IMG/VR virus record: IMGVR_UViG_3300045988_124525
Span: 1-58,303 of that record
Reading direction: 5' to 3' (one strand)
Origin: a virus
DNA length: 58,303 nt
The position numbers and the translations under genes are program-made. Positions 1 through 58,303 of the stretch are shown piece by piece. Numbering within the stretch: position 1 is the first letter of the stretch; each line of letters opens with the position of its first letter. The notes under the pieces were generated by a model that worked only from the letters and a program-made list of their open reading frames with translations, had not been told where the DNA came from and made no database searches.

Positions 1-38
1 AACGATGCCAAGATAGGATCATCCGGCAACGATGCCAA
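1..38. repeat. Terminal direct repeat identical to 58266..58303 (circular-assembly overlap)
   Basis: aacgatgccaagataggatcatccggcaacgatgccaa is present at both ends. It lies inside a 27-nt tandem array, so the exact overlap length is ambiguous. Confidence 0.8.
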
Positions 39-261
39 GATAGACAGCACAGGCGAAGGCTGTGTCATCATGTGCGCAGGTATTAACTCTGTAGCAAAAG
101 CCTCAAAAGGATCATGGATAACATTATCCGAATGGTCTTATTCTGATAAAAAGCAAAGATATATCCCCGTTTGCGTAAAAACGGAATTTGTTGATGGGGA
201 GAAGATAAAGGCGGATACATATTACAAATTAGCTGGAGGGGTATTTAAAGAAATACAATAG
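1..261 (+). CDS. 3' part of a DUF7666-like tandem-repeat protein; the ORF opens at 57741 and crosses the circular junction
   Basis: Frame 1 is open from nt 1 (NDAKIGSSGNDAKIDSTGEGCVIM...KEIQ*). It is in phase with 57741..58303 once the 38-nt terminal overlap is collapsed. Confidence 0.7.
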   Translation, partial: NDAKIGSSGNDAKIDSTGEGCVIMCAGINSVAKASKGSWITLSEWSYSDKKQRYIPVCVKTEFVDGEKIKADTYYKLAGGVFKEIQ

Positions 262-290
262 TCCCAAGGCATTGCTTATCGGAGGATCGC

Positions 291-413
291 ATGAGAGACA
301 TCTACATCAAAGACCCCGACGGCGAACCGGAGTACGACGGGGAGGAGGACAACGAGGAATATGAGGAGAGCATGGAAGAGCTTAGGTTCCTGTTTGATTC
401 TTATAATTGGTAA
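291..413 (+). CDS. Hypothetical small acidic protein (40 aa)
   Basis: ATG at 291 preceded by ggagga. MRDIYIKDPDGEPEYDGEEDNEEYEESMEELRFLFDSYNW*. Below the ORF-track cutoff. Confidence 0.3.
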   Translation: MRDIYIKDPDGEPEYDGEEDNEEYEESMEELRFLFDSYNW

Positions 414-414
414 A

Positions 415-571
415 CCTGCCCTTACGAGGTGCAACCCCGCCCCAGACCGGCAACCGATATCCTAGACAAGTGGTAGGCCATGACGATATCATTGGCCCGG
501 TGGAAAGGGACACGGTAATAAGGGCAGGGCGGCCGATGGTCTTAGTCCGGGTTCGACTCCCGGAGGCTGAC
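415..571 (+). ncRNA. Structured RNA candidate ending in a tRNA-like T-arm
   Basis: 10-bp long-range helix cctgccctta(415-424)/taagggcagg(519-528). Inner helices gatatc(456-461)/gatatc(485-490) and ccc(496-498)/ggg(507-509). It ends with ccggg-ttcgact-cccgg (547-563). No 5' acceptor partner was found, so it is not a canonical tRNA. Confidence 0.4.
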
Positions 572-591
572 GAATTTAAATACACGATAAC

Positions 592-1266
592 ATGGACAAA
601 TCAGAAGAGATTGACAAATTAGCGATAGCGTTGGCCAAGTTCCAAGGATCGCTAGAGCAACCAAGCCTCAATTCCGAGGTTGAGGTAGAAACTAAAATGG
701 GAGGAAAGTACAAGTTTAAATACGCAGACCTATCCGAATGCAAAAGGGCGGCGAAACAACCATTAGCTGAAAACGAACTTGCTGTATGTCAGCTAATAGA
801 GGATGATTACTCTATCCGTACCATACTGCTTCATTCCTCCGGTCAATGGATATCGTCCAAGGTAAGGATGCCATCTAATACGGCGAACGCTCAATCCATC
901 GGATCGGCCATCACGTACGCCAAGAGATACGCCTTTTGCGCCATCCTAGGCATCGTGGCTGACGATGACGAGGACGCTAACATAGCGAGCGGTAATTCCG
1001 CCCAAAAGGAGCAGCCTAAGGAGCAGCCTAAAAAAACGGCAAACTCCAGAGTAAAGAAAGAGCTTACGAGAGATCATCTAAACAATGAGAGCGCAATGAA
1101 ATCCATATCGGAGTGGCTATACAATAAAGAGAAGATAGCCAAGGAGGCCAACCAGCCATTCTCCGTAGAAAGCGTTATCAGCAATGCTTACATTATAGGA
1201 AAGGTAGAGATGGATTCTTTCGTAGAGATATATAACAACTATAAAATAAACAATAACCTGTCATGA
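592..1266 (+). CDS. erf: ERF-family single-strand annealing recombinase
   Basis: KYKFKYADLSEC...GSAITYAKRYAFCAILGIVADDDEDAN is the characteristic ERF core. Confidence 0.85.
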   Translation: MDKSEEIDKLAIALAKFQGSLEQPSLNSEVEVETKMGGKYKFKYADLSECKRAAKQPLAENELAVCQLIEDDYSIRTILLHSSGQWISSKVRMPSNTANAQSIGSAITYAKRYAFCAILGIVADDDEDANIASGNSAQKEQPKEQPKKTANSRVKKELTRDHLNNESAMKSISEWLYNKEKIAKEANQPFSVESVISNAYIIGKVEMDSFVEIYNNYKINNNLS

Positions 1267-1742
1267 GCAAAGAACTAGAGCTAAGCGGCAAGACCCCGCT
1301 AACGAAAAGCGATATCGAGGCTTTATCAGTAGACCTTTTGAACCCGGTACTAGAAGGAGAGGTAGATCCCGTATCACACGTCGTCAAGTTAAAGGCGATG
1401 CAAGAGACCATCAAGAGGACGCTGGACGATGACCGGATGAAGGACGCCGTCCTTTCCGAGATCGAGAAATACGGGAAGGAGCGCTCTTGGAACGGGGCCA
1501 CGGTCAAGATAAAGGAGACAGGCGTATCCTACGACCACTCCAATTGCAATGATCCGGTCTACGCTAGGCTGATCGAGGAAAGGATGCTTCTCGATGCCAA
1601 GATAAAAGAACGGGAGGCGTTCCTGAAGACGGTGCCGGATAATACCACGGTCGTTGATGACGAGACCGGGGAGATATACACGATCCATCCGGCGATAAGG
1701 ATGGCTAAGATGTCATACTCTATAACATTCAACAAAAAATAA
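1263..1742 (+). CDS. Hypothetical protein
   Basis: 159-aa ORF with an ATGA overlap onto erf. Operon context. Confidence 0.6.
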   Translation: MSKELELSGKTPLTKSDIEALSVDLLNPVLEGEVDPVSHVVKLKAMQETIKRTLDDDRMKDAVLSEIEKYGKERSWNGATVKIKETGVSYDHSNCNDPVYARLIEERMLLDAKIKEREAFLKTVPDNTTVVDDETGEIYTIHPAIRMAKMSYSITFNKK

Positions 1743-1839
1743 TCCACGCATGCCGTGGCTACGGGACGGTGGTTATCCCCGCCGTAGCGAATAACCGACC
1801 GCCCCGCTTATAAATCTAAAATTTAAAATCATAAACATT

Positions 1840-2145
1840 ATGGCGAATTTATACGGCTCAATCTGCTTGAGCGACATACCGAAGGAGTTGATGAAAAAAG
1901 TAATGACGGCCAAGGGAGAGAAGATCTTCCTCAATATCTCGATCGGGGAGAAAAAAGAGCCTGTCACGTTCGACAACCGCACCTATACGCATTATGTGTC
2001 TTGCGCCCCAAGGAAAGAGGAGCGAAAGGAAGGTGTTTATTACGGCATAGGTGACTTGATGGAATCCACGTTCAAGAACAACATCCCCTCACCGGAGGAT
2101 ATCAACAACGCCCCATCGGTCGATGATTCGGATCTCCCCTTTTAA
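1840..2145 (+). CDS. Putative single-stranded-DNA-binding-like protein
   Basis: C-terminal acidic tip DDSDLPF resembles the SSB DDDIPF tail. It sits next to the ERF recombinase. Confidence 0.45.
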   Translation: MANLYGSICLSDIPKELMKKVMTAKGEKIFLNISIGEKKEPVTFDNRTYTHYVSCAPRKEERKEGVYYGIGDLMESTFKNNIPSPEDINNAPSVDDSDLPF

Positions 2146-2147
2146 TC

Positions 2148-2582
2148 ATGGAACTATACTTGCTCAACACCGCCAGCGGATTGAGGCCATGCTATGATTC
2201 CGACTATGACGAGAAGAAAAAGCTCAAGCTAGGCAAGATCTACAAGGCCAAGATAACGCTGGCACGGAACATAGATTTCCATAGGAAGTATTTCGCCTTG
2301 ATAAATTGCGCATGGTCTTACCAGAACGAGAAGACCACGGCGCATTTCAAGGAGAGCGTGGAGTGCTTCCGGAAGACTGTAGAGATCGCCGCCGGGCATT
2401 GCGATACGGCCTATAGTATATCACGTAAGGAATGGATAGAGATCCCGAAGTCGATAGCCTTCGACAAGATGGACGAGGCCGAGTTCATGGATCTCTACGA
2501 GCGTGTGAAGGACGTGCTTTTCTCGGTATTCCTTCGGGGGATATCAGAATACGATTTCATGAGAAACCTATCTAATTTTTAG
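2148..2582 (+). CDS. DUF1367-like phage protein
   Basis: ARNIDFHRKYFALINCAW motif and size resemble DUF1367. Assigned from memory only. Confidence 0.4.
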   Translation: MELYLLNTASGLRPCYDSDYDEKKKLKLGKIYKAKITLARNIDFHRKYFALINCAWSYQNEKTTAHFKESVECFRKTVEIAAGHCDTAYSISRKEWIEIPKSIAFDKMDEAEFMDLYERVKDVLFSVFLRGISEYDFMRNLSNF

Positions 2583-2584
2583 TC

Positions 2585-2758
2585 ATGAGAAAAAGCGACA
2601 GGCCTCCAAATTACCTTATCAATAAGATCGTGAGGCATGCAAACATTATTATTACCGCTCCTTATGGCAGCGTCAAATACATGGATGCGGCCAGACTCCT
2701 TAAAAAGGAGGTCAAGAAGCTGGAAACCTATAAGATATACGATAATGAGAGATCTTAA
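2585..2758 (+). CDS. Hypothetical small protein (57 aa)
   Basis: ATG lies 3 nt after the preceding stop. MRKSDRPPNYLINKIVRHANIIITAPYGSVKYMDAARLLKKEVKKLETYKIYDNERS*. Confidence 0.35.
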   Translation: MRKSDRPPNYLINKIVRHANIIITAPYGSVKYMDAARLLKKEVKKLETYKIYDNERS

Positions 2759-2945
2759 ATACTGCCTCAATGAGGCTTGCTTTAAAAGACATTGCCTCTG
2801 TCATCAACGACAAAAGCATTGGAAAGACCCGTCTAAAAAAGATGGGGAAACTGTAAGGCCGGAATCGGTCTTACTTGACGGGAACACCCCTTGTAAGGGG
2901 TATGTCCCACAATTTGAAAGGAGAAAATACAACATTAAATATTAA
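2745..2945 (+). CDS. Hypothetical Cys/His-rich small protein
   Basis: Internal ATG of ORF 2637..2945 (MRDLKYCLNEACFKRHCLCHQ...). The upstream part is an implausible extension. Confidence 0.35.
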   Translation: MRDLKYCLNEACFKRHCLCHQRQKHWKDPSKKDGETVRPESVLLDGNTPCKGYVPQFERRKYNIKY

Positions 2946-2949
2946 GGAT

Positions 2950-3411
2950 ATGAAATTGATAATCAACAAACCAACCCAATTTGAAGCAATATACTTGAAA
3001 GTAGATGCAGGTGTACGTTATTGGGAGGACGCAAAAATAAACGGAGTAAGCGATATTGAAAATCCGCCAACTATCCCTTGTGCCGAATTTATAGGTGACA
3101 AGAATCATATCTTAATTGGGCAAAATTATCGTTGGCGACCGCTCATTGACATTGAAACAGGGAAGATCATCAATTGGGAGAATGGGTTTAATGCTGACGT
3201 TCATTATAAAGTATGCGATGATTTTCAGTGCGATATTCTTGATAAAGACATGGATGTCATTGAATCTTACGATGGGTATGTTCCTAAAGTTATGTGTCCT
3301 AAAGATAATGGCTACGGCGATTACATCATCATGGATATTGACGAAAACGGATTTATCCAAGGATGGAATAAAGAATTGGTTAGAAAATTAGCGAAACAAG
3401 AGGAGGACTGA
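2950..3411 (+). CDS. Hypothetical protein
   Basis: MKLIINKPTQFEAIYLK... is the likely true start inside ORF 2875..3411. Confidence 0.55.
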   Translation: MKLIINKPTQFEAIYLKVDAGVRYWEDAKINGVSDIENPPTIPCAEFIGDKNHILIGQNYRWRPLIDIETGKIINWENGFNADVHYKVCDDFQCDILDKDMDVIESYDGYVPKVMCPKDNGYGDYIIMDIDENGFIQGWNKELVRKLAKQEED

Positions 3412-3414
3412 TTT

Positions 3415-3795
3415 ATGAAAGCACTGTTTAAAATGAATTTTGACTACGGAAGAAGCGGTAGTCTTGAAGGGTTGTTTATTGCCGAAAAAGAGCATATAGA
3501 TTACCTTGTAGAACATGAACTTGAGGTGTATTTCGGTGAAGTATTGGGTAAACATTCAGAAGTGTGTGGTCCTGTAGCCCCGGAAGAGATTACGATGGTA
3601 ACAACTGATAAAAATGTGTTGAACGTAATAGAGCAGTTTAAATTAGAGAATGGGTACAATCCTTTGGAATACACCCTATGTCCTTACCCCAAAGATGGAG
3701 AAGTGGATATTTGCTTCGACGATTGGACTGCCGAGGATTATATAAAGTGGGAACTTACACAGGTTAAACCAAGCTGGTATAAGAAGGAGGATTGA
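3415..3795 (+). CDS. Hypothetical protein
   Basis: 126-aa ORF, tightly packed in the operon. Confidence 0.6.
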   Translation: MKALFKMNFDYGRSGSLEGLFIAEKEHIDYLVEHELEVYFGEVLGKHSEVCGPVAPEEITMVTTDKNVLNVIEQFKLENGYNPLEYTLCPYPKDGEVDICFDDWTAEDYIKWELTQVKPSWYKKED

Positions 3796-3797
3796 TT

Positions 3798-4529
3798 ATG
3801 GCAATGCACAATTGGTTTGAATGTAAGGTCTCTTACGAGAAAATGCTGGAAAATGGCACGCAGAAAAAAGTAACCGAGCCTTACTTGGTAGACGCCCTGT
3901 CTTTTACGGAGGCGGAAGCTCGCATCACCGAGGAGATCCGCCCCTTCATCACGGGTGAGTTCACGGTAACAGACATTAAACGAGCTCGTTTATCCGAATT
4001 ATTCTTCAACGAGAATGGTGACCGGTTCTATAAGATCAAGGTTTATTTTATCACGTTGGACGAGAAGAGCGGAGCGGAAAAGAAAACCGCCGCACAAATG
4101 CTTGCCCAAGCCACTACGCTGAAAGAGGCCATCGCCGTATTGGAAGATGGAATGAAGGGTACATTGGCGGATTATACCATCGCCTCGGTAACGGAAACCC
4201 AGTTGATGGATGTATTCCCGTTCAACGCGGATGTCAATAAGAGAGTTGTAGATATCGATAAAAAAGAGATAGAGAAATCATTGTCCGACACCTCTAAATC
4301 AATAGAGGATAAGATGAGAGAGTGCAAGGATATCATAACCCGTGATCCCAAGGAAGGGGACGGAGATCTCATTACGAGAACGCAATCCTTCATCAGGCAA
4401 AAGGCCGGGCATGACAAGAGCAAGTTCAAGGAGGCCGCAATAGAGATCGCCTTGCTCCAGAAATCGCCAGCTTCCCAAGTATGGTTCATGGGATGTGGAC
4501 AGCTATTAATCGAGGAGTTGGAGGTTTAA
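3798..4529 (+). CDS. DUF4494 domain protein
   Basis: NWFECKVSYEKMLENGTQKKVTEPYLVDALSFTEAEARITEE matches the Bacteroidota DUF4494 signature as I recall it. First ATG after the TTG at 3792. Confidence 0.6.
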   Translation: MAMHNWFECKVSYEKMLENGTQKKVTEPYLVDALSFTEAEARITEEIRPFITGEFTVTDIKRARLSELFFNENGDRFYKIKVYFITLDEKSGAEKKTAAQMLAQATTLKEAIAVLEDGMKGTLADYTIASVTETQLMDVFPFNADVNKRVVDIDKKEIEKSLSDTSKSIEDKMRECKDIITRDPKEGDGDLITRTQSFIRQKAGHDKSKFKEAAIEIALLQKSPASQVWFMGCGQLLIEELEV

Positions 4530-4543
4530 TAAATAAAAAGATC

Positions 4544-4723
4544 ATGAAGAAATTTATCAACAAACACTGGATATTGATATTGGCCATAGCCTTTATTCCG
4601 GTAGGGAACAGAGTTTTTAACCATGTTGACGCATGGCTAGGAATAGTCATTATGTTAACTAGTTCATTATTTATAATTTACAAACTATTTAATTTTATCA
4701 AGAATGAAAAGGACAAGTTTTAA
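4544..4723 (+). CDS. Small membrane protein (2 TM)
   Basis: MKKFINKHWILILAIAFIPVG...GIVIMLTSSLFIIYKLF. Overlaps the start of the SPFH gene. Confidence 0.5.
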   Translation: MKKFINKHWILILAIAFIPVGNRVFNHVDAWLGIVIMLTSSLFIIYKLFNFIKNEKDKF

Positions 4724-5516
4724 GTTTTTTACTATAGCGATAATCGCTATGGTATTTTTATCCTCTTGTGAACGTGTAGCACCTAATTACGCTGGGGTAT
4801 TGATGGAAAATTACGGGAAACAAGGGAAGGAGGATTTCAAGGTCGTATCGGGCAGGGTTTCAACTTGGGAATGGGGCACGGAATTATTTCAAGTCCCGCT
4901 ATTCGACCAACGAGGCGAGTTCGGAAGCCCTGTCACGTTAAAAGCCGCAGACAATACGGAGTTTAACGCACGCCCCACTTACTCCTACAAGGTTATCAAA
5001 AACAGGGCAATAGACGTTGTTTTCGATAACAAGCACATAGACAAGGCCGATACGGAATCAGGCAAAGACGGTTTCATGCAATCATTGGAGGATAACATAC
5101 TAGAACCTCGCATCTATGACCTGATCAAGGAGGAAAGCCGTAAACATAAGACCGATAGCTTAATGGCAGACGGAGGTTCTCTTCTTTTTGAGAAGCGCCT
5201 TGAGCAGATTGTAGATAAGGAATTCGAGAAAAGAGGTCTTCAATTACTCACATTCTCAGCGCAATTAGAGTTTTCCAAGGCGGTTCGCGAGAAAATTGAT
5301 AGTAGGAATGAAGTTAACACCAATATTTCGGTTTTAGACCAGCAGATAGCGGAGCAACGGAAACGCAACGAGTTGGAGCAATTGAAAACGGAACAAGCGT
5401 TAATCACCTCGAGAGGATTGACTAAAGAAATTCTTTATAAGCAGTTTATCGACAAATGGGATGGTCGTACCCCCATTTATGGAGCGATACCCGATTTAAT
5501 AAAGATTCAGAACTAA
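4704..5516 (+). CDS. SPFH/band-7 (prohibitin-like) lipoprotein
   Basis: Lipobox FLSSC. SPFH-like core followed by a coiled coil (QQIAEQRKRNELEQLKTEQ). Confidence 0.6.
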   Translation: MKRTSFKFFTIAIIAMVFLSSCERVAPNYAGVLMENYGKQGKEDFKVVSGRVSTWEWGTELFQVPLFDQRGEFGSPVTLKAADNTEFNARPTYSYKVIKNRAIDVVFDNKHIDKADTESGKDGFMQSLEDNILEPRIYDLIKEESRKHKTDSLMADGGSLLFEKRLEQIVDKEFEKRGLQLLTFSAQLEFSKAVREKIDSRNEVNTNISVLDQQIAEQRKRNELEQLKTEQALITSRGLTKEILYKQFIDKWDGRTPIYGAIPDLIKIQN

Positions 5517-5575
5517 GGATATTAATATTAGAGTGTGTTTTTCATGGTATTAGATTTGGGTTAGTTAATGATTAT

Positions 5576-5602
5576 CCCCGCCGTCCGTGAGGATATGCGG
5601 GG
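5576..5602 (+). promoter_or_regulatory. Conserved GNRA-capped hairpin, copy 1
   Basis: ccccgc-CGTCCGTGAGGATAT-gcgggg. The 17-nt core ccgtccgtgaggatatg is identical at 57305-57321, with a different but still complementary stem. Confidence 0.5.
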
Positions 5603-5607
5603 ATTTC

Positions 5608-5685
5608 GGGCGGTAAGTATTCCGGGATGAAACGTTACGGAGTGCGCATGACGTAAAGAGGCCGGTTCGATCCCGGCACCGTCCA
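5608..5685 (+). ncRNA. tRNA-like element (acceptor plus T-arm, non-canonical D and anticodon regions)
   Basis: Acceptor gggcggt/accgtcc (one G-U) plus A73. T-arm gccgg-ttcgatc-ccggc. The central arm acgtt/gacgt encloses a 13-nt loop. No canonical D-arm. Confidence 0.4.
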
Positions 5686-5705
5686 CGAATAACAAACATA
5701 TAATC

Positions 5706-5840
5706 ATGGGAACAATACAAGATTTAGATCACTTGACAATGGCCATATACCTTATCACCGCAATACTCGGACTTATAGCAGTGATCTTGGCAGGATTCTT
5801 ATTAATAAACGAAAAAAGAAAACATCCATGGGAAAAGTAA
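5706..5840 (+). CDS. Hypothetical small membrane protein (44 aa)
   Basis: MGTIQDLDHLTMAIYLITAILGLIAVILAGFLLINEKRKHPWEK*. One TM. Overlaps the ninG start. Confidence 0.4.
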   Translation: MGTIQDLDHLTMAIYLITAILGLIAVILAGFLLINEKRKHPWEK

Positions 5841-6244
5841 AGAACATAACCTCTTTAAAGAACAGACTAGACCGTATATTCTCCGTATTTATAAGAATAA
5901 GGGATGCTGACAACAACGGTTATTGCCGTTGCATAAGCTGTGGGAAGATCGTGCATTGGAAAGAGGCAGATTGCGGACATTTCGTCAACCGGTCACATAT
6001 GGGTACCAGATACAGCGAGAGAAACTGCAACGCTCAATGCAGGTCTTGCAACCGTTTCGACGAGGGCAACAACATCGGTTATGCCAAGGGCTTGATAAAT
6101 AAGTATGGCATAAAAGTAATTAACGAGCTTGAGGTGAAAAAGCACTCTATCTCTAAACTCTCGGCATTCGATTACCAATTGATGATCGAAGATTACAAGA
6201 AACGAATAAAGGATTTGAGGGATCAGAAAGGCATAAAGGATTGA
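5828..6244 (+). CDS. ninG: NinG/Rap-family recombination endonuclease
   Basis: CRCISCGK...ADCGHFVNR...NAQCRSCNRFDEGN is the lambda NinG pattern. Confidence 0.8.
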   Translation: MGKVKNITSLKNRLDRIFSVFIRIRDADNNGYCRCISCGKIVHWKEADCGHFVNRSHMGTRYSERNCNAQCRSCNRFDEGNNIGYAKGLINKYGIKVINELEVKKHSISKLSAFDYQLMIEDYKKRIKDLRDQKGIKD

Positions 6245-6246
6245 AA

Positions 6247-6402
6247 TGGCTAAGAAGAAAGACGAGCAAGAAAAGGTGAAATGTGGCGATTGCGCCAACG
6301 GACATCCTCACAAGGGACTAGCTGTATGGTGCATAGTGCTAAATACTGGAAGAGTCGCTAATAGTCTTAGGTTTTGCGATGTATTCAAAAGAAAATTATG
6401 AT
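6247..6402 (+). CDS. Hypothetical small Cys-containing protein (51 aa)
   Basis: MAKKKDEQEKVKCGDCANGHPHKGLAVWCIVLNTG... Starts 3 nt after the ninG stop. Confidence 0.35.
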
Positions 6403-6440
6403 TACATGATATAAACAACATGCTTATGGAGAATTAGCGT

Positions 6441-7307
6441 ATGGATACAAGGAAAGAGCTGACAAGCTATTTTCCGCACGATAGCAATGCCAGAAACTCG
6501 GATAAGCTGATTCGTTTACGAATGAAGCATAAGGCCGCCGGATATGGTGTTTTCTTCATGATATTAGAACGTCTTAGAGAGGAGCCAAACTATATGAGTG
6601 TCAAAGATTATAACATGATAGCCTTTGACCTTCGTGAGGACGCATCCTTAATAAAGTCCGTCATTGAGGATTTCGGGTTATTTGTCTTTACCGAGGACGG
6701 TAAGTACTTCTACTCCGAGAGTTTCAAGCAAAGGATGGGATTCAAGGACGAGAAATCAAGAAAACGATCAGAAGCCGGGAAGTTAGGCATGGCTAAAAGA
6801 TGGGGAAATAACAATGTTATAACAAATCCGCAAAATAACGATAACAATGTTATAACAAAAACGGATGAAATTATAACAAGAAAAGAAAAGGAAAGGAAAG
6901 GAAATAAAAATAGAGAGAGTCTTAATACGCGTGAGACGCTTTTCGATAATTTCAAGAATGAGTTATTGAAGGACGAGGAATGGCGCAGATACGCTTGCCA
7001 GATATCGGGATTGAGCGTCGCTTTCAATGACCTCATTCCCGGCGAGCTGGATAACTTCCTAGCTTGGATGGTATCCACCGGGGAGGGCGATACGCTAAAA
7101 ACGATAGATGACGTTAAGAGACGATTCACCTATTGGTGGCAAGGAACAGGACTAAGGGCTTATAATCAAAGATATGGAGGAACAAGAAAAGAAACTTTCG
7201 GAGGCTATACAAGCCATGCGGGGGCCTACGGAAAAAGAGAGGCTCCAGCAAAAACAGGTGTTCAACCTAGTGAAGAAGCACGCAAGGACTATACAGAACG
7301 TTTCTAG
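6441..7307 (+). CDS. DUF4373-type replication initiator / replisome organizer
   Basis: YFPHDSNARNSDKLIRLRMKHKAAGYGVFFMILERL is the DUF4373 N-terminal signature. It precedes the helicase-loader ATPase. Confidence 0.7.
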   Translation: MDTRKELTSYFPHDSNARNSDKLIRLRMKHKAAGYGVFFMILERLREEPNYMSVKDYNMIAFDLREDASLIKSVIEDFGLFVFTEDGKYFYSESFKQRMGFKDEKSRKRSEAGKLGMAKRWGNNNVITNPQNNDNNVITKTDEIITRKEKERKGNKNRESLNTRETLFDNFKNELLKDEEWRRYACQISGLSVAFNDLIPGELDNFLAWMVSTGEGDTLKTIDDVKRRFTYWWQGTGLRAYNQRYGGTRKETFGGYTSHAGAYGKREAPAKTGVQPSEEARKDYTERF

Positions 7308-7962
7308 GTACGATCTCTCGGACGATACGGAGTACATCAGCCACGCCCGGATGATAAAGGCGCTAGGTTGTAATTACCTAGGGATCGAGAGGCGGCAATT
7401 CGAGACAGACAGGGGGAATGACAAGGTTTTGAGATTCCTGTTGTATTATTTCAACGATTGCCCGTTGGCCGAGTCCGTATTCCCGGAGGAGAACTATAAG
7501 CTGCACAAGAACCTCCTTATCGTGGGAGATCCGGGAACGGGCAAAACGCTCATGATGCAGATATTCGCCGATTACCTGAAATTGACGGATAACCCCAAAC
7601 GCTTCGTGAACCTATCCGTGACCCAGATGATGAACTATTACAAGATCCATGGTCACATAGACAGGTTCACGTACAACGAGGAGGCCGGGAAAGGGAGCAT
7701 GGAAGGGAACCCGTTCGATATCTGCCTTAACGATATCGGTCTTGAGACGGAGAACCAGAAAAGCTACGGCACCAGCCTTAACAGCGTAATAGACGAGTTC
7801 CTATACGCGAGGTACGAGATATACCAGTCCCATCAGAAGAAGTATCATATCACTTCCAACCTATCCGTCACGGATTTCAAGAATCGGTTCGGAACTAGGC
7901 TGGTGGACAGGTTCAAGAGTTTTAACGTGATAATCCTAAACGGAGAAAGCAGGAGAAGATAA
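7174..7962 (+). CDS. DnaC/IstB-like AAA+ helicase loader
   Basis: Walker A LLIVGDPGTGKTLMMQ. The start is uncertain: it overlaps the previous ORF by 134 nt, and an alternative ATG is at 7216. Confidence 0.7.
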   Translation: MEEQEKKLSEAIQAMRGPTEKERLQQKQVFNLVKKHARTIQNVSRYDLSDDTEYISHARMIKALGCNYLGIERRQFETDRGNDKVLRFLLYYFNDCPLAESVFPEENYKLHKNLLIVGDPGTGKTLMMQIFADYLKLTDNPKRFVNLSVTQMMNYYKIHGHIDRFTYNEEAGKGSMEGNPFDICLNDIGLETENQKSYGTSLNSVIDEFLYARYEIYQSHQKKYHITSNLSVTDFKNRFGTRLVDRFKSFNVIILNGESRRR

Positions 7963-7963
7963 C

Positions 7964-8197
7964 ATGGAAATAACAGACAGATTAAGGAACACCCCTACCG
8001 GGTTCACGGTAAAAGTAGGGGAAATAAACGTGCAGGTATTGAGATTCAAGCCATACCTCAATACCAAGGCAACGGTTTGCAGAGGATGCGTCTTCCGGGA
8101 CGATGGAGCGAGATTCTGCGAGTACAGCAAGGCTTGCATGGCCCATCTGAGGCCGGATCACGAGTCGGTGGTGTTCGCTAAAACAAATAAGGTTTAA
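7964..8197 (+). CDS. Hypothetical protein
   Basis: 77-aa ORF directly after the loader gene. Contains CRGCVFRDDGARFCEYSKAC. Confidence 0.5.
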   Translation: MEITDRLRNTPTGFTVKVGEINVQVLRFKPYLNTKATVCRGCVFRDDGARFCEYSKACMAHLRPDHESVVFAKTNKV

Positions 8198-8257
8198 TCA
8201 TTTATCATAGTTGAATACCGTATTCTCTATGATGAGAGTAAATAAAAATCAAATATT

Positions 8258-8941
8258 ATGGCTATAAGCGAAGTTTACAACGAGGATTGTATGGACTATA
8301 TGAGAAACATTCCTGATAAATTCTTTGATCTAGCTATCGTTGATCCACCGTATGGTATAGGAGAGGACTGGAAGAAAAGGAATAATGGGTATAAATTCAA
8401 GGATACATCCTATAAGAATAGCCCCATCAAGGATGCGTCATACTTCGATGAGTTAAAAAGAATTAGCAAGGATCAGATCATATGGGGATATAATTATTAC
8501 ACCCAATATCTAGGAAATACCAACTATTTGATTGTTTGGGATAAGATGAGCAACAATAACGATGTGTTTAAATACTCGAAATGTGAGATAGCCTACGTGT
8601 CAAAAAAAATCCCATGCAATCTTGTCTCCATTCCGTGGGATGGATATAGGATGGGACATGAGACCGGAAAGAGAAAGATACATCCACACCAAAAACCGCT
8701 CTCATTGTATTTCTGGATTTTGAAAAATTACGCCAATCCCGGTGACAAAATTTATGACTCTCATTTGGGGAGCGGAAGCAGCCGTATAGCCGCCTATAAA
8801 ATGGGTTTTGATTTTTACGCAACCGAGATAGACAAGGAATATTTCAATGCCCAAGATAAAAGGTTTAAGGAAGAATGCCTAGGTGAAATCATATTACCTA
8901 GTGGTAAAAAGATAATACAGACATCAATGTTTCAATTATAA
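8258..8941 (+). CDS. DNA methyltransferase (N6-A/N4-C, beta class)
   Basis: Motif IV DPPYGIG near the N-terminus and motif I DSHLGSGSS near the C-terminus. Confidence 0.9.
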   Translation: MAISEVYNEDCMDYMRNIPDKFFDLAIVDPPYGIGEDWKKRNNGYKFKDTSYKNSPIKDASYFDELKRISKDQIIWGYNYYTQYLGNTNYLIVWDKMSNNNDVFKYSKCEIAYVSKKIPCNLVSIPWDGYRMGHETGKRKIHPHQKPLSLYFWILKNYANPGDKIYDSHLGSGSSRIAAYKMGFDFYATEIDKEYFNAQDKRFKEECLGEIILPSGKKIIQTSMFQL

Positions 8942-8952
8942 ATAAAACGATC

Positions 8953-9204
8953 ATGAAAATGGAAAAAGAAACTATAAAGAACAAAGTATTTGAGATCATT
9001 GAGAGTAAACGTTATCACAAAGGTCAGCCACTTACGATGGAATCCAAGCTGGAGGATGATCTATGGATGGACAGTCTTGACGAGATAGAGTTATTAATGG
9101 AATTAGAGAAAGAGTTTGGCATATCGATCCCTGATGATGATCCCGGACGATGCCTTACCGTAAAGGACGTTGTTGATTATATAATCCGGAGGATGAAAGA
9201 ATGA
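8953..9204 (+). CDS. Acyl carrier protein homologue
   Basis: LEDDLWMDSLDEIELLMELEKEFGISIPDDD...TVKDVVDYI aligns with the ACP helix II region, including the DSL phosphopantetheine-attachment serine. Confidence 0.7.
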   Translation: MKMEKETIKNKVFEIIESKRYHKGQPLTMESKLEDDLWMDSLDEIELLMELEKEFGISIPDDDPGRCLTVKDVVDYIIRRMKE

Positions 9205-9848
9205 GACAATACAACGATTGGGAAGAGATCGACAAGGACACGAACGGCCTTGTCACCTCGCTAACATACATGGTACTTTTCGTTAACGACCAAGCGTATA
9301 ACTACACGGTATCGCTCATGGAGGCCATTAGGAATAGCGAGCACTACAGGCATAACGCCAAACGGACGGCCAACGCTATCGAAAAAGAGATAGACGCTTA
9401 TAACACGAACATCTTCCGGATAGCCAAGGCCAATAAGGAGGCGTTCGCCGAGATAACGCAAAGCATGGAGGAGGACGTACAGCCTCATATTGAGAGGTAT
9501 TATTACACGATCAGCCAGATATTGCTGGATCACGGGGTATCGGGCTCATCTAACCGGATCGCATCCCTGTCATCCACGATAAACATGCTGGCGCAGATGT
9601 CTAGGATCACGATAAGCGATTTCGGCGACAGGATGCGGGGGATCGTCCCGTTGGCGTACAATCCCCTTTCCTATCTGGCACTGGACAAGGTGGAGTACCT
9701 GAGCGATCGGTTATCAAGTGAGGTCACGGGGAAGGACGTGAGAATAAACTTAAATGAGCAGCCCGGGATCGTGAAGGCGTTCACGGCGATAACGAACGCT
9801 ATACTTAGGCCGGAGGTCTTTGAGAAGGCTTTTGACAGGGCGGGATAA
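9201..9848 (+). CDS. Hypothetical protein
   Basis: 215-aa ORF with an ATGA overlap onto the ACP-like gene. Confidence 0.6.
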   Translation: MRQYNDWEEIDKDTNGLVTSLTYMVLFVNDQAYNYTVSLMEAIRNSEHYRHNAKRTANAIEKEIDAYNTNIFRIAKANKEAFAEITQSMEEDVQPHIERYYYTISQILLDHGVSGSSNRIASLSSTINMLAQMSRITISDFGDRMRGIVPLAYNPLSYLALDKVEYLSDRLSSEVTGKDVRINLNEQPGIVKAFTAITNAILRPEVFEKAFDRAG

Positions 9849-9865
9849 TTTTTCAAGGATTTTAT

Positions 9866-9896
9866 TTGGCGTTTTGGAAAGAAGTGGTACATTTGC
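9866..9896 (+). promoter_or_regulatory. Bacteroidota-type promoter
   Basis: TTTG (9866-9869) - 19 nt - TAcaTTTG (9889-9896). Confidence 0.6.
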
Positions 9897-9927
9897 AGCG
9901 AACTTCATACACATAGGCAAGCGGAAG

Positions 9928-9954
9928 CCTGCCATATATAGCGGGCATTTTTTA
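9928..9954 (+). terminator. Intrinsic terminator / attenuator in the antirepressor leader
   Basis: gcctgc-catatata-gcgggc followed by attttttat. Its 5' arm is shared with an upstream GGAA-capped hairpin (9917-9934). Confidence 0.55.
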
Positions 9955-10131
9955 TGCTTGTAAGATCGTTGCATCTATATGATATAGCGGTTGTTTCTCC
10001 CGTGTGGAGCGTTAATGCGCCCACTGCCTATGTGGTGAAGTTCAACGGGTCGGAAGCAACCGCTTTTCGCTTGCCCTGCTAAATAGGGATGCAGCACAAA
10101 ACTTTCCTGTAATGCCTAAAGAACTTCAAAA

Positions 10132-10932
10132 ATGGCAGAAATTACAACAAACGTAGGGGCGTTAATCCCCATTAATGAGAGTAATGGCAAGAAAGCCGTT
10201 AGCGCAAGAGCTTTGTACGACTTTTTAGGTTGTACAGAAAGATTCCAGTCTTGGTTTGATCGGCAACTACAGTACGGTTTCGACGAAAACAAGGACTATG
10301 TAGGGTGTAAAGTATTTAACACCCTTGCGAATCAAGAACTTCAAGATTACGCAATGACATTAAGCATGGCGAAAGAAGTATCAATGATCCAAAGAAGCGA
10401 GAAAGGGAAGCAAGCCCGCCGTTACTTCATCGCTTGCGAGGAAAGACTGAAAGAAAGCAAATCAATTAGCCAATCCAGACCATCGTCCGTCACCCCGACA
10501 AAAGTCCGTGCCGGAATCGAATGGGTGAAAGGCGTAAGTGAGATGCTGAACCTCAATGACGTTTCCAAGTTGTCATTACTGGAGAAGGTAGCCACGCCAC
10601 TTGGATTGCCATTGCCCGATTACGTGCCGTCAAAAGGAGTGATGAAGTCGGCTACCGATCTACTCAACGAGAAAGGTTACAAGGTATCACGGAATCAATT
10701 CTACAAAAGGGCTATCGAGCTAGGATATATCGAACGTATATCACGTAAATCATCTAAAGGCAAGATCAAATATTTCAACTCCATATCCAAGAAAGGACTC
10801 GAATACGGAGAGAATCAGATAAACAAGAACAACCCGAAGGAAACTCAACCGGAGTGGTATGTGGACAAATTCGATTCTCTTATGCTAGTATTGGGATTTT
10901 CAAAGATGGAGGAGTTGAACTATGCAGGCTAA
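10132..10932 (+). CDS. AntA/AntB-type phage antirepressor
   Basis: IPINESNGKKAVSARALYDFLGCTERFQSWFDRQLQYGFDENKDY resembles the AntA N-terminal domain. Confidence 0.65.
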   Translation: MAEITTNVGALIPINESNGKKAVSARALYDFLGCTERFQSWFDRQLQYGFDENKDYVGCKVFNTLANQELQDYAMTLSMAKEVSMIQRSEKGKQARRYFIACEERLKESKSISQSRPSSVTPTKVRAGIEWVKGVSEMLNLNDVSKLSLLEKVATPLGLPLPDYVPSKGVMKSATDLLNEKGYKVSRNQFYKRAIELGYIERISRKSSKGKIKYFNSISKKGLEYGENQINKNNPKETQPEWYVDKFDSLMLVLGFSKMEELNYAG

Positions 10933-11128
10933 AGAATACGATTTCACGTCCTTCAACGAGTTCATTAACAAGGTTATCAATCCATCGGAAATGTGCGAAC
11001 AATTGACAGACCTTGTATTCAATTACTCATGGTGCATCAACGAGGAAACGGTGGATCGTTTCAAGGACGATATCGCCACGATCTATATGTTGCTAGGGGA
11101 GTTCAAGAAACTCGCAGAGCAGAACTAA
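10922..11128 (+). CDS. Hypothetical protein
   Basis: 68-aa ORF overlapping the antirepressor stop. Confidence 0.45.
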   Translation: MQAKEYDFTSFNEFINKVINPSEMCEQLTDLVFNYSWCINEETVDRFKDDIATIYMLLGEFKKLAEQN

Positions 11129-11188
11129 TACTTACCCGGGGTATTCCGTCCAAGGGATACCCCCTTAAATCAACAGGAGAAAATTAGC

Positions 11189-11338
11189 ATGAGAAATAAA
11201 GAACTAATCGCTCTATTACAAGAGCAAGACCCGGAAGCGGAGGTAATGATCCGCACGTCCGATGGAGAGTATGAGTACGATCCGGTGGATGTAACATGGG
11301 ACGAAGAGATAGAATGCACAATTATTCAGGAGGGGTAA
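11189..11338 (+). CDS. Hypothetical small acidic protein (49 aa)
   Basis: MRNKELIALLQEQDPEAEVMIRTSDGEYEYDPVDVTWDEEIECTIIQEG*. Confidence 0.35.
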   Translation: MRNKELIALLQEQDPEAEVMIRTSDGEYEYDPVDVTWDEEIECTIIQEG

Positions 11339-11340
11339 AT

Positions 11341-11937
11341 ATGAAAAATGAAACAAAAATCCTCAATTTATTTGTCGGTAACGACAAGTATAGACCAGCA
11401 TTAAACCAAGCGTTCAAGCAAGGGGACATGGTATGTGCCACTGACGCTATCACGCTTATAACAATACCTATATCCTTGATAGGTCTTAGGTATCCGTATC
11501 AAGACAAGCCAGATGTATCATCTGTGTTGAATATAAGGAAAGAATGCCATGAGATCATAGAATTGTCTTGGTTGAAGGAATTGTACGATGACGTTCCGAT
11601 GATAAATGAAACGTATAAGTGCGATGCTTGCGCAGGTACCGGGATGGTTGATTATGAGTTTTGTTTTGATGATATAATCTATACAGAAGAGGAGGAATGC
11701 CCCGTATGTCGTGGAAATGGTCATTTAGGCGAGACTGAGGAAATGATAAAAGATCCCCAATATGACATTGACATACACGGGAATCCTTTTAAATCCGGGC
11801 GTGTGCTTAAAATGATAAATCTCATGAAGCTTATTGATATCACCTCTTGTGTTCTTGTTTCGAACCCTTCATCTGAACCTAACCTGTTTAGGTTCGAGAA
11901 TGGGATAAATGTAATATTAATGCCAAGTTTTAGATGA
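11341..11937 (+). CDS. Hypothetical protein with two CxxCxGxG zinc knuckles
   Basis: MKNETKILNLF... is the likely start. CDACAGTG and CPVCRGNG motifs. The ends (YRPALNQAF..CATDA and NVILMPSFR) are faintly sliding-clamp-like. Confidence 0.55.
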   Translation: MKNETKILNLFVGNDKYRPALNQAFKQGDMVCATDAITLITIPISLIGLRYPYQDKPDVSSVLNIRKECHEIIELSWLKELYDDVPMINETYKCDACAGTGMVDYEFCFDDIIYTEEEECPVCRGNGHLGETEEMIKDPQYDIDIHGNPFKSGRVLKMINLMKLIDITSCVLVSNPSSEPNLFRFENGINVILMPSFR

Positions 11938-11938
11938 T

Positions 11939-12355
11939 ATGAATCAGATTTGCACGAATAAAGAACAATCATCCCGGCTATTAGAGGCCGGGGTGAACCC
12001 GAAGACGGCGGACATGTATCTTGACGAGTTCGAATGTCCGGTCGCATTTGAATATAGAAGGATTGAAGGGCACGTGGGTCAAGATATGGCATTCCCGGCT
12101 TGGTCTCTATCGGCTTTAATAGACATGATGCCAAAATCGTACCAAGACGATATAGACGGAATGATTTATTACCTATCCGGAAATTTCGTTGAACTCATGT
12201 ACGCATCGGACAAGATCGAGGATGAGGAAGGCGACAAGACTTATACTTGCGCAAACTCCTTCAACAAGGAGAACTTGATGGACAATGTGATTGACGCTAT
12301 AGAGTGGCTCATCAAGAGAGGTCACTTGAATAAGAAATTCCTAACAGATAAATAA
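11939..12355 (+). CDS. Hypothetical protein
   Basis: 138-aa ORF, operon context. Confidence 0.55.
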   Translation: MNQICTNKEQSSRLLEAGVNPKTADMYLDEFECPVAFEYRRIEGHVGQDMAFPAWSLSALIDMMPKSYQDDIDGMIYYLSGNFVELMYASDKIEDEEGDKTYTCANSFNKENLMDNVIDAIEWLIKRGHLNKKFLTDK

Positions 12356-12357
12356 AT

Positions 12358-12552
12358 ATGAGCAAAGAATATAGAGTCGTAAGATACTTCGATGGTTATC
12401 CCGAATACACCATGTGTAAATGTGATACAATCGAAGAAGCGAGAGTTAAGCGCAAAGAGCATAACGATAAAGAGAACAAGCCTTATATCAGTTATCATAT
12501 ATTGGTAGATGGCGATGAGAAATTTAGTGGTAAATCCTATAGAACTGAATGA
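12358..12552 (+). CDS. Hypothetical protein
   Basis: 64-aa ORF, operon context. Confidence 0.45.
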   Translation: MSKEYRVVRYFDGYPEYTMCKCDTIEEARVKRKEHNDKENKPYISYHILVDGDEKFSGKSYRTE

Positions 12553-12974
12553 TTATGAATGAACAGGTATTATCAGTAGAACAAATGCAACACCTTATTA
12601 AATTAGGTATTGACGTGAGCAGTGCAAGCATGAAGTTTATAAGCACCCGGCCAAGTTGTGATTATAGCGAAGATGATGAAATCGAGTTTATACCAGTCTG
12701 TGTTAATTTTTATGCTAAACAGTATAATGAGAGTGGCAAGACATTTACCTTGCAAGATATGTTGGCTCTCATGCCAAAACAGATAGATGACTATACATTG
12801 AATTGGTACATATCAGAAATGATTTTCAGATATGATAAAATTGATTTATTTGGTAAGTTTGAGGTGTTAGAGGATTTATCGTTCTATTTCAACGAGAATG
12901 TAACAATCTTAAATGTAGCCTATGGTATGCTCTGTAAGCTTGCGGAATGTGGATATTTAAACAATAAGCATTAA
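12549..12974 (+). CDS. Hypothetical protein
   Basis: 141-aa ORF with an ATGA overlap onto the previous ORF. Confidence 0.5.
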   Translation: MIMNEQVLSVEQMQHLIKLGIDVSSASMKFISTRPSCDYSEDDEIEFIPVCVNFYAKQYNESGKTFTLQDMLALMPKQIDDYTLNWYISEMIFRYDKIDLFGKFEVLEDLSFYFNENVTILNVAYGMLCKLAECGYLNNKH

Positions 12975-12976
12975 CA

Positions 12977-13324
12977 ATGGAAAGAGATATTGATAAGAGA
13001 CAGACGGTAGAAGAAGCGGCTCATTTCTTCGCTGAAAGCAGGAGTAGCGGTAGTGCATTCCCGGCGTATTATCAGGGATTTATAGCCGGTGCCGAATGGC
13101 AGGCAAAGCAATTCCCGTGGATAAGCACAAAAGATAAGTTACCTGATGATGAAGATCTGGTAATAACTGGCTGCTGGTGTACTGATTATTTTAAATACTT
13201 ACAACAGGGTTGGTATTGCAGAGAATGTAATGAATGGTATGATATTAATGGTGATAAAATTTGTGTTACCCATTGGATGCCTATACTCGATCTGAGGAAT
13301 AGTATTAACCGAGCCTTCTCATGA
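12977..13324 (+). CDS. DUF551-like phage protein
   Basis: WISTKDKLPDDEDLVI...THWMPI resembles the DUF551 pattern. Confidence 0.45.
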   Translation: MERDIDKRQTVEEAAHFFAESRSSGSAFPAYYQGFIAGAEWQAKQFPWISTKDKLPDDEDLVITGCWCTDYFKYLQQGWYCRECNEWYDINGDKICVTHWMPILDLRNSINRAFS

Positions 13325-13352
13325 AGGCTCATAATTAAAGAATAATGAATTT

Positions 13353-13631
13353 ATGGTATTATCACATGAAACAGTCAACGCCTACAAGGAACTGTTGACA
13401 AATCCCCAAAAACATGGCTTACAATTTAAGCCATTGCATGAATGTTTTGAAGAAATAGAAGAAGTAACCCCCAAACATTTATTGTTTGAAGACTTCGCAA
13501 ATTACCTTCAAAAGCCTTTGCCCAAAGTGGTATTTTATATCATAATGGATGAATTGTACTCTCATCTGATAGATAAGGATGAGAAAACGAAAGATTTAGG
13601 ATATAGATTGAAATTGATAGCAAAACAGTAA
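13353..13631 (+). CDS. Hypothetical protein
   Basis: 92-aa ORF. Confidence 0.5.
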   Translation: MVLSHETVNAYKELLTNPQKHGLQFKPLHECFEEIEEVTPKHLLFEDFANYLQKPLPKVVFYIIMDELYSHLIDKDEKTKDLGYRLKLIAKQ

Positions 13632-13637
13632 GAAATC

Positions 13638-13955
13638 ATGGAAGAAAACAAAGAAAAATCGATCAAACTAGCTATAGAAGCTATGAGGCCCTTACCGGTA
13701 AACTCTTTCGCCGGATATTGCAGCGTAGGCGATGATCGGTCTCCGGAAGAGAAGCATAAAGATGATATGAGATTCTGCAAGGAGTTTAATGAGCTTCAAT
13801 CGGATATGCTCATAACCTTGGCCAGCAAGATAGAGGCATTTTTAGATGCCCAAAGAAAAGACTCTGTAGAATCAGTGAATATCAATCATCCTACAGTTTT
13901 CCCGGACGGGAGAAATTGTTGCGTACCACCATATATCGATCGCATGAGCCAATAG
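13638..13955 (+). CDS. Hypothetical protein
   Basis: 105-aa ORF. Confidence 0.5.
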   Translation: MEENKEKSIKLAIEAMRPLPVNSFAGYCSVGDDRSPEEKHKDDMRFCKEFNELQSDMLITLASKIEAFLDAQRKDSVESVNINHPTVFPDGRNCCVPPYIDRMSQ

Positions 13956-14147
13956 GCATCCAAGCCTTTTGATGATATTGATAAAAATTTAAAGGATATG
14001 GGGAACGATGCGAAACGAAAAGACTCGTATGCGATATCATGCCAACGCAAGATATTCCTTTCGTCCGAGAAACAACATAAACAACTTAATATATTCGTGA
14101 GACATAAAAACTTTTACTCAAACAACTATAATTTAACCTCTAATAAT

Positions 14148-14360
14148 ATGTGCGTACTTATTTACGACGGGGATGTAGAAATACAATCCCCTAAACAACT
14201 AGAGGATCATTTCCCGCAAATCACGAAAATGATCCCAGCGGAAGGGTATGACAATATCATACCGGAATCTTGCCTGTGCCAAGTGGACATAGAGAATACT
14301 CTTGATAGTGCCGGAATAAAGTATATTGAAGATTGCGGGGACTATATAATCATTAAATAA
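14148..14360 (+). CDS. Hypothetical protein
   Basis: Internal ATG (MCVLIYDGDVEIQ...) of ORF 13998..14360. The upstream part is low-complexity. Confidence 0.35.
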   Translation: MCVLIYDGDVEIQSPKQLEDHFPQITKMIPAEGYDNIIPESCLCQVDIENTLDSAGIKYIEDCGDYIIIK

Positions 14361-14464
14361 TAAATAAATTGAAATCATGAGATTAAGACACGCCAGCATA
14401 TGTATTGGACGGAGGCCGGGAAGAAGTTCATCCTTGATTTGTATAACCTTAAAATTTCAGTCTA

Positions 14465-15289
14465 ATGAGAGATAAACCTTTTTATGAGCTGTTATCACGC
14501 ATAGATGAAGACAGTTTATTGGCCAACTTTTTCAATAAGGTGTTAGGGAATTTGGATATGGCGAGAATCATATCCGCACCCCGTACTTTTCGTCATAAAG
14601 ATGATGAAAATAGCCGATATTGCATTGATCTTTTTTATGATACATGCTTGTGGGAAATGTATCTTCATCAATTCATATACAAGCTGAATGGATGGATAAA
14701 AACACTGGATGAATACCTGACAGAGTTTGGTGGGAGCTGGAAATATTACGCTTCCTCGAAACGTGTCGAGAGCGTTAATGAATATGGCGGCGATGACGAT
14801 GACTATAACGAGGATGGAAGCGTGAAAGTCATGGATATTCCCAATGACAGGCTTGAGCCTTACTCAGTCATAAGGGAGTTGGTCTGTGATGATTGGATAG
14901 ATATAGTTCAAGAGACCATCCCGAAAGATTTGGAGAGGCTATACGGATGCCTACAAGCAGAGGCTAATTTATCCATAGCGGATTTTTTCAAGGACAAAAT
15001 GGGAGTTGATATACCTATGTATCAAAAAGATGACAATGGCAATATGGTTAAGATGGGATTCGCAGACAAAGTATTGCATAAAGCCGCTGAACAAAACAAT
15101 TCAGAGGTCATGGGATCGTATGTATTGTTGGCATGCTATTGTATGCATGATCTTGTCTCCGCCATAAAATCGTTAAATCCATTTGAAGACAACGTGGAGG
15201 CATTGACTAGCGTAAGGAATGACTCAGTGCGGTTTCTATCCATGTCCTTTAGTAATATGGATGTCGTAAAAAAATACATGTCATCATAA
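14465..15289 (+). CDS. Hypothetical protein
   Basis: 274-aa ORF, the last gene of the plus-strand arm. Confidence 0.6.
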   Translation: MRDKPFYELLSRIDEDSLLANFFNKVLGNLDMARIISAPRTFRHKDDENSRYCIDLFYDTCLWEMYLHQFIYKLNGWIKTLDEYLTEFGGSWKYYASSKRVESVNEYGGDDDDYNEDGSVKVMDIPNDRLEPYSVIRELVCDDWIDIVQETIPKDLERLYGCLQAEANLSIADFFKDKMGVDIPMYQKDDNGNMVKMGFADKVLHKAAEQNNSEVMGSYVLLACYCMHDLVSAIKSLNPFEDNVEALTSVRNDSVRFLSMSFSNMDVVKKYMSS

Positions 15290-15350
15290 CAGGCACATCA
15301 AGTGCCTAATCCGAGCCATCACCTCATAGAAGTTGACAGGCTCGAAATCC

Positions 15351-15394
15351 AAGGAATCCGCAAGACGGTCTATCTCCCGTCTTGCGGATTCCTT
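15351..15394. terminator. Bidirectional terminator hairpin between the convergent arms
   Basis: Perfect 18-bp inverted repeat aaggaatccgcaagacgg / ccgtcttgcggattcctt with an 8-nt loop. Confidence 0.75.
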
Positions 15395-15422
15395 CTTTGC
15401 GTGTCCTTTATTTTTGGTTTTC

Positions 15423-15914
15423 TTAGTCATCCATGGCACACATATAAATCCAGACCTTGCCTTCCGGAGCGTCATCATCCATGAAGTAGAAATTAATAGC
15501 ATCCTCGATGATCTTTTTCTCAGCGTCCGGGCCGAACCATTCCGTGAACTTTACTTCCTTGTCGTGCCACGCTGAATTTAGCGCAACGTAAACATCCCAA
15601 ATATTAGCGTTGCCCGGTACGCTCATGCCTTTAGCGACGGCGGTTACTTGCTGGATGTTCCAGTGCTCACCCTTATCCTCCCCCGACTTGCCTTTATGGT
15701 GCATTGCCGCCACGTCCATCTTAGCGAAATGCTCATTATAATGAGGACCGCAAAAAACCTCATGTATATCACGTATGGCCTCGTCATACTTCTCGGGATC
15801 TTTTTCCTTTAGACACTCCATCGCCTCGTCCAGCTCTCCTATGGCCTCCCACATCTTTTTTTCGGATACCATCCCTTTTGAGTGGTAATCCTTCATCAGT
15901 TCTTTGTAACGCAT
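15423..15914 (-). CDS. Hypothetical protein
   Basis: 163-aa ORF, the last gene of the minus-strand arm. Confidence 0.6.
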   Translation of the reverse strand: MRYKELMKDYHSKGMVSEKKMWEAIGELDEAMECLKEKDPEKYDEAIRDIHEVFCGPHYNEHFAKMDVAAMHHKGKSGEDKGEHWNIQQVTAVAKGMSVPGNANIWDVYVALNSAWHDKEVKFTEWFGPDAEKKIIEDAINFYFMDDDAPEGKVWIYMCAMDD

Positions 15915-15940
15915 GATCTTGCATTTTAAACATTAATGAA

Positions 15941-16357
15941 TCAAGCGCCGGGAGCCGCTGGAAAGGTAGCGGAAATAGTCAATGGGGTAGCCAAACTTAC
16001 ACCGTAGGCACGGTTACAACACTTGACGTTCTCGGGCGTGACTTGGGTGACGAGAGGGGTAAGAGATATCGTGGGAACAGCGCCAGCGGCCCCGATAAAA
16101 GCTACCTTGAATTGCTCGACCCATTGCTTGGTAACCGTCCTGCAGGATCCCTTGGGCGTATAAGCCACAAGTACGGCGGCATTGATCGTAACCGTCGTTT
16201 GCGTATTCACCGTACTTTGCTCGGCGACGGTGAAATTGACTATGCCGGTAGGCTGTACGCCATTGTCTGCGCAATAGGCCTGACATAAATTCTCCACTAC
16301 ATTAGTCAAGTATTGTTGGCTGGTAGCGGCGATCGCAATTGGTGTTAATTGAATCAT
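15941..16357 (-). CDS. Hypothetical protein (Thr/Val/Ala-rich, Cys-containing)
   Basis: 138-aa ORF in a locally GC-rich segment. The overlapping ORFs at 16014-16288 look spurious. Confidence 0.55.
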   Translation of the reverse strand: MIQLTPIAIAATSQQYLTNVVENLCQAYCADNGVQPTGIVNFTVAEQSTVNTQTTVTINAAVLVAYTPKGSCRTVTKQWVEQFKVAFIGAAGAVPTISLTPLVTQVTPENVKCCNRAYGVSLATPLTISATFPAAPGA

Positions 16358-16379
16358 GATCGTAATTATTATTGATTAT

Positions 16380-16850
16380 TTATTTATCCACATCATCACC
16401 TTGTGGAATAGGTTCCTCTGTCAATACCTCGTATGAGCCGGTCTTTTCCGGGACCGGAAGATTGTAACGCAACAACGTCCTTAGTTCCTCCAAGTCATCG
16501 GTCTCGAACTCGACCTTTCCCTCAAACAGGGAAAGCCCGCCGTTTCTTATAGCGTCCTCCACCACCTTGTGCGCCAACTCCGGGATAGCCTCATCGGGGA
16601 TGCCTTGAAGGTACCGAGCCAACATCGGCTCAACTAATGAGGATGACAATCCGTCTAGCAATGGGGATATCTCCTTGGATATGCTCCACATGGGACTTAC
16701 CCAACCCGTGGAGCGTAACTTAGCGTCTATGTTCGCTATGAAAGGAAGTTGTCCCAACCGAGTTCCCAAGAGACCTTGGATAGCGGGCTGTGCCCACTTA
16801 TTGAGCACAGCCGCCAGTTTTTGAGCGTTAGAGTACATGGTCATCATCAA
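16380..16850 (-). CDS. Hypothetical protein
   Basis: 156-aa ORF with a 4-nt overlap onto the upstream gene. Confidence 0.55.
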   Translation of the reverse strand: MMMTMYSNAQKLAAVLNKWAQPAIQGLLGTRLGQLPFIANIDAKLRSTGWVSPMWSISKEISPLLDGLSSSLVEPMLARYLQGIPDEAIPELAHKVVEDAIRNGGLSLFEGKVEFETDDLEELRTLLRYNLPVPEKTGSYEVLTEEPIPQGDDVDK

Positions 16851-17347
16851 TTACATCCGCAACATCCCGTATCACAAACCTTACGCTGCGGGATCACCAA
16901 CTCGCTCAATGCCGCTAGATCCGCGATCTGCTGTTGCATGCATTTCAATGTAGCGGTGTTAGTCCCATTGTAAACGGCTTGGTTCATGTTAATTGAGGCT
17001 TGTTCCTCCTTGTTCCTGTTGATGATTGTCAACAAGCGGTCATAAACATCCGCCAACTTTTGGTCAGTGTAAGTGTTGGATTTCAACAAGGCGATCTCAG
17101 AGTCCTTAGCGGAAATCTTATCCATCATCCCAGCCTCATAGCGGGAAATAGGCCTGTCTTCGGATGTGATTACCTCAACCGGACCGCCATATCCAGCGTT
17201 CCTTACGTTGCCACAACCACCCAAAAGATTCCCGGCGTTCAATCCCAAGAAAGAAGCGATACCTGCGGAAGCTCCCACGGTGTTGTAATTACCTTGGCCT
17301 TGCCCGGTGACACTGTACTCCTCACCATTCATTCCTTTAATTCTCAT
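16847..17347 (-). CDS. Hypothetical protein (Gly-rich N-terminus, coiled coil, C-terminal CDTGCCGCN)
   Basis: 166-aa ORF, first gene of a four-gene cassette. Confidence 0.55.
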   Translation of the reverse strand: MRIKGMNGEEYSVTGQGQGNYNTVGASAGIASFLGLNAGNLLGGCGNVRNAGYGGPVEVITSEDRPISRYEAGMMDKISAKDSEIALLKSNTYTDQKLADVYDRLLTIINRNKEEQASINMNQAVYNGTNTATLKCMQQQIADLAALSELVIPQRKVCDTGCCGCN

Positions 17348-17369
17348 AACCTAGATTTTTTAATGATCA

Positions 17370-17388
17370 TGTCCGGGTATCCCGGACA
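17370..17388. promoter_or_regulatory. Perfect palindrome upstream of the 16847..17347 cassette
   Basis: tgtccggg-tat-cccggaca, 23 nt upstream of the start codon. Confidence 0.45.
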
Positions 17389-17482
17389 CCACAAAAATCC
17401 AGAGAAGTGCTCTGCTAAATAAATATCTCCTTGCTAGCTTGTTGCGAGGTTGTTGCTAGTTCTTTGCGGAAGGGAATGAGAC

Positions 17483-17509
17483 AAAAAAAGCCCCCAGATT
17501 TTTGGGGGC
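17483..17509 (-). terminator. Rho-independent terminator of the GHKL/STAS cassette
   Basis: Minus strand: gccccca-aaaatc-tgggggc followed by TTTTTTT. Confidence 0.8.
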
Positions 17510-17570
17510 CATAGGAAGCATAAGGATAGCGGTTAATTATAAATTTATAGCCAATAATTCTTCTCCTAAT

Positions 17571-17711
17571 TTATGCAAGGCTGTTTCCAATACATGCATT
17601 GTAGCGTGTTTGGACTAGATATATGTTTTTTCTATCTGAGTATTTATCAAAACTATTCCTTTCTAGGAATTCATTATACTCCTTAGCTATTTTTTCATCT
17701 AAATTTTTCAT
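17571..17711 (-). CDS. Hypothetical small protein (46 aa)
   Basis: MKNLDEKIAKEYNEFLERNSFDKYSDRKNIYLVQTRYNACIGNSLA. Third ORF of the cassette, before the terminator. Confidence 0.4.
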   Translation of the reverse strand: MKNLDEKIAKEYNEFLERNSFDKYSDRKNIYLVQTRYNACIGNSLA

Positions 17712-17742
17712 ATCATTCTCTTTTATATAGCATGAAATAATT

Positions 17743-18102
17743 TTATATGGTAGACAGGAACTCTGACAATGAATCCATGTCCGAAAATTCTTTAACCTCA
17801 CTGTCCTCATGCATATTCCTCGGTTTATTTCTATTACCTTTTACTATTTTCATCATCAGATCTATAGAGTCGCTCTCATTCTCCATAGAGACCCTCACTT
17901 TATCCAAGGCCAAAGCCTCTATTGTATTGCATAACTCATCCGCAAATGATCGAGACATAAAATATACATCCTTAAAATCTATACGTACACATGGGCTATT
18001 CAAATCCTTAGCCCTTATATAGATTTTTTTAGCTTCTGTCCTAGAACGAAGCTCTCCCCTTATCAATTCTGATATCACAATTGTCTTTTCCATGATCTTC
18101 AT
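17743..18102 (-). CDS. STAS-like DUF4325 domain protein
   Basis: VRIDFKDVYFMSRSFADELCNTI is the DUF4325 core motif. ATGA-coupled to the upstream ATPase gene. Confidence 0.6.
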   Translation of the reverse strand: MKIMEKTIVISELIRGELRSRTEAKKIYIRAKDLNSPCVRIDFKDVYFMSRSFADELCNTIEALALDKVRVSMENESDSIDLMMKIVKGNRNKPRNMHEDSEVKEFSDMDSLSEFLSTI

Positions 18103-18998
18103 TCTAAATATTCATAAAAATTAAACATCCTTTCCTCTTTATATGGTATCCTTAATGCCACTATAGTTCCATCCCATTTTATATAATCAGGAAGTCCTAT
18201 ATATGATGTCTCTTCCTCTGACATAAGATGAAACGCTTGCCCAGACAGCAAAAAATATGTTCCTCCAAGTCCCTTAGACAACATTCTCTTGCAAGTACTT
18301 ATACCATAACCACGATTCTCGGTATCTGGTAAATTTTTAGTCGATATACCCTTTCCCGCGCTTTTTAAAGCCTCCACATCGTTAGTTATACCTCCCTTGC
18401 CAGACTTAACATAACTACCCAGTATACTTATACCATTATCCGCTATGCAAATGTCTATATAACTCTTTGACGGATAATACTGAGCAAATATATAACCAAA
18501 TTCACTCTCTGAATGTTCAGATATATTGTCAATCGTCTCAGTCAGCATATAAGATAAAGCCTTTCTCAACTCTCCTTCAATATTTAATTGCCTTATCATT
18601 ATATTCTCTGCTACAGATAGTATATCGTTTTTTATGCTATCCTTGCTTTTACATCCCGGGAACTTTATTATAGGAATATATTTTTTCATAGAAAAATATT
18701 CCATATAATTATGAAAATCACTAACACTGTCAGCTACTACACCTCCTTCAAAATGAATAGAGTCCAGATAGCTTTTAACACTGTCCGATATATTCTTGCA
18801 AACCACATTCTTACCGCACTTATCTCTATAAAGCATAAGAGGCAATAAGAAAAATGGAGTCACAAATGCCGTATATTGGAAGTTCCATATGAAATCATCA
18901 TCATCGGAATTCTCCATTTTCAGGATTATCCTGAATAGATGATTGAAGGCTTCTCCTATCCTAATATCATTTACCGCATGTGGCATATATATTTCCAT
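18099..18998 (-). CDS. GHKL (histidine-kinase-like) ATPase, SpoIIAB/RsbW-like C-terminal domain with an unknown N-terminal domain
   Basis: N-box LTETIDNISEHS, G1 IADNGISILG, G2 ENRGYGISTCKRM. The ORF track starts at a TTG (19034); the first ATG is at 18998. Confidence 0.65.
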   Translation of the reverse strand: MEIYMPHAVNDIRIGEAFNHLFRIILKMENSDDDDFIWNFQYTAFVTPFFLLPLMLYRDKCGKNVVCKNISDSVKSYLDSIHFEGGVVADSVSDFHNYMEYFSMKKYIPIIKFPGCKSKDSIKNDILSVAENIMIRQLNIEGELRKALSYMLTETIDNISEHSESEFGYIFAQYYPSKSYIDICIADNGISILGSYVKSGKGGITNDVEALKSAGKGISTKNLPDTENRGYGISTCKRMLSKGLGGTYFLLSGQAFHLMSEEETSYIGLPDYIKWDGTIVALRIPYKEERMFNFYEYLE

Positions 18999-19151
18999 AA
19001 TGAAACTTTTCGTATACAACAAAGCCTCTGCCAAGGCTGGTTACTTGACGAGGCTACAAAATCACCTTTTACGCCGCAAATGTCGCAAAAAATTTTGTTA
19101 TATGAAAATTTTTTCATAGACAAATCACATGTCTTACAACATAACGCACCC

Positions 19152-19448
19152 TCAGACCGTACCGGATAGCTCCTCTTTGACGCTCTCCACCGTTCTTCTC
19201 AGATAGTAACTCCTCCTTATCCTGTCCGGATACAAATTACGCATCCGGTTCACGGCTTGCCTCGTCATCCCCGTCAGATCGGATATGATATTGTCGCTCA
19301 ACTTGCGATCGGCCAGTATGGTTATAGCCACTCCCCTAGCGTCAACGTTCCTCTCCTTATTGTTGCTAAACATCATTACCGGATCGGTTCCGCACTCCTT
19401 GCAGACAGCCTCTATCACTTTTTTGTAAAAAATTTCCACCTTATTCAT
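19152..19448 (-). CDS. DnaA-domain-IV-like HTH DNA-binding protein
   Basis: NKERNVDARGVAITILADRKLSDNIISDLTGMTRQAVNRM resembles the DnaA C-terminal HTH. Confidence 0.45.
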   Translation of the reverse strand: MNKVEIFYKKVIEAVCKECGTDPVMMFSNNKERNVDARGVAITILADRKLSDNIISDLTGMTRQAVNRMRNLYPDRIRRSYYLRRTVESVKEELSGTV

Positions 19449-19747
19449 AAACTTTTTATTTCGTGGTTTGTTTTACTATCAAAGCCGGGCAAAAAAATGC
19501 ACGGCAGAAAGACATATAAGAATCTTCCCGTCGTGCGTGGCATGAAAAAATAATCAAACTTCCGATCCGATTATTTAGGGAAGATTCTTTTTTTTCTTTA
19601 TCTTCCCTTTCCGGTTCGTTCTCACGAAGTCACCATCAAACTAATATTAAATTAACCATGAACAAAAAAACGTCAACCCTTGTTATTCATATGACGAATT
19701 ATTATTACTAGTTAATAGGGGCTTCCCGGACGTGAGTCATGGAGGCC

Positions 19748-20215
19748 TCACCAAATCCTGCAGAATCCACCCAATCCAACGTAAGGTGATAGTCCATGTT
19801 TCCCGATCCCATAACCGGCAATAACACCTATTCCCCATCTACGGGGGGTGATCGTCTTGGTTATATACTCAGTCTTGCGATATACATCGATGTAATCAAG
19901 ATTAGGCTTATAGCCGGATATTGACAGCCGGTAATCATCCGTCTTGTACTCCTTTTGGGTGATCGGCATAGGAACATATATAGGTTCTATGACCGTGTCA
20001 CCGTCCAACGTGATATAAACAGGGAATGGCTCCGGTATTATTTTTACCAGTGTCTCATAAACCGGGTACGGGATGCTGTCATGTATCGTATCCACCTTGA
20101 TGAACGTGTCGGTCTTGGATATCGAATCACTAGCCACATCCCCCCTGATATGGTAGCCAGCCGTGAAACTGGCTACCAAGCACACTAGTATTAATATTAC
20201 TTTCCAAGGTTTCAT
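19748..20215 (-). CDS. Membrane-anchored protein, possible spanin-like lysis accessory
   Basis: N-terminal TM (MKPWKVILILVCLVASF). ATGA overlap with the amidase gene. Confidence 0.4.
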   Translation of the reverse strand: MKPWKVILILVCLVASFTAGYHIRGDVASDSISKTDTFIKVDTIHDSIPYPVYETLVKIIPEPFPVYITLDGDTVIEPIYVPMPITQKEYKTDDYRLSISGYKPNLDYIDVYRKTEYITKTITPRRWGIGVIAGYGIGKHGLSPYVGLGGFCRIW

Positions 20216-20673
20216 ATATTGCGATACTCCTCCTCGGCATTAAAACATGGACACATCTTCATCCACTCGTCCGGTTCAATCTTACCGTTACCGTTAAGAT
20301 CCGGGGATAGGTCACGATGACCGCAGATCCTACTATCCGGGAACTGTACGACCAAATCCAACAACAGCCTTATAATCGACTGTCTCTGTGCCTCCGTACG
20401 TGTATCATCCGGATTCCCGTCCGGATCAAGACCACCCTCATAGCATATTCCTATACTATTCTTGTTATATCCGGTCACATGAGCCGGAATCAATTCCAAT
20501 GGACGCATAGATACTATCTCCCCGCTCTTCCGGATATAATAGTTATAACCCGCGGAGTTGAATCCTCTCGCCTTGTGGTCTCTCTCTAATTGCTCAGGGG
20601 TATAATCCTTATCTACCCTAGTGGCCGAACAATGGATCACGATCAAGTTGATTTTCCTGTTAATCGTTCTCAT
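20212..20673 (-). CDS. N-acetylmuramoyl-L-alanine amidase endolysin (Amidase_2/PGRP type)
   Basis: IVIHCSAT...GYNYYI...AHVTGYNKNSIGICYEGG...ICGHRDL are T7-lysozyme-like motifs. Confidence 0.9.
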   Translation of the reverse strand: MRTINRKINLIVIHCSATRVDKDYTPEQLERDHKARGFNSAGYNYYIRKSGEIVSMRPLELIPAHVTGYNKNSIGICYEGGLDPDGNPDDTRTEAQRQSIIRLLLDLVVQFPDSRICGHRDLSPDLNGNGKIEPDEWMKMCPCFNAEEEYRNI

Positions 20674-20761
20674 ATCAATTATTTTTTATACTTTTATGCG
20701 CTTTGTTAACCTTGCTATCCTCCCTTGCGAAAGACAGGAAGCTAAAATTTATCCGGCTCCC

Positions 20762-21253
20762 CTATCCTTTTGGATCTGGGGAGCCTTTTTTATTCTTTGT
20801 CTTGTTATACTCATCCAAGAAATTGACCTTACTAATGAATTTTACGGCGGCAACCCAATACAAGAAGGCTATCACCTTGTTATCCGGGAATACCTTGCCC
20901 ATGTTCTTCAAGACATTAGTACCGTAAAACCATATCATCGCCCACGTGATCCAAGACACGAAAGCCTTGGCGTTATCCTCCGATATATCCATCATCACGC
21001 CTATCCAGAACGAGATGATTATGATCAGGAAATAGACTAGCATGTACACCCAGCTACGGATGAACTTGCTCTTCCGGAAATCCCCGTGATCCGCAGCCAA
21101 CCCCCAGAACGTATCGATGAAGGCCAGCGACAGGATCACCACCAAGAAGTTCTCGATCGGTGACACGAAGTCCATCGCCGTGACTACGGCGGCTATGGCG
21201 ATGGACTTGGCCCAGTTAGCGAGGTCGGATATGTAGGAGAGGTAACGGTACAT
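20762..21253 (-). CDS. Putative holin (multi-TM)
   Basis: Four predicted TM segments, immediately upstream of the endolysin. Confidence 0.55.
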   Translation of the reverse strand: MYRYLSYISDLANWAKSIAIAAVVTAMDFVSPIENFLVVILSLAFIDTFWGLAADHGDFRKSKFIRSWVYMLVYFLIIIISFWIGVMMDISEDNAKAFVSWITWAMIWFYGTNVLKNMGKVFPDNKVIAFLYWVAAVKFISKVNFLDEYNKTKNKKGSPDPKG

Positions 21254-21334
21254 AAGGTTATATCTTATTTTTTAATTTATATAAATCATGTAGTAGGTAT
21301 CTCTTCATTGTAATACTTTATCCATATCTATAAA

Positions 21335-23530
21335 TTATTTTATCATAATGATATTACTATCCTTATAAGCTAATCCAAATCTTGTTTCATAATAACATCT
21401 GACGTAATATCCAGAGGCATAATCCTTCACATCCCTCATGATTACGTTAAAAGTATTGTCTTTTATGAAATCCTTGCACATCACGGCATTATGCCCCATG
21501 TATCCTTCTGGGGCAGGAAAATACGGATACTCTCCTTCCTCCGCTTCTATTAGGTATATTACGTTATACCAGCTAGGTTTTACATTGTCGCTGTATCCTG
21601 TCAACCTCACGGTAATATCATCCAAGATAACATCACCCATGTCTATCACAGATAGTTTAGCGTGAAGATCATCATTATCGGTATACAAATCATACTCTGC
21701 CGTCCCTGACAGATATGGTCGCACATTATATAGCTCGATCCCGTTCACGATTTTAGAGGACATTCCCGATAAAAGATATCTATTCGTATTGCTTCCATCA
21801 GAAATATTAATATGATCCCCGTCTTTGACCGCTATAAAGACATCTTGCCCTTGCTCAAAATAGGTCCTATCCCCATATTCAGAAATGACATTCTCGCTAT
21901 ATTCTATTTTAGGCAAAACCGGTATCCTTTGATTTTGGAAGCGGTATAATTTAAAGACCCTCTTATCATGAGGATCTATCCCTTTAAGGATTTTCTCAAA
22001 CCCATCTTTATCGTAAACCGTTTCCATCATATTATATCCTCCTTGCTCCGTAACGACGATATTATAGATGCCATCCTCATCCACATTGACAGAGGAAACA
22101 ACCTTACAATGCCCGGAAGTCCACAAAATATCACCTATGTTTATTTGCTCGATATCAACATAGGTGATCTCCTCGGCAACCTCCGGAATCTCCGTCGTGG
22201 TATAATATATCTTTTGACCAGATATATAAGATCCAAAAGTAGAGCAAACGGTACCGTAATAAGAGCCTCTTCTAGTGTCCTGTCCGTAACCTTTACTATA
22301 TAAAACACTTCCCTTATTCTTTACCGCCGAAAAAAAGGAGGAGAGACCACGGTTATAGTAAATGTCGTTACCAAAATTAAACACGGAGCTATAAGGGAGC
22401 CCACTTATAGCCCCACTGTAATATGACAAATCTTGTGAATTACGAGGTATATTACCTTCGGGTTGCCACGTCGTGAAAGTTTTATCTAAAAACGCCCTCA
22501 TCAATCGATCCTCATAAGTCTCTCCAGATCCTCCCGATCCTCCAGAGACCCAAGAACCCCAACCCGATGTGGTACGATATCGGGAGAACATCTTCCCGCT
22601 TGAGGCTATGACTATTTGCACGGTACGGCTTAACTCGGTATACTCCGTCCGGAAATAAGGGAATAATAGAAGTACGCCTCCGTAACTAACTGGTGCGTTT
22701 TGAGGAACCGAGCTCGATATCCACGAGTATATCCCGATATGAGAGATCTCATCTAAATTGTTATCCGAATTTAAACTTCTTCTGTAAGTGAAAGTATTGT
22801 CTACGGTGTTATCCAATATGGATTTTTCCGCAGGCCTGTTCCAATCGCCCCATTCCTCACTACCTTTATACCTGACATACATTCTCCCATAATAATCGAA
22901 GACTTGCTGGACAATTCTTTGTTTTAAAATATCTTTATCTGTGAGATAGGGGAATACGTTCATTAAACCTAAGCCTTGTACCGGGGAATTTAGAGGAACC
23001 TCATCATTCGTCCATGTATAAATTCCGATTTGCGTACACAAGTCTAAATCATTCGATCTTTTTAGGTCCACACGGTTCAAAAATGTTTCATTAGATACTT
23101 CTTTTATGATTCCTTTCCTTAAATTAATCTCCCTAGCGTCCGTGCCAATCCACGGTTTCGAGGAATGAGCTTGCGTAAACTCGTATATACGCCCATCCTT
23201 TCTCACGATATCCCCCGCATTGTACACTCCTTTATCGGAGAATTCAGGGAACTCGTTTATACCGGTAGCCATGTTTGTAGAATAAGTATCCCTTATCACG
23301 TTTCCTTTGTCATCCTTCACCGCTTGTATCGCCATGTCAGCAGAGGTCTTAGGAGTCTCATAATTTACTTGGGATGACTGATCTCCCAAATGGACAGCGT
23401 CACCGTCCACCTCTCCTATTCCCTCTGATACATTTTTAAAATTGCTGTTGATCTTATCGACCATCTGCGCCCCGTTATCCGGAGTCTGACCATTCCTATT
23501 ATCCTTGATGGGTTGTATCGTTATAGCCAT
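21335..23530 (-). CDS. Tail fibre / receptor-binding protein 1
   Basis: 731 aa. Last large gene before the lysis cassette. Shares the motif FSD..Y..G(D/E)IV..G..YEFT..H....WIGTD with 38221..40629. Confidence 0.6.
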   Translation of the reverse strand: MAITIQPIKDNRNGQTPDNGAQMVDKINSNFKNVSEGIGEVDGDAVHLGDQSSQVNYETPKTSADMAIQAVKDDKGNVIRDTYSTNMATGINEFPEFSDKGVYNAGDIVRKDGRIYEFTQAHSSKPWIGTDAREINLRKGIIKEVSNETFLNRVDLKRSNDLDLCTQIGIYTWTNDEVPLNSPVQGLGLMNVFPYLTDKDILKQRIVQQVFDYYGRMYVRYKGSEEWGDWNRPAEKSILDNTVDNTFTYRRSLNSDNNLDEISHIGIYSWISSSVPQNAPVSYGGVLLLFPYFRTEYTELSRTVQIVIASSGKMFSRYRTTSGWGSWVSGGSGGSGETYEDRLMRAFLDKTFTTWQPEGNIPRNSQDLSYYSGAISGLPYSSVFNFGNDIYYNRGLSSFFSAVKNKGSVLYSKGYGQDTRRGSYYGTVCSTFGSYISGQKIYYTTTEIPEVAEEITYVDIEQINIGDILWTSGHCKVVSSVNVDEDGIYNIVVTEQGGYNMMETVYDKDGFEKILKGIDPHDKRVFKLYRFQNQRIPVLPKIEYSENVISEYGDRTYFEQGQDVFIAVKDGDHINISDGSNTNRYLLSGMSSKIVNGIELYNVRPYLSGTAEYDLYTDNDDLHAKLSVIDMGDVILDDITVRLTGYSDNVKPSWYNVIYLIEAEEGEYPYFPAPEGYMGHNAVMCKDFIKDNTFNVIMRDVKDYASGYYVRCYYETRFGLAYKDSNIIMIK

Positions 23531-23555
23531 ACATCTATTTTTTTATCGTTTTTTA

Positions 23556-24035
23556 TTATTTTACTCCGCTCTCAGGCAACATTCCTATTATCTCATCCCT
23601 TAAGCTATCCAAATCAGATTTAGTAGCGTATCCGCTAAGATCTGAAGATGTTAGGAAACCGCTGACATCCGGAATTTCCGACCTGACATCGTTTATAGAA
23701 TCGCTTAACTGGGTCTTCGTGACGAAAAGCTCTATGGACTTACTGACAGAGAAGACCTTCATATCGCTAGACTCACAGGTTTCACCTCCCTTTACGACAT
23801 CCCTCTTGTACATGAACAAGTAATCGGCTAGGTAAGAGCTGAACACATGTTCCTCATCTATATAATACCTGTCCTTATTGCCCATCACGTTCCCTTTCCT
23901 AAAAAAATACTTATCCGTAGAGGCGGATGAGTATACAGTATAGTCCGATCCCATCTTGTCATCCGTAACGCTAACCGTAAGCACGTCCGGTATCCTAGGT
24001 CTTACCCCTCTTCTCGTAGAAGCGTTATTTCCCAT
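23556..24035 (-). CDS. Hypothetical tail-fibre-associated protein
   Basis: 159-aa ORF within the tail-tip module. Confidence 0.5.
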   Translation of the reverse strand: MGNNASTRRGVRPRIPDVLTVSVTDDKMGSDYTVYSSASTDKYFFRKGNVMGNKDRYYIDEEHVFSSYLADYLFMYKRDVVKGGETCESSDMKVFSVSKSIELFVTKTQLSDSINDVRSEIPDVSGFLTSSDLSGYATKSDLDSLRDEIIGMLPESGVK

Positions 24036-24038
24036 AAA

Positions 24039-24929
24039 TCAATCCTCCCATGATAAATCTTCGTTAGTAAGCACATATCCGTTAGCGTCTACGAAATCGT
24101 CACGCAGGAACCATAGATTGGGAGAATCCGAATAGTCTTCTTCCTCGTATGGGGATCTCTCCAGCTTGACCGTATAGATATATTGTGGTGAGCCCTCCAA
24201 TACTACTTGTTGCTCTGGAACGCTAGACTCGCTCCTCACGTATCTCTCCCCGTTTATCTCCACATGGCCTAGGCATAGGATATTGTTCAGCAATCTCCCC
24301 ATCTCGAACGGGACTCCCCTATTATCCCCAAGGGTAAAAGTCATGTCATCGTACGGAACGCTATATAGCTCTATGAGTTTCTGGTTTTGAGTACGAAAGA
24401 ACTCGTTATTCACATGCAATGACCTACCATCCGTCTTGAAACCTCCCTCTACGGCTAAGGTAAATACTCTCTTGCAATCATCCCCCGCATCGAATATGGC
24501 CTTGAACGGAACGATATTATCAGGATGGGTATATCTTATCAAGGAGCAGTCGGCAAACTCGTCAATGTCACATTTACGGAACACGACACTCTCCAAGGAT
24601 TGGTACCCCGTCATTATCACAGCCTTGTAAATACCGTTGTCAAGATCCATCGTTATCATGAACTCATATAAATAGGAAGTATTGTTTATCTTGATCTTGG
24701 AGGGATTCACCCGTATATATTGCCCCGTGGAGAGATCGTATATTCGCATATAGCAGCTCACGTTACCCATCAGGCATTGCACGATGATAGGATCGTTATC
24801 CCACCCAATCCTCTGGATATACTCCACCGGTCTCTCCACGGACGGGGAACTCACGTCAAAAAGGAGAGGGCAAACCTCGCTAATGCAATCTTTCAACCTC
24901 ATATACGCATATAAATAAAAAGGCCGCAC
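24039..24929 (-). CDS. Hypothetical tail-tip/baseplate protein
   Basis: 296-aa ORF within the tail-tip module. Confidence 0.5.
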   Translation of the reverse strand: MRPFYLYAYMRLKDCISEVCPLLFDVSSPSVERPVEYIQRIGWDNDPIIVQCLMGNVSCYMRIYDLSTGQYIRVNPSKIKINNTSYLYEFMITMDLDNGIYKAVIMTGYQSLESVVFRKCDIDEFADCSLIRYTHPDNIVPFKAIFDAGDDCKRVFTLAVEGGFKTDGRSLHVNNEFFRTQNQKLIELYSVPYDDMTFTLGDNRGVPFEMGRLLNNILCLGHVEINGERYVRSESSVPEQQVVLEGSPQYIYTVKLERSPYEEEDYSDSPNLWFLRDDFVDANGYVLTNEDLSWED

Positions 24930-24970
24930 CCAAAGGATACGACTCCTCCGGGAACGGCTCTTAGGCTCTG
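24916..24970 (-). repeat. Late-operon hairpin element, copy D
   Basis: Minus strand: agagcctaagagcc-hairpin-ggcctttttatttata, then ATG of 24039..24929. Confidence 0.6.
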
Positions 24971-25007
24971 AGACAAAAGTAAGTATTATTTTTTTATAAT
25001 CAAACGG

Positions 25008-26960
25008 TTATGTTATGTTTTTAAGGAGCAACTCATAATCTACCGTCTGACCTTTCCCGATACGCTCGGTTATATCGGACACGTATCCCACGTACGTCTT
25101 GCCGGAAAAGGAGCATGATACCCGTCCCTTATAGTTACCCGGGAACGGGGATAACCCAATTGTAGACACCTTTATCTTATCGGATCTCAACAACCTATCA
25201 CTATCTTCTATGGAAATCCCTCCACGTTCCGATATGCCTTTTATGGATACATCGGCATTGCCCTCCGAGGACGTGAACATCAATCCGCTAGCGGACATAC
25301 CGACGTATCCCTTGTTGGCCATCAGCATATTCCTTGGGGAATAGGCGGCGTTGAACATGGTATCGGGGAATAGAACGCCGGTTATGGGATATGATGGCTC
25401 AACGATCATTGTACGAGGGGTTAATCCACCACTTCCAAAGACGGCATCCACAATAAACACGTCATTGTCCGAATCAGTGTCCTTCGTCTCCTCATTCCTC
25501 TCAGTCACGAGGAACTCTATGCCATAAGGATCGGCACGATAAGGGCTTATCAACTTCAAGACATTGTCCGTGGCCTTTATCCCCGTGCTGAATGAGTTCG
25601 TGAAATGAAACTCGTCACGCCCGTTTATCTCGTCGTATTCCTGTTTGTCGTAACCCACTTCCACGCCGCTATAGACTACCGAACTATCTATCGTATGAGT
25701 CATGGAGTTTATCTCCGTCAATGGCAACGGATCGGTCACGGAATCATAAAAATCGCCCAGAGGCTTAAATATAACCTTTCTGTTGACATCATCTATCTCC
25801 CAGTCATAGCCTAACACGGCCTTGGCGAACTCCGTGAACTTAGAGAATGACGTATGTATCTTTGCGTCCTTGATCCCACGTATGCTCTCAGCCGCCATGA
25901 TATAGGGGATCGGAATATTCCCGGTCTTTATTTCCCCGGTATAATCCTTAAGCCCTATCTTTTTAAGCAAGGATGTCAGCAAATCAGAAGCTCTAATGGC
26001 ATCTATGGTTACCGGATCTCCTTTTGCGATATACGTTACGCTTATATCTTTCACGTTTAATAACGTGGCTTTCGCATATGTAATTATGCTATTGGGATAA
26101 ACAAAGAATAGCATTAATTCATCACCTTCCTCTAGGTCTATGCCTCGATCGATATTAACATTTACGATTTGTCCAATACCTGAAAAGTAGGCTATATCTT
26201 CTTTGGGGAACTCTATCTCCTCTTTTTTCCTTTTACCTAAACACAAAGAAGGCATGAAATCCATGTCATAAGAATCAAGCCTCATATCAAACTTTAATAT
26301 CAATCTTATACTAACCGGAGCTAAGGCTTTCACGAACGATGTCATGCTATAATAAGACAATTCTCCAACATGGGAACCTATATCAAACTGCTCAATCATC
26401 CCTTTGATAGGAAAATTAGCGTCACCGTATACCATAGGGAACTCCGTGGCAAGAGCGAACCTTATAGGATAAACATCCAGGTCTGTCTGTTCATTATCTG
26501 GGTCATTTGGATTTATAACCCAAGATACCCTATTATTAAGATATATTCTTTTATAAATCAAGCTTATTTTATTTATATCACTCACAGGGATATCAAAAGT
26601 CTGCGATTTCTGGGAGTTGATAATGGAATAGGTATCATCATCGATTGCGCTCAAGGTAAGCGTATACCCATCGTCACTATAGCTCATAAAGTCCAAAGAA
26701 CAACGATACGCCTCTTTGTACGTAAGATCGTTAATTTGCCGATATATCACTATCTTTGCGGAAGATTCAATATACTTGGATAGGTATAAATCCGTCAAAA
26801 GATCGTAAGCTCCTTTTACGAACTCGAACTTCTTGGCGAACTTACGATATATTCCACCAAAATCCTTTCGAGTAAAAGATAACTCGATGTCATCCCAATT
26901 CTTTAGATCGTTGGTTATATCCGTCTCCTTACTGTCTATTATCAAAGAAATCTTTATCAT
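25008..26960 (-). CDS. Tail protein (distal tail / tail-tip candidate)
   Basis: The likely start is MIKISLIIDSKE at 26960. The 43-aa upstream extension of ORF 25008..27089 is encoded by hairpin element E. Confidence 0.55.
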   Translation of the reverse strand: MIKISLIIDSKETDITNDLKNWDDIELSFTRKDFGGIYRKFAKKFEFVKGAYDLLTDLYLSKYIESSAKIVIYRQINDLTYKEAYRCSLDFMSYSDDGYTLTLSAIDDDTYSIINSQKSQTFDIPVSDINKISLIYKRIYLNNRVSWVINPNDPDNEQTDLDVYPIRFALATEFPMVYGDANFPIKGMIEQFDIGSHVGELSYYSMTSFVKALAPVSIRLILKFDMRLDSYDMDFMPSLCLGKRKKEEIEFPKEDIAYFSGIGQIVNVNIDRGIDLEEGDELMLFFVYPNSIITYAKATLLNVKDISVTYIAKGDPVTIDAIRASDLLTSLLKKIGLKDYTGEIKTGNIPIPYIMAAESIRGIKDAKIHTSFSKFTEFAKAVLGYDWEIDDVNRKVIFKPLGDFYDSVTDPLPLTEINSMTHTIDSSVVYSGVEVGYDKQEYDEINGRDEFHFTNSFSTGIKATDNVLKLISPYRADPYGIEFLVTERNEETKDTDSDNDVFIVDAVFGSGGLTPRTMIVEPSYPITGVLFPDTMFNAAYSPRNMLMANKGYVGMSASGLMFTSSEGNADVSIKGISERGGISIEDSDRLLRSDKIKVSTIGLSPFPGNYKGRVSCSFSGKTYVGYVSDITERIGKGQTVDYELLLKNIT

Positions 26961-26965
26961 AAGCG

Positions 26966-27023
26966 TATAAATAACAAGAGCCGTCCGAGGACAAATACGT
27001 CTCCGGTACGGCTCTTTGGCTCT
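26966..27023 (-). repeat. Late-operon hairpin element, copy E
   Basis: Minus strand: agagccaaagagccgtaccggagacgtatttgtcctcggacggctcttgttatttata, then cgcttATG. Confidence 0.6.
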
Positions 27024-27218
27024 TCGCAAATATACCCATAATAATCCAACGTCCAATATCCTCACCTTGAAAAACGAAGAATAATTCAATATTTATTATG
27101 AGAATATGATAATATGGGGTATATTCGCGTGTCATCGATTAGAGTATAAGACGTGACACACATTGTGGCGTTAAAGATATCGTCTCCTATAAAGACCTAA
27201 ATTCCCCAAATTTATAAA

Positions 27219-27360
27219 CATAACAGGGAGCCGATAGCAACAATACGCCCACGTTATTTGTATATATAATCTATATATAAGACGTGGGCCGTTGCTTACT
27301 ACCTGTTATGTTGGCGTGGGGACGCCGGGTCTTGGTAGTTGCGACGGCGCCACGTTTTTT
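27219..27360 (+). ncRNA. Candidate small RNA: 92-nt compound hairpin plus intrinsic terminator
   Basis: Helices 27219-27/27302-10 (9 bp), 27236-41/27291-96 (6 bp), 27247-53/27283-89 (7 bp), with an AT palindrome at the tip. Terminator at 27315-27354 followed by T6. Confidence 0.45.
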
Positions 27361-27396
27361 ATGCGTATATGGTATGTTATATATTTATAACCCCTT

Positions 27397-27780
27397 ATGG
27401 CTCTCATCCGTGATGGACCGGAGCCATTACTTAAAGATATTACACTAGGTTGTCATAAAATAACTTTATCAAAGCCATACCGCTCTTTCGTGAGAACCAG
27501 AGGTATATTTATGCCAATTGGCATAAAATATAGTTTGAATAAATATTTCCCGCTTCCCTTGGGTGGTATTGGGAGGCGTTTAAGGGGGATATACCCACCC
27601 TTGCCATTCCGGGAGGATCGGCGACGATGATTAGGTATGCCCCTGTTTGGAAATGGATCTAGATATTACAAACGCTCCCGTTCGTGAGAATAGGACCGTT
27701 TAAGTTATCTGGACACATTCATATTGATTATAGTTAAACGATTAAGGCTCCCTTGCCCGTGAGGTTTTGGGGAGTTTTTT
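27397..27780 (+). ncRNA. Candidate structured RNA with a pseudoknot, ending at an intrinsic terminator
   Basis: Hairpin atggctc/gagccat (27397-27427). GUGA-capped hairpins at 27475-27507 and 27669-27701. S1 27551-58/27571-78 (8 bp), with its loop pairing 27561-66/27595-600 (6 bp). Terminator at 27748-27774 followed by T6. Confidence 0.45.
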
Positions 27781-27914
27781 ATTTTAGGTGCCTCAAAACT
27801 ATTAATAGCTTCATACCTTAGGAGACAAGCAGGTAATGAATAAGGGCCCGAGGCAATCCCCCGACCCTTATTATCCAGAGTCAACCATCATGGAGGCTAT
27901 CCAGTCGCTTTATA

Positions 27915-28136
27915 TTACTTTTCATATCGACCTCCTTTCAATGGTATCATCGCGGCCTTAGCTGGGAGCTTTGCTCCTTTCAACTCTTTTATATCACGTT
28001 TTATCTTCAGCACCTCATCAAATAGCATGTTAAAGCTTACGCTCAGATTAACGACATCACCTCTGTAATGATCTAACAGCTTGAAGATGGCTTCTTTATC
28101 ACTAATCTCTGTAATCTCATTTTCTTTCATATTCAA
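27915..28136 (-). CDS. Hypothetical protein
   Basis: 73-aa ORF. Confidence 0.5.
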   Translation of the reverse strand: MNMKENEITEISDKEAIFKLLDHYRGDVVNLSVSFNMLFDEVLKIKRDIKELKGAKLPAKAAMIPLKGGRYEK

Positions 28137-28266
28137 TCAATCTTTTAATATTTCACAATTATTTTCAAGTCACAAAAGGTTAAAGTCTTGGGTATACGTA
28201 CTTAATCCGTACATCTAATTATTTAGGTCACATTTTATACTTGGCATAGTCAAGGAAGGGGATCTT

Positions 28267-29007
28267 TCAAACAATCCTAGTAATCTTACCGTCACCGGGA
28301 TCACCTCCCAGAAGATGGTTTATGTAAGCCAGCCCCTTCTGGGTTACGAGTACCTTCGTCACGACAAAGCCCGGATGATTCTCCCTCTCAATAAACTTCT
28401 CGGTCATCTCGAAATACCCGGCGTTGATGCACTTCTGTTTTGGCTCGTTCCGGTTGGAGAAGAACACGCCTATTTCTTTAAGCTTCTTGAAGAGGATATT
28501 TCTTCCGAACCCTAATTTCAATATCTTCGCAGCCATACCGATATCAACCTTGTCCGAGGTCTCGAAAGCCTTGTCCGCGAAATCGGCCTTGGGCTGGAGC
28601 TTGCTGATAGTTCTATTTGCCTGTTCTATCTGCTCTTGCTGCTTGGCCGCCAACATCAACGCCTCCGAGAAAGATTGTGGAATCTGGAAACCTCCAGTCT
28701 TGATCTGCTCTTCCATACGGTTGAAAGCCTCAATATAATCTAACTTGAATTGAAGGGCCTTATCACCAGTAAAGCCCATAACCAATAATGTAAATCCATC
28801 ACGATTCATAATATACATTGGCTGCATACGTCCATAATTATCTGGATATTCAGACTCAATGAAAAGATCGGCTGATTTTTCAGCCGATGTCATTAAGTCT
28901 TTGATGGTCTACATAATGTTCTTATGTAATTTGCCAAACTTCTCAGCGACCAACAAGCTGTTCGTGAAAATGCGATTATTATCGCCTTTAAATACTAATT
29001 CTTTCAT
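28267..29007 (-). pseudogene. Rha-N / KilAC antirepressor interrupted by an in-frame TAG
   Basis: MKELVFKGDNNRIFTNSLLVAEKFGKLHKNIM-TAG-TIKDLMTSAEK... is continuous in one frame. The stop (28909-28911) falls in the conserved Rha motif, aligned to NVIRDIEKLL of the paralogue 32198..32938. Confidence 0.6.
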
Positions 29008-29101
29008 GATCTTAATATATTTGTTGTTGAAAATCCCTTCAAACCCTCCGGCGATATTACCGGAGGGGTATCTACTTCCGATCCTCTCCCCGTCGTTCAA
29101 G

Positions 29102-29362
29102 TTATCCCGCAAGCCTTACGCAAGTCATGTCGCTAATTACGCTCATGAATCTATCGTAGGTCTTTTTATTCCATTCCTTGTGATCCGGCATCCAGTCATT
29201 GAATATCTCCATATAGACTACCTCGTGAAATCTGTCCTGTACGGTGACGCATAAACCGCCCGTCTCCGGCATTACGCCTACGTTTATATGTACCGGTTTC
29301 TTTCCGATCATACACTCCAACGCAATCCTTTGTACGTTCTTCAATACTTCTATCGTTCCCAT
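29102..29362 (-). CDS. Hypothetical protein
   Basis: 86-aa ORF. Confidence 0.5.
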   Translation of the reverse strand: MGTIEVLKNVQRIALECMIGKKPVHINVGVMPETGGLCVTVQDRFHEVVYMEIFNDWMPDHKEWNKKTYDRFMSVISDMTCVRLAG

Positions 29363-29389
29363 ATTCCTTATATTATTAATGTATAGTTA

Positions 29390-29641
29390 TCAATCACCCG
29401 AATAAACCCTGTTACCGTAAAGGCTAGCCATACCGACATGAGTAAGTCTTACAACATGGGATCTTTGCGCAAGCTCCTTGGCAAACGCCGCACGTTTTTC
29501 CGCAAGCTGCACCATCGCTTTCGCCGATCCCCAAGCCTGTTTAAGGCACGAGCCGAATGTACGTCCGTATATTTTGCACTCTCTATAGATCTTATGCGCT
29601 TCCTTCATGATCTCACTCTTGTTGTATTTCTGTGTTGCCAT
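29390..29641 (-). CDS. Hypothetical protein (divergent from the XRE gene)
   Basis: 83-aa ORF. Confidence 0.5.
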   Translation of the reverse strand: MATQKYNKSEIMKEAHKIYRECKIYGRTFGSCLKQAWGSAKAMVQLAEKRAAFAKELAQRSHVVRLTHVGMASLYGNRVYSGD

Positions 29642-29673
29642 TGTTCTGTTGTTTTATTTTGATAACGCAAAAG

Positions 29674-29779
29674 TAAAGCATATAACTTTATTAAACAAGC
29701 TATATGATTTAAATAATAAAGCGTTTAACTTTATTTAGTAAAGTGTATTGATTTAATTATAATAAAGCATATTACTTTT
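29674..29779. promoter_or_regulatory. Four operator-like 17-bp palindromes plus the -7 box of the XRE promoter
   Basis: TAAAG-N7-CTTTA at 29674-90 and 29717-33. Degenerate copies at 29739-55 and 29763-79. TActTTTG at 29773-80 overlaps the last copy. Confidence 0.6.
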
Positions 29780-29800
29780 GTGGTATAAACTATTATAGAT

Positions 29801-30082
29801 ATGTACAGAATAAAAGAAATCTTAGACGAAAAAGGTATTTCAGCAAAAAACTTAGCTGAAAGAATGGGCGTAACACCTCAATATATAAGTGGTATTATAA
29901 GAGAAAAAGGTAGTGCATCTATCAGCGTACTTTCTAATATCGCTAAAGAATTGAATGTACCTTTAGCTTCTCTATTTGACGATTACAAAAGTGCACCAGT
30001 AAGCAACTCTTTAAATGTAATTTGTCCTCATTGTGGCAAAGAAGTAAATATAGAACTAACCAAACCAAAAGAAAATGATTGA
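29801..30082 (+). CDS. XRE-family HTH regulator with a C-terminal CxxC zinc ribbon
   Basis: KGISAKNLAERMGVTPQYISGIIREKGSASISVLSNIAKEL is an XRE HTH. CPHCGK near the C-terminus. Confidence 0.8.
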   Translation: MYRIKEILDEKGISAKNLAERMGVTPQYISGIIREKGSASISVLSNIAKELNVPLASLFDDYKSAPVSNSLNVICPHCGKEVNIELTKPKEND

Positions 30083-30105
30083 TAGGACTTTTTATGCTCT
30101 AAAAA

Positions 30106-30137
30106 ATTGCATTGCAACTATAAAATAGTTACATTTG
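30106..30137 (+). promoter_or_regulatory. Bacteroidota-type promoter for hicAB
   Basis: aTTG (30106-09) - 20 nt - TAcaTTTG (30130-37), 15 nt upstream of the hicA ATG. Confidence 0.5.
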
Positions 30138-30151
30138 CAAAAACATTCAAT

Positions 30152-30409
30152 ATGGGAACAAAAGAAAAGTTGGTAGAACGCTTCAAGAAACAACCTAACG
30201 ATTTTACGTTTGATGAGCTGGAAAGGCTCTTATCCATATTTGGATATGTAAAATCAAGCAAGGGTAAAACGTCTGGGTCAAGAGTGATTTATCGCAATGG
30301 CGACAAACGTCCTATTATGTTGCACAAGCCCCATCCCGGAAACATAATAAAAGGGTATGCCATGAAGCAAGTATTGGATGATTTAACAGAAGCAGGATAT
30401 ATAAAGTAA
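30152..30409 (+). CDS. hicA: HicA-family mRNA-interferase toxin
   Basis: FTFDELERLLSIFGY...GSRVIY...MLHKPHPGNIIKGYAMKQVLDDL is the HicA/YcfA pattern. Confidence 0.8.
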   Translation: MGTKEKLVERFKKQPNDFTFDELERLLSIFGYVKSSKGKTSGSRVIYRNGDKRPIMLHKPHPGNIIKGYAMKQVLDDLTEAGYIK

Positions 30410-30420
30410 AGGAGGTTATT

Positions 30421-30759
30421 ATGAATACATTGACTTATAAAGGTTATATCGGGTCTGTATCTTTTAGCGAGAAGGACAATGTTTTCTTTGGAAAGATAGA
30501 AGGCATTGATGGTCTTGTTAATTTTGAGGGGGAAAGCGTGCGGGAACTTACAACGGCTTTCCACGAGGCTGTAGATGATTATCTGGCGTATTGCGAGGAA
30601 GAGGGGATTGAACCGCATAAGAGCTATTCTGGCTCATTGAACGTTCGTTTATCACCGGAACTTCATAGTAGAGTGGCTGTTCTGGCAAAGCAAGCAGGCG
30701 TTTCCATTAATGCTTTCATAAAAAAAGCCGTGGAAAAGCAAGTTGCTGTAATGTTGTGA
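30421..30759 (+). CDS. hicB: HicB-family antitoxin with a RHH C-terminus
   Basis: TYKGYIGSVSFSEKDNVFFGKIEGIDGLVNFEGESVRELTTAFHEAVDDYLAYCEEEG...GSLNVRLSPELHSRVAVLA. Confidence 0.85.
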   Translation: MNTLTYKGYIGSVSFSEKDNVFFGKIEGIDGLVNFEGESVRELTTAFHEAVDDYLAYCEEEGIEPHKSYSGSLNVRLSPELHSRVAVLAKQAGVSINAFIKKAVEKQVAVML

Positions 30760-30894
30760 TTTGGAATAGAACATATACTTACCTTGCCATTTAATATATG
30801 CTTCAAGTAGCGTAGGAGATATACTTCGTTGGCAAGGTTTGTACTACTTAAATTAAGAAATATGTTATCGAACATGTAATTTCCCCCTATACCA

Positions 30895-30926
30895 TTTGCT
30901 TTTGTTAACATTATTATCTACCTTTG
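30895..30926 (+). promoter_or_regulatory. Strong Bacteroidota-type promoter for the lipoprotein gene
   Basis: TTTG (30895-98) - 20 nt - TAccTTTG (30919-26). Confidence 0.65.
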
Positions 30927-30955
30927 TCACATCATTAATTAAACTAAATCAAGTC

Positions 30956-31477
30956 ATGAAGAAAATATTGTTTGCTATAATTTGTATAGCTTTAATGGTA
31001 TGCTCTTGTTCGAAGGACGATCCTTTAAATCCAATAGATACTAATTTCCCTACAGAAGGAGAATACGGTATTATCTCAGTGGTAAACAATAATCATGAAG
31101 TTCAATACGACGGTCTTGCAGGAGCGTTAATATTGGAAGATCTTATCGTGCTAATGGCAAATAAAAAAGAAGATAAGGCCATAAGGCTAGGTTTTATAGG
31201 AAAAATGTCTAATGACTCTATTAGAAATAATCTCACAGGGGAATATCTTGGCAGTTTTGATAAGAATAAGAAATCCTTGATTATAAATTATATAGACTCC
31301 AAAAAAGATCTATATGTCATTGAACTTAAAAAGGATTTATATAAAAAAATGAACGGGGAAAAGACTAATCAGACATGTGTCAAAATAGGATGTAAGAATA
31401 ACACAGATAAAGGCAGTTTGTTTTGCGGCAATCATCATGGCAGTTATGACTTTCAAATACAAATTCCGGGATTATAA
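30956..31477 (+). CDS. Lipoprotein of unknown function
   Basis: MKKILFAIICIALMVCSCSKDD lipobox. AT-rich. Confidence 0.65.
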   Translation: MKKILFAIICIALMVCSCSKDDPLNPIDTNFPTEGEYGIISVVNNNHEVQYDGLAGALILEDLIVLMANKKEDKAIRLGFIGKMSNDSIRNNLTGEYLGSFDKNKKSLIINYIDSKKDLYVIELKKDLYKKMNGEKTNQTCVKIGCKNNTDKGSLFCGNHHGSYDFQIQIPGL

Positions 31478-31498
31478 TTTATATATTTGTGATATCCA

Positions 31499-32065
31499 AT
31501 GAAAAAAATATTTTTATTTTTAATTATTTTAAATTGCGGCATAGCACAAGCTCAATTTGAAATTGTCCCCGGTGGATTTATAAATAAAGAAAATCCATCA
31601 CAAAATTACGTTGTTTTCAACTTTGATGATCAAAAAGCCAGCGATCTTTACGCTAAGGTCTTATCTTCTATCACGTCTAAATATATCTCTCCAGATGATG
31701 TGACAAGTAATATCCCTAATGAAATGATTAATTTAAGAGGTGTATACAAAGATATTTGCCAAGTAAAAGTTTTAGGAAAGAAATTTACATATACCTTGGA
31801 ATGTAATCTGATCTTTAGGTTTAAGGATAATAGAATTAGAGTGGATACTCCTTCCGAGAATAAACTATATACTTATAGCGGTTATATGGACAAGTGTTAC
31901 TTGTTTTTAGATAAGGGTAAAAACAGCACTGATCTGTATTTATTTAAAACTAATGGAGATATTAGATATAAAGAGGCAAAAGATGAAATTGAAATTTTTA
32001 TCAATGGGCTAATTAACTCATTGATATATGACACAGACAATTCTAATAACAATGACGATTGGTAA
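31499..32065 (+). CDS. Secreted protein of unknown function
   Basis: Signal peptide MKKIFLFLIILNCGIAQAQ. AT-rich. Confidence 0.6.
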   Translation: MKKIFLFLIILNCGIAQAQFEIVPGGFINKENPSQNYVVFNFDDQKASDLYAKVLSSITSKYISPDDVTSNIPNEMINLRGVYKDICQVKVLGKKFTYTLECNLIFRFKDNRIRVDTPSENKLYTYSGYMDKCYLFLDKGKNSTDLYLFKTNGDIRYKEAKDEIEIFINGLINSLIYDTDNSNNNDDW

Positions 32066-32074
32066 CCCACCTCC

Positions 32075-32114
32075 AAATCCCCTCCACCCAAAAGGCTCTG
32101 GAGGGGATTTTTAT
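32075..32114 (+). terminator. Intrinsic terminator ending the XRE-hicAB-lipoprotein unit
   Basis: 12-bp perfect stem aaatcccctcca/tggaggggattt running into a T tract. Confidence 0.7.
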
Positions 32115-32197
32115 CCCCCTTGCTGTCTCACGACATGAGGGGGCTTATGAAAACTAAATCAAATCATGTCTATATTTTGTTTGAGCAACCATAATAA

Positions 32198-32938
32198 TCA
32201 AGCAACCCCTTTCTCTCTGATCATATTGGAGATAATATTGTAGATATACTCAATAAAACGATGCTTCTCAGCGATATCCAAATTAGACTCTCCGTTTTTC
32301 TTCTTATAGCTACGAATAGATATATGATATAGATAGTACAATTGATCGTATATCTTGCGCCAAACATCCTGTTGTTTCACATTATGGGCGGAAGAGTATC
32401 TATTAACCATCTGTCTGATCTTATCTCTTAAACTCATTTCCGGTATCTTTTCCGTTGAAACAGGAATAGCCAAAAGGAGTTTTCCATTTTCTTCTCGTTC
32501 TTGTTCTATCGCTTCTATTCGTTTTTCCACATTGGATATCCTGTTCTCATATTCCAAGTTGATGTTAGCTTGCATGGCAAACATCTGTGCGGATGAAAGA
32601 GGTTTGCTTTGCTCTTTCAACGCTTTCTCCATTTCTTCGAAAGCGTCATAAAAATCATTCTTAAACCTTAGAGCCTTAATCCCGTTATATCCCATAACAA
32701 GGATAGAGAATCCTTTTCTATTCATAATGTATACAGGATTACTTTTCCCGGTAGAATCCTCATAAGTATCTATAACAAAGGCTAAACTCATTTTTGAGTT
32801 TAGTTCTTTATCCTCTGTATTAAGTAGTTTTTCTATGTCACGAATAACATTGGCATGTCTTTTCCCAAACTTCTCTGCCACTAGCAAGCTATTAGTAACA
32901 ACTTGCCCATTATTGCCTTTAAATACTAAACTATCCAT
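32198..32938 (-). CDS. Rha-family phage regulatory protein / antirepressor
   Basis: VTNSLLVAEKFGKRHANVIRDIEKLL...PVYIMNRKGFSILVMGYNG is the Phage_pRha pattern. Confidence 0.75.
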   Translation of the reverse strand: MDSLVFKGNNGQVVTNSLLVAEKFGKRHANVIRDIEKLLNTEDKELNSKMSLAFVIDTYEDSTGKSNPVYIMNRKGFSILVMGYNGIKALRFKNDFYDAFEEMEKALKEQSKPLSSAQMFAMQANINLEYENRISNVEKRIEAIEQEREENGKLLLAIPVSTEKIPEMSLRDKIRQMVNRYSSAHNVKQQDVWRKIYDQLYYLYHISIRSYKKKNGESNLDIAEKHRFIEYIYNIISNMIREKGVA

Positions 32939-32982
32939 ATTATTAAGTTTTTAACTATTAAAAATATTCTATATTGCTTAAT

Positions 32983-33300
32983 TTACGCCCCATGTTTACG
33001 GATGGAAGGGAGAACCTCTCCGCATACCCAGTCTTGGAATGGTTCGGCTTGCGGCTTGTCGGATCGCATGATTACCTTGTAGAGATTCTTTTCATTGACA
33101 AAATTCATTTGCTGTTCTCTACCGATTGAATCGGTGACCCCAATCCGAATGGGGGCATCCGTCAGTCTTGATTGTACAGCGTCTACACGTAATCCTAAAA
33201 TTTTGCAAACATCCGCAAGGCAAAATAAAGGGTTCTCACTTGTCCCGGCTACTCTCACTTCACCGAAACGATCGTTCTCAAAAATTTTAATTGCTTCCAT
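32983..33300 (-). CDS. BRO-N domain protein (antirepressor N-terminal domain)
   Basis: FENDRFGEVRV...PLFCLADVCKILGL...NLYKVIMRSDKPQAEPFQDWVCGEVLPSIRKHG. Confidence 0.75.
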   Translation of the reverse strand: MEAIKIFENDRFGEVRVAGTSENPLFCLADVCKILGLRVDAVQSRLTDAPIRIGVTDSIGREQQMNFVNEKNLYKVIMRSDKPQAEPFQDWVCGEVLPSIRKHGA

Positions 33301-33501
33301 ATCTTAAAATTTTAATTGTTCGAAATATTTTCTCCCGCAATTTTAGCCATAAGATCAAAACGACTTTGTTATTTTGATTACTTCGGCACCTCTTAATGAA
33401 AAAGCCTCCCCGACACGAGCCACAACACATCGTATCAAGGAGGCTGTTAGCGACCGCTGTCGCCCAAAATCTTCCTAGCCTGTCGTGGTAGGCTGACCAG
33501 T

Positions 33502-33562
33502 AAAAACAAAAAGAGCCATACCCCATAGACGTGACTCTATCGGGTATGGCTCTAAGGCTCTA
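33502..33562 (-). repeat. Late-operon hairpin element, copy A
   Basis: ~95% identical to copy B. Lies 54 nt downstream of the tape-measure stop. Confidence 0.7.
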
Positions 33563-33615
33563 CTGTCTTCTTGTATGTCCAGCAAATATAATAAAAGGAT
33601 TCGGTATATCAAAAA

Positions 33616-36600
33616 CTATTCCCGCATTTTTCTTCGCTTATACTCTTGAAAAGCAGCGTCATCGTTAGATCTCTTGATAGTTCTCCCTAAATCATAAATA
33701 GCGGCTTCAATCCTTTGGTTCGCTCTAATTATTTCTTCAGTGTCAAAATTATTGACGATCTGAACCGGCTCTCCTTTCTTATTGTGGGTAAGCCAATACG
33801 TGTTATCCACGAAGCGGCTAAGGAAAGCCGGATCATTGAGATCCGGAACGACCTCGGCTCCCGCCGGCAATGACAGCAAGGTGGGCTTATCCGGGGTAAT
33901 GTACGCCTTATCGCCTACCAATACCGCCTCACTACGGCCTCCATCGCCAACGATAGCCAGACCACCGGGGTGATTGTCGGTACCATGGGCGTATTTGGGG
34001 ATGGGTTGGGCTATGATCGTGGCGAGTTGTACGGCACCCATCGCCCCGACTAGTGCCGCTAGGACAAAATTAGGCAAAGCTTTAGTGACCGCTAGAGATG
34101 TGGCAGCTATTGTCTGGGCTATATCCATCGCCTTCTGGAACTTCGCCTGTCTAGTCTGCAACTCAGCTTTTTTCTTCTCCAGTTCCTTGTTCTTGCGGCT
34201 GGTCTCTTCTTCCTCCGCACGCTTGCGGGCCTCGGCCTCCTCTGTCGTTATTATATCTTTCTCGGCAAGAGCGTCTATAGTCTCAACCTTAGCGTCATAC
34301 TCCTCTTGGTTGGCCTCTATTTCCGCATCTACATTATCTATTTGACGCTGGAATAATGAATTACCGATTGATATGATAGCAGAGATCGATTCTTGTATCA
34401 AGCGCTTTTTAGCCTGTTCTACTTTTTTTCGTTCCTCTTCCTCTCGTTTGGCATCCTCTATGATTTTATCACTGGTCTCTTTCGATAACTGAACACGGAG
34501 GCGAGCGATCTCCTTCTCTTTCTCTAACCTCTCATCGCCTTCAAACAAATACAGATTTGATTCAAGTATACTTAATTGACTTTGTAATGACTCCATAGCA
34601 TACTGATGCTCCAGATCCGATTTCTGTTTCTCGTACTCTTTTTTCTTGATAATCCCTTGCTCATATTGTTTAGTCAAAGCATTAAGCTCTTCGTTTATCT
34701 CTATCTGTCTTTGAGAAAGGAGTATCTCGTTCTGAGACTGCTCCGTAGACATAAGACGTTTTCCGTAATCATTGTATAGAGTCTCTATTTGCTTTAGATA
34801 CTTTTCCTCTATCAACGCCCTGTCTTGGCCTGTTTTGTCCGCCTCTCTTAATTCTTTATCCTTTTGTAGTTGCAATATATCCAAGCGAGCGTCAAGCTCT
34901 TGCAAACTTCCCCTTTCTGCAATCGCAAGACGATTTTGAGCCTCCTCATTAGCTCTTTGCTCCGAGATCTTACGGTCGAATTCCGCCAACTTCTTGCTTC
35001 TCTCAGCCTCAATAGCCTCGATTTGCTCATTAACCCTTACGCCCTTCGTCTTTACGTCATCGATACGTTTTTGGAAAGATTGCTCCAAGAGAAGACGGTC
35101 TTTCTTATACCCCTCATCCATCACATTAAGACGAGCCTCCTGAATATTCCGTTCGGCCTCCATCTCTAATTTCTCCCTACGCTTGGCCTCTCGTTCTATT
35201 TGCTCCTGCTGTCGTTTAAGTTTCTCCTCGTTAGAGTATAGTTGAATATCGGAATTGTCTAATATTTTATTTTCTTCCTCTCTCAATTTAAGCATAGCAT
35301 TCAGATATATGTTTCCCGCCTTTTCAGCCTCCTTACCCTCCTTTTCTATAGAATCAGCCGCTTTGCCGGCTTTAGCTAAAGCTTCATCTGACGTATTGTA
35401 AAAGACTTCAAATCTATCAGTCAAAAATAATAGAGATTGAGCTGTTGGATCTAATACCTTTGTTAGATCAAACCTATCCCAAAACGTAGGATTTTTTCTT
35501 CTGTTTTCAGCCTCGATTTCCTTTTGTAACGCTTCTGTGTATTTTTCTTGAGCTAATTTTTGCGCAGCTGCCGCTTGTGCCCTTAATGACATAGCATTAA
35601 TAAAGGCCTTCGTATTATCTACTAGCAGATTCTCAGCGTCATTAACATCCGTAACTGACACATCTAATTTCTTAAACTCAGAGGCGTTATCAATGATAAA
35701 TTGCTTCTGCTTATTGAGATTATCTCCTAAATTATTCCATTCCGCTTGTAAGTTGCGTAATGTTACAAGATTCTCCCCATATGATGATGTCGAGTTCTTT
35801 AAAGCCTTGGCATAATCCCCGGTGGATGAATTCAAGTCTCTCTGGGCTTCCGAAGCGGCCTTAGCCGAACTAGAGGATGACAATAAGTTTTTACCCCACT
35901 CAAAGATATCCTTACCATATACGGTAAGTAGAGTTATACCAACCGACAACAAGGTATTCCAAGACAAAGCGGACTTAGCTATTTGCTTCCACACGGGAAC
36001 ACCTTTCAGTCCCTCCTCCCGTAAGGCGGCGTTCTCCTTCCTTATCCGAGATATTTGGTCTACCAATATAGGGATATTGTTAGAGATAGCGAGAAAGCCG
36101 GTCTGTAGAGATACCGAGAATGCGGGAAACTCACGGGTTAATTGATTGATTGCGTTTCCCATTCCATCCCATGTGGAGACATAATTACCCACGTTTCTCT
36201 GATGCTGTCCCAGACTTTTATCAACAGATTTTACCTGAGTGTCTAAAGCCGCTATATTCTTTTGTAACTCTACCCCTAACTTGCTGTTAGCGGCTTCCGT
36301 GGAAAGCATCCGATACGCCTTTCTCAGCCTCTCCAATTGCAACGATTGCTCTTGATAACTATCGTTGGCCGAGTTGATCATTTTTGTCTCATTCGTAAGA
36401 ATGTTCAACAGCTCTCTCAAGGATTCTCGATGAAGCAATTCAGACCTTACCAGATCCTGCCTCTTTTGCACGGCATCTTTAGTTGAGATAGCCCCGCTTT
36501 TCTCCATTTTATTCAATTGGCTTTTCTCCTTGGATAGTTGGGCCAATATCGTCCTTTCTTGAGCGACCCTACGTATATTCTCCTCCCTAGATCCCAATGT

Positions 36601-37035
36601 CTGGTCAATGAGTCCCTTCAATTCCTGACTTATGACAACCTCTTGTTGCTTGGCTTTCATGTTCTCCGAGATAGCGTTTGATTCCTTGGCTATGGAAGAG
36701 GATGATTGATCTAAACTATTTTGAACTTTCCCAGCTGCTTCCGCATATCTCTTGTTAACCTCTATCAGCTCATCAATCTTTCTCTTGTACTGGTCATTGG
36801 TCTTATTGAGAGTGTCAATCGTGCTTTTAAGCGCTGATACATTTTTCTTGTACTCCTCGATCTTGGCGTTCAACTCTGACAAGCTTGAGGGATTTATCGT
36901 CAACCCTTTCCCTATCTCTTTTACCAACCCGATATAGACATTCTGCGTATCCGCTAATTTCCTATCCAGACGCTCCAGTTGATCAAACGCCTCTTTCCCT
37001 ACTATATCAGTGATCTTAGTCTCGTTTCCCGCCAT
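33616..37035 (-). CDS. Tail tape measure protein
   Basis: 1139 aa. Long coiled-coil stretches plus a hydrophobic segment (ALPNFVLAALVGAMGAVQLATIIAQPI). Confidence 0.85.
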   Translation of the reverse strand: MAGNETKITDIVGKEAFDQLERLDRKLADTQNVYIGLVKEIGKGLTINPSSLSELNAKIEEYKKNVSALKSTIDTLNKTNDQYKRKIDELIEVNKRYAEAAGKVQNSLDQSSSSIAKESNAISENMKAKQQEVVISQELKGLIDQTLGSREENIRRVAQERTILAQLSKEKSQLNKMEKSGAISTKDAVQKRQDLVRSELLHRESLRELLNILTNETKMINSANDSYQEQSLQLERLRKAYRMLSTEAANSKLGVELQKNIAALDTQVKSVDKSLGQHQRNVGNYVSTWDGMGNAINQLTREFPAFSVSLQTGFLAISNNIPILVDQISRIRKENAALREEGLKGVPVWKQIAKSALSWNTLLSVGITLLTVYGKDIFEWGKNLLSSSSSAKAASEAQRDLNSSTGDYAKALKNSTSSYGENLVTLRNLQAEWNNLGDNLNKQKQFIIDNASEFKKLDVSVTDVNDAENLLVDNTKAFINAMSLRAQAAAAQKLAQEKYTEALQKEIEAENRRKNPTFWDRFDLTKVLDPTAQSLLFLTDRFEVFYNTSDEALAKAGKAADSIEKEGKEAEKAGNIYLNAMLKLREEENKILDNSDIQLYSNEEKLKRQQEQIEREAKRREKLEMEAERNIQEARLNVMDEGYKKDRLLLEQSFQKRIDDVKTKGVRVNEQIEAIEAERSKKLAEFDRKISEQRANEEAQNRLAIAERGSLQELDARLDILQLQKDKELREADKTGQDRALIEEKYLKQIETLYNDYGKRLMSTEQSQNEILLSQRQIEINEELNALTKQYEQGIIKKKEYEKQKSDLEHQYAMESLQSQLSILESNLYLFEGDERLEKEKEIARLRVQLSKETSDKIIEDAKREEEERKKVEQAKKRLIQESISAIISIGNSLFQRQIDNVDAEIEANQEEYDAKVETIDALAEKDIITTEEAEARKRAEEEETSRKNKELEKKKAELQTRQAKFQKAMDIAQTIAATSLAVTKALPNFVLAALVGAMGAVQLATIIAQPIPKYAHGTDNHPGGLAIVGDGGRSEAVLVGDKAYITPDKPTLLSLPAGAEVVPDLNDPAFLSRFVDNTYWLTHNKKGEPVQIVNNFDTEEIIRANQRIEAAIYDLGRTIKRSNDDAAFQEYKRRKMRE

Positions 37036-37612
37036 AATTCTTCATGTCCTCTAATTGGTTAAACATAATCCTTATCATATTCCCGTACTCGGCCGCGGTG
37101 AACGTGTCAGGATCGATACGCATCTTGAAATAGGTGGACACGATCATCCTCTCACGGGTGAAATCTTTATCCTTGGGGTCTACCACCTTAGACTTGTTCC
37201 TATCCAGAACGCTCAGGCTATATTTCACCTGCGACATCTTGGACTGGATTCTCTTTTTAGCGACGATCAGATCTTGCTCTCCCGGCTCCTCCGGCATGCG
37301 GATACCTACCCTGCCAAGAATATCCGAAGCGTCAGCGTACATCATAGCGTCTATCAAATGATCCGCTGACTCCAACAGGATAAGCTTGATATTGCAATCC
37401 ACCGCCCTTGACCGATCCTCTATCTCGATAGCGATATTCTTGTTCCCGGTTATAACGGAATACTCGTCAATAAGCCCCATCGCCGCTTTCCTTAACTCCC
37501 CATCGGTGGGCTTGGTACTCCCTCCTTTTATAAGGGCGTTAAGATTTCCCTTGTACATCTCGATGAATTTGCATAAAGGTATCTCATCGCATGTCGTGTA
37601 ATATGATCCCAT
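37016..37612 (-). CDS. Hypothetical protein, possible tail assembly chaperone
   Basis: Immediately upstream of, and overlapping, the tape-measure gene. The first 14 codons of ORF 37016..37654 derive from hairpin copy B. Confidence 0.35.
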   Translation of the reverse strand: MGSYYTTCDEIPLCKFIEMYKGNLNALIKGGSTKPTDGELRKAAMGLIDEYSVITGNKNIAIEIEDRSRAVDCNIKLILLESADHLIDAMMYADASDILGRVGIRMPEEPGEQDLIVAKKRIQSKMSQVKYSLSVLDRNKSKVVDPKDKDFTRERMIVSTYFKMRIDPDTFTAAEYGNMIRIMFNQLEDMKNYGGKRD

Positions 37613-37633
37613 AAAATTAGCTTTAATCATAAA

Positions 37634-37690
37634 CAAAAAAGAGCCACACCCCATAGACGTGACTCTATCGGGTATGGCTCTTAGGCTCTA
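37634..37690 (-). repeat. Late-operon hairpin element, copy B
   Basis: Minus strand: tagagcctaagagccatacccgatagagtcacgtctatggggtgtggctctttttt. Confidence 0.7.
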
Positions 37691-37754
37691 AATTATCTGT
37701 TTTATATTATCCCCAAATATAGGAATAATAAACTATCATGCATCTATTTAAGGA

Positions 37755-37787
37755 TAAAAAAACGACCCGAACACAAATTCGGATCGT
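37755..37787 (-). terminator. Rho-independent terminator ending the RBP2 cassette
   Basis: Minus strand: acgatccgaa-tttgtg-ttcgggtcgt followed by TTTTTTT. Confidence 0.7.
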
Positions 37788-37814
37788 CTCCTTCACTAAA
37801 GACGAACAAAGAAA

Positions 37815-37985
37815 TCAATCCTTGCTCCAATTTCCGTAGCAATCTTGGCTATAGCCCTCTCTTTCCAAGGTATCATGCGCTTCTTGAATGTCATGTTCCC
37901 TAAAGCATTCATTAGGGTAAGAAGTCCCATACTCGCCACCGTTCTCTATAACATCCATAGCTTCATCTACATCATAAGGTCTCAT
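37815..37985 (-). CDS. Hypothetical small protein (56 aa)
   Basis: MRPYDVDEAMDVIENGGEYGTSYPNECFREHDIQEAHDTLEREGYSQDCYGNWSKD*. Confidence 0.4.
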   Translation of the reverse strand: MRPYDVDEAMDVIENGGEYGTSYPNECFREHDIQEAHDTLEREGYSQDCYGNWSKD

Positions 37986-38076
37986 AGGTTCTAATTTTTA
38001 AAGTTAACATCACAATGTTACGAAATCATATGACAAAACACAAGAATCCTAGGATGTTTGACAACATTGTCATACA

Positions 38077-38184
38077 TCATACCCCTGCCGGTGACACGAA
38101 GTCCATCGCCGTGACAACGGCGGCTATGGCGATAGACTTTAACCAGTTTGCGAGGTCGGATATGTAGGAGAGGTAGCGATACAT
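38077..38184 (-). pseudogene. Truncated duplicate of the holin 5' end
   Basis: 38090-38184 is ~88% identical to 21159-21253. It encodes MYRYLSYISDLANWLKSIAIAAVVTAMDFVSP, then diverges and stops. Confidence 0.75.
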
Positions 38185-38220
38185 GATGCTATGTTTTTAT
38201 GATTTAGATTATTTTACAAC

Positions 38221-40629
38221 CTATAGGTTTCTAATAGCAGCTTCAACAATTGAAGCCATTCTTTTTTGAATCCAAGCATCAACATATTCTGTTGGATGCC
38301 AACCATATGTTACTCCATTTATCACCTCTGTATCTCCTCCATCTTTTGTATCGGCATGTAATATGGATATTTGCTCATTAGTTATGGGATGGACTTGATT
38401 TTTTGAGAAACCTATATTTTTATCAAACTCACAGAGTATAAAACCCCATTTTTTCTGGAGATTCCTTATACTCTCATTGAAAATTGTTCTAGCATCATGC
38501 CAATGAGTACATACAACGATTATACAAGGCTTCCCACTTTTAGTTCCATACCATTTAGATGATGGATCATCTTTTAGAGCATAGCAATCCGCATAATATT
38601 TTTTCAACACATAATCCCAGCAAATTGACTTATCAGAGTTGCCAAAAGGAAGTTCATAATCCCTATAGTCTTCCTTTATGTTCTCATAATCATCCACCAC
38701 TTGATTGTGAGAATGAAATATCATAAAAATATCAAATGTCTCTAATTCGTCCTTAGAATAAAGAGTACCCTCAGCCATCTTATTTGCAGTGTGTACTATG
38801 GTTTCACCACTCACAGCTTTATTATAACCTGTTATATTTAAATCATTAACTACATGCGAGAACCATTCATTTCCGGGAAATGCAAAGGATGCTCCAGTAA
38901 GTAATATATTTTTACTAATAACAAAATTATTATTAGAATCAGCATGCAAGTCATAAGAAGTACCCTTATATTCTTCATAATCTGTTGGTGAACTACCTTG
39001 TTCGATTTGAGCCTTTGTTAAATCTGCTGCAGATTCTATTTCATCACTTTGGATTAAGGCGCGAACAAAATAAGCACCATAACTAACATATTTTATCGTA
39101 ACAGAACCATACAAATCGCCATCCTCTAATGATAGACTGTGACTAGTTCTTTTTATAAAATTACCATTCCTGTCAAAATAAGCTAAATATAAATTTTTAA
39201 TATCTTTACTATAAATAGCCATATGAGAGAAAGAGTAATTTACTCCATCTTCAAGAAATAATCTATTGGAAAATACGCCATGTGGATGTTCAACAACCAT
39301 TCCAGATGACAAGGTATATCCATACATTAAATCATTAGGATTTAATAAGTTTTTCCCTTTAGGTTTCTCTTTAGAAATTAATCGTAGTTGCTGCAAGAAA
39401 AAACTATCATTATCATCTAATGCAAATAAGTCCTTTCCTGAAAATTGTTTTATACTTGTTTTGATACCTCCAACCTCTAATTGAATAATATCGGGATTAT
39501 ATTCTACGTTAGCATTCCCTTTTAGAATAAATCTCACGTATGACGTACCTTTTAAAGCTTTAAACTTAAAAGTGCATGCATTATTTTCTTCTTGATTATC
39601 AATAGGATGCAAAGACCTGCCGATATAATTATCCATCTGATCAAACATCGCTATATAAATATTATTATTATTAAAAGGATTTATTCCTTGAACAGTATAT
39701 ATACATCCATCTCTAAGATATATTTTATCAGAGGATACCGTGTTTTTTTCAGGGAGCCATACCCCATCACTTAAAGACCATCCATTCAAAACACTATTTA
39801 CATTTAGTATATTTTGATAAGGTCTGTAGTTTAGAGATGAAAATGTAGAATTGACTAATTCATTGTTTTTTGAAATGTAATCATTTAAATGACTATTTAT
39901 ACTATCAATAACATATTTACGAGTTGCTCCTGCTCCATCTTGAGTTATAATTAAATCATTATACCCATTAGGATTTTCTGATCTTTTAAGATTGATCAAA
40001 CACAATACCGCATTCTCTTTAAAATCACGACCTAAATAATTATTAGTTGATGGTATAATATCTTTAAAATACCCAATTAAACTATGAGTAGCACCAGATA
40101 TATTTAGATTTGTACAATTAGGGTATATATATACCCATACACAATCATATAACGGATCATTAATATATTTGTCAAAACTGCCATCACTCAAATAATTAGC
40201 CATACTCCCTAAATCAACATATGCTTTACCGGAGAATGACATGGATTTTATATCGTTATTTAATAAATAATTTTTCAGACTAGTCTCTTTCACGTCCGTG
40301 CCAATCCACGCCCCCGCCTCATGATCAGCCGTGAACTCGTACAAGAGGCCTCCGTAATTGACAATCTCGCCCTTTACGTAGTCCTTCGTGTCGGAGAAGA
40401 CTGGGTACGTGTCTAGGCCTATATTCTTGGTCATGCTTTCCTCTGCGGCAGCTATAGACTCCAACGCTTCGTCTTGTGCCTCCTTTATTTTGCCTATATC
40501 CATTCCTGCCAATTTGTAATCAAGACGCTTCCCGTCTTTATCATAGACGGCGCTCTCAGGAGTCAAGTTAGCCACCGGATTCCCGTTAATATCCCTGTGC
40601 TGATATATAGTAACATTTTTTTTAGCCAT
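38221..40629 (-). CDS. Tail fibre / receptor-binding protein 2 with a possible SGNH-like esterase C-terminal domain
   Basis: 802 aa, AT-rich. The N-terminal ~120 aa are paralogous to RBP1 (17-nt identity gtccgtgccaatccacg). The C-terminus has LLTGASFA..AVSGET..FHSHN..GWHPT, loosely SGNH-like. Confidence 0.55.
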   Translation of the reverse strand: MAKKNVTIYQHRDINGNPVANLTPESAVYDKDGKRLDYKLAGMDIGKIKEAQDEALESIAAAEESMTKNIGLDTYPVFSDTKDYVKGEIVNYGGLLYEFTADHEAGAWIGTDVKETSLKNYLLNNDIKSMSFSGKAYVDLGSMANYLSDGSFDKYINDPLYDCVWVYIYPNCTNLNISGATHSLIGYFKDIIPSTNNYLGRDFKENAVLCLINLKRSENPNGYNDLIITQDGAGATRKYVIDSINSHLNDYISKNNELVNSTFSSLNYRPYQNILNVNSVLNGWSLSDGVWLPEKNTVSSDKIYLRDGCIYTVQGINPFNNNNIYIAMFDQMDNYIGRSLHPIDNQEENNACTFKFKALKGTSYVRFILKGNANVEYNPDIIQLEVGGIKTSIKQFSGKDLFALDDNDSFFLQQLRLISKEKPKGKNLLNPNDLMYGYTLSSGMVVEHPHGVFSNRLFLEDGVNYSFSHMAIYSKDIKNLYLAYFDRNGNFIKRTSHSLSLEDGDLYGSVTIKYVSYGAYFVRALIQSDEIESAADLTKAQIEQGSSPTDYEEYKGTSYDLHADSNNNFVISKNILLTGASFAFPGNEWFSHVVNDLNITGYNKAVSGETIVHTANKMAEGTLYSKDELETFDIFMIFHSHNQVVDDYENIKEDYRDYELPFGNSDKSICWDYVLKKYYADCYALKDDPSSKWYGTKSGKPCIIVVCTHWHDARTIFNESIRNLQKKWGFILCEFDKNIGFSKNQVHPITNEQISILHADTKDGGDTEVINGVTYGWHPTEYVDAWIQKRMASIVEAAIRNL

Positions 40630-40652
40630 ATCTTATTGTCTTTAATAATATC

Positions 40653-40853
40653 TCATAGATAATGAATATACTCAACGATCTTTCCCTTTGATTCTATAGC
40701 GTTCATAGGCTCGAAGGCAAACGTGCCATCCGTTTTACGGATAAGCACGTAAATGCGTTTATCGGAAACGGCCATCTTGATAGCCAGCCTCCTTATGTTC
40801 TCGTATGTGGCCATCGCCCTGTTCTGCGAGGCGCAATTGCACGGCTTTATCAT
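40653..40853 (-). CDS. Hypothetical protein
   Basis: 66-aa ORF with an ATGA overlap onto the upstream gene. Confidence 0.45.
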   Translation of the reverse strand: MIKPCNCASQNRAMATYENIRRLAIKMAVSDKRIYVLIRKTDGTFAFEPMNAIESKGKIVEYIHYL

Positions 40854-41398
40854 TTGAACCCGTATTTCTTGAATAACTTATCCAACGCGGGGACAACCCG
40901 TTCCTCAATCAAATAAGCCCTAGCCTCCGGGGTCAAACCCAGATGACCGGGGCCGTATTTCTTCTCTAAAGCGTCGTCACCGGCATAGAAACCGATGGAT
41001 CTCGTGACTATCTTGCCACCATCCTTGCCGCCTTGCACGATCGGCGTTATACTGGCGTGGTAATCGCCTCGTATGATAAGGTTGGGGGTGTTAGGGTCCC
41101 GTGGCGGTAGATGGAGTATGTCGGAGGACCTAGGCGGGGTTATGCTTTCCTTCATCGCCTTGTACCATCTGGCCTTGGCCCTCGCCGCCTTCGGGGTCTT
41201 CGTGGTCTCCACGAAATACGGGTCATCCAGATAAGTAGGCTTCAAAGGCTCCTTGTTCTCGTCTAGCCCGGACATGAGTTGATCAGTGATCAAGTCATGG
41301 ATCAATCCCTCGCTCTCCCTCAAGCTCTTCGTAACCTCCGGCCAGAAGTTCTTCTCCAGCGTCCTCACGGCGTTCGCCACTCCCGCTATCGTCCCCAT
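40850..41398 (-). CDS. Hypothetical tail-module protein
   Basis: 182-aa ORF. Confidence 0.5.
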   Translation of the reverse strand: MGTIAGVANAVRTLEKNFWPEVTKSLRESEGLIHDLITDQLMSGLDENKEPLKPTYLDDPYFVETTKTPKAARAKARWYKAMKESITPPRSSDILHLPPRDPNTPNLIIRGDYHASITPIVQGGKDGGKIVTRSIGFYAGDDALEKKYGPGHLGLTPEARAYLIEERVVPALDKLFKKYGFK

Positions 41399-41555
41399 GG
41401 TTCCTCTCCATTATATCATAAGCGTCACATAGTATCCTCCTTCGATCCGCCATTCCCCGGTCAAGGAAGAAAGATCCCTCGTGAGCCTTCACGAAAACCT
41501 TCCTTCCCATCCCGAGGCAAGCCTCATCATTGAACGATACCCCGTTTATGACCAT
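41295..41555 (-). CDS. Hypothetical protein overlapping the next gene by 104 nt
   Basis: 86-aa ORF directly after the putative tail tube gene. Confidence 0.4.
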   Translation of the reverse strand: MVINGVSFNDEACLGMGRKVFVKAHEGSFFLDRGMADRRRILCDAYDIMERNHGDDSGSGERREDAGEELLAGGYEELEGERGIDP

Positions 41556-42394
41556 TGCTCTATACCTTTAACGTCCTCGGCGTATAACTCGGATGGCCTC
41601 TTGAGCGCGGGAGTGCCGGAGGACGGGGTAAGAGACAGCGTGCCGTCATCGGGATTATACGTGGCGGCTGTCACGTTATTCCACACGGAGGAGGCGCCTA
41701 ATAGCGTACCGTACATCTCAGTCAAGTCAAAACCTCCATAATGCTCCACGACCTTGTACTTATTCTCGCCTGTAGCCAATTTCTTGACATCCACCCAGAC
41801 CAATCCCTTCGCCTCGTCCAAGATATCGATATCGCTAGTGAAAGATATAGCGTTCATCCATGCCTTCTCAACATCCTTATAAACGAGGTTGATCGTAAGC
41901 GATGCGTTCTCTCCGGAACTCTTGAACCTCTGTCCACCCGGATAAACGGCACCGAGCTCATATCCCCTGAAATCACCTTCCGTATCGGTCTTCTCTCCAT
42001 ATACGACATTATTCTTGTCGATGAAGATCACCCTCATGCTCTCGTTCTTGAGCTTCATGAGATTGGTTCGCAAGCCCTCGTCATAATCGTTCATCGTGTA
42101 AGTCTCGACAAGCTCGCTATAACCCGTGATCTTGGACGAGCCATAACCGGTAGCCGATGTCTGTGCCTCGCCTCCGGAAGTGGCGTACTCAGCGATCGTC
42201 GAGATCGGATAGACACGGTTCGGACGGTCGGCGTGGGCGTACTCTCCCAGCTTCGTGTCAAAATCGGATATCTTGAACGTCATACCTACCGGAGTGAGTA
42301 TGATCGCCTTGATATAGTCGGGAACGAACGGACACTTGCTCGTGCCGGTATTGAAAATCTCGGAACCGCAGTCCCTGAACATTTTTACTGCCAT
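41546..42394 (-). CDS. Putative major tail (tube) protein
   Basis: Assigned from position (after the head-completion genes) and size only. Confidence 0.4.
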   Translation of the reverse strand: MAVKMFRDCGSEIFNTGTSKCPFVPDYIKAIILTPVGMTFKISDFDTKLGEYAHADRPNRVYPISTIAEYATSGGEAQTSATGYGSSKITGYSELVETYTMNDYDEGLRTNLMKLKNESMRVIFIDKNNVVYGEKTDTEGDFRGYELGAVYPGGQRFKSSGENASLTINLVYKDVEKAWMNAISFTSDIDILDEAKGLVWVDVKKLATGENKYKVVEHYGGFDLTEMYGTLLGASSVWNNVTAATYNPDDGTLSLTPSSGTPALKRPSELYAEDVKGIEQWS

Positions 42395-42396
42395 AA

Positions 42397-42909
42397 TTAT
42401 CTACATGTTATATTTTTTACATTTAATCTTAAATCCTTAATATCAATAGCGTCTATGCGATCGTCGAACTCGCTTTTCCCCTCGCCATACACGCCAGCCC
42501 TTCCATACCTGAAATTATCGGTCTTCACATGGGATACTATCGCCCCGGGGCCTATATCAAACTTGCGATCGTTGGATATCCTCCTTATAAGGCTGTCATA
42601 TACCGGATACAACGTAGCCTTGAAGGACTTCTCCAATCGCTCCTCATTGGTATAATTCCCCAACGTATTCACGGCTATTATCAAGGAAAGGCTCACGGAC
42701 GTTAAGGAGGGGTTGGATTTATCCTCGTCGAACGGGGAATATAACCCTATCATAGGATATTTCCTTCCCGCCGTTACGGGTGCCTTCCCCATGGCGGAAA
42801 GCGTCTTGGCCATATATTGCCAATCGCCGAATTGGTAATTGACCATATACCCAACGTCTTTTGAAACGCCAGCGACGATATCCCTGAATATATCCACCAA
42901 GACATTCAT
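42397..42909 (-). CDS. Hypothetical head-tail joining protein
   Basis: Position between the capsid and tail tube genes. Confidence 0.4.
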   Translation of the reverse strand: MNVLVDIFRDIVAGVSKDVGYMVNYQFGDWQYMAKTLSAMGKAPVTAGRKYPMIGLYSPFDEDKSNPSLTSVSLSLIIAVNTLGNYTNEERLEKSFKATLYPVYDSLIRRISNDRKFDIGPGAIVSHVKTDNFRYGRAGVYGEGKSEFDDRIDAIDIKDLRLNVKNITCR

Positions 42910-43406
42910 ATATTCATCTCATTTATATGGGTCAATATATTCCTGTCAATATCCATGTCCTCCTTGAAAGACTCCCTTATGCGATCCGATATCCCGATGT
43001 TGATATCCACCATATTATTCCAAGCTTGGGTCATCATCCTTGAGGTATGCGCCAATATCCGCCTCACGTCCACGTCATCGGACGTGGAGGATACGGATAT
43101 CAGCGTCTCGTTTCTCTGGTAATGAAAATAGACATACATAGCCATGGGAGACCTATCCGATCTCAATATCCCTAGGATATAATCAAACATGTCGTTTCCC
43201 TTCCTGCCATTATCGGCGTAATCGACGAATGAGTCATAATATCCTCCCATGAGCGAGACGAGGTACTCGTCCCCGTAGGTCTCGATATACCATACCACGT
43301 TCTCCGATATGGCATTGGAAGCCTCATTGGAGAATCCCCCGTCCTCCGGTATCACGAGTCCCTGTATCCTAAGGTCTCCCTTGAAGTACGCATTGTCTAT
43401 TATCAT
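42906..43406 (-). CDS. Hypothetical head-tail joining protein
   Basis: Position; 4-nt overlap with the next gene. Confidence 0.4.
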   Translation of the reverse strand: MIIDNAYFKGDLRIQGLVIPEDGGFSNEASNAISENVVWYIETYGDEYLVSLMGGYYDSFVDYADNGRKGNDMFDYILGILRSDRSPMAMYVYFHYQRNETLISVSSTSDDVDVRRILAHTSRMMTQAWNNMVDINIGISDRIRESFKEDMDIDRNILTHINEMNI

Positions 43407-43408
43407 CG

Positions 43409-43606
43409 CTATTTATCTTTATCAAGTGACATTTTCGAGTCCCCGAAGACGGATGTCTTGGTATCCGTGTCCGGGATTCTCTTTCTTGTCCCAACCGGGG
43501 TCTTTGAGGATATATCGATCATGCCAAGCTCCTTTCGTATGGAATTCTCCTGAATGACCTTGTCGACCTCCAGCTCCTCACCCGTTATAATTATAGAAAC
43601 CCTCAT
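43409..43606 (-). CDS. Hypothetical small head-associated protein
   Basis: Start MRVSIIITGEELEV lies just after the capsid stop. Confidence 0.4.
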   Translation of the reverse strand: MRVSIIITGEELEVDKVIQENSIRKELGMIDISSKTPVGTRKRIPDTDTKTSVFGDSKMSLDKDK

Positions 43607-43617
43607 GTCATTATGTA

Positions 43618-45288
43618 TTAAGAGGATTTCTTGATAGCGGTCAATACGTCGGATAACTTGCCATAGGCGAACGCCCACGGGTTGTATACCGGCATGATAA
43701 CCTCCTCGTCCACGATCACCGCCGTCTGGTTTTTCAATCGGCTCTCGATATCATCGGCGAACTCGATATTGATAGAGGTATAATCCACCAAGGAGGCCCC
43801 GTTAACCATGTCCCCTACGAAATAATACCCCGGCATGATACAAGTGGTCTCGACAACGGGTCTTCCGGCCACGTATTTCACGCCGTTCACCAACGTCACG
43901 AGATTCAAGTCCCGACCGGACGTATCCTTCAAGGTCTCGATCTCAAACAAGGTGGATGGGTTCATGGCGATCATATTCGGGGTATACTCAGCGTACGTCA
44001 TGACGCCAAAGATAGCCTTGACAGCGTCCCCTAGGTTCGGGGAGGCGACGGTGTTGAAGAAATTATTCTTCACCTCGAAAGTAGCGGAGGTAAACACCCC
44101 TGAGCCTGTATAAGCAACCTCGACCATGATCTCCCGATCATTCATCTTATGGACGTCGAAAGTGTCGTTCAAAGCCGTGAACGTGGTTACACCCTCTATC
44201 TTGATCTTCTGGCCGTCGACGATCTTGTCCTGCGGGTTGGTAAACTCCACGATAGTGGCTTTTCCGCCATTGTAGCTTCTCGCTCCCTTGATAGATCCGG
44301 CCTCTCCGCTGACAACCGCGTCGGTTATGATATCGGAAACGCATTTAACACCATCGTATTTGGTGATACCTTTCAGGTTATCACCCGTTCCATCACCGAA
44401 CATGATCTGGAAATCCTCGGCCATCCTTACCCATGAGGATAAGCGATTGATCAACCATGAGCGAACATATACCCTAGATTTGAGCAATCTCTTGGACAAA
44501 TAGAGGAAGGTACCGACACGCTTAACCTCCGAGCTCTCCTCCTTTAACTTGAAGGATGATTGGGATAACCGCCCGTTCTCGGACACGAAAGTGGCGTTAC
44601 GATCCAAGTCGTAGATCAACTGCCATGTCAACATCGGGAAGGCGGGATCACCCTGATCGACGCTCATGAGATTACGGAAATTGGTCTTTTTCTCGCTTAC
44701 CTGCGTAACGACCCTGTTTTGCTGCTGACTGATCAAGATATTGCCCGTATAACTATCCGTCATACTGACCACGCCCTTCAAATCCAAATGGAAATTCCCG
44801 GAGGACTTCGTCTTACCATCTACATATTGCTTGAATTTCTCAGAGTCAAGGAACTCATTGATACTTTTCTCAAGAGGGCTATCTCCCCCCAAGGTGATGC
44901 CACGCCCCTTCATTTGCTCAATCTCCTTGCCCATAGACTTGATGATATCACGAATCTCCGTGACTTCCTTATTGTTATTACCGGAACCTAGAGATTTAAG
45001 CTTCTCGCTAATCCCGGACATCGTCTCCTCGTACTCCTTCCTGTCTATGACATTAGATCCGTAATCCTCCAGACACTTGTTGACCATCTTCTCGATAGTC
45101 CCAAGCGTTTGTTTCTCCTCGTCACTCAACTCACTCTCCTTCTTGGCGAAACCGGAGAAGGACAATACCGGCGCAACCGCCAAGGCATAGGCCGGATCGC
45201 CCACGCATGCGATAACGGCAAAAACCACCAAGGTCAACGCCATGATAGCGAGACCTCCTAAATTCTCATAAAAACCTTTCTTCAACAT
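43618..45288 (-). CDS. Major capsid protein (HK97-like) with a long N-terminal domain
   Basis: Follows the prohead protease. 556 aa. The N-terminal coiled-coil region resembles a scaffold/delta domain. Confidence 0.7.
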   Translation of the reverse strand: MLKKGFYENLGGLAIMALTLVVFAVIACVGDPAYALAVAPVLSFSGFAKKESELSDEEKQTLGTIEKMVNKCLEDYGSNVIDRKEYEETMSGISEKLKSLGSGNNNKEVTEIRDIIKSMGKEIEQMKGRGITLGGDSPLEKSINEFLDSEKFKQYVDGKTKSSGNFHLDLKGVVSMTDSYTGNILISQQQNRVVTQVSEKKTNFRNLMSVDQGDPAFPMLTWQLIYDLDRNATFVSENGRLSQSSFKLKEESSEVKRVGTFLYLSKRLLKSRVYVRSWLINRLSSWVRMAEDFQIMFGDGTGDNLKGITKYDGVKCVSDIITDAVVSGEAGSIKGARSYNGGKATIVEFTNPQDKIVDGQKIKIEGVTTFTALNDTFDVHKMNDREIMVEVAYTGSGVFTSATFEVKNNFFNTVASPNLGDAVKAIFGVMTYAEYTPNMIAMNPSTLFEIETLKDTSGRDLNLVTLVNGVKYVAGRPVVETTCIMPGYYFVGDMVNGASLVDYTSINIEFADDIESRLKNQTAVIVDEEVIMPVYNPWAFAYGKLSDVLTAIKKSS

Positions 45289-45299
45289 AAATAAATTAA

Positions 45300-46256
45300 T
45301 TAATTGTTATTAATAAGATCACCTAGAGACCCTAAAGTGCATCTAGCGGCTTTATGTTTCTCTATCTGAGTGGAGTCTTCCGGCTCAGATATAAGGGTGT
45401 TGCTTCTATATATTCTGGAATAACATTTAGGACAGCGGACATAAGAGGCGAAATCATCAACGGATTTCTTGGAGTTGATTATCTCCAAGATACGGTCTTG
45501 CAACTCCGGCTTGATCTTTTCCATCTCCTGATATACCACATCCTCCGTTATCCATCGTGAATAGTCACCGACGGCATCGATCACTTGGCTCTCCAACGTG
45601 TGTTCCGGTACTGACCCATAATCGAAAGCCAGTCCGCAATGAGGGCACTGTACTATATTAGATCCGATCAACGCTTTCTCTATGATAGATATGTTAGCCT
45701 CAAGAGCCTTGAGCTTATCTCCGCTATATCTCTTATTTAAAGCGTCACGCATCATATTTATATGATCTCTCAAGTCACTACCCCTCAATTCCTTTATATC
45801 CATCAAGAATGTCTGAGGATTAGCACCCCAATGGGTCAGCGTGCTATACTCGCCCAAGAACCACTCCTTAACGATAGCCGGGTTATTGGAATCCCGCTTC
45901 ACGGCCCTGACGCCCACGGAATGCTCCAAGGTCTTGCCATGATCCCTGTATAGCTTGTAATCCTCCAGCGTCTCTACGCCTATCTGCTTCTTTAGATTGA
46001 TCTGCCCGGTCATGACCAGATTGCCATCCTCCTCCACTCCCTCTATAGGGCAGCCAAGAAGCTTGGTCTTGTCATGGTTGAGAAACCACTTGCACCTGTT
46101 GAAATTCTCTTGGAGCGTCTTGGAGAAAGAACCGGGAGACGATATATCGCCGTCGCTGTCCTTTATCCCGATACCATTAACGGCCACCTTGACTATTCCT
46201 TTCTCATCCACGTCCGTGGACTTGGTCTTAAATAATATGCTTCTATACGGTTCCAT
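45300..46256 (-). CDS. HK97-family prohead protease with a C-terminal zinc-ribbon extension
   Basis: DSDGDISSPGSFSKTL...WFLNHDKTKLLG...EHSVGV is the S78-like pattern. The first 8 codons of ORF ..46280 come from hairpin copy C. Confidence 0.65.
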   Translation of the reverse strand: MEPYRSILFKTKSTDVDEKGIVKVAVNGIGIKDSDGDISSPGSFSKTLQENFNRCKWFLNHDKTKLLGCPIEGVEEDGNLVMTGQINLKKQIGVETLEDYKLYRDHGKTLEHSVGVRAVKRDSNNPAIVKEWFLGEYSTLTHWGANPQTFLMDIKELRGSDLRDHINMMRDALNKRYSGDKLKALEANISIIEKALIGSNIVQCPHCGLAFDYGSVPEHTLESQVIDAVGDYSRWITEDVVYQEMEKIKPELQDRILEIINSKKSVDDFASYVRCPKCYSRIYRSNTLISEPEDSTQIEKHKAARCTLGSLGDLINNN

Positions 46257-46267
46257 ATCGGTATAAA

Positions 46268-46325
46268 TAAAAAGAGCCATCCCCCGCAGGATATGACTCC
46301 CGCCGGGTATGGCTCTTAGGCTCTA
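46268..46325 (-). repeat. Late-operon hairpin element, copy C
   Basis: Minus strand: tagagcctaagagccatacccggcgggagtcatatcctgcgggggatggctctttttatttata, then ccgatATG. Confidence 0.65.
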
Positions 46326-46387
46326 ATTTCTTTTTTGTTATGTCCTACAAATATAGGGTTAATATATTAAAAAGCAAAACTATAGAA

Positions 46388-47839
46388 TCATTTTTTATCA
46401 TCATCAACATCACCCCTATCGTCATCGCCCTCGTCGGACGGTTTTTTATTATCAGAAGTCCCTCCAGAAGAGGATGAGACGCTCCTTGATGGACCGCCAG
46501 ACCTAGCTAAGGATATGATCTCCTTGACCAAGGCCAATTCCTCGGTAGACATATCGTAAACCAACTTGTCATACAAGGGGTTCCCTACCTTGCTCTCCCC
46601 TATCTGCGCTCTCCAGTCATTCAGCGTCAATACGCCTCCCACGAATTCCTTCTGGCATTTCTCCGATACGATACGCCTCTTCTCTACCATATCCTTATCA
46701 CGTACTTGCAATACGCTTACGCCACTAAAATCCACGTCTATATACATGCCGGACTTATCAAGGCCAAGAAAGGAGGTCATCGATCGGCAGAATTTCCGGG
46801 CCTCAGGAATAACGATATTGGAATAAACGGAGACCTCGGCGATATCCTGATTATCGTATTTGGCCATATCCTTGCGTGGAATCAGCGCTGAAGGTATACC
46901 ATATATACCGGCTATCTGTATAGCGTCCGCCAAAGTCTCCTCGAAAGGCATAAGTTCTTGGATGGACATGTTTATCCTCACGAACTCCGTAGGGACATCC
47001 ACAATGCTCATCTGGGACCTGTCATTAGTCAACCCATAATTATCATTCCACTCCTTCCTTATGTTTCTCTTCTCCTTGTCGGTGAGTGGAAGGGAACCAT
47101 CAGCGTCATATTTCTTGCTTATCAGCAATCCCAAGGCCCCCCTTTTAACGTATATGACATTCCTTGCCTCGTACACGGCGACCAAGTTGGCGATAGGATA
47201 ACGTTGGGTCTCCAACCTGCTACGTCCCTTTAGGTATGAGCTATTCAATCGCATATTTATATCCTTGTAGTGGATGACCAGAGACGGGTCTATATCCATA
47301 AGCCCCGAGTTGGTGGAAATACGATAGCTGTTGATTATATCCTCCTTTGTTGACGGCTGGAACAAGGGAATGGACATCGGGCTGTTTATCACGACCTGAT
47401 CACTTGGCAAGACCCAATAGGTATCGCACCATTTCCATAGCTCCTTAGGCTTTATCCCCCCTACAGACGGGGAGGCCTGCCAGAATCCATTACCTGTCAC
47501 ATACTTATAGACAAAAAACATCTTAACCAAATCCTCGAACGAGAATAAAGGGTTAGGATCGCTAAAAAAACGGTTCATCTCCTCGTTATTGAACACCACG
47601 GAATCATCCTTCGCTAATTTTAATTGATAATTGCCGCCCGCTATCCTGCTAGCCAAGAAATCCACGGGGAAAAAGACCTCTCCCATGGTCTCGAAAGCCT
47701 CGATAAAATTCCCGGAACAGGTATAGGGGCTGAACACCCCCAGATAACCGGACAAATCCACGAGTCCTCTCGACCTTGGAGGACGATCGGGCACATTCGC
47801 CACCTTATCCTCTTTCCTGAAAAAATCAAACAAACCCAT
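46388..47839 (-). CDS. Portal protein
   Basis: 483 aa between the large terminase and the protease. Acidic C-terminus. Confidence 0.7.
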   Translation of the reverse strand: MGLFDFFRKEDKVANVPDRPPRSRGLVDLSGYLGVFSPYTCSGNFIEAFETMGEVFFPVDFLASRIAGGNYQLKLAKDDSVVFNNEEMNRFFSDPNPLFSFEDLVKMFFVYKYVTGNGFWQASPSVGGIKPKELWKWCDTYWVLPSDQVVINSPMSIPLFQPSTKEDIINSYRISTNSGLMDIDPSLVIHYKDINMRLNSSYLKGRSRLETQRYPIANLVAVYEARNVIYVKRGALGLLISKKYDADGSLPLTDKEKRNIRKEWNDNYGLTNDRSQMSIVDVPTEFVRINMSIQELMPFEETLADAIQIAGIYGIPSALIPRKDMAKYDNQDIAEVSVYSNIVIPEARKFCRSMTSFLGLDKSGMYIDVDFSGVSVLQVRDKDMVEKRRIVSEKCQKEFVGGVLTLNDWRAQIGESKVGNPLYDKLVYDMSTEELALVKEIISLARSGGPSRSVSSSSGGTSDNKKPSDEGDDDRGDVDDDKK

Positions 47840-47851
47840 AATATATTCGTT

Positions 47852-49891
47852 TTAAATATTGTTTCGTACCAAAATCTCCGCTATAGCGGATAGGCAACAC
47901 AGCGACTCCCCTCCATCCTTGCCCCCATAATCTAGCATATTCTCGACAAACGACAGATAATCATCCTTCTCCTCGTAATTGTCGAGAAAATAAAATCGAT
48001 CTCTCACGGTCTCCGAATGGGCGGATATCCTCAATCTTGCATCGGAAGCCCTCTTCCTTATCCTTATATCGCACTCCCCGGTCTCCCTTATCTCCCTAGC
48101 TACAGGGAAATAAGCCTTGTCGCTCTCAAACACGACATCACTCCATCCTATAGGACGCAAGAAATCCTTTAGAACTCCAGCCTCCGTGATATCCCTCAAC
48201 GAGGCATCCAGAACGTACGCCTTCCCGTTCATCAACGCCACCTTTGCCATACCCGCAAGCCCGTCAGGATTGACTGCCACATAGACCATCCTCATGGCGT
48301 TCGATATATCCAATTTTACGTGATCGTAATATCTCATATCCTCCTCCTTATTTTTATTGTGCCTTCTCCTTAGCGAGAAAGACGTATACCTATCCTTTAA
48401 TATCTCCGTGACAAAATAACGTTTTGCATCGCTAAGGTGACCTGCCTTCTCGTAGGACTGACCCGTAATCTTGTCCTTTACCCTCTGCTTGAGCATCGCC
48501 CCGTTGACATCCTTCTTTACGGTGATATAATCGTTTATCGATGTCTCGCAACTCTCGTCGATCATGATGGACACGTCTTTTATATCTCCGGAATATATCG
48601 CATTGATAAACTCCCCTGTCATGGATACGGATGGGTTCGATCTAGGCAACCTGTCCTCGCTGCGGAATCTCTTGTCTATACCCTCCTTGAACTTATCGAA
48701 AAAAGACCTCTTATCGTCATCTATCGTATTCCCGGCCTTGGTCGATACATCCCCATAAAGATAGACCATATCATCATGCCCTATCCCCTCCAGATATTCA
48801 ACGGCGATCTCGGCGGCCTTGGTGACCGTGTTGAACGGATCGGACGGGGTTTCCTCGTGAATCTGCCTTATCCTCGTTATATCCCCGATCTCAACCTGCC
48901 AAAAAGAGATGGAGATATAAGGCAGGACGTTGTTATCTATCGATATATGCACGGGAGCCTTGACATATGGGCACTTGCCCTTATGCTTGGCGGGGTCGAA
49001 GGCGTGGAAGAACTCGCCACCCGTCCTTATCGTCCCCCACTCGCCCAAGGCGTATATCAGATAATAAGCATAATCCCTTTCCTTATCCCTCTCGAAATCC
49101 GCTATCGTCTGAGCGTCATAAAAGCCATACGTGCCATCAGGAGACCCTACGACCCAGAAATTATTAAGATAGGTGGACTTGATGATAACCATATCCGGGC
49201 GGTGCGTCTCGTAAGTCTTTTTTCTTGGATTGTATATGGTCCGCTCGGAATTGACCCATTTCCTCCCTATCTCGGAATATTCCTTTGGCAGTATCTTACC
49301 CGTTACGCTATCCTTGAGCTTCCCGTACAGATGATTGTCCACCTCGGTCAATGTCTCGGTATCAAATATCTTTTTCTTGATCCAATGATCCTCCGATATC
49401 GGGTTAAATAGAGCTACGATCTTCTGTCCCTTGCGACCACGGAGACGCTTCCTTATCTGTTTCAAGTCGGATTCATCGAACTCGGATATCTCCTCGCAAA
49501 ACACGTACTGATAAGATTCGAGACCCTTGATCTTCTCCGGATCGTCCAGCCCTTTGAACCGGATATAGGAACCGTTGAAACACTTTATAAGGTTCTCCAA
49601 GGGCTTGAAGAAAGACTCTATATGCAGGGACTTAGCCGCCTCTTGGAATGTCTTGTAAATACTGTCCACTATGGTAGCGCCGGTCTTACGGAATACCATC
49701 GTGTTATAGCCCTTGGATATACATTCTAACAAGAAGGCTTGGGCCGCTGAGAAAGACTTGGCGGAAGACGATCCCCCGTACATGAAGATGAACCTTATAT
49801 CGTCATTCCCCAACGCCAGCTTCAAATGGTGAAAGTTCGGATTGAACCTCTTGTAGCTTATTATCCTCCTGTTATCCGTATCAGCTCCCAA
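47852..49891 (-). CDS. terL: Terminase large subunit
   Basis: Walker-A-like FMYGGSSSAKS plus a nuclease-type C-terminal half. The start appears to be TTG. Confidence 0.85.
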   Translation of the reverse strand: MGADTDNRRIISYKRFNPNFHHLKLALGNDDIRFIFMYGGSSSAKSFSAAQAFLLECISKGYNTMVFRKTGATIVDSIYKTFQEAAKSLHIESFFKPLENLIKCFNGSYIRFKGLDDPEKIKGLESYQYVFCEEISEFDESDLKQIRKRLRGRKGQKIVALFNPISEDHWIKKKIFDTETLTEVDNHLYGKLKDSVTGKILPKEYSEIGRKWVNSERTIYNPRKKTYETHRPDMVIIKSTYLNNFWVVGSPDGTYGFYDAQTIADFERDKERDYAYYLIYALGEWGTIRTGGEFFHAFDPAKHKGKCPYVKAPVHISIDNNVLPYISISFWQVEIGDITRIRQIHEETPSDPFNTVTKAAEIAVEYLEGIGHDDMVYLYGDVSTKAGNTIDDDKRSFFDKFKEGIDKRFRSEDRLPRSNPSVSMTGEFINAIYSGDIKDVSIMIDESCETSINDYITVKKDVNGAMLKQRVKDKITGQSYEKAGHLSDAKRYFVTEILKDRYTSFSLRRRHNKNKEEDMRYYDHVKLDISNAMRMVYVAVNPDGLAGMAKVALMNGKAYVLDASLRDITEAGVLKDFLRPIGWSDVVFESDKAYFPVAREIRETGECDIRIRKRASDARLRISAHSETVRDRFYFLDNYEEKDDYLSFVENMLDYGGKDGGESLCCLSAIAEILVRNNI

Positions 49892-49973
49892 AATATTAAA
49901 TATAGAACAATTATAAAATTATAGACCTCGTATTTTTTCTAACAAACATAGCCATTTATTTAAAAATAGAACA

Positions 49974-50510
49974 CTAATCATCTATTCCGGTATCTATTCC
50001 GATCAGCGATTTGCCAAGGTCTACAACGGTTGGAGCGTCAAAGCCAAGCATCTTGCAGATACGTTCTATGGCTTTCAGCTTATCGTGCATCTCTATCTTG
50101 ACATATTCCACGTCAATGATCTCCGGGTCATCGCTCGTCCCTATATTTTTCTTCAGGATTTTAGTAGATATGCTCTTGATAGCCGACTTCTCCTTGTCCG
50201 TTAGACTCTCGAACTCCTTGCGTTCTATCCATGTATTGTGAAGGTGGGCTATGGACGAGAACGCTATGTTACCTAACTCGCCCAGTAATTTCTCCTTGGT
50301 TATATCAGATTTAACTTTCTGCTCCTCTTGCAGTTCCCTTACCCTTGACTGAACCTTGACATCATCCAATAAAGCCGAAGCCTTCTCCCATACGGACTTA
50401 TCTTTCCATTTATCGCAAGAGTAGGCACGCCTGTACGCCTCGGAAGCGTTCCCGCCGCACTCGATATAATAATTACAGAAATTCTCTTGTTTTTGTGTCA
50501 ACCTCTTCAT
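49974..50510 (-). CDS. terS: Terminase small subunit
   Basis: MKRLTQKQENFCNYYIECGGNASEAYRRAY is the Terminase_2 signature. The ATG at 50510 is ATGA-coupled to the upstream small ORF. Confidence 0.75.
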   Translation of the reverse strand: MKRLTQKQENFCNYYIECGGNASEAYRRAYSCDKWKDKSVWEKASALLDDVKVQSRVRELQEEQKVKSDITKEKLLGELGNIAFSSIAHLHNTWIERKEFESLTDKEKSAIKSISTKILKKNIGTSDDPEIIDVEYVKIEMHDKLKAIERICKMLGFDAPTVVDLGKSLIGIDTGIDD

Positions 50511-50665
50511 TTTCCCATAACGATTTTGATTTCTTTCTTGCATTTCTTGCACCAGCAATAATAGACCCCCTTGGAGCCATAATCATAGTGGCCAATCCAA
50601 TTATGATGGACAGGACAGTAAACGTCCACTTGTTGCCTTTGAGATGAGTTGTTATAAAAATCCAT
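50507..50665 (-). CDS. Hypothetical small zinc-ribbon-like protein (52 aa)
   Basis: MDFYNNSSQRQQVDVYCPVHHNW...YYCWCKKCKKEIKIVMGK*. Confidence 0.4.
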   Translation of the reverse strand: MDFYNNSSQRQQVDVYCPVHHNWIGHYDYGSKGVYYCWCKKCKKEIKIVMGK

Positions 50666-50809
50666 AAGTGACCTATATTATATTGTTAAACATAATATCC
50701 AATCAATAATACAAGTCACAAACTTGAAGCAAATATAGACAAAATTATTTATATCCTAAAATCGCAAGGTTAAATTGCGTATATTCGCGGGGTGTTAATC
50801 ATTTATATC

Positions 50810-51041
50810 ATGAACGAGGAACTAAAAAAAACTGCTTGCGTGGTTTGATAACTACAAGATCACATTTAACGAGATAAGATTGTCACAATGCCAATATATC
50901 TTTGACCTCCGAAAATTTATCTCGGTCCAAACGAACTCTGTCCGGAAAAATTGGGACAATCCGACATTTGAATATGATATCATAAGTCTCTATCAACTTA
51001 AAAAGGTCTTGGAGGAAAAAGAGAAAGAAAATAAGGAATGA
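50810..51041 (+). pseudogene. ORF interrupted by a frame change at an A8 tract
   Basis: ATG at 50810 (frame 2) gives MNEELKK. After the A8 run (50824-50831) a 71-codon startless ORF continues in frame 0 (LLAWFDNYKITFNEIRLSQCQYIFDL...EKENKE*). Confidence 0.4.
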
Positions 51042-51102
51042 CAATCATTGTATCGTGGATATTCCCTAAATTTGTATAGTGTTTAACTAAATAACTAATA
51101 TC

Positions 51103-51318
51103 ATGGCAAGAACTATCAATTATGAGCTAAAGGCTCAAAAAATCAAGGGGCAAATAGACGAGTTAGTAACCGCTCTTTTGGAGGAGAGGAAAAATTCCTT
51201 TGACGAGAAAAATAAGAAAGTAAAGGTTGCAAATGTAGATATAGAAGGGTTGAGCAGCCTTGAGTTGCAACAACTGCAAGTTCGAATTTCAAAGATTTTG
51301 GTCGAAAGGACAAAATAG
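51103..51318 (+). CDS. Hypothetical coiled-coil protein
   Basis: 71-aa ORF followed by a terminator. Confidence 0.5.
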   Translation: MARTINYELKAQKIKGQIDELVTALLEERKNSFDEKNKKVKVANVDIEGLSSLELQQLQVRISKILVERTK

Positions 51319-51345
51319 TTCTATTTGTCGCATCAAAAAAGTATA

Positions 51346-51380
51346 ACGCCCGTGTTTTTTCTGACACGGGCGTGTTTTAT
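51346..51380. terminator. Bidirectional intrinsic terminator
   Basis: 9-bp stem acgcccgtg/cacgggcgt with T tracts on both strands. Confidence 0.7.
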
Positions 51381-51413
51381 TGGTCTATTTTACATTTCGT
51401 AGAGCCCAAATTG

Positions 51414-51635
51414 TCATACAGCCTCCATCCTATTACACACTACATTGTCTATATTCTTAATTATCAATCTTTTAATCTGAATTTCACAATCATTACTACC
51501 TCTATAGAATATATTGAAAATATCTCCCATGTCCACCTCGTCCTCTTTGTACAAGATCTTCCATTGCTCAATAAATATACATTCCGCCCTTTTTAAAATC
51601 TCTAGCAATTCTATAAGCCGATCGCTCCTTTCCAT
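51414..51635 (-). CDS. Hypothetical protein
   Basis: 73-aa ORF downstream of the integrase. Confidence 0.45.
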   Translation of the reverse strand: MERSDRLIELLEILKRAECIFIEQWKILYKEDEVDMGDIFNIFYRGSNDCEIQIKRLIIKNIDNVVCNRMEAV

Positions 51636-51831
51636 AACATTTACGTTTTATGATTGAAAATTATTTAAGACGATACGCAATCATACTCAAGGTTAACCAT
51701 TTAAGCTATACTCTCTTGTCACACGATAAGTAATACTGTTGCCATACTGCCGTATCTTTATAACCATAGGCGGCTTATGAAAGTTTATCATATTACCGTA
51801 TTATTTAGCATCGCTGATAAAAAAAGAAAGA

Positions 51832-53079
51832 TCACCCACGCATCATCATTATATCCCTCCTCATTTCCACATAATCCCGGTAGCGATCCGGATTATTTAT
51901 GTAATCAATCACCCTTGATATAGCCATGTCCGCTTGGAACTTCTTTACTTTCGTATAATAACGTATCACGCCTTTCGATTTGTCCGAGTGTCCCAAGCAA
52001 TAGTCTATGACCCCATCCGGTATACCTATCTCGGAAGCGTATTGGGCGAAAGACTTACGAGCGGAATAATACACCACCTTTTCCGTTATCCCTAGCGACT
52101 GCGCCAACTTGGATAGCGAACGAGAAAGATATCTCGAAAAATTAGGATAAGAGAACTTATATCCGAAATCCAACCTACCAGTCCTCTTATTCATCCATCT
52201 ATCTATAATCTCCCTCGCTTGCTCCGGTATCGAGAACACGATCTTATTGCCTCCCCTTGTCATATTTCTGGACTTGGCCCTCACATACTCCAATGTCTCA
52301 ACTCCCCGGAAATCAATATCAAGGAGATCTATAAGGTTGATACCCCCAAGATAAAATGACAGACAAAACAAATCATGAGCCACCTTTAACCGGCGCTCCG
52401 ATGGATTGGCCGTTCGCAAACGATTGAAGGAATCAAAAGATATATCAACCTCACGCACAGGGGAAGTCGCTATCTGGAAGTTTATAAATGGATGGACATC
52501 ATATTTCACGAGCCTTCTTTTAACCCCTTTATTGATTATCGTCTTGGTATGTCTCATCATCATGGAGTTCGTGGCCTCCCCTATGCCCTTCTTATTCCTC
52601 AAGAACCGAGAATAACCCTCTATCAACTCGGGGGTAATGTCAGACAGGAATATGTCCCCCTTGACGAACTCGGTAAAATACCGGCAATTCCGTTCTATCA
52701 GCTTCGAGTATCCAACACTTCCGTTCTCTATCAATTCCCTCTCATAAGACGAGCTTACGTCCTTAAATGTAGCGATCTCGCTATCTCTCGTGGAATTCAC
52801 CAGCATGCTCTTTATCTGCACGCATGTATACAATGACTGATTCTTGATTGAGTCAAGCTTGTCTTGATACTCATTAAGCATATTCCTCAATCTTTTGTTT
52901 ATAAAAGAAGCGTCCGGTCTCTTTACGACTTGACCGTTCTTAAACTGGGACTCGCTATCTAATATCACGTTCGTCACGATATAACAAGTCTCTCTCTTGT
53001 GGCAGACCGCCACCCTGACCTTGTGCCTCCCATCCTTGAGAGCCTTGGCCTTGAAAAGTGTCAATTTTAAAGTAGCCAT
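51832..53079 (-). CDS. int: Tyrosine integrase (Bacteroidota phage type)
   Basis: MATLKLTLFKAKALKDGRHKVRVAV is an arm-binding N-terminus. YSARKSFAQ, LGHS and RYY are catalytic-region motifs. Confidence 0.9.
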   Translation of the reverse strand: MATLKLTLFKAKALKDGRHKVRVAVCHKRETCYIVTNVILDSESQFKNGQVVKRPDASFINKRLRNMLNEYQDKLDSIKNQSLYTCVQIKSMLVNSTRDSEIATFKDVSSSYERELIENGSVGYSKLIERNCRYFTEFVKGDIFLSDITPELIEGYSRFLRNKKGIGEATNSMMMRHTKTIINKGVKRRLVKYDVHPFINFQIATSPVREVDISFDSFNRLRTANPSERRLKVAHDLFCLSFYLGGINLIDLLDIDFRGVETLEYVRAKSRNMTRGGNKIVFSIPEQAREIIDRWMNKRTGRLDFGYKFSYPNFSRYLSRSLSKLAQSLGITEKVVYYSARKSFAQYASEIGIPDGVIDYCLGHSDKSKGVIRYYTKVKKFQADMAISRVIDYINNPDRYRDYVEMRRDIMMMRG

Positions 53080-53183
53080 ATAGATTAAATTTTTTAGGAT
53101 ACGCGAAGGATAAGCTTTTATGTCCAAAAGTGGACTTTATATCCTTTTTTTTAATCTACAAAAGGGGAAAGATCTAAAACAAA

Positions 53184-53229
53184 AGCGGAAGTTTAACAGC
53201 TAAATATCAAACAATTATAAACTTCCGCT
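53184..53229 (-). terminator. Hairpin terminator following the tRNA 3' fragment
   Basis: 12-bp inverted repeat agcggaagttta/taaacttccgct. On the minus strand it is followed by tttgtttt. Confidence 0.55.
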
Positions 53230-53234
53230 CTTCG

Positions 53235-53276
53235 TGATCAGGATGGGATTCGAACCCATGACCCACAGCTTAGAAG
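53235..53276 (-). other. attP core: 3' 42 nt of a tRNA-Arg(UCU)-like gene
   Basis: Minus strand: cttctaa-gctgt-gggtc-atggg-ttcgaat-cccat-cctgatc-a. That is the anticodon loop (UCU) through the discriminator base. Upstream sequence does not pair, so the homology stops in the loop. Adjacent to int. Confidence 0.7.
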
Positions 53277-53389
53277 TATTTCTCCATTTTGTATCGTATC
53301 GATTTATACATCAAATATTTATTATCACGTTTTAACAGGGCAAGGATACGCTAAAGAACATCATATCATTTTTGCGTATGGCTTTCTCG

Positions 53390-54187
53390 TTAAAATCTCA
53401 CGACTTTAGGCTTTTTCTGTAATACATAATATAAAGCCCTCACGCTATCTAGCGGTAAAGAGAAATCGGAAAACTCTGGAGATGGGTTTAGTGAGTGCAA
53501 CGTTATCTTACCCTCGTCCATATCGCAGCCTGTCATCTGCTTTATGAGGACGGATGTCCCAAACACGACAACCCAATAAGGATGATCCTTATATCGCAGC
53601 CCATCTCTCCAATGCGATCTATCCAGCTCCCTAACAAGGACGACATCGCCTTCCTCAAAACTCTCTCTCGTCCCGTTGTCCATGCTGTCCCCTTTAACCT
53701 CAAAAGCTAAATATCTCCCATGGACAATCCGATCCCATTCGAAAGACTCGGTCTCCCAATCCTCCTTATCCGGATCAAGACGATCGCTTTCGTTAGCAAA
53801 CCTGCCATAAGCGCAAAACGGCACCTTGCTGACAGTCATACGATATCGACCATTTCCTAAGTCATAGAATTTAACGCCATTATTATTCTCAATTAAGAAA
53901 TCTCCTTTTTTATCAGCAGACGCAGACACAGCTTCGACAACCACAGGAGAAGATTTTAGCATATCACCCTCTCCCGTAAAAAGCCATCCAGGGTTAACCG
54001 AGGGAAAGGTTGTCAGTATTTTATCCAATACCTTTTTACCATTATCCCTATTTATCCAATTTCCAACGACCTGCCTACTTACTCCTACCTTATCGGCAAA
54101 ATCCGAATTTGACTCACAAAAATGTGTGATAACTTTTAAAATCCTATCTCCGTTAGCTTCCATATTCATATATTTGTTTACACACAT
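53390..54187 (-). CDS. cI: CI/LexA-like repressor (XRE HTH plus S24 peptidase)
   Basis: SDFADKVGVSRQVVGNWI is the HTH. KGDSMDNG and the downstream LIKQM provide the Ser/Lys dyad. Alternative starts at 54169 and 54163. Confidence 0.85.
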   Translation of the reverse strand: MCVNKYMNMEANGDRILKVITHFCESNSDFADKVGVSRQVVGNWINRDNGKKVLDKILTTFPSVNPGWLFTGEGDMLKSSPVVVEAVSASADKKGDFLIENNNGVKFYDLGNGRYRMTVSKVPFCAYGRFANESDRLDPDKEDWETESFEWDRIVHGRYLAFEVKGDSMDNGTRESFEEGDVVLVRELDRSHWRDGLRYKDHPYWVVVFGTSVLIKQMTGCDMDEGKITLHSLNPSPEFSDFSLPLDSVRALYYVLQKKPKVVRF

Positions 54188-54412
54188 CCACTATAAATGA
54201 TGTAGTAATGATTATTCTGGCATGACTCAACAATATCCCGCAATCCTTCAACGACACAAGCTAAAGCCAATAAATTCAATAACAATATATTAATACCATA
54301 TGACAACATAAATAATCATTACGTAATAAATATGGTATCAAGAGATAAAAACAGCATCTTTCGCTACATATATTTTAACAATACAAGCCTCATATAGTTA
54401 AACTATACTTAT

Positions 54413-54497
54413 GTAAACATTATTGTTTAAAACAAACTTGCTATGTTCACATTTTTGTTTACCTTTGCAGTAAACAAAATAGATGAACATTGTTTAC
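54413..54497. promoter_or_regulatory. Immunity-region operators with the TTGTTTAC half-site
   Basis: GTAAACA-ttat-TGTTTAa (54413-30). TTGTTTAC-ctttgca-GTAAACAA (54455-77). Half-sites at 54490-97 and 54174-81. Confidence 0.6.
54437..54467 (+). promoter_or_regulatory. Rightward early promoter overlapped by an operator
   Basis: cTTG (54437-40) - 19 nt - TAccTTTG (54460-67), inside the 54455-77 palindrome. Confidence 0.55.
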
Positions 54498-54516
54498 TAC
54501 AAAAATAATAAAACAA

Positions 54517-54720
54517 ATGAATAAAACAGCAATAAAGACAGTAAAAGTTAGAAGCTTAACATCAATACTGAGAGATCTCGGTATTGGAGACACAGTAAAA
54601 ATCGATAATAATATATTGAGTGTCAAGTCTATTGTATGTAGACTAAATAAAGAAGGATACACATTCGTGACTTCGACAAAAGGCTTAGAAAAAGGTATAA
54701 AGGTAAAACGGGAAAAGTAA
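54517..54720 (+). CDS. First rightward early gene (Cro-position protein)
   Basis: MNKTAIKTVKVRSLTSILRDLGIGDTV... Assigned from its position divergent from cI only. Confidence 0.45.
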   Translation: MNKTAIKTVKVRSLTSILRDLGIGDTVKIDNNILSVKSIVCRLNKEGYTFVTSTKGLEKGIKVKREK

Positions 54721-54923
54721 TGATAAACGAGGAAGCATTAAAAATAGTCCTTAACGATAAGACCTTTGGGCAAAGGACGGCAGCCTCCATAGTAGGAGGA
54801 CGTGGAAGGCTCTACGATTTGGTAGGGAAGGGACTTATCAGATGCGAAAAACCAACAAAATCTCAGAACGGAAAATGGTTTTGTAACGCTTGGGATTGTA
54901 TCAAGTACGCCACCTTGAAATAG
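54720..54923 (+). CDS. Hypothetical protein
   Basis: 67-aa ORF overlapping the previous stop by 1 nt. Confidence 0.45.
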   Translation: MINEEALKIVLNDKTFGQRTAASIVGGRGRLYDLVGKGLIRCEKPTKSQNGKWFCNAWDCIKYATLK

Positions 54924-54932
54924 GTGGGCTAA

Positions 54933-55016
54933 CGCCGGGTAGCACGTAGCAGGAAGCGTCCCTCTCTCCTAAAGAGGAGTAGAAATACCCCGTGGGTTCG
55001 AACCCCACCCCGGTGA
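54933..55016 (+). tRNA. tRNA with anticodon CCU and an unusually long (14-nt) variable region
   Basis: Acceptor cgccggg/cccggtg. Anticodon arm cctct-CU-CCU-AA-agagg (54961-77). Variable arm gta-GAAA-tac. T-arm gtggg-ttcgaac-cccac. A73. The D-stem has an A-C mismatch. Confidence 0.6.
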
Positions 55017-55333
55017 CTAAAAAAGAGTTCTTTGACTTATTGAATAAAATCCTTGCCCCCATAAGAGGATATACGTAAGAGATATAGGTATGGCGGGTAA
55101 GGTTATGATAGTCGAAGATACCGGAAGGGATGATGATCCCCGCTCCCGATGCAGTTCAATCGGTTCCGATGTTGGAGTCTACATATTTATATTAATGTAC
55201 TATATAGAGGATATTCCTTGGGGTGTTATGATCCAGCATTGGTAAACCCTATCCTCTGAAAATATATCCCGGACTGGAGGCGAGAGCCGCTGATCGAATC
55301 GGCTTCCGGGAACGAACTAAAAAAAAGAAAGAC

Positions 55334-55756
55334 ATGGAAGATATTAAGATCAAGAGAGACATTCTAGCCCTCATCGGGCAAGAACCGGTAGGGAAAATGG
55401 AGGAACTTTTCGATTGGCTAAAGGAGAATCGAAATCATGAGGATTACATGATACGTTGCGATTGCGTAAACCGTTCCTATCCAAATCATAAGGCCGTTTA
55501 CGATTGGATAATGACAGGTGATAAAGGGAAGACTGGTAACTCCTCCATCCAAAACACCGACCTATGGTATCTAAGGGAAGGAGATTTCCTTCCGGAGCCT
55601 GTATCGGGCATTTTCAACAATCGAGGGCCGGGCAAGACAGGTATCAAGCTGCTCAAGGAAGCGGGTAACCTCTTCCCCTCAAAGGTAGAAGCTACCATAG
55701 CCTCCGAGAAGATCAGGGAGTTCCTTTGCTCAATAAATAATCCATGGTGTCTCTAA
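55334..55756 (+). CDS. Hypothetical protein
   Basis: 140-aa ORF. Confidence 0.5.
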   Translation: MEDIKIKRDILALIGQEPVGKMEELFDWLKENRNHEDYMIRCDCVNRSYPNHKAVYDWIMTGDKGKTGNSSIQNTDLWYLREGDFLPEPVSGIFNNRGPGKTGIKLLKEAGNLFPSKVEATIASEKIREFLCSINNPWCL

Positions 55757-55784
55757 TCCATTCAATGGCAATTATATAAAAAAT

Positions 55785-56018
55785 ATGGACTACTATCCAA
55801 AAACAGATAAGGAGATTCGGATGTACTGTTTAGAATACATCCGAGACCCTTTTAACATGGCAAAATCGGAAGACATTATCAACTCGGCCCAAAGGATTTA
55901 CGATTTTATCTGCCCGAAGCCGAAGAGCGTGACGGCAAGGCTACGGGAATGGAGAAAGAAATCTCTTGAACGGATTTGTTTGTATCTTCCTTCGATCCTC
56001 CGAAAGAAGCGGAAATAA
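55785..56018 (+). CDS. Hypothetical protein
   Basis: 77-aa ORF. Its 3' 113 nt overlap the convergent ORF 55906..56283. Confidence 0.35.
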   Translation: MDYYPKTDKEIRMYCLEYIRDPFNMAKSEDIINSAQRIYDFICPKPKSVTARLREWRKKSLERICLYLPSILRKKRK

Positions 56019-56283
56019 CGTTTAATATGCCACCGATCTTCCCTTCTATTTGGGCCTTTTCCTCAATCTGGACATTCAACTTGAATTGAACGGATACGAC
56101 AGGCTTAGAGATATCATGTTTATCATTTACTCCCGGGCATAGGATGTGTGGAATACCCTCTAAATGAAATTTTCCTTCAGGATTTACTCCACCATTTCCA
56201 AGTTTTCGATATTCATCATCCGCAAGTCTTGCGCCACTAGCGATCTGTAGTAACGTTTCCTTAATAAAATCTTTTAATTCCAT
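55906..56283 (-). CDS. Trypco2-like (effector-associated) domain protein
   Basis: MELKDFIKETLLQI...VSVQFKLNVQIEEKAQIEGKIGGILNVISASFGGSKEDTNKSVQEISFSIPVALP fits the trypsin-co-occurring domain 2 layout as I recall it. It is a lone minus-strand gene in a plus-strand block. Confidence 0.4.
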   Translation of the reverse strand: MELKDFIKETLLQIASGARLADDEYRKLGNGGVNPEGKFHLEGIPHILCPGVNDKHDISKPVVSVQFKLNVQIEEKAQIEGKIGGILNVISASFGGSKEDTNKSVQEISFSIPVALPSRSSASGR

Positions 56284-56594
56284 ATAGTTTTTTTGTTTAA
56301 CGGCCTAAAGATAGGCAATTTAGCCAAGACCGCAACTATTCCCGCCAAGAGAGCCAAAGACTCGCAGGTTCCGGAGCGAGACCGGAGGCGGGACGAAACC
56401 ATTAGCACTGTTTGACATGTTTATGTGTAATAAAGCTACCAAGACCTTATACCGCCGTGAGGCAGGCAATTAGGAATATTAGTTTTTACTTAAACTGTGC
56501 CGGGGTGGGATTCCCCGGCAAACGCTCCCTTAGCTCAGTTGGTCGAGAGCAACAGATATTTGACATTTTGGAACTAATTAAATAACAAGCAAAA

Positions 56595-57101
56595 ATGAAT
56601 AGATTAAAAGAAATAGAAGATTACAACAGAGACTATTTTATTTCTTGCGAAGGTGAGGTTATATCTTTTAAAGGAAATAAAAAAACGATATTAAAGAAAA
56701 GAATAAACAGAGGTGGATATTATTACGTAAATCTATGTAATAACGGAAAATATAAATCCATACCTATTCATAGATTAGTTGGCATGTATTTTGTTAACAA
56801 ATACAACGTTAGCTTTAATATATTAAATCATATAGATGGAAATAAATTAAACAACCACTACAGCAATCTTGAATGGTGTACTTTATCACATAACTCGAAA
56901 GAAGCATCAAGGCTTGGTCTATTGAGAATTAGAAAAGGAAGCAAATCTAATTTATATACTGGAAAGATAAACAATGAAATTGCTAATAAAATAAGAGATA
57001 TAAGAAACAATAAAAGATTATCTCATAACAAAATAGCTAAAATGTTCAACGTATCTAAAACCACTATAATAAATATTTGCAAGAACAGAATATACATATA
57101 A
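56595..57101 (+). CDS. HNH homing endonuclease with a C-terminal HTH
   Basis: IPIHRLVGMYFV...NHIDGNKLNNHYSNLEWCTLSHN is an HNH_3-type core. KRLSHNKIAKMFNVSKTTIINI is a NUMOD1-like HTH. Confidence 0.8.
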   Translation: MNRLKEIEDYNRDYFISCEGEVISFKGNKKTILKKRINRGGYYYVNLCNNGKYKSIPIHRLVGMYFVNKYNVSFNILNHIDGNKLNNHYSNLEWCTLSHNSKEASRLGLLRIRKGSKSNLYTGKINNEIANKIRDIRNNKRLSHNKIAKMFNVSKTTIINICKNRIYI

Positions 57102-57108
57102 TATGTAC

Positions 57109-57185
57109 CTTGGCGTATCCCCTCAAGCTTATACCTTGTAGAAAGGGTAGTTGGTTGCACGTGGGTTCAAGCCCCTCCGCCAAGA
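57109..57185 (+). ncRNA. Acceptor/T-arm-like element inside the tRNA insertion
   Basis: 7-bp helix cttggcg/cgccaag plus A. gtggg-ttcaagc-ccctc (one mismatch). Arm tacct/gggta with an 8-nt loop. No D-arm. Confidence 0.35.
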
Positions 57186-57298
57186 CAAAACAAAAGTCAA
57201 ATATCTGAAGGTCGCCGGTTCAAGCCCGGCAGGGAGCACGTTTCACCCCTAGGGGTGCTTATTCAATCAGAAAATCAAAGTCACAATTTTTGCAACGC

Positions 57299-57327
57299 AG
57301 GTCTCCGTCCGTGAGGATATGAGGCCT
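57299..57327 (+). promoter_or_regulatory. Conserved GNRA-capped hairpin, copy 2
   Basis: aggtctc-CGTCCGTGAGGATAT-gaggcct. Same 15-nt loop as 5576-5602, with a covarying stem. Confidence 0.5.
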
Positions 57328-57358
57328 TTCTTCCGAATTTTAAAAACAACAATATATA

Positions 57359-57594
57359 TGGAACATGGCATTACAGGACGGATAAAGGAGATATCCAAGG
57401 CCGTCGTTAAACAAGTGATAAACACTTTAAGAATGGCGTTCATGGCGATATTGGTAGTGGCGGCTATACTGGCATTAAACTATTGGTTCGAGGACCCCTT
57501 GAAAAGGGCGGTCTTTTTACTCGGTGGTGCCAGTGTCATATTATATGTAATAATAAAGATATTGGCGGTAAAAAGCTATGGAGACGAGGAATGA
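57359..57594 (+). CDS. Small membrane protein (2 TM)
   Basis: MEHGITGRIKEI...MAFMAILVVAAILALNYW...AVFLLGGASVILYVIIKIL. Confidence 0.5.
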
Positions 57595-57739
57595 TTTCGG
57601 GGTGATATACGTGGTACAAGCCCCTTCAAGACTTAACCGCTCAAGGAAAGACTATATACTAGACGAGTTAAAAGAGCTTAGTAAAGAGGAGCTTATAAAA
57701 ATAAGAAAAGACATTGTAGAACTAATAAACGATAAATAA
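57578..57739 (+). CDS. Hypothetical small protein (53 aa)
   Basis: METRNDFGVIYVVQAPSRLNRSRKDYILDELKELSKEELIKIRKDIVELINDK*. Confidence 0.35.
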   Translation: METRNDFGVIYVVQAPSRLNRSRKDYILDELKELSKEELIKIRKDIVELINDK

Positions 57740-57740
57740 A

Positions 57741-58303
57741 ATGGCTGCTATAAAATCTTACAAGGGATTTGACAAAAATTTAAAATGCCGGGATTTTCAA
57801 TATGAAATAGGCAAGGAATATGAGATGGATGGAGAGATCAAGGTGTGTAACAGAGGGTTTCACGCTTGCGAAAGCCCATTTGATGTTTTTGATCACTATA
57901 CTATGATAGACTCTAGGTTTTGCGAAGTAGAGCAAGACGGGAATATATCCAAGGAGGATAGAGGGACAAAGATTTGCTCCTCGAAAATAAAAATAAAAGC
58001 AGAGTTAAAATTGGCTGACATGATCTATCTTGGAGTCGAATGGCTAAAAGAGATCACATCACCTGAAAAAATAAAAACGAGCATAAAGGATAATTCATCC
58101 GGCTACGGTGCCAAGATAGGATCATCCGGCTACGGTGCCAAGATAGGATCATCCGGCTACGATGCCCAGATAGGATCATCCGGCAACTATGCCCAGATAG
58201 GATCATCCGGCGACGGTGCCCAGATAGGATCATCCGGCGACGATGCCCAGATAGGATCATCCGGCAACGATGCCAAGATAGGATCATCCGGCAACGATGC
58301 CAA
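57741..58303 (+). CDS. 5' part of a DUF7666-like tandem-repeat protein (continues at nt 1)
   Basis: MAAIKSYKGFDKNLKCRDFQYEIGKEYEMDGEIKVCNRGFHACESPFDVFDHY matches the DUF7666 N-terminal pattern as I recall it. It is followed by (I)GSSGxxA(K/Q) repeats. Confidence 0.7.
   Translation, partial: MAAIKSYKGFDKNLKCRDFQYEIGKEYEMDGEIKVCNRGFHACESPFDVFDHYTMIDSRFCEVEQDGNISKEDRGTKICSSKIKIKAELKLADMIYLGVEWLKEITSPEKIKTSIKDNSSGYGAKIGSSGYGAKIGSSGYDAQIGSSGNYAQIGSSGDGAQIGSSGDDAQIGSSGNDAKIGSSGNDA
58095..58303 (+). repeat. Tandem 27-nt coding repeats (about 8 copies, continuing into nt 1-45)
   Basis: The unit tcatccggcNNNNNNgccMagatagga encodes SSG(Y/N/D)(G/D/Y)A(K/Q)IG. Variation is confined to codons 4-5 and 7. 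Confidence 0.9.

Follow-up and report, generated by a model that had tools for sequence, protein, structure and literature searches.

A mobile kinase-STAS gene pair of a temperate Bacteroides phage, distantly related to the VapK/VapS and CapK/CapS switches

Introduction

What does a compact block of AT-rich genes, encoding a GHKL-type protein next to a STAS-like partner, do for the phage that carries it? The question is raised by the 58,303-nt stretch of viral DNA analysed here as a whole (IMG/VR record IMGVR_UViG_3300045988_124525, hereafter the window), which an initial annotation, made from the letters of the DNA, had taken to hold a partner-switching-like module. Chambers, Rani, Min, Villa and Corbett (EMBO J 2026; PMC13373217) have described the three-gene defence system vapKSC together with CapK/CapS, in which ssDNA activates a kinase, the STAS protein is phosphorylated and a toxin or a repressor is released; theirs is the sole functional study of such kinase-STAS pairs that we found in the literature. 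VapK/VapS and CapK/CapS show that a pair of this kind can plug a DNA-damage signal into differing immune outputs, and the phage-borne genes are considered here in that light.

Location and composition of the cassette

Lysis genes and a small HTH gene directly precede the cassette, all in one orientation. All three of its ORFs, A (299 aa), B (119 aa) and C (46 aa), are on the minus strand, and its elements are located as follows.

19152-19448: upstream HTH gene, 98 aa
18999..19151, minus strand: spacer of 153 nt from the HTH gene to A, the presumed promoter region
18099..18998, minus strand: gene A, VapK-like STAS-like plus GHKL serine-kinase-type protein, 299 aa (ORF, homologues, model)
17743..18102, minus strand: gene B, VapS-like divergent DUF4325/STAS protein, 119 aa (ORF, AF2 model, Foldseek, profile)
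17571..17711, minus strand: small ORF C, MKNLDEK..., 46 aa, non-conserved
17483..17510, minus strand: intrinsic terminator closing the cassette, with an 8-pair stem (6 G-C pairs), a 6-nt loop and T7

The cassette has a GC content of 0.341, compared with 0.419 for the window and with 0.485 (15400-17400) and 0.451 (19150-21250) for its flanks, and it falls within the lowest 5% of equal-sized windows, which bears out the AT-rich composition described initially. The strong private terminator ascribed to it is also real; the stem-T7 element maps to 17510-17489 of the minus strand, its letters were also read directly, and three terminator-like sites were observed against 0.9 +/- 0.9 in shuffles. At the other end, the spacer forms the upstream edge of a variable cargo slot and contains a weak hairpin (19023-19038). 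The Bacteroides-type TAnnTTTG promoter motif is absent upstream of A, and scans of the same region for sigma-70-type promoters gave matches at chance level. The phage is temperate, with integrase, repressor, Ant and Rha genes; the cassette that it carries is self-contained, as first read, and was acquired horizontally. The 98-aa HTH gene was considered as a part of the module since its allele co-varies with the cassette; it is not counted as one, because all phages of the lineage have such a gene and one of them (L188) combines the same allele with HicAB.

Gene A encodes a STAS-like domain and a GHKL domain

Two starts are possible for gene A. The ATG at 18998 (MEIYMPHAV...) is likelier than the TTG at 19034, which would give an ORF of 311 aa (18099-19034), because the homologues, 331 in number, are about 296-302 aa long and a 100%-identical database protein has 299 aa. 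Gene A matches PHROG 3364 (E 3.5e-36), and the AF2 model of its product (pLDDT 88.7, pTM 0.89) divides into the following parts.

18654..18998, minus strand: A residues 1-115, N-terminal STAS-like domain (AF2 model, Foldseek, hhalign)
18864-18866, minus strand: A residue F45, aligned with VapK F54 (P48 aligns with VapK P57)
18102..18650, minus strand: A residues 117-299, GHKL (Bergerat-fold) ATP-binding/kinase domain (Foldseek, conservation)
18513-18539, minus strand: N-box ETIDNISEH
18417-18446, minus strand: G1 box IADNGISILG
18300-18317, minus strand: G2 box NRGYGI

The N-terminal domain had been described as some 150 aa long and unassigned; it is instead about 115 aa long and STAS-like. 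The AF2 model has a beta-alpha-beta-alpha-beta-alpha pattern, Foldseek matches the domain to RsbS (6jhk_A, probability 1.00, TMt 0.54) and to the STAS protein 3oir, and hhalign aligns it with the B family (E 2.7e-4). Of 119 family representatives, 102 have an aromatic residue (F, Y or W) at position 45 and 107 keep P48.

The Bergerat boxes first noticed in the protein of about 300 aa are genuine, and the catalytic site is intact: the box residues E154/N158/H162, D187/G189 and R229/G230/G232 each occur in 117-119 of the 119 representatives, and E154, N158, H162, G189, K221, G230, G232 and G277 are invariant in all 119. Searched against the PDB with Foldseek, the domain matches SpoIIAB (1tid, TMt 0.69-0.77), GyrB, DesK and VraS; the match to 1tid and the conserved catalytic residues uphold the assignment to the SpoIIAB type of GHKL kinase. 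By Pfam, HATPase_c_2 reaches 12 bits on A, below its curated cut-off of 27.4, and some members of the family just reach the HATPase_c threshold (P0246 with 27.5 bits, P0219 with 26.8 bits). A weak Pfam match of A to Med31 (E 0.006) was judged spurious. NCBIfam gave no match to A, B or C, and a PDB search with sequence profiles from the A and B alignments returned nothing useful. Foldseek with AF2 models, a check that the initial annotation had advised, returned STAS-like and GHKL domains for A and a STAS fold for B.

Gene B encodes a divergent DUF4325 protein of the STAS fold

As had been proposed, the 119-aa partner is coupled to the ATPase gene, the ATG of B overlapping the stop codon of A as ATGA. 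The best Foldseek matches of the AF2 model (pLDDT 87.7) are STAS domains, those of pendrin, prestin, RsbS and RsbV, with 6jhk and 6m36 among the top. The Pfam match to DUF4325 (PF14213) amounts to 17.2 bits (E 0.004) against a gathering threshold of 23 bits. Other partners of A-like kinases, one from a Streptococcus prophage (41.8 bits) and ORFC of psiM100 (29.4 bits), pass this threshold and also match the B-family profile, which makes B a divergent member of DUF4325. Since the Pfam matches of both A and B are below the curated cut-offs, it is the structure models and the comparison of profiles that carry the GHKL and DUF4325 assignments. The parts of B that bear on its role are these.

17935..17961, minus strand: B residues 48-56, FMSRSFADE, predicted phospho-acceptor motif, where helix 2 begins
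17953-17955, minus strand: codon of B S50
17947-17949, minus strand: codon of B S52
17746..17802, minus strand: B residues 101-119, basic linker and then an amphipathic helix at the C-terminus (AF2 model)

Across 66 diverse homologues R51, S52, F53, D55 and E56 never vary and only S or T is found at position 50, confirming the DUF4325 STAS-like motif that had been noticed in the partner. The phospho-Ser48 of VapS falls on position 50 of B in the HMM alignment. The motif FMSRSF also resembles, when compared by eye, the SpoIIAA motif FMDSSG, in which we take the phospho-serine to be Ser58, the presumable equivalent of S52. The C-terminal helix spans residues 109-117 in the AF2 model, where the linker is of low confidence; its hydrophobic pattern is kept and its sequence differs between clades. 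In VapS it corresponds to the short region at the C-terminus.

ORF C and the search for a third gene

The small ORF C, initially counted as a member of the cassette, is present only in phages with a ~100%-identical A and absent where A is 74-75% identical or more distant, and close relatives differ in it by a 6-nt indel and by frameshifting 1-nt indels; family searches gave no match. On the absence in relatives and the indels it was rejected as a third component, and ORF C probably plays no part in how the module works. No conserved third gene emerged elsewhere. When 150 proteins encoded beside the pair, at 43 non-redundant loci, were scanned against Pfam and PADLOC, no family was found in more than two of them, and neighbour sizes and orientations gave no sign of such a gene either. 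Each of the 10 immediate downstream genes was scanned and none has a PIN domain; no VapC/PIN gene follows B in the window, where ORF C and the terminator are found instead. Family matches and models placed no HTH on either A or B.

Pairing, distribution and mobility

A and B are obligate neighbours. A homologue of B is directly downstream of A in 167 of 171 loci and the remaining four contigs end there, so that the adjacency predicted for the DUF4325 and HATPase genes holds in 167/167 testable loci. The clade is very large (4,470 clusters at 50% identity with E <= 1e-3, 357 with E <= 1e-30), and the pairing extends to Streptococcus prophages, in which the copies likewise follow holin-lysin genes, to the archaeal virus psiM100 and to helicase-fused variants. 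Most copies of the pair are chromosomal or on other mobile elements, not on virulent phages. The neighbours of other copies include HicA toxins, SocA_Panacea, AbiH, GajB-like helicases and BrnT/BrnA; known defence genes adjoin only a minority of the pair loci.

The cassette is mobile. In sister phages with a 100%-identical neighbouring gene it is absent, or a HicA/HicB or SocA_Panacea pair is found instead, and in relatives without it the HTH gene is joined almost directly to a gene of 166 aa. The HicAB and Panacea (SocA-like) pairs thus use the same slot as A/B, adjoin A/B in other prophages and are, like A/B, compact two-gene units gained and lost whole; they differ in having no sequence or fold relationship to A/B, and toxicity of A/B is putative. 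There are natural variants in which A is frameshifted (L152-L155) or replaced (L180) and B is intact in each, the converse never being seen. This asymmetry of decay is not statistically significant (~4 events, A 2.5 times longer than B, estimated P ~0.26), and for one of the frameshifts, which falls within an A-run, a sequencing error is possible.

Relationship to VapK/VapS and CapK/CapS

The initial annotation recognised no named defence system in the pair. That judgement has been overtaken by VapKSC (2026), a named system with a kinase and a STAS protein homologous to A and B, though VapC is absent from the cassette. In a global hhalign comparison (-glob) A aligns end to end with VapK (probability 89.8%, E 2.1e-7, 268 of 299 columns); the A-family profile scores 29 bits on VapK (E 3.3e-11 with Z=1, positions 113-286), and the B-family profile 14.9 bits on VapS over the full length (E 1.2e-6 with Z=1), VapS itself being a bona fide Pfam DUF4325 protein (62.7 bits). 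At 29 and 15 bits the similarity to VapK/VapS is remote, A/B being a separate and very large clade, and a shared trigger is an extrapolation, as such scores would not be significant in a database-wide search. The PDB entries of VapS and CapS (9Z7O, 9Z71-73) are absent from the sequence and Foldseek matches, perhaps because they are newer than the library.

VapK (302 aa) has the STAS plus GHKL architecture and about the size of A (299 aa), and the kinase gene precedes the STAS gene in both systems. Defence is lost when VapK F54 or VapS S48 is mutated, and CapK is activated by ssDNA; the aromatic residue of the predicted ssDNA site is W68 in CapK and, in VapK, F54, which VapK needs for its response to ssDNA (PMC13373217). 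The aromatic residue is conserved as F45 in A, for which ssDNA binding is only predicted. VapS, whose C-terminal region blocks the active site of VapC (PMC13373217), shares with B the DUF4325-type STAS fold, a length of ~116-119 aa, the short C-terminal helix and a hydroxyl residue starting helix 2; the motifs differ, being [S/T]RSFxDE in B and ASPFF in VapS. Mobile elements carry both vapKSC and A/B, and both occur close to defence genes. vapKSC has its VapC/PIN toxin, whereas A/B has neither VapC/PIN nor any other conserved third gene, and temperate phages carry A/B, unlike vapKSC, as a moron (an accessory insert) placed behind their lysis genes.

CapK/CapS, which regulate CBASS, Bub, Thoeris and other immune operons (PMC13373217), are like A/B in consisting of a GHKL kinase with an internal STAS domain and a STAS substrate encoded directly downstream. 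Their mechanism, ssDNA-responsive phosphorylation of a conserved Ser, is predicted for A/B by homology. They differ in the N-terminal HTH of CapK and the C-terminal winged HTH of CapS, both of which A and B lack, and in that capKS lies upstream of the immune operon that it regulates, whereas A/B is followed by a terminator and by downstream genes that vary by locus. PADLOC-DB 2.0 has no system-specific model for the pair and gave no match to B. In PADLOC 2.0 A partially matches one DrmA model (positions 102-249 of 1750, E 2.7e-8); membership in DISARM was considered and dropped, and the match is read as an A-like domain fused in some helicases, as a helicase fusion of this kind (P0257) was found.

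Proposed function and alternative explanations

It is proposed, with a probability of roughly one half, that the cassette is a mobile two-gene phospho-switch, a moron of a temperate Bacteroides phage with a likely toxin-antitoxin-like or abortive-infection role; most likely it is an infection- or DNA-damage-triggered switch that serves exclusion or a toxin-antitoxin-like function. This role is preferred because sister phages have HicAB or Panacea pairs in the slot and because homologous pairs elsewhere lie near toxin-antitoxin or defence genes. A combines a STAS-like domain, the proposed sensor or docking part, with a SpoIIAB-type GHKL serine kinase domain, as in VapK/CapK, and B, a STAS (DUF4325) protein, would be the substrate dedicated to it. 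As VapK and CapK are homologues, A may be idle until a cue of infection or DNA damage, most likely ssDNA bound in the groove between its two domains beside the conserved F45. Activated A would then phosphorylate B at the invariant S/T50-R-S52 motif, and phospho-B would change its binding partners through the STAS face and the C-terminal helix, to the benefit of the lysogen or the prophage. As the unit holds no effector gene, the output should lie in A or B themselves or in a target encoded elsewhere; either A is hazardous and B its restraint, or the target is supplied from outside the cassette. Among the roles listed initially, superinfection exclusion and abortive infection, together with a toxin-antitoxin function, are the most plausible.

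A bolder version, possible but held only tentatively, is that the two proteins A and B make up, by themselves, a complete immune or toxin-antitoxin system of a new type. In it the ssDNA-activated kinase would itself be the effector that arrests growth, or would release B onto a conserved cellular target, the STAS protein acting as a built-in brake. Such a system would exist as thousands of clusters on phages, plasmids and bacterial islands, and in a virus of archaea; for temperate phages it would serve to exclude superinfecting phages.

According to one alternative, classical partner switching, A would be an anti-sigma factor sequestering a host or phage sigma factor and B the anti-anti-sigma factor. 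The fold of the kinase domain is indeed nearest to that of SpoIIAB, B is a STAS-fold protein with a Ser in a SpoIIAA-like motif, and homologues carry the JGI automatic annotation 'anti-sigma regulatory factor (Ser/Thr protein kinase)'. The likeness to SpoIIAB/SpoIIAA and RsbW/RsbV, a GHKL kinase with a STAS protein that has a phosphorylatable Ser, is at the level of fold and motif only. Those systems have a sigma factor and a PP2C phosphatase and a kinase without an extra N-terminal STAS-like domain; here no sigma factor or PP2C is linked, Sigma70_r4 occurring in 2 of the 150 neighbouring proteins (chance level for Bacteroidales) and PP2C not being among the recurrent families of the 43 loci. 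The HATPase_c_2 score of A is far below the Pfam threshold, the pair occurs in a virus of archaea, which are without sigma factors, and the nearest characterised homologues, the ssDNA-activated CapK/CapS and VapK/VapS, govern a nuclease or a repressor rather than a sigma factor. The anti-sigma logic first put forward is therefore not sustained, and we regard this explanation as very unlikely. The cassette might instead serve the phage's own life cycle, A detecting ssDNA independently of RecA and phospho-B tuning induction, lysis timing or the repressor/anti-repressor circuit. This would suit a temperate phage with integrase, repressor, Ant and Rha genes, a cassette placed co-oriented and directly after the lysis genes and the small HTH gene, and the similar position of the Streptococcus prophage copies, and CapK/CapS do this kind of job for adjacent operons. 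It is nevertheless rather unlikely: B lacks a DNA-binding domain, the pair is dispensable in sister phages that have toxin-antitoxin pairs in its place, and no phage-specific target can be conserved, because the same pair is often found outside phages, beside unrelated genes.

Phages are known to encode antitoxin mimics, and the cassette could serve counter-defence as such a mimic or as a decoy, B neutralising VapC-type toxins of the host or A/B titrating host VapKSC/CapKS signalling so that abortive infection is escaped. vapKSC operons are present in Bacteroidota, for example in Prevotella, and VapS works as an antitoxin through its STAS face and C-terminal helix, a layout that B shares. What makes this improbable is a kinase that is fully intact and always inherited together with B, although a simple decoy could do without it, the remote similarity of B to VapS (15 bits) and the chromosomal or other mobile setting of most copies, as opposed to virulent phages. 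Kinase antitoxins that neutralise a toxin by phosphorylation, such as TakA/TglT, are known as well, and a type VII-like system of reverse polarity would have B as the toxin, detoxified by constitutive phosphorylation by A and set free when ATP is lost or A is inhibited during infection. The tight translational coupling of A and B and the toxin-antitoxin pairs otherwise found in the slot would fit such an arrangement. It is made highly improbable by the variants with a frameshifted (L152-L155) or replaced (L180) A, which keep B and so indicate that unphosphorylated B is tolerated, and by VapK, a homologue that acts on demand and not constitutively.

The proposed phospho-switch is new in being an effector-less variant, distantly related, of the VapK/VapS and CapK/CapS kind of switch. 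It represents a much larger uncharacterised sister clade with sensor and switch and without a visible output, which temperate phages of gut Bacteroides carry as a moron and which is met with in prophages of Streptococcus and even in a virus of archaea. Its target would reveal either a new effector principle, with a kinase or a STAS protein as the toxin, or action in trans, on factors of the host or the phage. It is open to experiment, with natural sister phages that lack the cassette or have toxin-antitoxin pairs in the slot and with a cultured phage, BF1-TP2 on B. fragilis, in which A is identical and the remainder of the cassette, B included, falls in a ~93%-identical matched stretch.

Organization of the cassette

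The cassette comprises three co-oriented minus-strand ORFs (A, B and C), with the lysis region on one side and a GC-richer block (15400-17350) on the other; its GC content (0.341, against 0.419 for the window and 0.485 and 0.451 for the flanks) lies in the lowest 5% of equal-sized windows. From the ORFs, the terminator that closes them and the low GC it therefore follows that the initial annotation was correct in describing an AT-rich, privately terminated unit. The genes upstream of it, at 19748-21253 on the minus strand, are probably a lysis block. ORF C, which had been counted as a component, does not belong to the module: it is confined to near-identical phages, in which it is disrupted by indels and frameshifts.

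Features of the cassette and its surroundings in the window
17510-17489, minus: terminator hairpin (8 pairs, 6 of them GC, then T7), end of the unit
17571-17711, minus: ORF C, 46 aa
17743-18102, minus: gene B; its ATG overlaps the A stop codon as ATGA
18099-19034 from TTG, or 18099-18998 from ATG, minus: gene A; the ATG start agrees with homologues of ~296-302 aa
19023-19038, minus: weak hairpin (6 pairs, 3 G-C, T-poor tail) in the spacer upstream of A, overlapping the alternative TTG
19152-19448, minus: 98-aa HTH protein, counted with the lysis region; weak Bac_DnaA_C and HTH matches
19748-20215, minus: 155-aa protein with an N-terminal membrane segment, lysis region
20212-20673, minus: amidase-type endolysin; the homologue in the cultured Bacteroides fragilis phage BF1-TP2 is annotated endolysin
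20762-21253, minus: 163-aa multi-pass membrane protein, holin-like by eye
21335-23530: 731-aa protein preceding the lysis block

Domain architecture of A and B

The Pfam matches of both proteins fall below the cut-off (HATPase_c_2 on A, 12 bits; DUF4325 on B, 17.2 bits), an NCBIfam scan of the two gave no matches, and the PHROGs families to which they belong, phrog_3364 for A (E 3.5e-36) and phrog_20761 for B, have no functional label. AlphaFold2 models were built from the family alignments; both are confident (A: pLDDT 88.7, pTM 0.89; B: pLDDT 87.7), and Foldseek comparison of both bears out the GHKL and STAS folds expected from the initial annotation. Residues 117-299 of A form a Bergerat/GHKL domain matching SpoIIAB (1tid, TMt 0.69-0.77), GyrB, DesK and VraS, so that the SpoIIAB-like assignment stands. 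Residues E154, N158, H162, G189, K221, G230, G232 and G277 are invariant in 119 of 119 family representatives and D187 is kept in 117; the ATP-binding and kinase site is intact. Residues 1-115, left unassigned before, adopt an alternating beta-alpha fold in the model, match RsbS (6jhk_A, probability 1.00) and another STAS protein, and align with B in hhalign (E 2.7e-4), F-V-T-P-F-F of A lying over F-M-S-R-S-F of B. A thus consists of a STAS-like domain joined to a kinase domain.

B itself has a STAS fold, its best Foldseek matches being the STAS domains of pendrin and prestin, RsbS and RsbV, and in the model this domain is followed by a basic linker and a C-terminal amphipathic helix. R51, S52, F53, D55 and E56 do not vary among 66 diverse homologues, all of which have Ser or Thr at position 50. 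Compared by eye with the SpoIIAA motif, this motif lies at the phosphorylation position of that protein too.

Relationship to VapK/VapS and CapK/CapS

The literature searched yielded a single functional study of related proteins (Chambers et al., EMBO J 2026, PMC13373217). In that work CapK (HTH-STAS-GHKL) is activated by ~20 nt ssDNA and phosphorylates CapS (STAS-wHTH) on a conserved Ser, which de-represses adjacent immune operons; VapK (STAS-GHKL, 302 aa), VapS (116 aa, a STAS domain with a short C-terminal helix and phospho-site S48) and the PIN toxin VapC constitute a toxin-antitoxin-like defence system, whose protection is abolished by mutating VapK F54, VapS S48 or VapC D28 (PMC13373217). 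With the VapK and VapS sequences transcribed from its supplementary model file, VapK scored 29 bits (E 3.3e-11, Z=1) against the A-family profile and VapS 14.9 bits (E 1.2e-6) against the B-family profile, collinear over its full length; VapS is also a solid DUF4325 member in Pfam (62.7 bits). In hhalign global mode A and VapK align over 268 columns (89.8% probability, E 2.1e-7), with F45 on F54 and P48 on P57. On these alignments A/B have a common origin with VapK/VapS and the same architecture. In 102 of 119 family representatives position 45 is occupied by an aromatic residue; A thus has a conserved one at the position needed for the ssDNA response in its homologues. B, its dedicated and co-inherited partner, has an invariant motif with hydroxyl side chains where VapS and CapS are phosphorylated. 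A/B are a distant clade relative to VapK/VapS, they lack the third defining feature of vapKSC because no VapC is present, and unlike CapK/CapS they are without the defining HTH features.

Distribution of the pair

The A family has 331 close matches in 90% clusters and, among 50%-identity representatives, 4,470 members at E <= 1e-3, of which 357 reach E <= 1e-30; almost every representative is a stand-alone protein of ~300 aa. Of 171 loci, taken from genomes, metagenomes and viral contigs, 167 have a B homologue directly downstream of A, and in the other four the contig stops just past A; this neighbourhood survey confirms the pairing proposed initially. The two genes form an obligate, mobile unit that is complete in itself. 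A third gene was sought by Pfam and PADLOC scans of 150 flanking proteins from 43 non-redundant loci, among which no family occurred more than twice (UvrD/GajB-like helicases, AbiH, integrases and assorted housekeeping genes were seen twice); no PIN domain was found in 10 immediate downstream genes scanned one by one.

The typical settings of the pair are accessory regions of mobile elements. One copy lies between tail genes and an integrase, beside HicA toxins and a P22-type anti-repressor, another adjoins an amidase and a holin, and others are located inside a VapE-primase island or beside a SocA_Panacea antitoxin. In prophages of Streptococcus agalactiae and S. dysgalactiae the genes for a 298-aa HATPase protein and an overlapping 99-aa DUF4325 protein (41.8 bits) follow immediately on the holin-lysin genes, at the end of the prophage; relative to the lysis genes the pair of the window is placed likewise (pair of Streptococcus phage phiGBSVK-E1: L253, record 41462-42651). 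In a Francisella prophage a 293-aa protein and a 112-aa DUF4325 protein lie between the CI repressor and the integrase (PMC7924643). The psiM100 prophage of Methanothermobacter carries A-like ORFB and ORFC (DUF4325 29.4 bits, motif FMSRSFAHE) in its annotated "inserted fragment IFa" (L252, record 7090-8221); the pair, being present in this archaeal virus, has therefore crossed the bacterial/archaeal divide as phage cargo. A-like genes also occur on plasmids of Halobaculum, Bradyrhizobium, Phaeobacter and Acinetobacter, the last adjoining BrnT/BrnA.

A cargo slot in the phage lineage

The phage of the window is temperate and shares with BF1-TP2 the following genes.

Integration and regulatory genes of the window
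28582-29007 and 32201-32938: Rha-like regulators, matching BF1-TP2
32986-33300: Ant, 99% to BF1-TP2
51835-53034: tyrosine integrase, 94.5% to BF1-TP2
53393-54190: repressor, 72% to BF1-TP2

BF1-TP2 has the same cassette with a 100% identical A, labelled only "ATP-binding protein" and "DUF4325 domain-containing protein". Comparison of 80 viral contigs carrying the downstream 166-aa gene defined a variable slot (17350-19150 in the window) between this gene and the small HTH gene, which is empty in many relatives. The full cassette is present in 8 of the 25 contigs whose 166-aa gene is 100% identical (L172-L196); in the remaining ones the HTH gene is almost directly joined to the 166-aa gene or the slot holds different cargo. 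HicA and HicB-like pairs, assigned by reading translations, occupy it in L188 (4949-5811), L235 and L227 (5163-5843), and in L180 (4124-5142) a SocA_Panacea antitoxin (78.7 bits) and a 156-aa partner replace A while B and C remain. These alternatives mark the slot as a hot spot for morons of the toxin-antitoxin and defence kinds, the A/B pair being one interchangeable cargo. The HTH-gene position (19152-19448) is filled in every phage of the lineage. Its 98-aa allele is 96-100% identical in contigs whose slot carries A/B or other cargo, HicAB for example, against only 47% in the nearest relatives that have no cassette; as the allele covaries with cargo, the recombination boundary of the slot seems to include the HTH gene.

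An identical cassette is also found in L096 (IMGVR_UViG_3300045988_068611), which at 187,621 bp is about 3 times as long as the complete genome of BF1-TP2 (68,350 bp). Such a length suggests a prophage still integrated and flanked by host DNA, from which the attachment site and the host might be read.

Proposed role

We propose that A/B are a kinase-STAS phospho-switch homologous to VapK/VapS (probability about 0.85). A would respond to ssDNA, or to a similar cue of infection or damage, by phosphorylating B, and phospho-B may then switch partner; the lysogen would profit through growth arrest, through exclusion or in some other way. The cassette behaves genomically as a moron and resembles toxin-antitoxin cargo; the fuller statement, in which the switch also has a defence or toxin-antitoxin-like role, we consider an even bet. 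The kinase and STAS pair in a phage moron that was recognized at first is upheld. Its interpretation as classical anti-sigma partner switching is improbable, as neither a sigma factor nor PP2C recurs among the 150 flanking proteins scanned and an archaeal virus also has the pair, and "effector-less VapK/VapS-like phospho-switch" should replace it.

Several loci have lost a working A. Independent 1-nt deletions frameshift it in L152 (at 18765, GG) and in L153-L155 (at 18633, in an A6 run) with B intact, and the reciprocal case, A intact and B damaged, was found in none of 171 loci; this asymmetry is suggestive, though not statistically significant. Evidently unphosphorylated B is tolerated without a working A in L152-L155 and L180, which argues against B being a toxin neutralized by A, and a type VII-like toxin-antitoxin pair of reversed polarity, contradicted by these B-only variants, is no more credible than anti-sigma switching. 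The variants fit a model in which A is the hazardous member, or one in which the target lies in trans. A DNA-damage sensor serving the phage life cycle is unlikely, and a decoy countering host VapKSC-type systems slightly more so. The pair is widespread and uncharacterized. VapK/VapS-type systems were described only recently. For testing the phospho-switch there are a phage with its host in culture and natural relatives without the cassette.

Fused forms

P0257 (1266 aa, at the contig start; L257, 1-4171) is a DEAD/ResIII helicase with an A-like C-terminus, and P0246 (L258, 15-1949) is a 527-aa form of the A-like STAS-GHKL module; both have a B-like gene downstream. The only PADLOC match for A and B is a partial one, of A to the N-terminal part of a DrmA model (PDLC02567, model positions 102-249), suggesting that an A-like module is present in some helicases of the DISARM type.

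What the first reader, a model, noticed from the sequence alone, without database searches (positions are those of the whole stretch)
27140..27782. ~640 nt of non-coding, densely structured plus-strand sequence with two intrinsic terminators inside the tail-operon island
No credible ORF exists on either strand. The only track ORF, 27397..27630, is Arg/Gly/Pro-rich nonsense. The region nevertheless contains the following:
- A 92-nt compound hairpin (helices of 9, 6 and 7 bp plus an AT palindrome tip, 27219-27310), immediately followed by a GC-rich terminator with a T6 tract (27315-27360).
- A second unit (27397-27780) with several GUGA-capped hairpins.
- A perfect 14-nt palindrome, atgccaattggcat (27511-24).
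- An H-type pseudoknot candidate. S1 is cgcttccc/gggaggcg (8 bp). Its loop GGGTGG pairs with CCACCC at 27595-600.
- A terminator with a T6 tract (27748-27780).
- 10-11-nt direct repeats: ttaaagatat at 27171 and 27431, and tataagacgtg at 27145 and 27277.

Both units run antisense-convergent to the neighbouring minus-strand genes. For a compact phage genome this is a large investment in RNA. It could be sRNAs, a riboswitch-like leader, or a larger ornate RNA.
Basis: seen in the sequence. Interest (0 to 1): 0.65.

Follow-up and report, generated by a model that had tools for sequence, protein, structure and literature searches.

The report
Conserved non-coding RNA module, Bacteroides phages
A 667-base stretch of this gut Bacteroides phage genome encodes no protein, folds into many hairpins and is kept almost unchanged in about a hundred related phages, so it most likely makes one or two small regulatory RNAs of unknown role, but nobody has yet shown that it is transcribed.

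Summary
Window 27119-27785 is a discrete, protein-free, hairpin-dense module (fold z = -6). It matches no Rfam family.

The same module occurs in Bacteroides phage BF1-TP2, a Parabacteroides distasonis record, about 66 IMG/VR contigs and 38 gut-metagenome contigs. There are 58 distinct versions, 90-100% identical. It sits in at least three different left contexts and has 13 classes of right neighbour. Close relatives (95% TerL identity) lack it.

Its left edge is a Bacteroides -7-like box (TATATTCG). Its right edge is a hairpin plus U6.

In the same genomes it varies far less than terL third codon positions. The long hairpin has 13% segregating sites against 35% (p = 6e-10).

Strand-specific signs favour the + strand, but only weakly: C-GUGA-G loops, U-tracts, GC skew, and G·U-compatible substitutions.

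Best reading (about 0.5): an autonomous non-coding "RNA moron" that makes a hairpin RNA of about 230 nt and a multi-hairpin RNA of about 310-390 nt.

A riboswitch leader is rejected. A single ornate RNA is not supported, because there is no covariation power and natural deletion variants exist. Transcription and function remain untested.

The parts
27119..27785 (+). Whole conserved non-coding module (the 'element'). In about half of the contexts homology runs on to about 27823.
   Evidence: Sharp homology edges against BF1-TP2 and the IMG/VR and metagenome copies, with flanks that do not align. No conserved ORF. No Rfam match.
27120..27127 (+). TATATTCG, a -7-like promoter box. It differs by one base from the Bacteroides consensus TAnnTTTG and sits at the left edge of conservation.
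   Evidence: Conserved in all contexts while the upstream DNA differs. Three versions carry the exact consensus TATATTTG. Consensus taken from PMC7366714. Its function is inferred.
27131..27157 (+). Weak 5' hairpin (GUCAU...GUGAC) in a variable leader.
   Evidence: -5.1 kcal/mol, z = -1.26. The segment varies between copies.
27165..27353 (+). Long compound hairpin of about 190 nt with an AU-rich tip.
   Evidence: -80 kcal/mol, z = -6.05, 0 of 200 shuffles as stable. nhmmer finds reverse-strand self-hits. Only 26 of 200 sites segregate, against 244 of 704 terL third positions.
27355..27360 (+). U6 tract directly after the long hairpin. Putative end of RNA-A.
   Evidence: Sequence. T-run length varies from 6 to 8 among copies.
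27361..27387 (+). Variable spacer, with a second -7-like box TATATTTA at 27380-27387.
   Evidence: One of the most variable substitution segments in the element; it also carries a 5-nt indel. Box located.
27397..27427 (+). Hairpin with a GUGAU loop.
   Evidence: -15.5 kcal/mol, z = -3.35. Nearly invariant.
27461..27468 (+). Third -7-like box, TAACTTTA. It sits at the 5' edge of the sub-unit that survives alone in a natural deletion variant.
   Evidence: L069 and L088 keep only the part from about 27455 onward, directly after terL. The junction lies in an ATAAAATAA repeat. Only the 'n' positions of the box vary.
27477..27506 (+). Hairpin P1, capped by a C-GUGA-G tetraloop.
   Evidence: Fold. 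Nearly invariant. CGTGAG located.
27503..27531 (+). Hairpin P2, built on the 14-nt palindrome. Its length is variable.
   Evidence: 31 of 41 versions carry a 39-nt insert exactly at the tip. The insert extends the hairpin (-22 kcal/mol, z = -2.87).
27551..27578 (+).
   Evidence: -13.9 kcal/mol. The loop is among the most conserved segments.
27594..27599 (+). CCACC(C). Possible pseudoknot partner of the P3 loop.
   Evidence: 5-6 complementary bases are present in all versions and nearly invariant. No covariation is available. Inference only.
27596..27629 (+). Hairpin P4.
   Evidence: Fold. The four window-versus-consensus substitutions in its stem read as G·U-compatible on the + strand when checked by eye against the alignment; the aggregate kept/broken counts are.
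27631..27737 (+). Long hairpin P5, with a C-GUGA-G tip at 27683-27688.
   Evidence: -27 kcal/mol, z = -2.16. One true compensatory change, C-G to U-A at 27659/27712.
27744..27785 (+). Terminator-like hairpin with an inner C-GUGA-G loop, followed by UUUUUUAUUUU. This is the right edge of conservation.
   Evidence: -15.1 kcal/mol, z = -2.51. Homology to other contexts stops after the U-tract.

Best explanation
The element is an autonomous, accessory non-coding transcription module of temperate Bacteroides and Parabacteroides phages. It has the layout of a 'moron' (promoter, payload, terminator), but the payload is RNA rather than a protein gene.

Proposed transcripts, both read from the + strand:
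- **RNA-A** (about 27134-27360, roughly 230 nt). A short variable leader, then a sequence-invariant hairpin of about 190 nt that ends in U6.
- **RNA-B** (from about 27392 or 27473 to about 27782, roughly 310-390 nt). Six or seven hairpins, three of them capped by C-GUGA-G tetraloops. It has an AU-rich single-stranded linker, a possible loop-linker pseudoknot and its own terminator.

The RNAs would act in trans, either by base-pairing with host or phage transcripts or by binding or sequestering a protein. They would confer an accessory benefit, as the protein morons in the hypervariable island next to the element do. The module moves between phage genomes by recombination at its edges.

What is shown:
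- It is non-coding.
- It is a discrete unit.
- It occurs in several contexts and is absent from close relatives.
- It is under purifying constraint.
- It folds far better than chance.

What is inferred:
- That it is transcribed.
- That the + strand is the active strand.
- That there are two transcripts.
- That it acts in trans.
For: **Non-coding.** ORFs are broken or frameshifted between copies and have no family hits.

**Discrete module.**
- The same 667-735-nt block is found in BF1-TP2 (87% identical, unannotated), in P. distasonis NZ_OY725834, in 66 IMG/VR contigs and in 38 gut-metagenome contigs.
- In most loci the flanks show no nucleotide homology to the window.
- Left neighbours are terL (42 loci), a 110-aa gene (14 loci) or, in the window, a divergent 650-aa virion gene. 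Right neighbours fall into 13 classes on either strand.

**Edges.** The left edge is the -7-like box TATATTCG, which is TATATTTG in three versions. The right edge is the end of the U-tract.

**Accessory.**
- Phages with 65-95% identical TerL have no copy downstream of terL.
- Their contigs, one of them 63.7 kb, were not hit by any of the three pattern scans.

**Constraint**, measured on copies retrieved through TerL, so without bias from the element's own sequence:
- terL codon position 3 has pi = 0.051 and 35% segregating sites.
- The long hairpin block has 13% segregating sites (p = 5.7e-10).
- The whole element has 22% (p = 2.4e-7).

**Fold.** z = -6.0 for the whole region and z = -6.05 for the long hairpin.

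**Strand.**
- Both U6 tracts follow hairpins on the + strand.
- The three CGTGAG motifs lie on + at hairpin tips. Elsewhere in the window this motif is co-oriented with genes in 26 of 28 cases.
- GC skew turns positive in the element, as it does in + strand genes.
- G·U against A·C oppositions in the hairpins: 19 against 10.
- Window-versus-consensus substitutions keep 15 of 23 pairs on + and 6 of 19 on - (one-sided p = 0.03).
- The 39-nt insert extends hairpin P2.
Against: - There is no transcript evidence of any kind.
- All copies are at least 90% identical. Covariation therefore has no power: 2 of 202 pairs show double-sided changes.
- Structure-preservation tests over the full length are null and look alike on both strands.
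- Fold z-scores are nearly the same on both strands. The hairpins are therefore equally DNA palindromes.
- The -7-like boxes on + each miss the consensus by one base, and such boxes are common in AT-rich DNA (58 exact matches in the window against 46 expected).
- Exact consensus boxes lie on the minus strand inside and just to the right of the element (27207-27214 and 27794-27801).
- Both arms of the long hairpin are invariant, and even G·U-type changes are absent. This fits sequence-specific recognition, or a recent horizontal sweep, as well as it fits an RNA helix.
- In 56 of 59 informative loci a co-directional gene ends 32-76 nt upstream. The RNA could therefore be a 3'-UTR product rather than an independent transcript.
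- No complementarity to the rest of the phage genome exceeds chance.
- The strand-bias tests are individually only p = 0.03-0.07.
Confidence: 0.5

Rival explanations
1. It is a DNA-level cis element. The block would be a set of protein-binding palindromes, a recombination 'boundary' sequence that anchors exchange of the adjacent hypervariable moron island, or a terminator and insulator cluster between convergent operons. Any RNA made from it would be incidental.
For: - Fold z-scores are similar on both strands.
- Both arms of the 190-nt palindrome are conserved at the sequence level, with no compensatory or wobble changes.
- The element always marks the constant left border of a hypervariable island.
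- In most loci it is the first strong hairpin plus U-tract after terL.
- More distant TerL relatives carry clearly DNA-level, iteron-rich non-coding regions at the same position.
Against: - It is absent from close relatives, so it cannot be an essential cos, pac or ori site.
- It lies 20 kb from the terminase genes in the window and 4.4 kb from them in BF1-TP2.
- It has no iterons or repeated binding sites.
- Related phages terminate terL with a simple hairpin of about 40 nt, so 667 nt is not needed for termination.
- The strand-specific signals all point to one strand: GNRA loops, U-tracts, G·U bias and GC skew.
Confidence: 0.22
2. It is a single large ornate RNA of about 650 nt with a defined tertiary fold. 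This would be a Bacteroidales-phage counterpart of the phage-associated ROOL and GOLLD RNAs. The internal U6 would be read through.
For: - Its size and many hairpins.
- Three GNRA tetraloops, which in large RNAs commonly make tertiary contacts.
- A possible pseudoknot whose two partners are among the most conserved segments.
- Its location in phages.
- Constraint along most of its length.
Against: - No Rfam hit to GOLLD, ROOL or any other family, even at E <= 10.
- A variable spacer with a hairpin plus U6 splits it in two.
- The L069/L088 variant lacks the entire 5' half, and L164 lacks one arm of the long hairpin.
- Predicted long-range helices are not preserved between copies.
- There is no covariation.
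Confidence: 0.08
3. It is a functionless relic or a selfish passenger. It could be a decayed gene or a non-autonomous mobile element that hitch-hikes in a recombination hot spot. Its low diversity would reflect a recent horizontal sweep rather than selection.
For: - The family is narrow: all copies are at least 90% identical.
- It is absent from 185,579 GTDB species representatives.
- It has sharp edges and sits in several contexts.
- Deletion variants exist.
- The window's copy looks mosaic: the 5' 400 nt are about 99% identical to other copies and the 3' 270 nt about 87%.
Against: - It is single-copy in every contig.
- It has no terminal inverted repeats, no target-site duplication and no conserved target sequence at its junctions.
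- It has no residual similarity to any protein family.
- Within the same genomes it is 2-3 times less variable than terL third positions, and the pattern is blockwise: conserved hairpins, variable spacers. A single sweep does not produce that pattern.
Confidence: 0.15
4. It hides one or more small protein genes.
For: An ATG-initiated ORF of 43-85 aa starts at 27397 in all copies.
Against: - The ORF ends at different places in different copies. A stop codon follows residue 43 in the majority form, and the C-terminus is frameshifted in the window.
- All substitutions in its shared part are non-synonymous, and it tolerates 1-, 3-, 5- and 39-nt indels.
- It has no Pfam or PHROG hit.
- The exact window ORF is not on record as a called gene.
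Confidence: 0.03

Closest known systems
Prophage-encoded trans-acting sRNAs carried as morons (for example DicF of Qin, IpeX, and the EHEC prophage anti-sRNAs AgvB and AsxR). Named from established knowledge.
   Same: - Non-coding, self-contained unit in the accessory region of a temperate phage.
- Promoter-like box at one edge and an intrinsic terminator at the other.
- Present or absent among close relatives.
- Independent of the orientation of neighbouring genes.
   Different: - It is far larger: 667 nt, probably two RNAs of about 230 and 310-390 nt, against 50-150 nt.
- No target complementarity was found.
- No sequence or Rfam relationship.
- The host phylum lacks Hfq and ProQ.
- Expression is unproven.
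ROOL and GOLLD large ornate RNAs (Rfam families; often found in prophages).
   Same: A phage-associated, multi-hairpin non-coding RNA candidate several hundred nucleotides long, GNRA-rich and of unknown function.
   Different: - No covariance-model match, even below threshold.
- It is divisible into two units.
- Natural deletion variants exist.
- It is not next to tRNAs.
- Its taxonomic breadth is very narrow, and no covariation supports a global fold.
Bacteroides intergenic sRNAs BTnc231 and GibS (Rfam RF04180 and RF04182; PMC7366714).
   Same: - Same host group.
- Canonical layout of transcription start plus intrinsic terminator.
- The terminator hairpins carry the same C-GUGA-G type loop, which is what produces the weak Rfam alignments.
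   Different: Scores are 16-20 bits against gathering thresholds of 80-115. Only the terminator hairpin aligns, so the element is not a member of either family.
Non-coding, transcribed origin region of lactococcal phage c2, and the lambda PR'-tR' 6S RNA and HK022 put RNA regions. Named from established knowledge.
   Same: Phage non-coding regions that contain a promoter, a structured RNA and terminators.
   Different: - Those regions are essential cis elements with a fixed position relative to replication or late genes.
- This element is dispensable in relatives, changes position and orientation, and in the window has no co-directional genes downstream.

Membership tests
Any Rfam 15 family (4227 models, including GOLLD, ROOL, pRNA, HEARO, riboswitches and ribozymes) | Covariance-model score at or above the family's gathering threshold | tested here: not met
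   No gathering-level hits in the whole window. At E <= 10 the best hits are BTnc231 at 16.2 bits (threshold 80.4) in the window and 20.2 bits in the BF1-TP2 copy.
Phage moron (autonomous accessory transcription unit) | Own promoter at the 5' edge | tested here: inconclusive
   TATATTCG (27120-27127) differs by one base from the Bacteroides -7 consensus, lies exactly at the edge of conservation in all contexts, and is TATATTTG in 3 versions. The motif is common by chance, and there are no transcription-start data.
Phage moron (autonomous accessory transcription unit) | Intrinsic terminator at the 3' edge | tested here: met
   Hairpin 27744-27778 (-15.1 kcal/mol, z = -2.51) followed by UUUUUUAUUUU. 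Homology between contexts ends there. This rests on sequence only.
Phage moron (autonomous accessory transcription unit) | Present or absent among close relatives, and inserted between unrelated genes | tested here: met
   Absent from phages with 65-95% identical TerL. Three left contexts and 13 classes of right neighbour.
Trans-acting base-pairing sRNA | A stable transcript is detected | not testable with these tools
   No expression data can be reached from here.
Trans-acting base-pairing sRNA | Conserved seed complementary to targets | tested here: not met
   No match of 13 nt or more to the rest of the phage genome. All 11-12-mers are at chance level. Host targets were not searched.
Riboswitch or cis-regulatory leader | Fixed position upstream of a co-directional, functionally consistent gene | tested here: not met
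   Downstream neighbours fall into 13 classes on either strand. In the window the next gene is convergent.
Structured RNA with a conserved fold | Compensatory base changes supporting the helices | tested here: inconclusive
   2 of 202 RNAalifold pairs show double-sided changes. Copies are 90-100% identical. Window-versus-consensus changes keep 15 of 23 pairs on + and 6 of 19 on - (p = 0.03 one-sided).
MITE or other non-autonomous transposon | Terminal inverted repeats, target-site duplication, and multiple copies per genome | tested here: not met
   The ends are not inverted repeats. The junctions show no duplication or common target. There is one copy per contig.
cos or pac site, or replication origin | Essential and therefore present in all close relatives; iterons or terminase-binding repeats; fixed position | tested here: not met
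   Missing in close relatives. No iterons. Its distance to the terminase genes ranges from 76 nt to about 20 kb.
Protein-coding gene | ORF conserved in length and frame, with mostly synonymous substitutions | tested here: not met

The most novel reading that the evidence does not exclude
The module encodes a new class of phage-borne structured RNA with a non-regulatory job. One possibility is an RNA decoy or anti-defence factor, or a protein-sequestering scaffold. It would be carried in the same hypervariable accessory island as nuclease-like and J-domain morons. The sequence-invariant 190-nt hairpin would be the recognised part. Alternatively, the full 650 nt could fold into one ornate particle comparable to ROOL or GOLLD.
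Probability: 0.12. Interest if true: 0.75.

Novelty: new member of a known kind. Interest (0 to 1): 0.42.

Why it matters
Gut Bacteroides and Parabacteroides phages are abundant and poorly understood. Almost nothing is known about RNA-based functions in them, and their hosts lack Hfq and ProQ.

This element gives a defined, unannotated, selectively constrained non-coding unit that is present in a cultured phage (BF1-TP2 on B. fragilis BL19). It can therefore be probed by Northern blot or dRNA-seq and deleted. If it is expressed, it would be a first example of an 'RNA moron' in this phage group, and a handle on what accessory RNAs do for temperate gut phages.

If it turns out to be a DNA-level boundary or insulator element, it would instead shed light on how the adjacent hypervariable island is exchanged.

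Tried and rejected
1. **Known RNA families.** Rfam at gathering threshold and at E <= 10, on the window and on the BF1-TP2 copy, gave only noise. ARAGORN found no tRNA or tmRNA in the element.

2. **Distant homologues for covariation.** All of these returned only copies at least 84% identical to the window, or nothing:
   - three exact-pattern scans of IMG/VR;
   - two scans of GTDB genomes, giving 0 true hits;
   - one gapped-pattern scan of metagenomes;
   - blastn 'distant' against phages and plasmids;
   - synteny-guided retrieval through TerL and through the J-domain neighbour;
   - nhmmer over all fetched loci.

3. **Covariation and structure-preservation tests.** RNAalifold, a no-GU single-sequence structure and full-length window-derived structures showed no usable signal. 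Many predicted long-range helices are spurious.

4. **Hidden ORF.** Rejected.

5. **Antisense or seed complementarity to the rest of the phage genome.** At chance level.

6. **MITE or IS-derived element.** No terminal inverted repeats, no target-site duplication, single copy.

7. **cos, pac, ori or attP.** Rejected on dispensability and changing position. The integrase and tRNA-Arg lie at 51.8-55.0 kb.

8. **A second similar non-coding block at 19035-19747.** It contains a plausible 98-aa gene and folds only modestly (z = -2.7). Not related.

9. **L174 as a truncated variant.** It is a Nextera-adapter chimera.

10. **Literature.** No paper mentions BF1-TP2 or this element. One 2026 preprint on mining non-coding elements could not be opened.
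Full report
**What is there**

The gap between the virion-protein gene on the left and the 73-aa ORF on the right is 954 nt with no credible gene.
- The left gene occupies 25008-26960 on the minus strand. Its real start is ATG 26960, because the PHROG profile aligns from residue 3.
- The right ORF occupies 27915-28136 on the minus strand.

Two coordinates are off by one base.

The only sizeable ORF, 27397-27630, is not a gene.
- In 31 of 41 related versions a 39-nt insert puts a stop after codon 43.
- The window's C-terminus is frameshifted relative to the others.
- Every substitution in the shared part changes the amino acid.
- Indels of 1, 3, 5 and 39 nt are tolerated.
- No ORF here hits Pfam or PHROGs.

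**Structure**

The region folds far better than shuffled sequence, at -215.6 kcal/mol with z = -6.0 on the + strand. The minus strand does nearly as well, with z = -5.4.

The dominant feature is a single compound hairpin of about 190 nt, 27165-27353, followed directly by U6 (-80 kcal/mol, z = -6.05, 0 of 200 shuffles as stable).
- On its own the terminator-1 stem is unremarkable (z = -0.3).

Downstream lie:
- a GUGAU-capped hairpin (27397-27427, z = -3.35);
- P1 (27477-27506);
- the palindrome hairpin P2;
- P3 (27551-27578);
- P4;
- a 107-nt hairpin P5;
- a terminator-like hairpin ending in UUUUUUAUUUU.

The motif CGTGAG occurs three times in the element, each time at a hairpin tip on the + strand.

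**Known families**

No Rfam 15 family matches at gathering level anywhere in the window. At E <= 10 only noise appears. The best hits are the Bacteroides sRNAs BTnc231 and GibS at 16-20 bits, against thresholds of 80-115. These alignments are driven by the shared terminator-loop type. ARAGORN finds only tRNA-Arg at 54933.

**Relatives and boundaries**

The block 27119-27785 has the following relatives.

| Source | Finding |
|---|---|
| Bacteroides phage BF1-TP2 (host B. fragilis BL19) | 87% identical, unannotated stretch |
| Parabacteroides distasonis NZ_OY725834 | 85% identical |
| IMG/VR | about 66 contigs |
| Human-gut metagenomes | 38 contigs |
| GTDB species-representative genomes | none |

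There are 58 distinct full-length versions among 142 retrieved copies, and they are 90-100% identical pairwise.

Homology has sharp edges, and in most loci the flanks do not align with the window at all.
- **Left neighbour.** It is terL, ending 76 nt upstream on the same strand, in 42 loci. It is a 110-aa gene, ending 32 nt upstream on the same strand, in 14 loci. In the window it is a divergent 650-aa virion gene.
- **Right neighbour.** It falls into 13 classes on either strand: a J-domain protein, Rha/Ant regulators, membrane proteins, an aspartyl-protease/TPR protein and others. A giant LPD38 polyvalent-protein gene follows.
- **Left edge.** It is GTATATTCG, whose TATATTCG differs by one base from the Bacteroides sigma-ABfr -7 consensus TAnnTTTG (PMC7366714). 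Three versions carry the exact consensus TATATTTG.
- **Right edge.** It is the end of the U-tract.

**Accessory status**

Phages retrieved through TerL alone, with 65-95% identical TerL, have no copy after terL. In four of them terL is followed at once by the convergent gene. None of their contigs, one of them 63.7 kb, was hit by the three pattern scans.

Two natural deletion forms exist.
- L069/L088 keeps only the part from about 27455 onward. The junction lies in an ATAAAATAA repeat.
- L164 has lost 27156-27286 between the two TATAAGACGTG repeats.

The element is single-copy per contig.

**Constraint**

This was measured on the 38 distinct sequences retrieved through TerL, so the set is not biased by the element's own sequence.

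| Region | pi | Segregating sites |
|---|---|---|
| terL codon position 1 | 0.005 | not computed |
| terL codon position 2 | 0.002 | not computed |
| terL codon position 3 | 0.051 | 244 of 704 |
| Long-hairpin block | about 0.01 (windows) | 26 of 200 (Fisher p = 5.7e-10) |
| Whole element | 0.004-0.03 per 100 columns | 163 of 730 (p = 2.4e-7) |

The pattern is blockwise.
- Nearly invariant: the long hairpin, the GUGAU hairpin, P1, the P3 loop (GGGUGG) and the ATACCCACC segment.
- Variable: the 5' leader, the U6 and spacer at 27347-27384, the P2 tip and the P5 tip.

This fits two functional units separated by a spacer. It is hard to explain by a single recent sweep.

**Which strand, and is it RNA?**

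With copies at least 90% identical, covariation has no power.
- RNAalifold finds 202 pairs, but only 2 have double-sided changes.
- Full-length structure-preservation tests are null on both strands.

Strand-specific signals all point to the + strand, but each is modest.
- U-tracts follow hairpins only on the + strand.
- CGTGAG is co-oriented with genes in 26 of 28 cases elsewhere in the window, and is on + three times out of three here, opposite to the flanking genes.
- GC skew turns positive across the element, as it does in + strand genes.
- G·U-type against A·C-type oppositions in the hairpins number 19 against 10 (p = 0.07).
- The window's 3' half is about 13% diverged from all other copies. 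Structures were predicted from one sequence and scored on the other. On the + strand 15 changes keep a pair and 8 break one. On the minus strand 6 keep and 13 break (one-sided p = 0.03). The kept changes include a true C-G to U-A swap in P5.
- Read by eye against the alignment, four wobble-type changes sit in the 7-bp P4 stem.
- The 39-nt insert extends hairpin P2 rather than disrupting it.

**Interpretation**

The best-supported reading is an autonomous accessory non-coding transcription module, an 'RNA moron'. It would make a hairpin RNA of about 230 nt and a multi-hairpin RNA of about 310-390 nt from the + strand, acting in trans. I put this at about 0.5.

Unresolved points:
- Whether transcription starts at the -7-like boxes, or whether the RNAs are 3'-UTR products of the upstream co-directional gene in the common contexts.
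- Exact TAnnTTTG boxes lie on the minus strand at 27207-27214 and 27794-27801.
- Both arms of the long hairpin are invariant at the sequence level. This would also suit a protein-recognised DNA or dsRNA site.

Rivals:
- A DNA-level boundary, insulator or binding element (0.22).
- A passenger or relic with low diversity from a recent sweep (0.15).
- One large ornate RNA (0.08).
- A hidden small protein (0.03).

A riboswitch or leader role is rejected on context. A cos, pac, ori or attP role is rejected on dispensability, changing position and lack of iterons. No complementarity to the rest of the phage genome exceeds chance.

**Novelty and score**

The element is unannotated and belongs to no described RNA family. 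Its kind, a phage accessory non-coding RNA unit, is known. Its family is narrow, a single lineage of gut Bacteroidales phages. Its expression is unproven. It is a good, concrete experimental lead, because a cultured phage carries it, rather than a surprising discovery. Interest: 0.42.

Noticed in passing
window 58095-58303 and 1-43: A 27-nt tandem array (TCATCCGGCAACGATGCCAAGATAGGA, 7.7 copies) runs off the right end and continues at the left end; bases 1-43 repeat 58240-58303. The window therefore looks like a circularly closed or terminally redundant complete phage genome of about 58.3 kb. Whether the array is coding (27 nt = 9 codons) or a set of iterons was not examined.
   Followed up: partly
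window 26976-27034 (minus strand): An exact Bacteroides -7 box, TATATTTG (27027-27034, minus strand), lies upstream of the 650-aa virion gene, whose real start is ATG 26960. A perfect 9-bp hairpin (26976-27016) sits in that gene's leader. The left gene therefore appears to have its own promoter outside the element.
   Followed up: partly
window 27207-27214 and 27794-27801 (minus strand): Exact TAnnTTTG boxes lie on the minus strand. One is inside the long hairpin. The other is just right of the element and points into it, within a 38-nt right extension (to about 27823) that is conserved in about half of the contexts. They could drive antisense transcription, or they could be chance.
   Followed up: no
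whole window; for example 5581-5597 and 57305-57321: CGTGAG is twice as frequent as expected (32 against 15) and is co-oriented with genes in 26 of 28 cases. An identical 17-nt hairpin core, CCGTCCGTGAGGATATG, occurs in two intergenic regions 51.7 kb apart.
   Followed up: partly
L127:3167-3620, L130:1586-2260, L132:3167-4045, L133:3167-3910, L134:2775-3460: Phages with 65-70% identical TerL carry non-coding regions of 440-880 nt after terL. These are packed with phage-specific 8-mer iterons in both orientations (GTTACAAT, GGACAAT, GTGACAAT, GGAACAAT), plus alternating CGCGCG and AT-rich blocks. They look like a DNA-level cis region (origin, packaging or operator cluster) and are unrelated in sequence to the element.
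   Followed up: no
window 29707-29778: An AT-rich 22-nt repeat (3.2 copies) lies in the divergent gap between the minus-strand genes ending at 29641 and the plus-strand HTH-like gene starting at 29801. It may be an operator or switch region.
   Followed up: no
window 30107-30759: Two adjacent small plus-strand ORFs (100 and 112 aa) look like a HicA/HicB toxin-antitoxin pair. This is judged by eye from the translations only.
   Followed up: no
L164:2921-3482, L088:3237-3619 and L174: There are two natural deletion variants of the element. L164 is deleted between the two TATAAGACGTG repeats. L088 and L069 are deleted between two ATAAAATAA repeats. The apparent truncation in L174 is a Nextera-adapter assembly chimera.
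   Followed up: yes
window 19035-19747: A 713-nt gap in the list of ORFs of at least 100 aa holds a plausible 98-aa minus-strand gene (19152-19448) and a UUCGUGAGAAC hairpin like P1 of the element. The fold is only modest (z = -2.7), and the region is not homologous to the element.
   Followed up: partly
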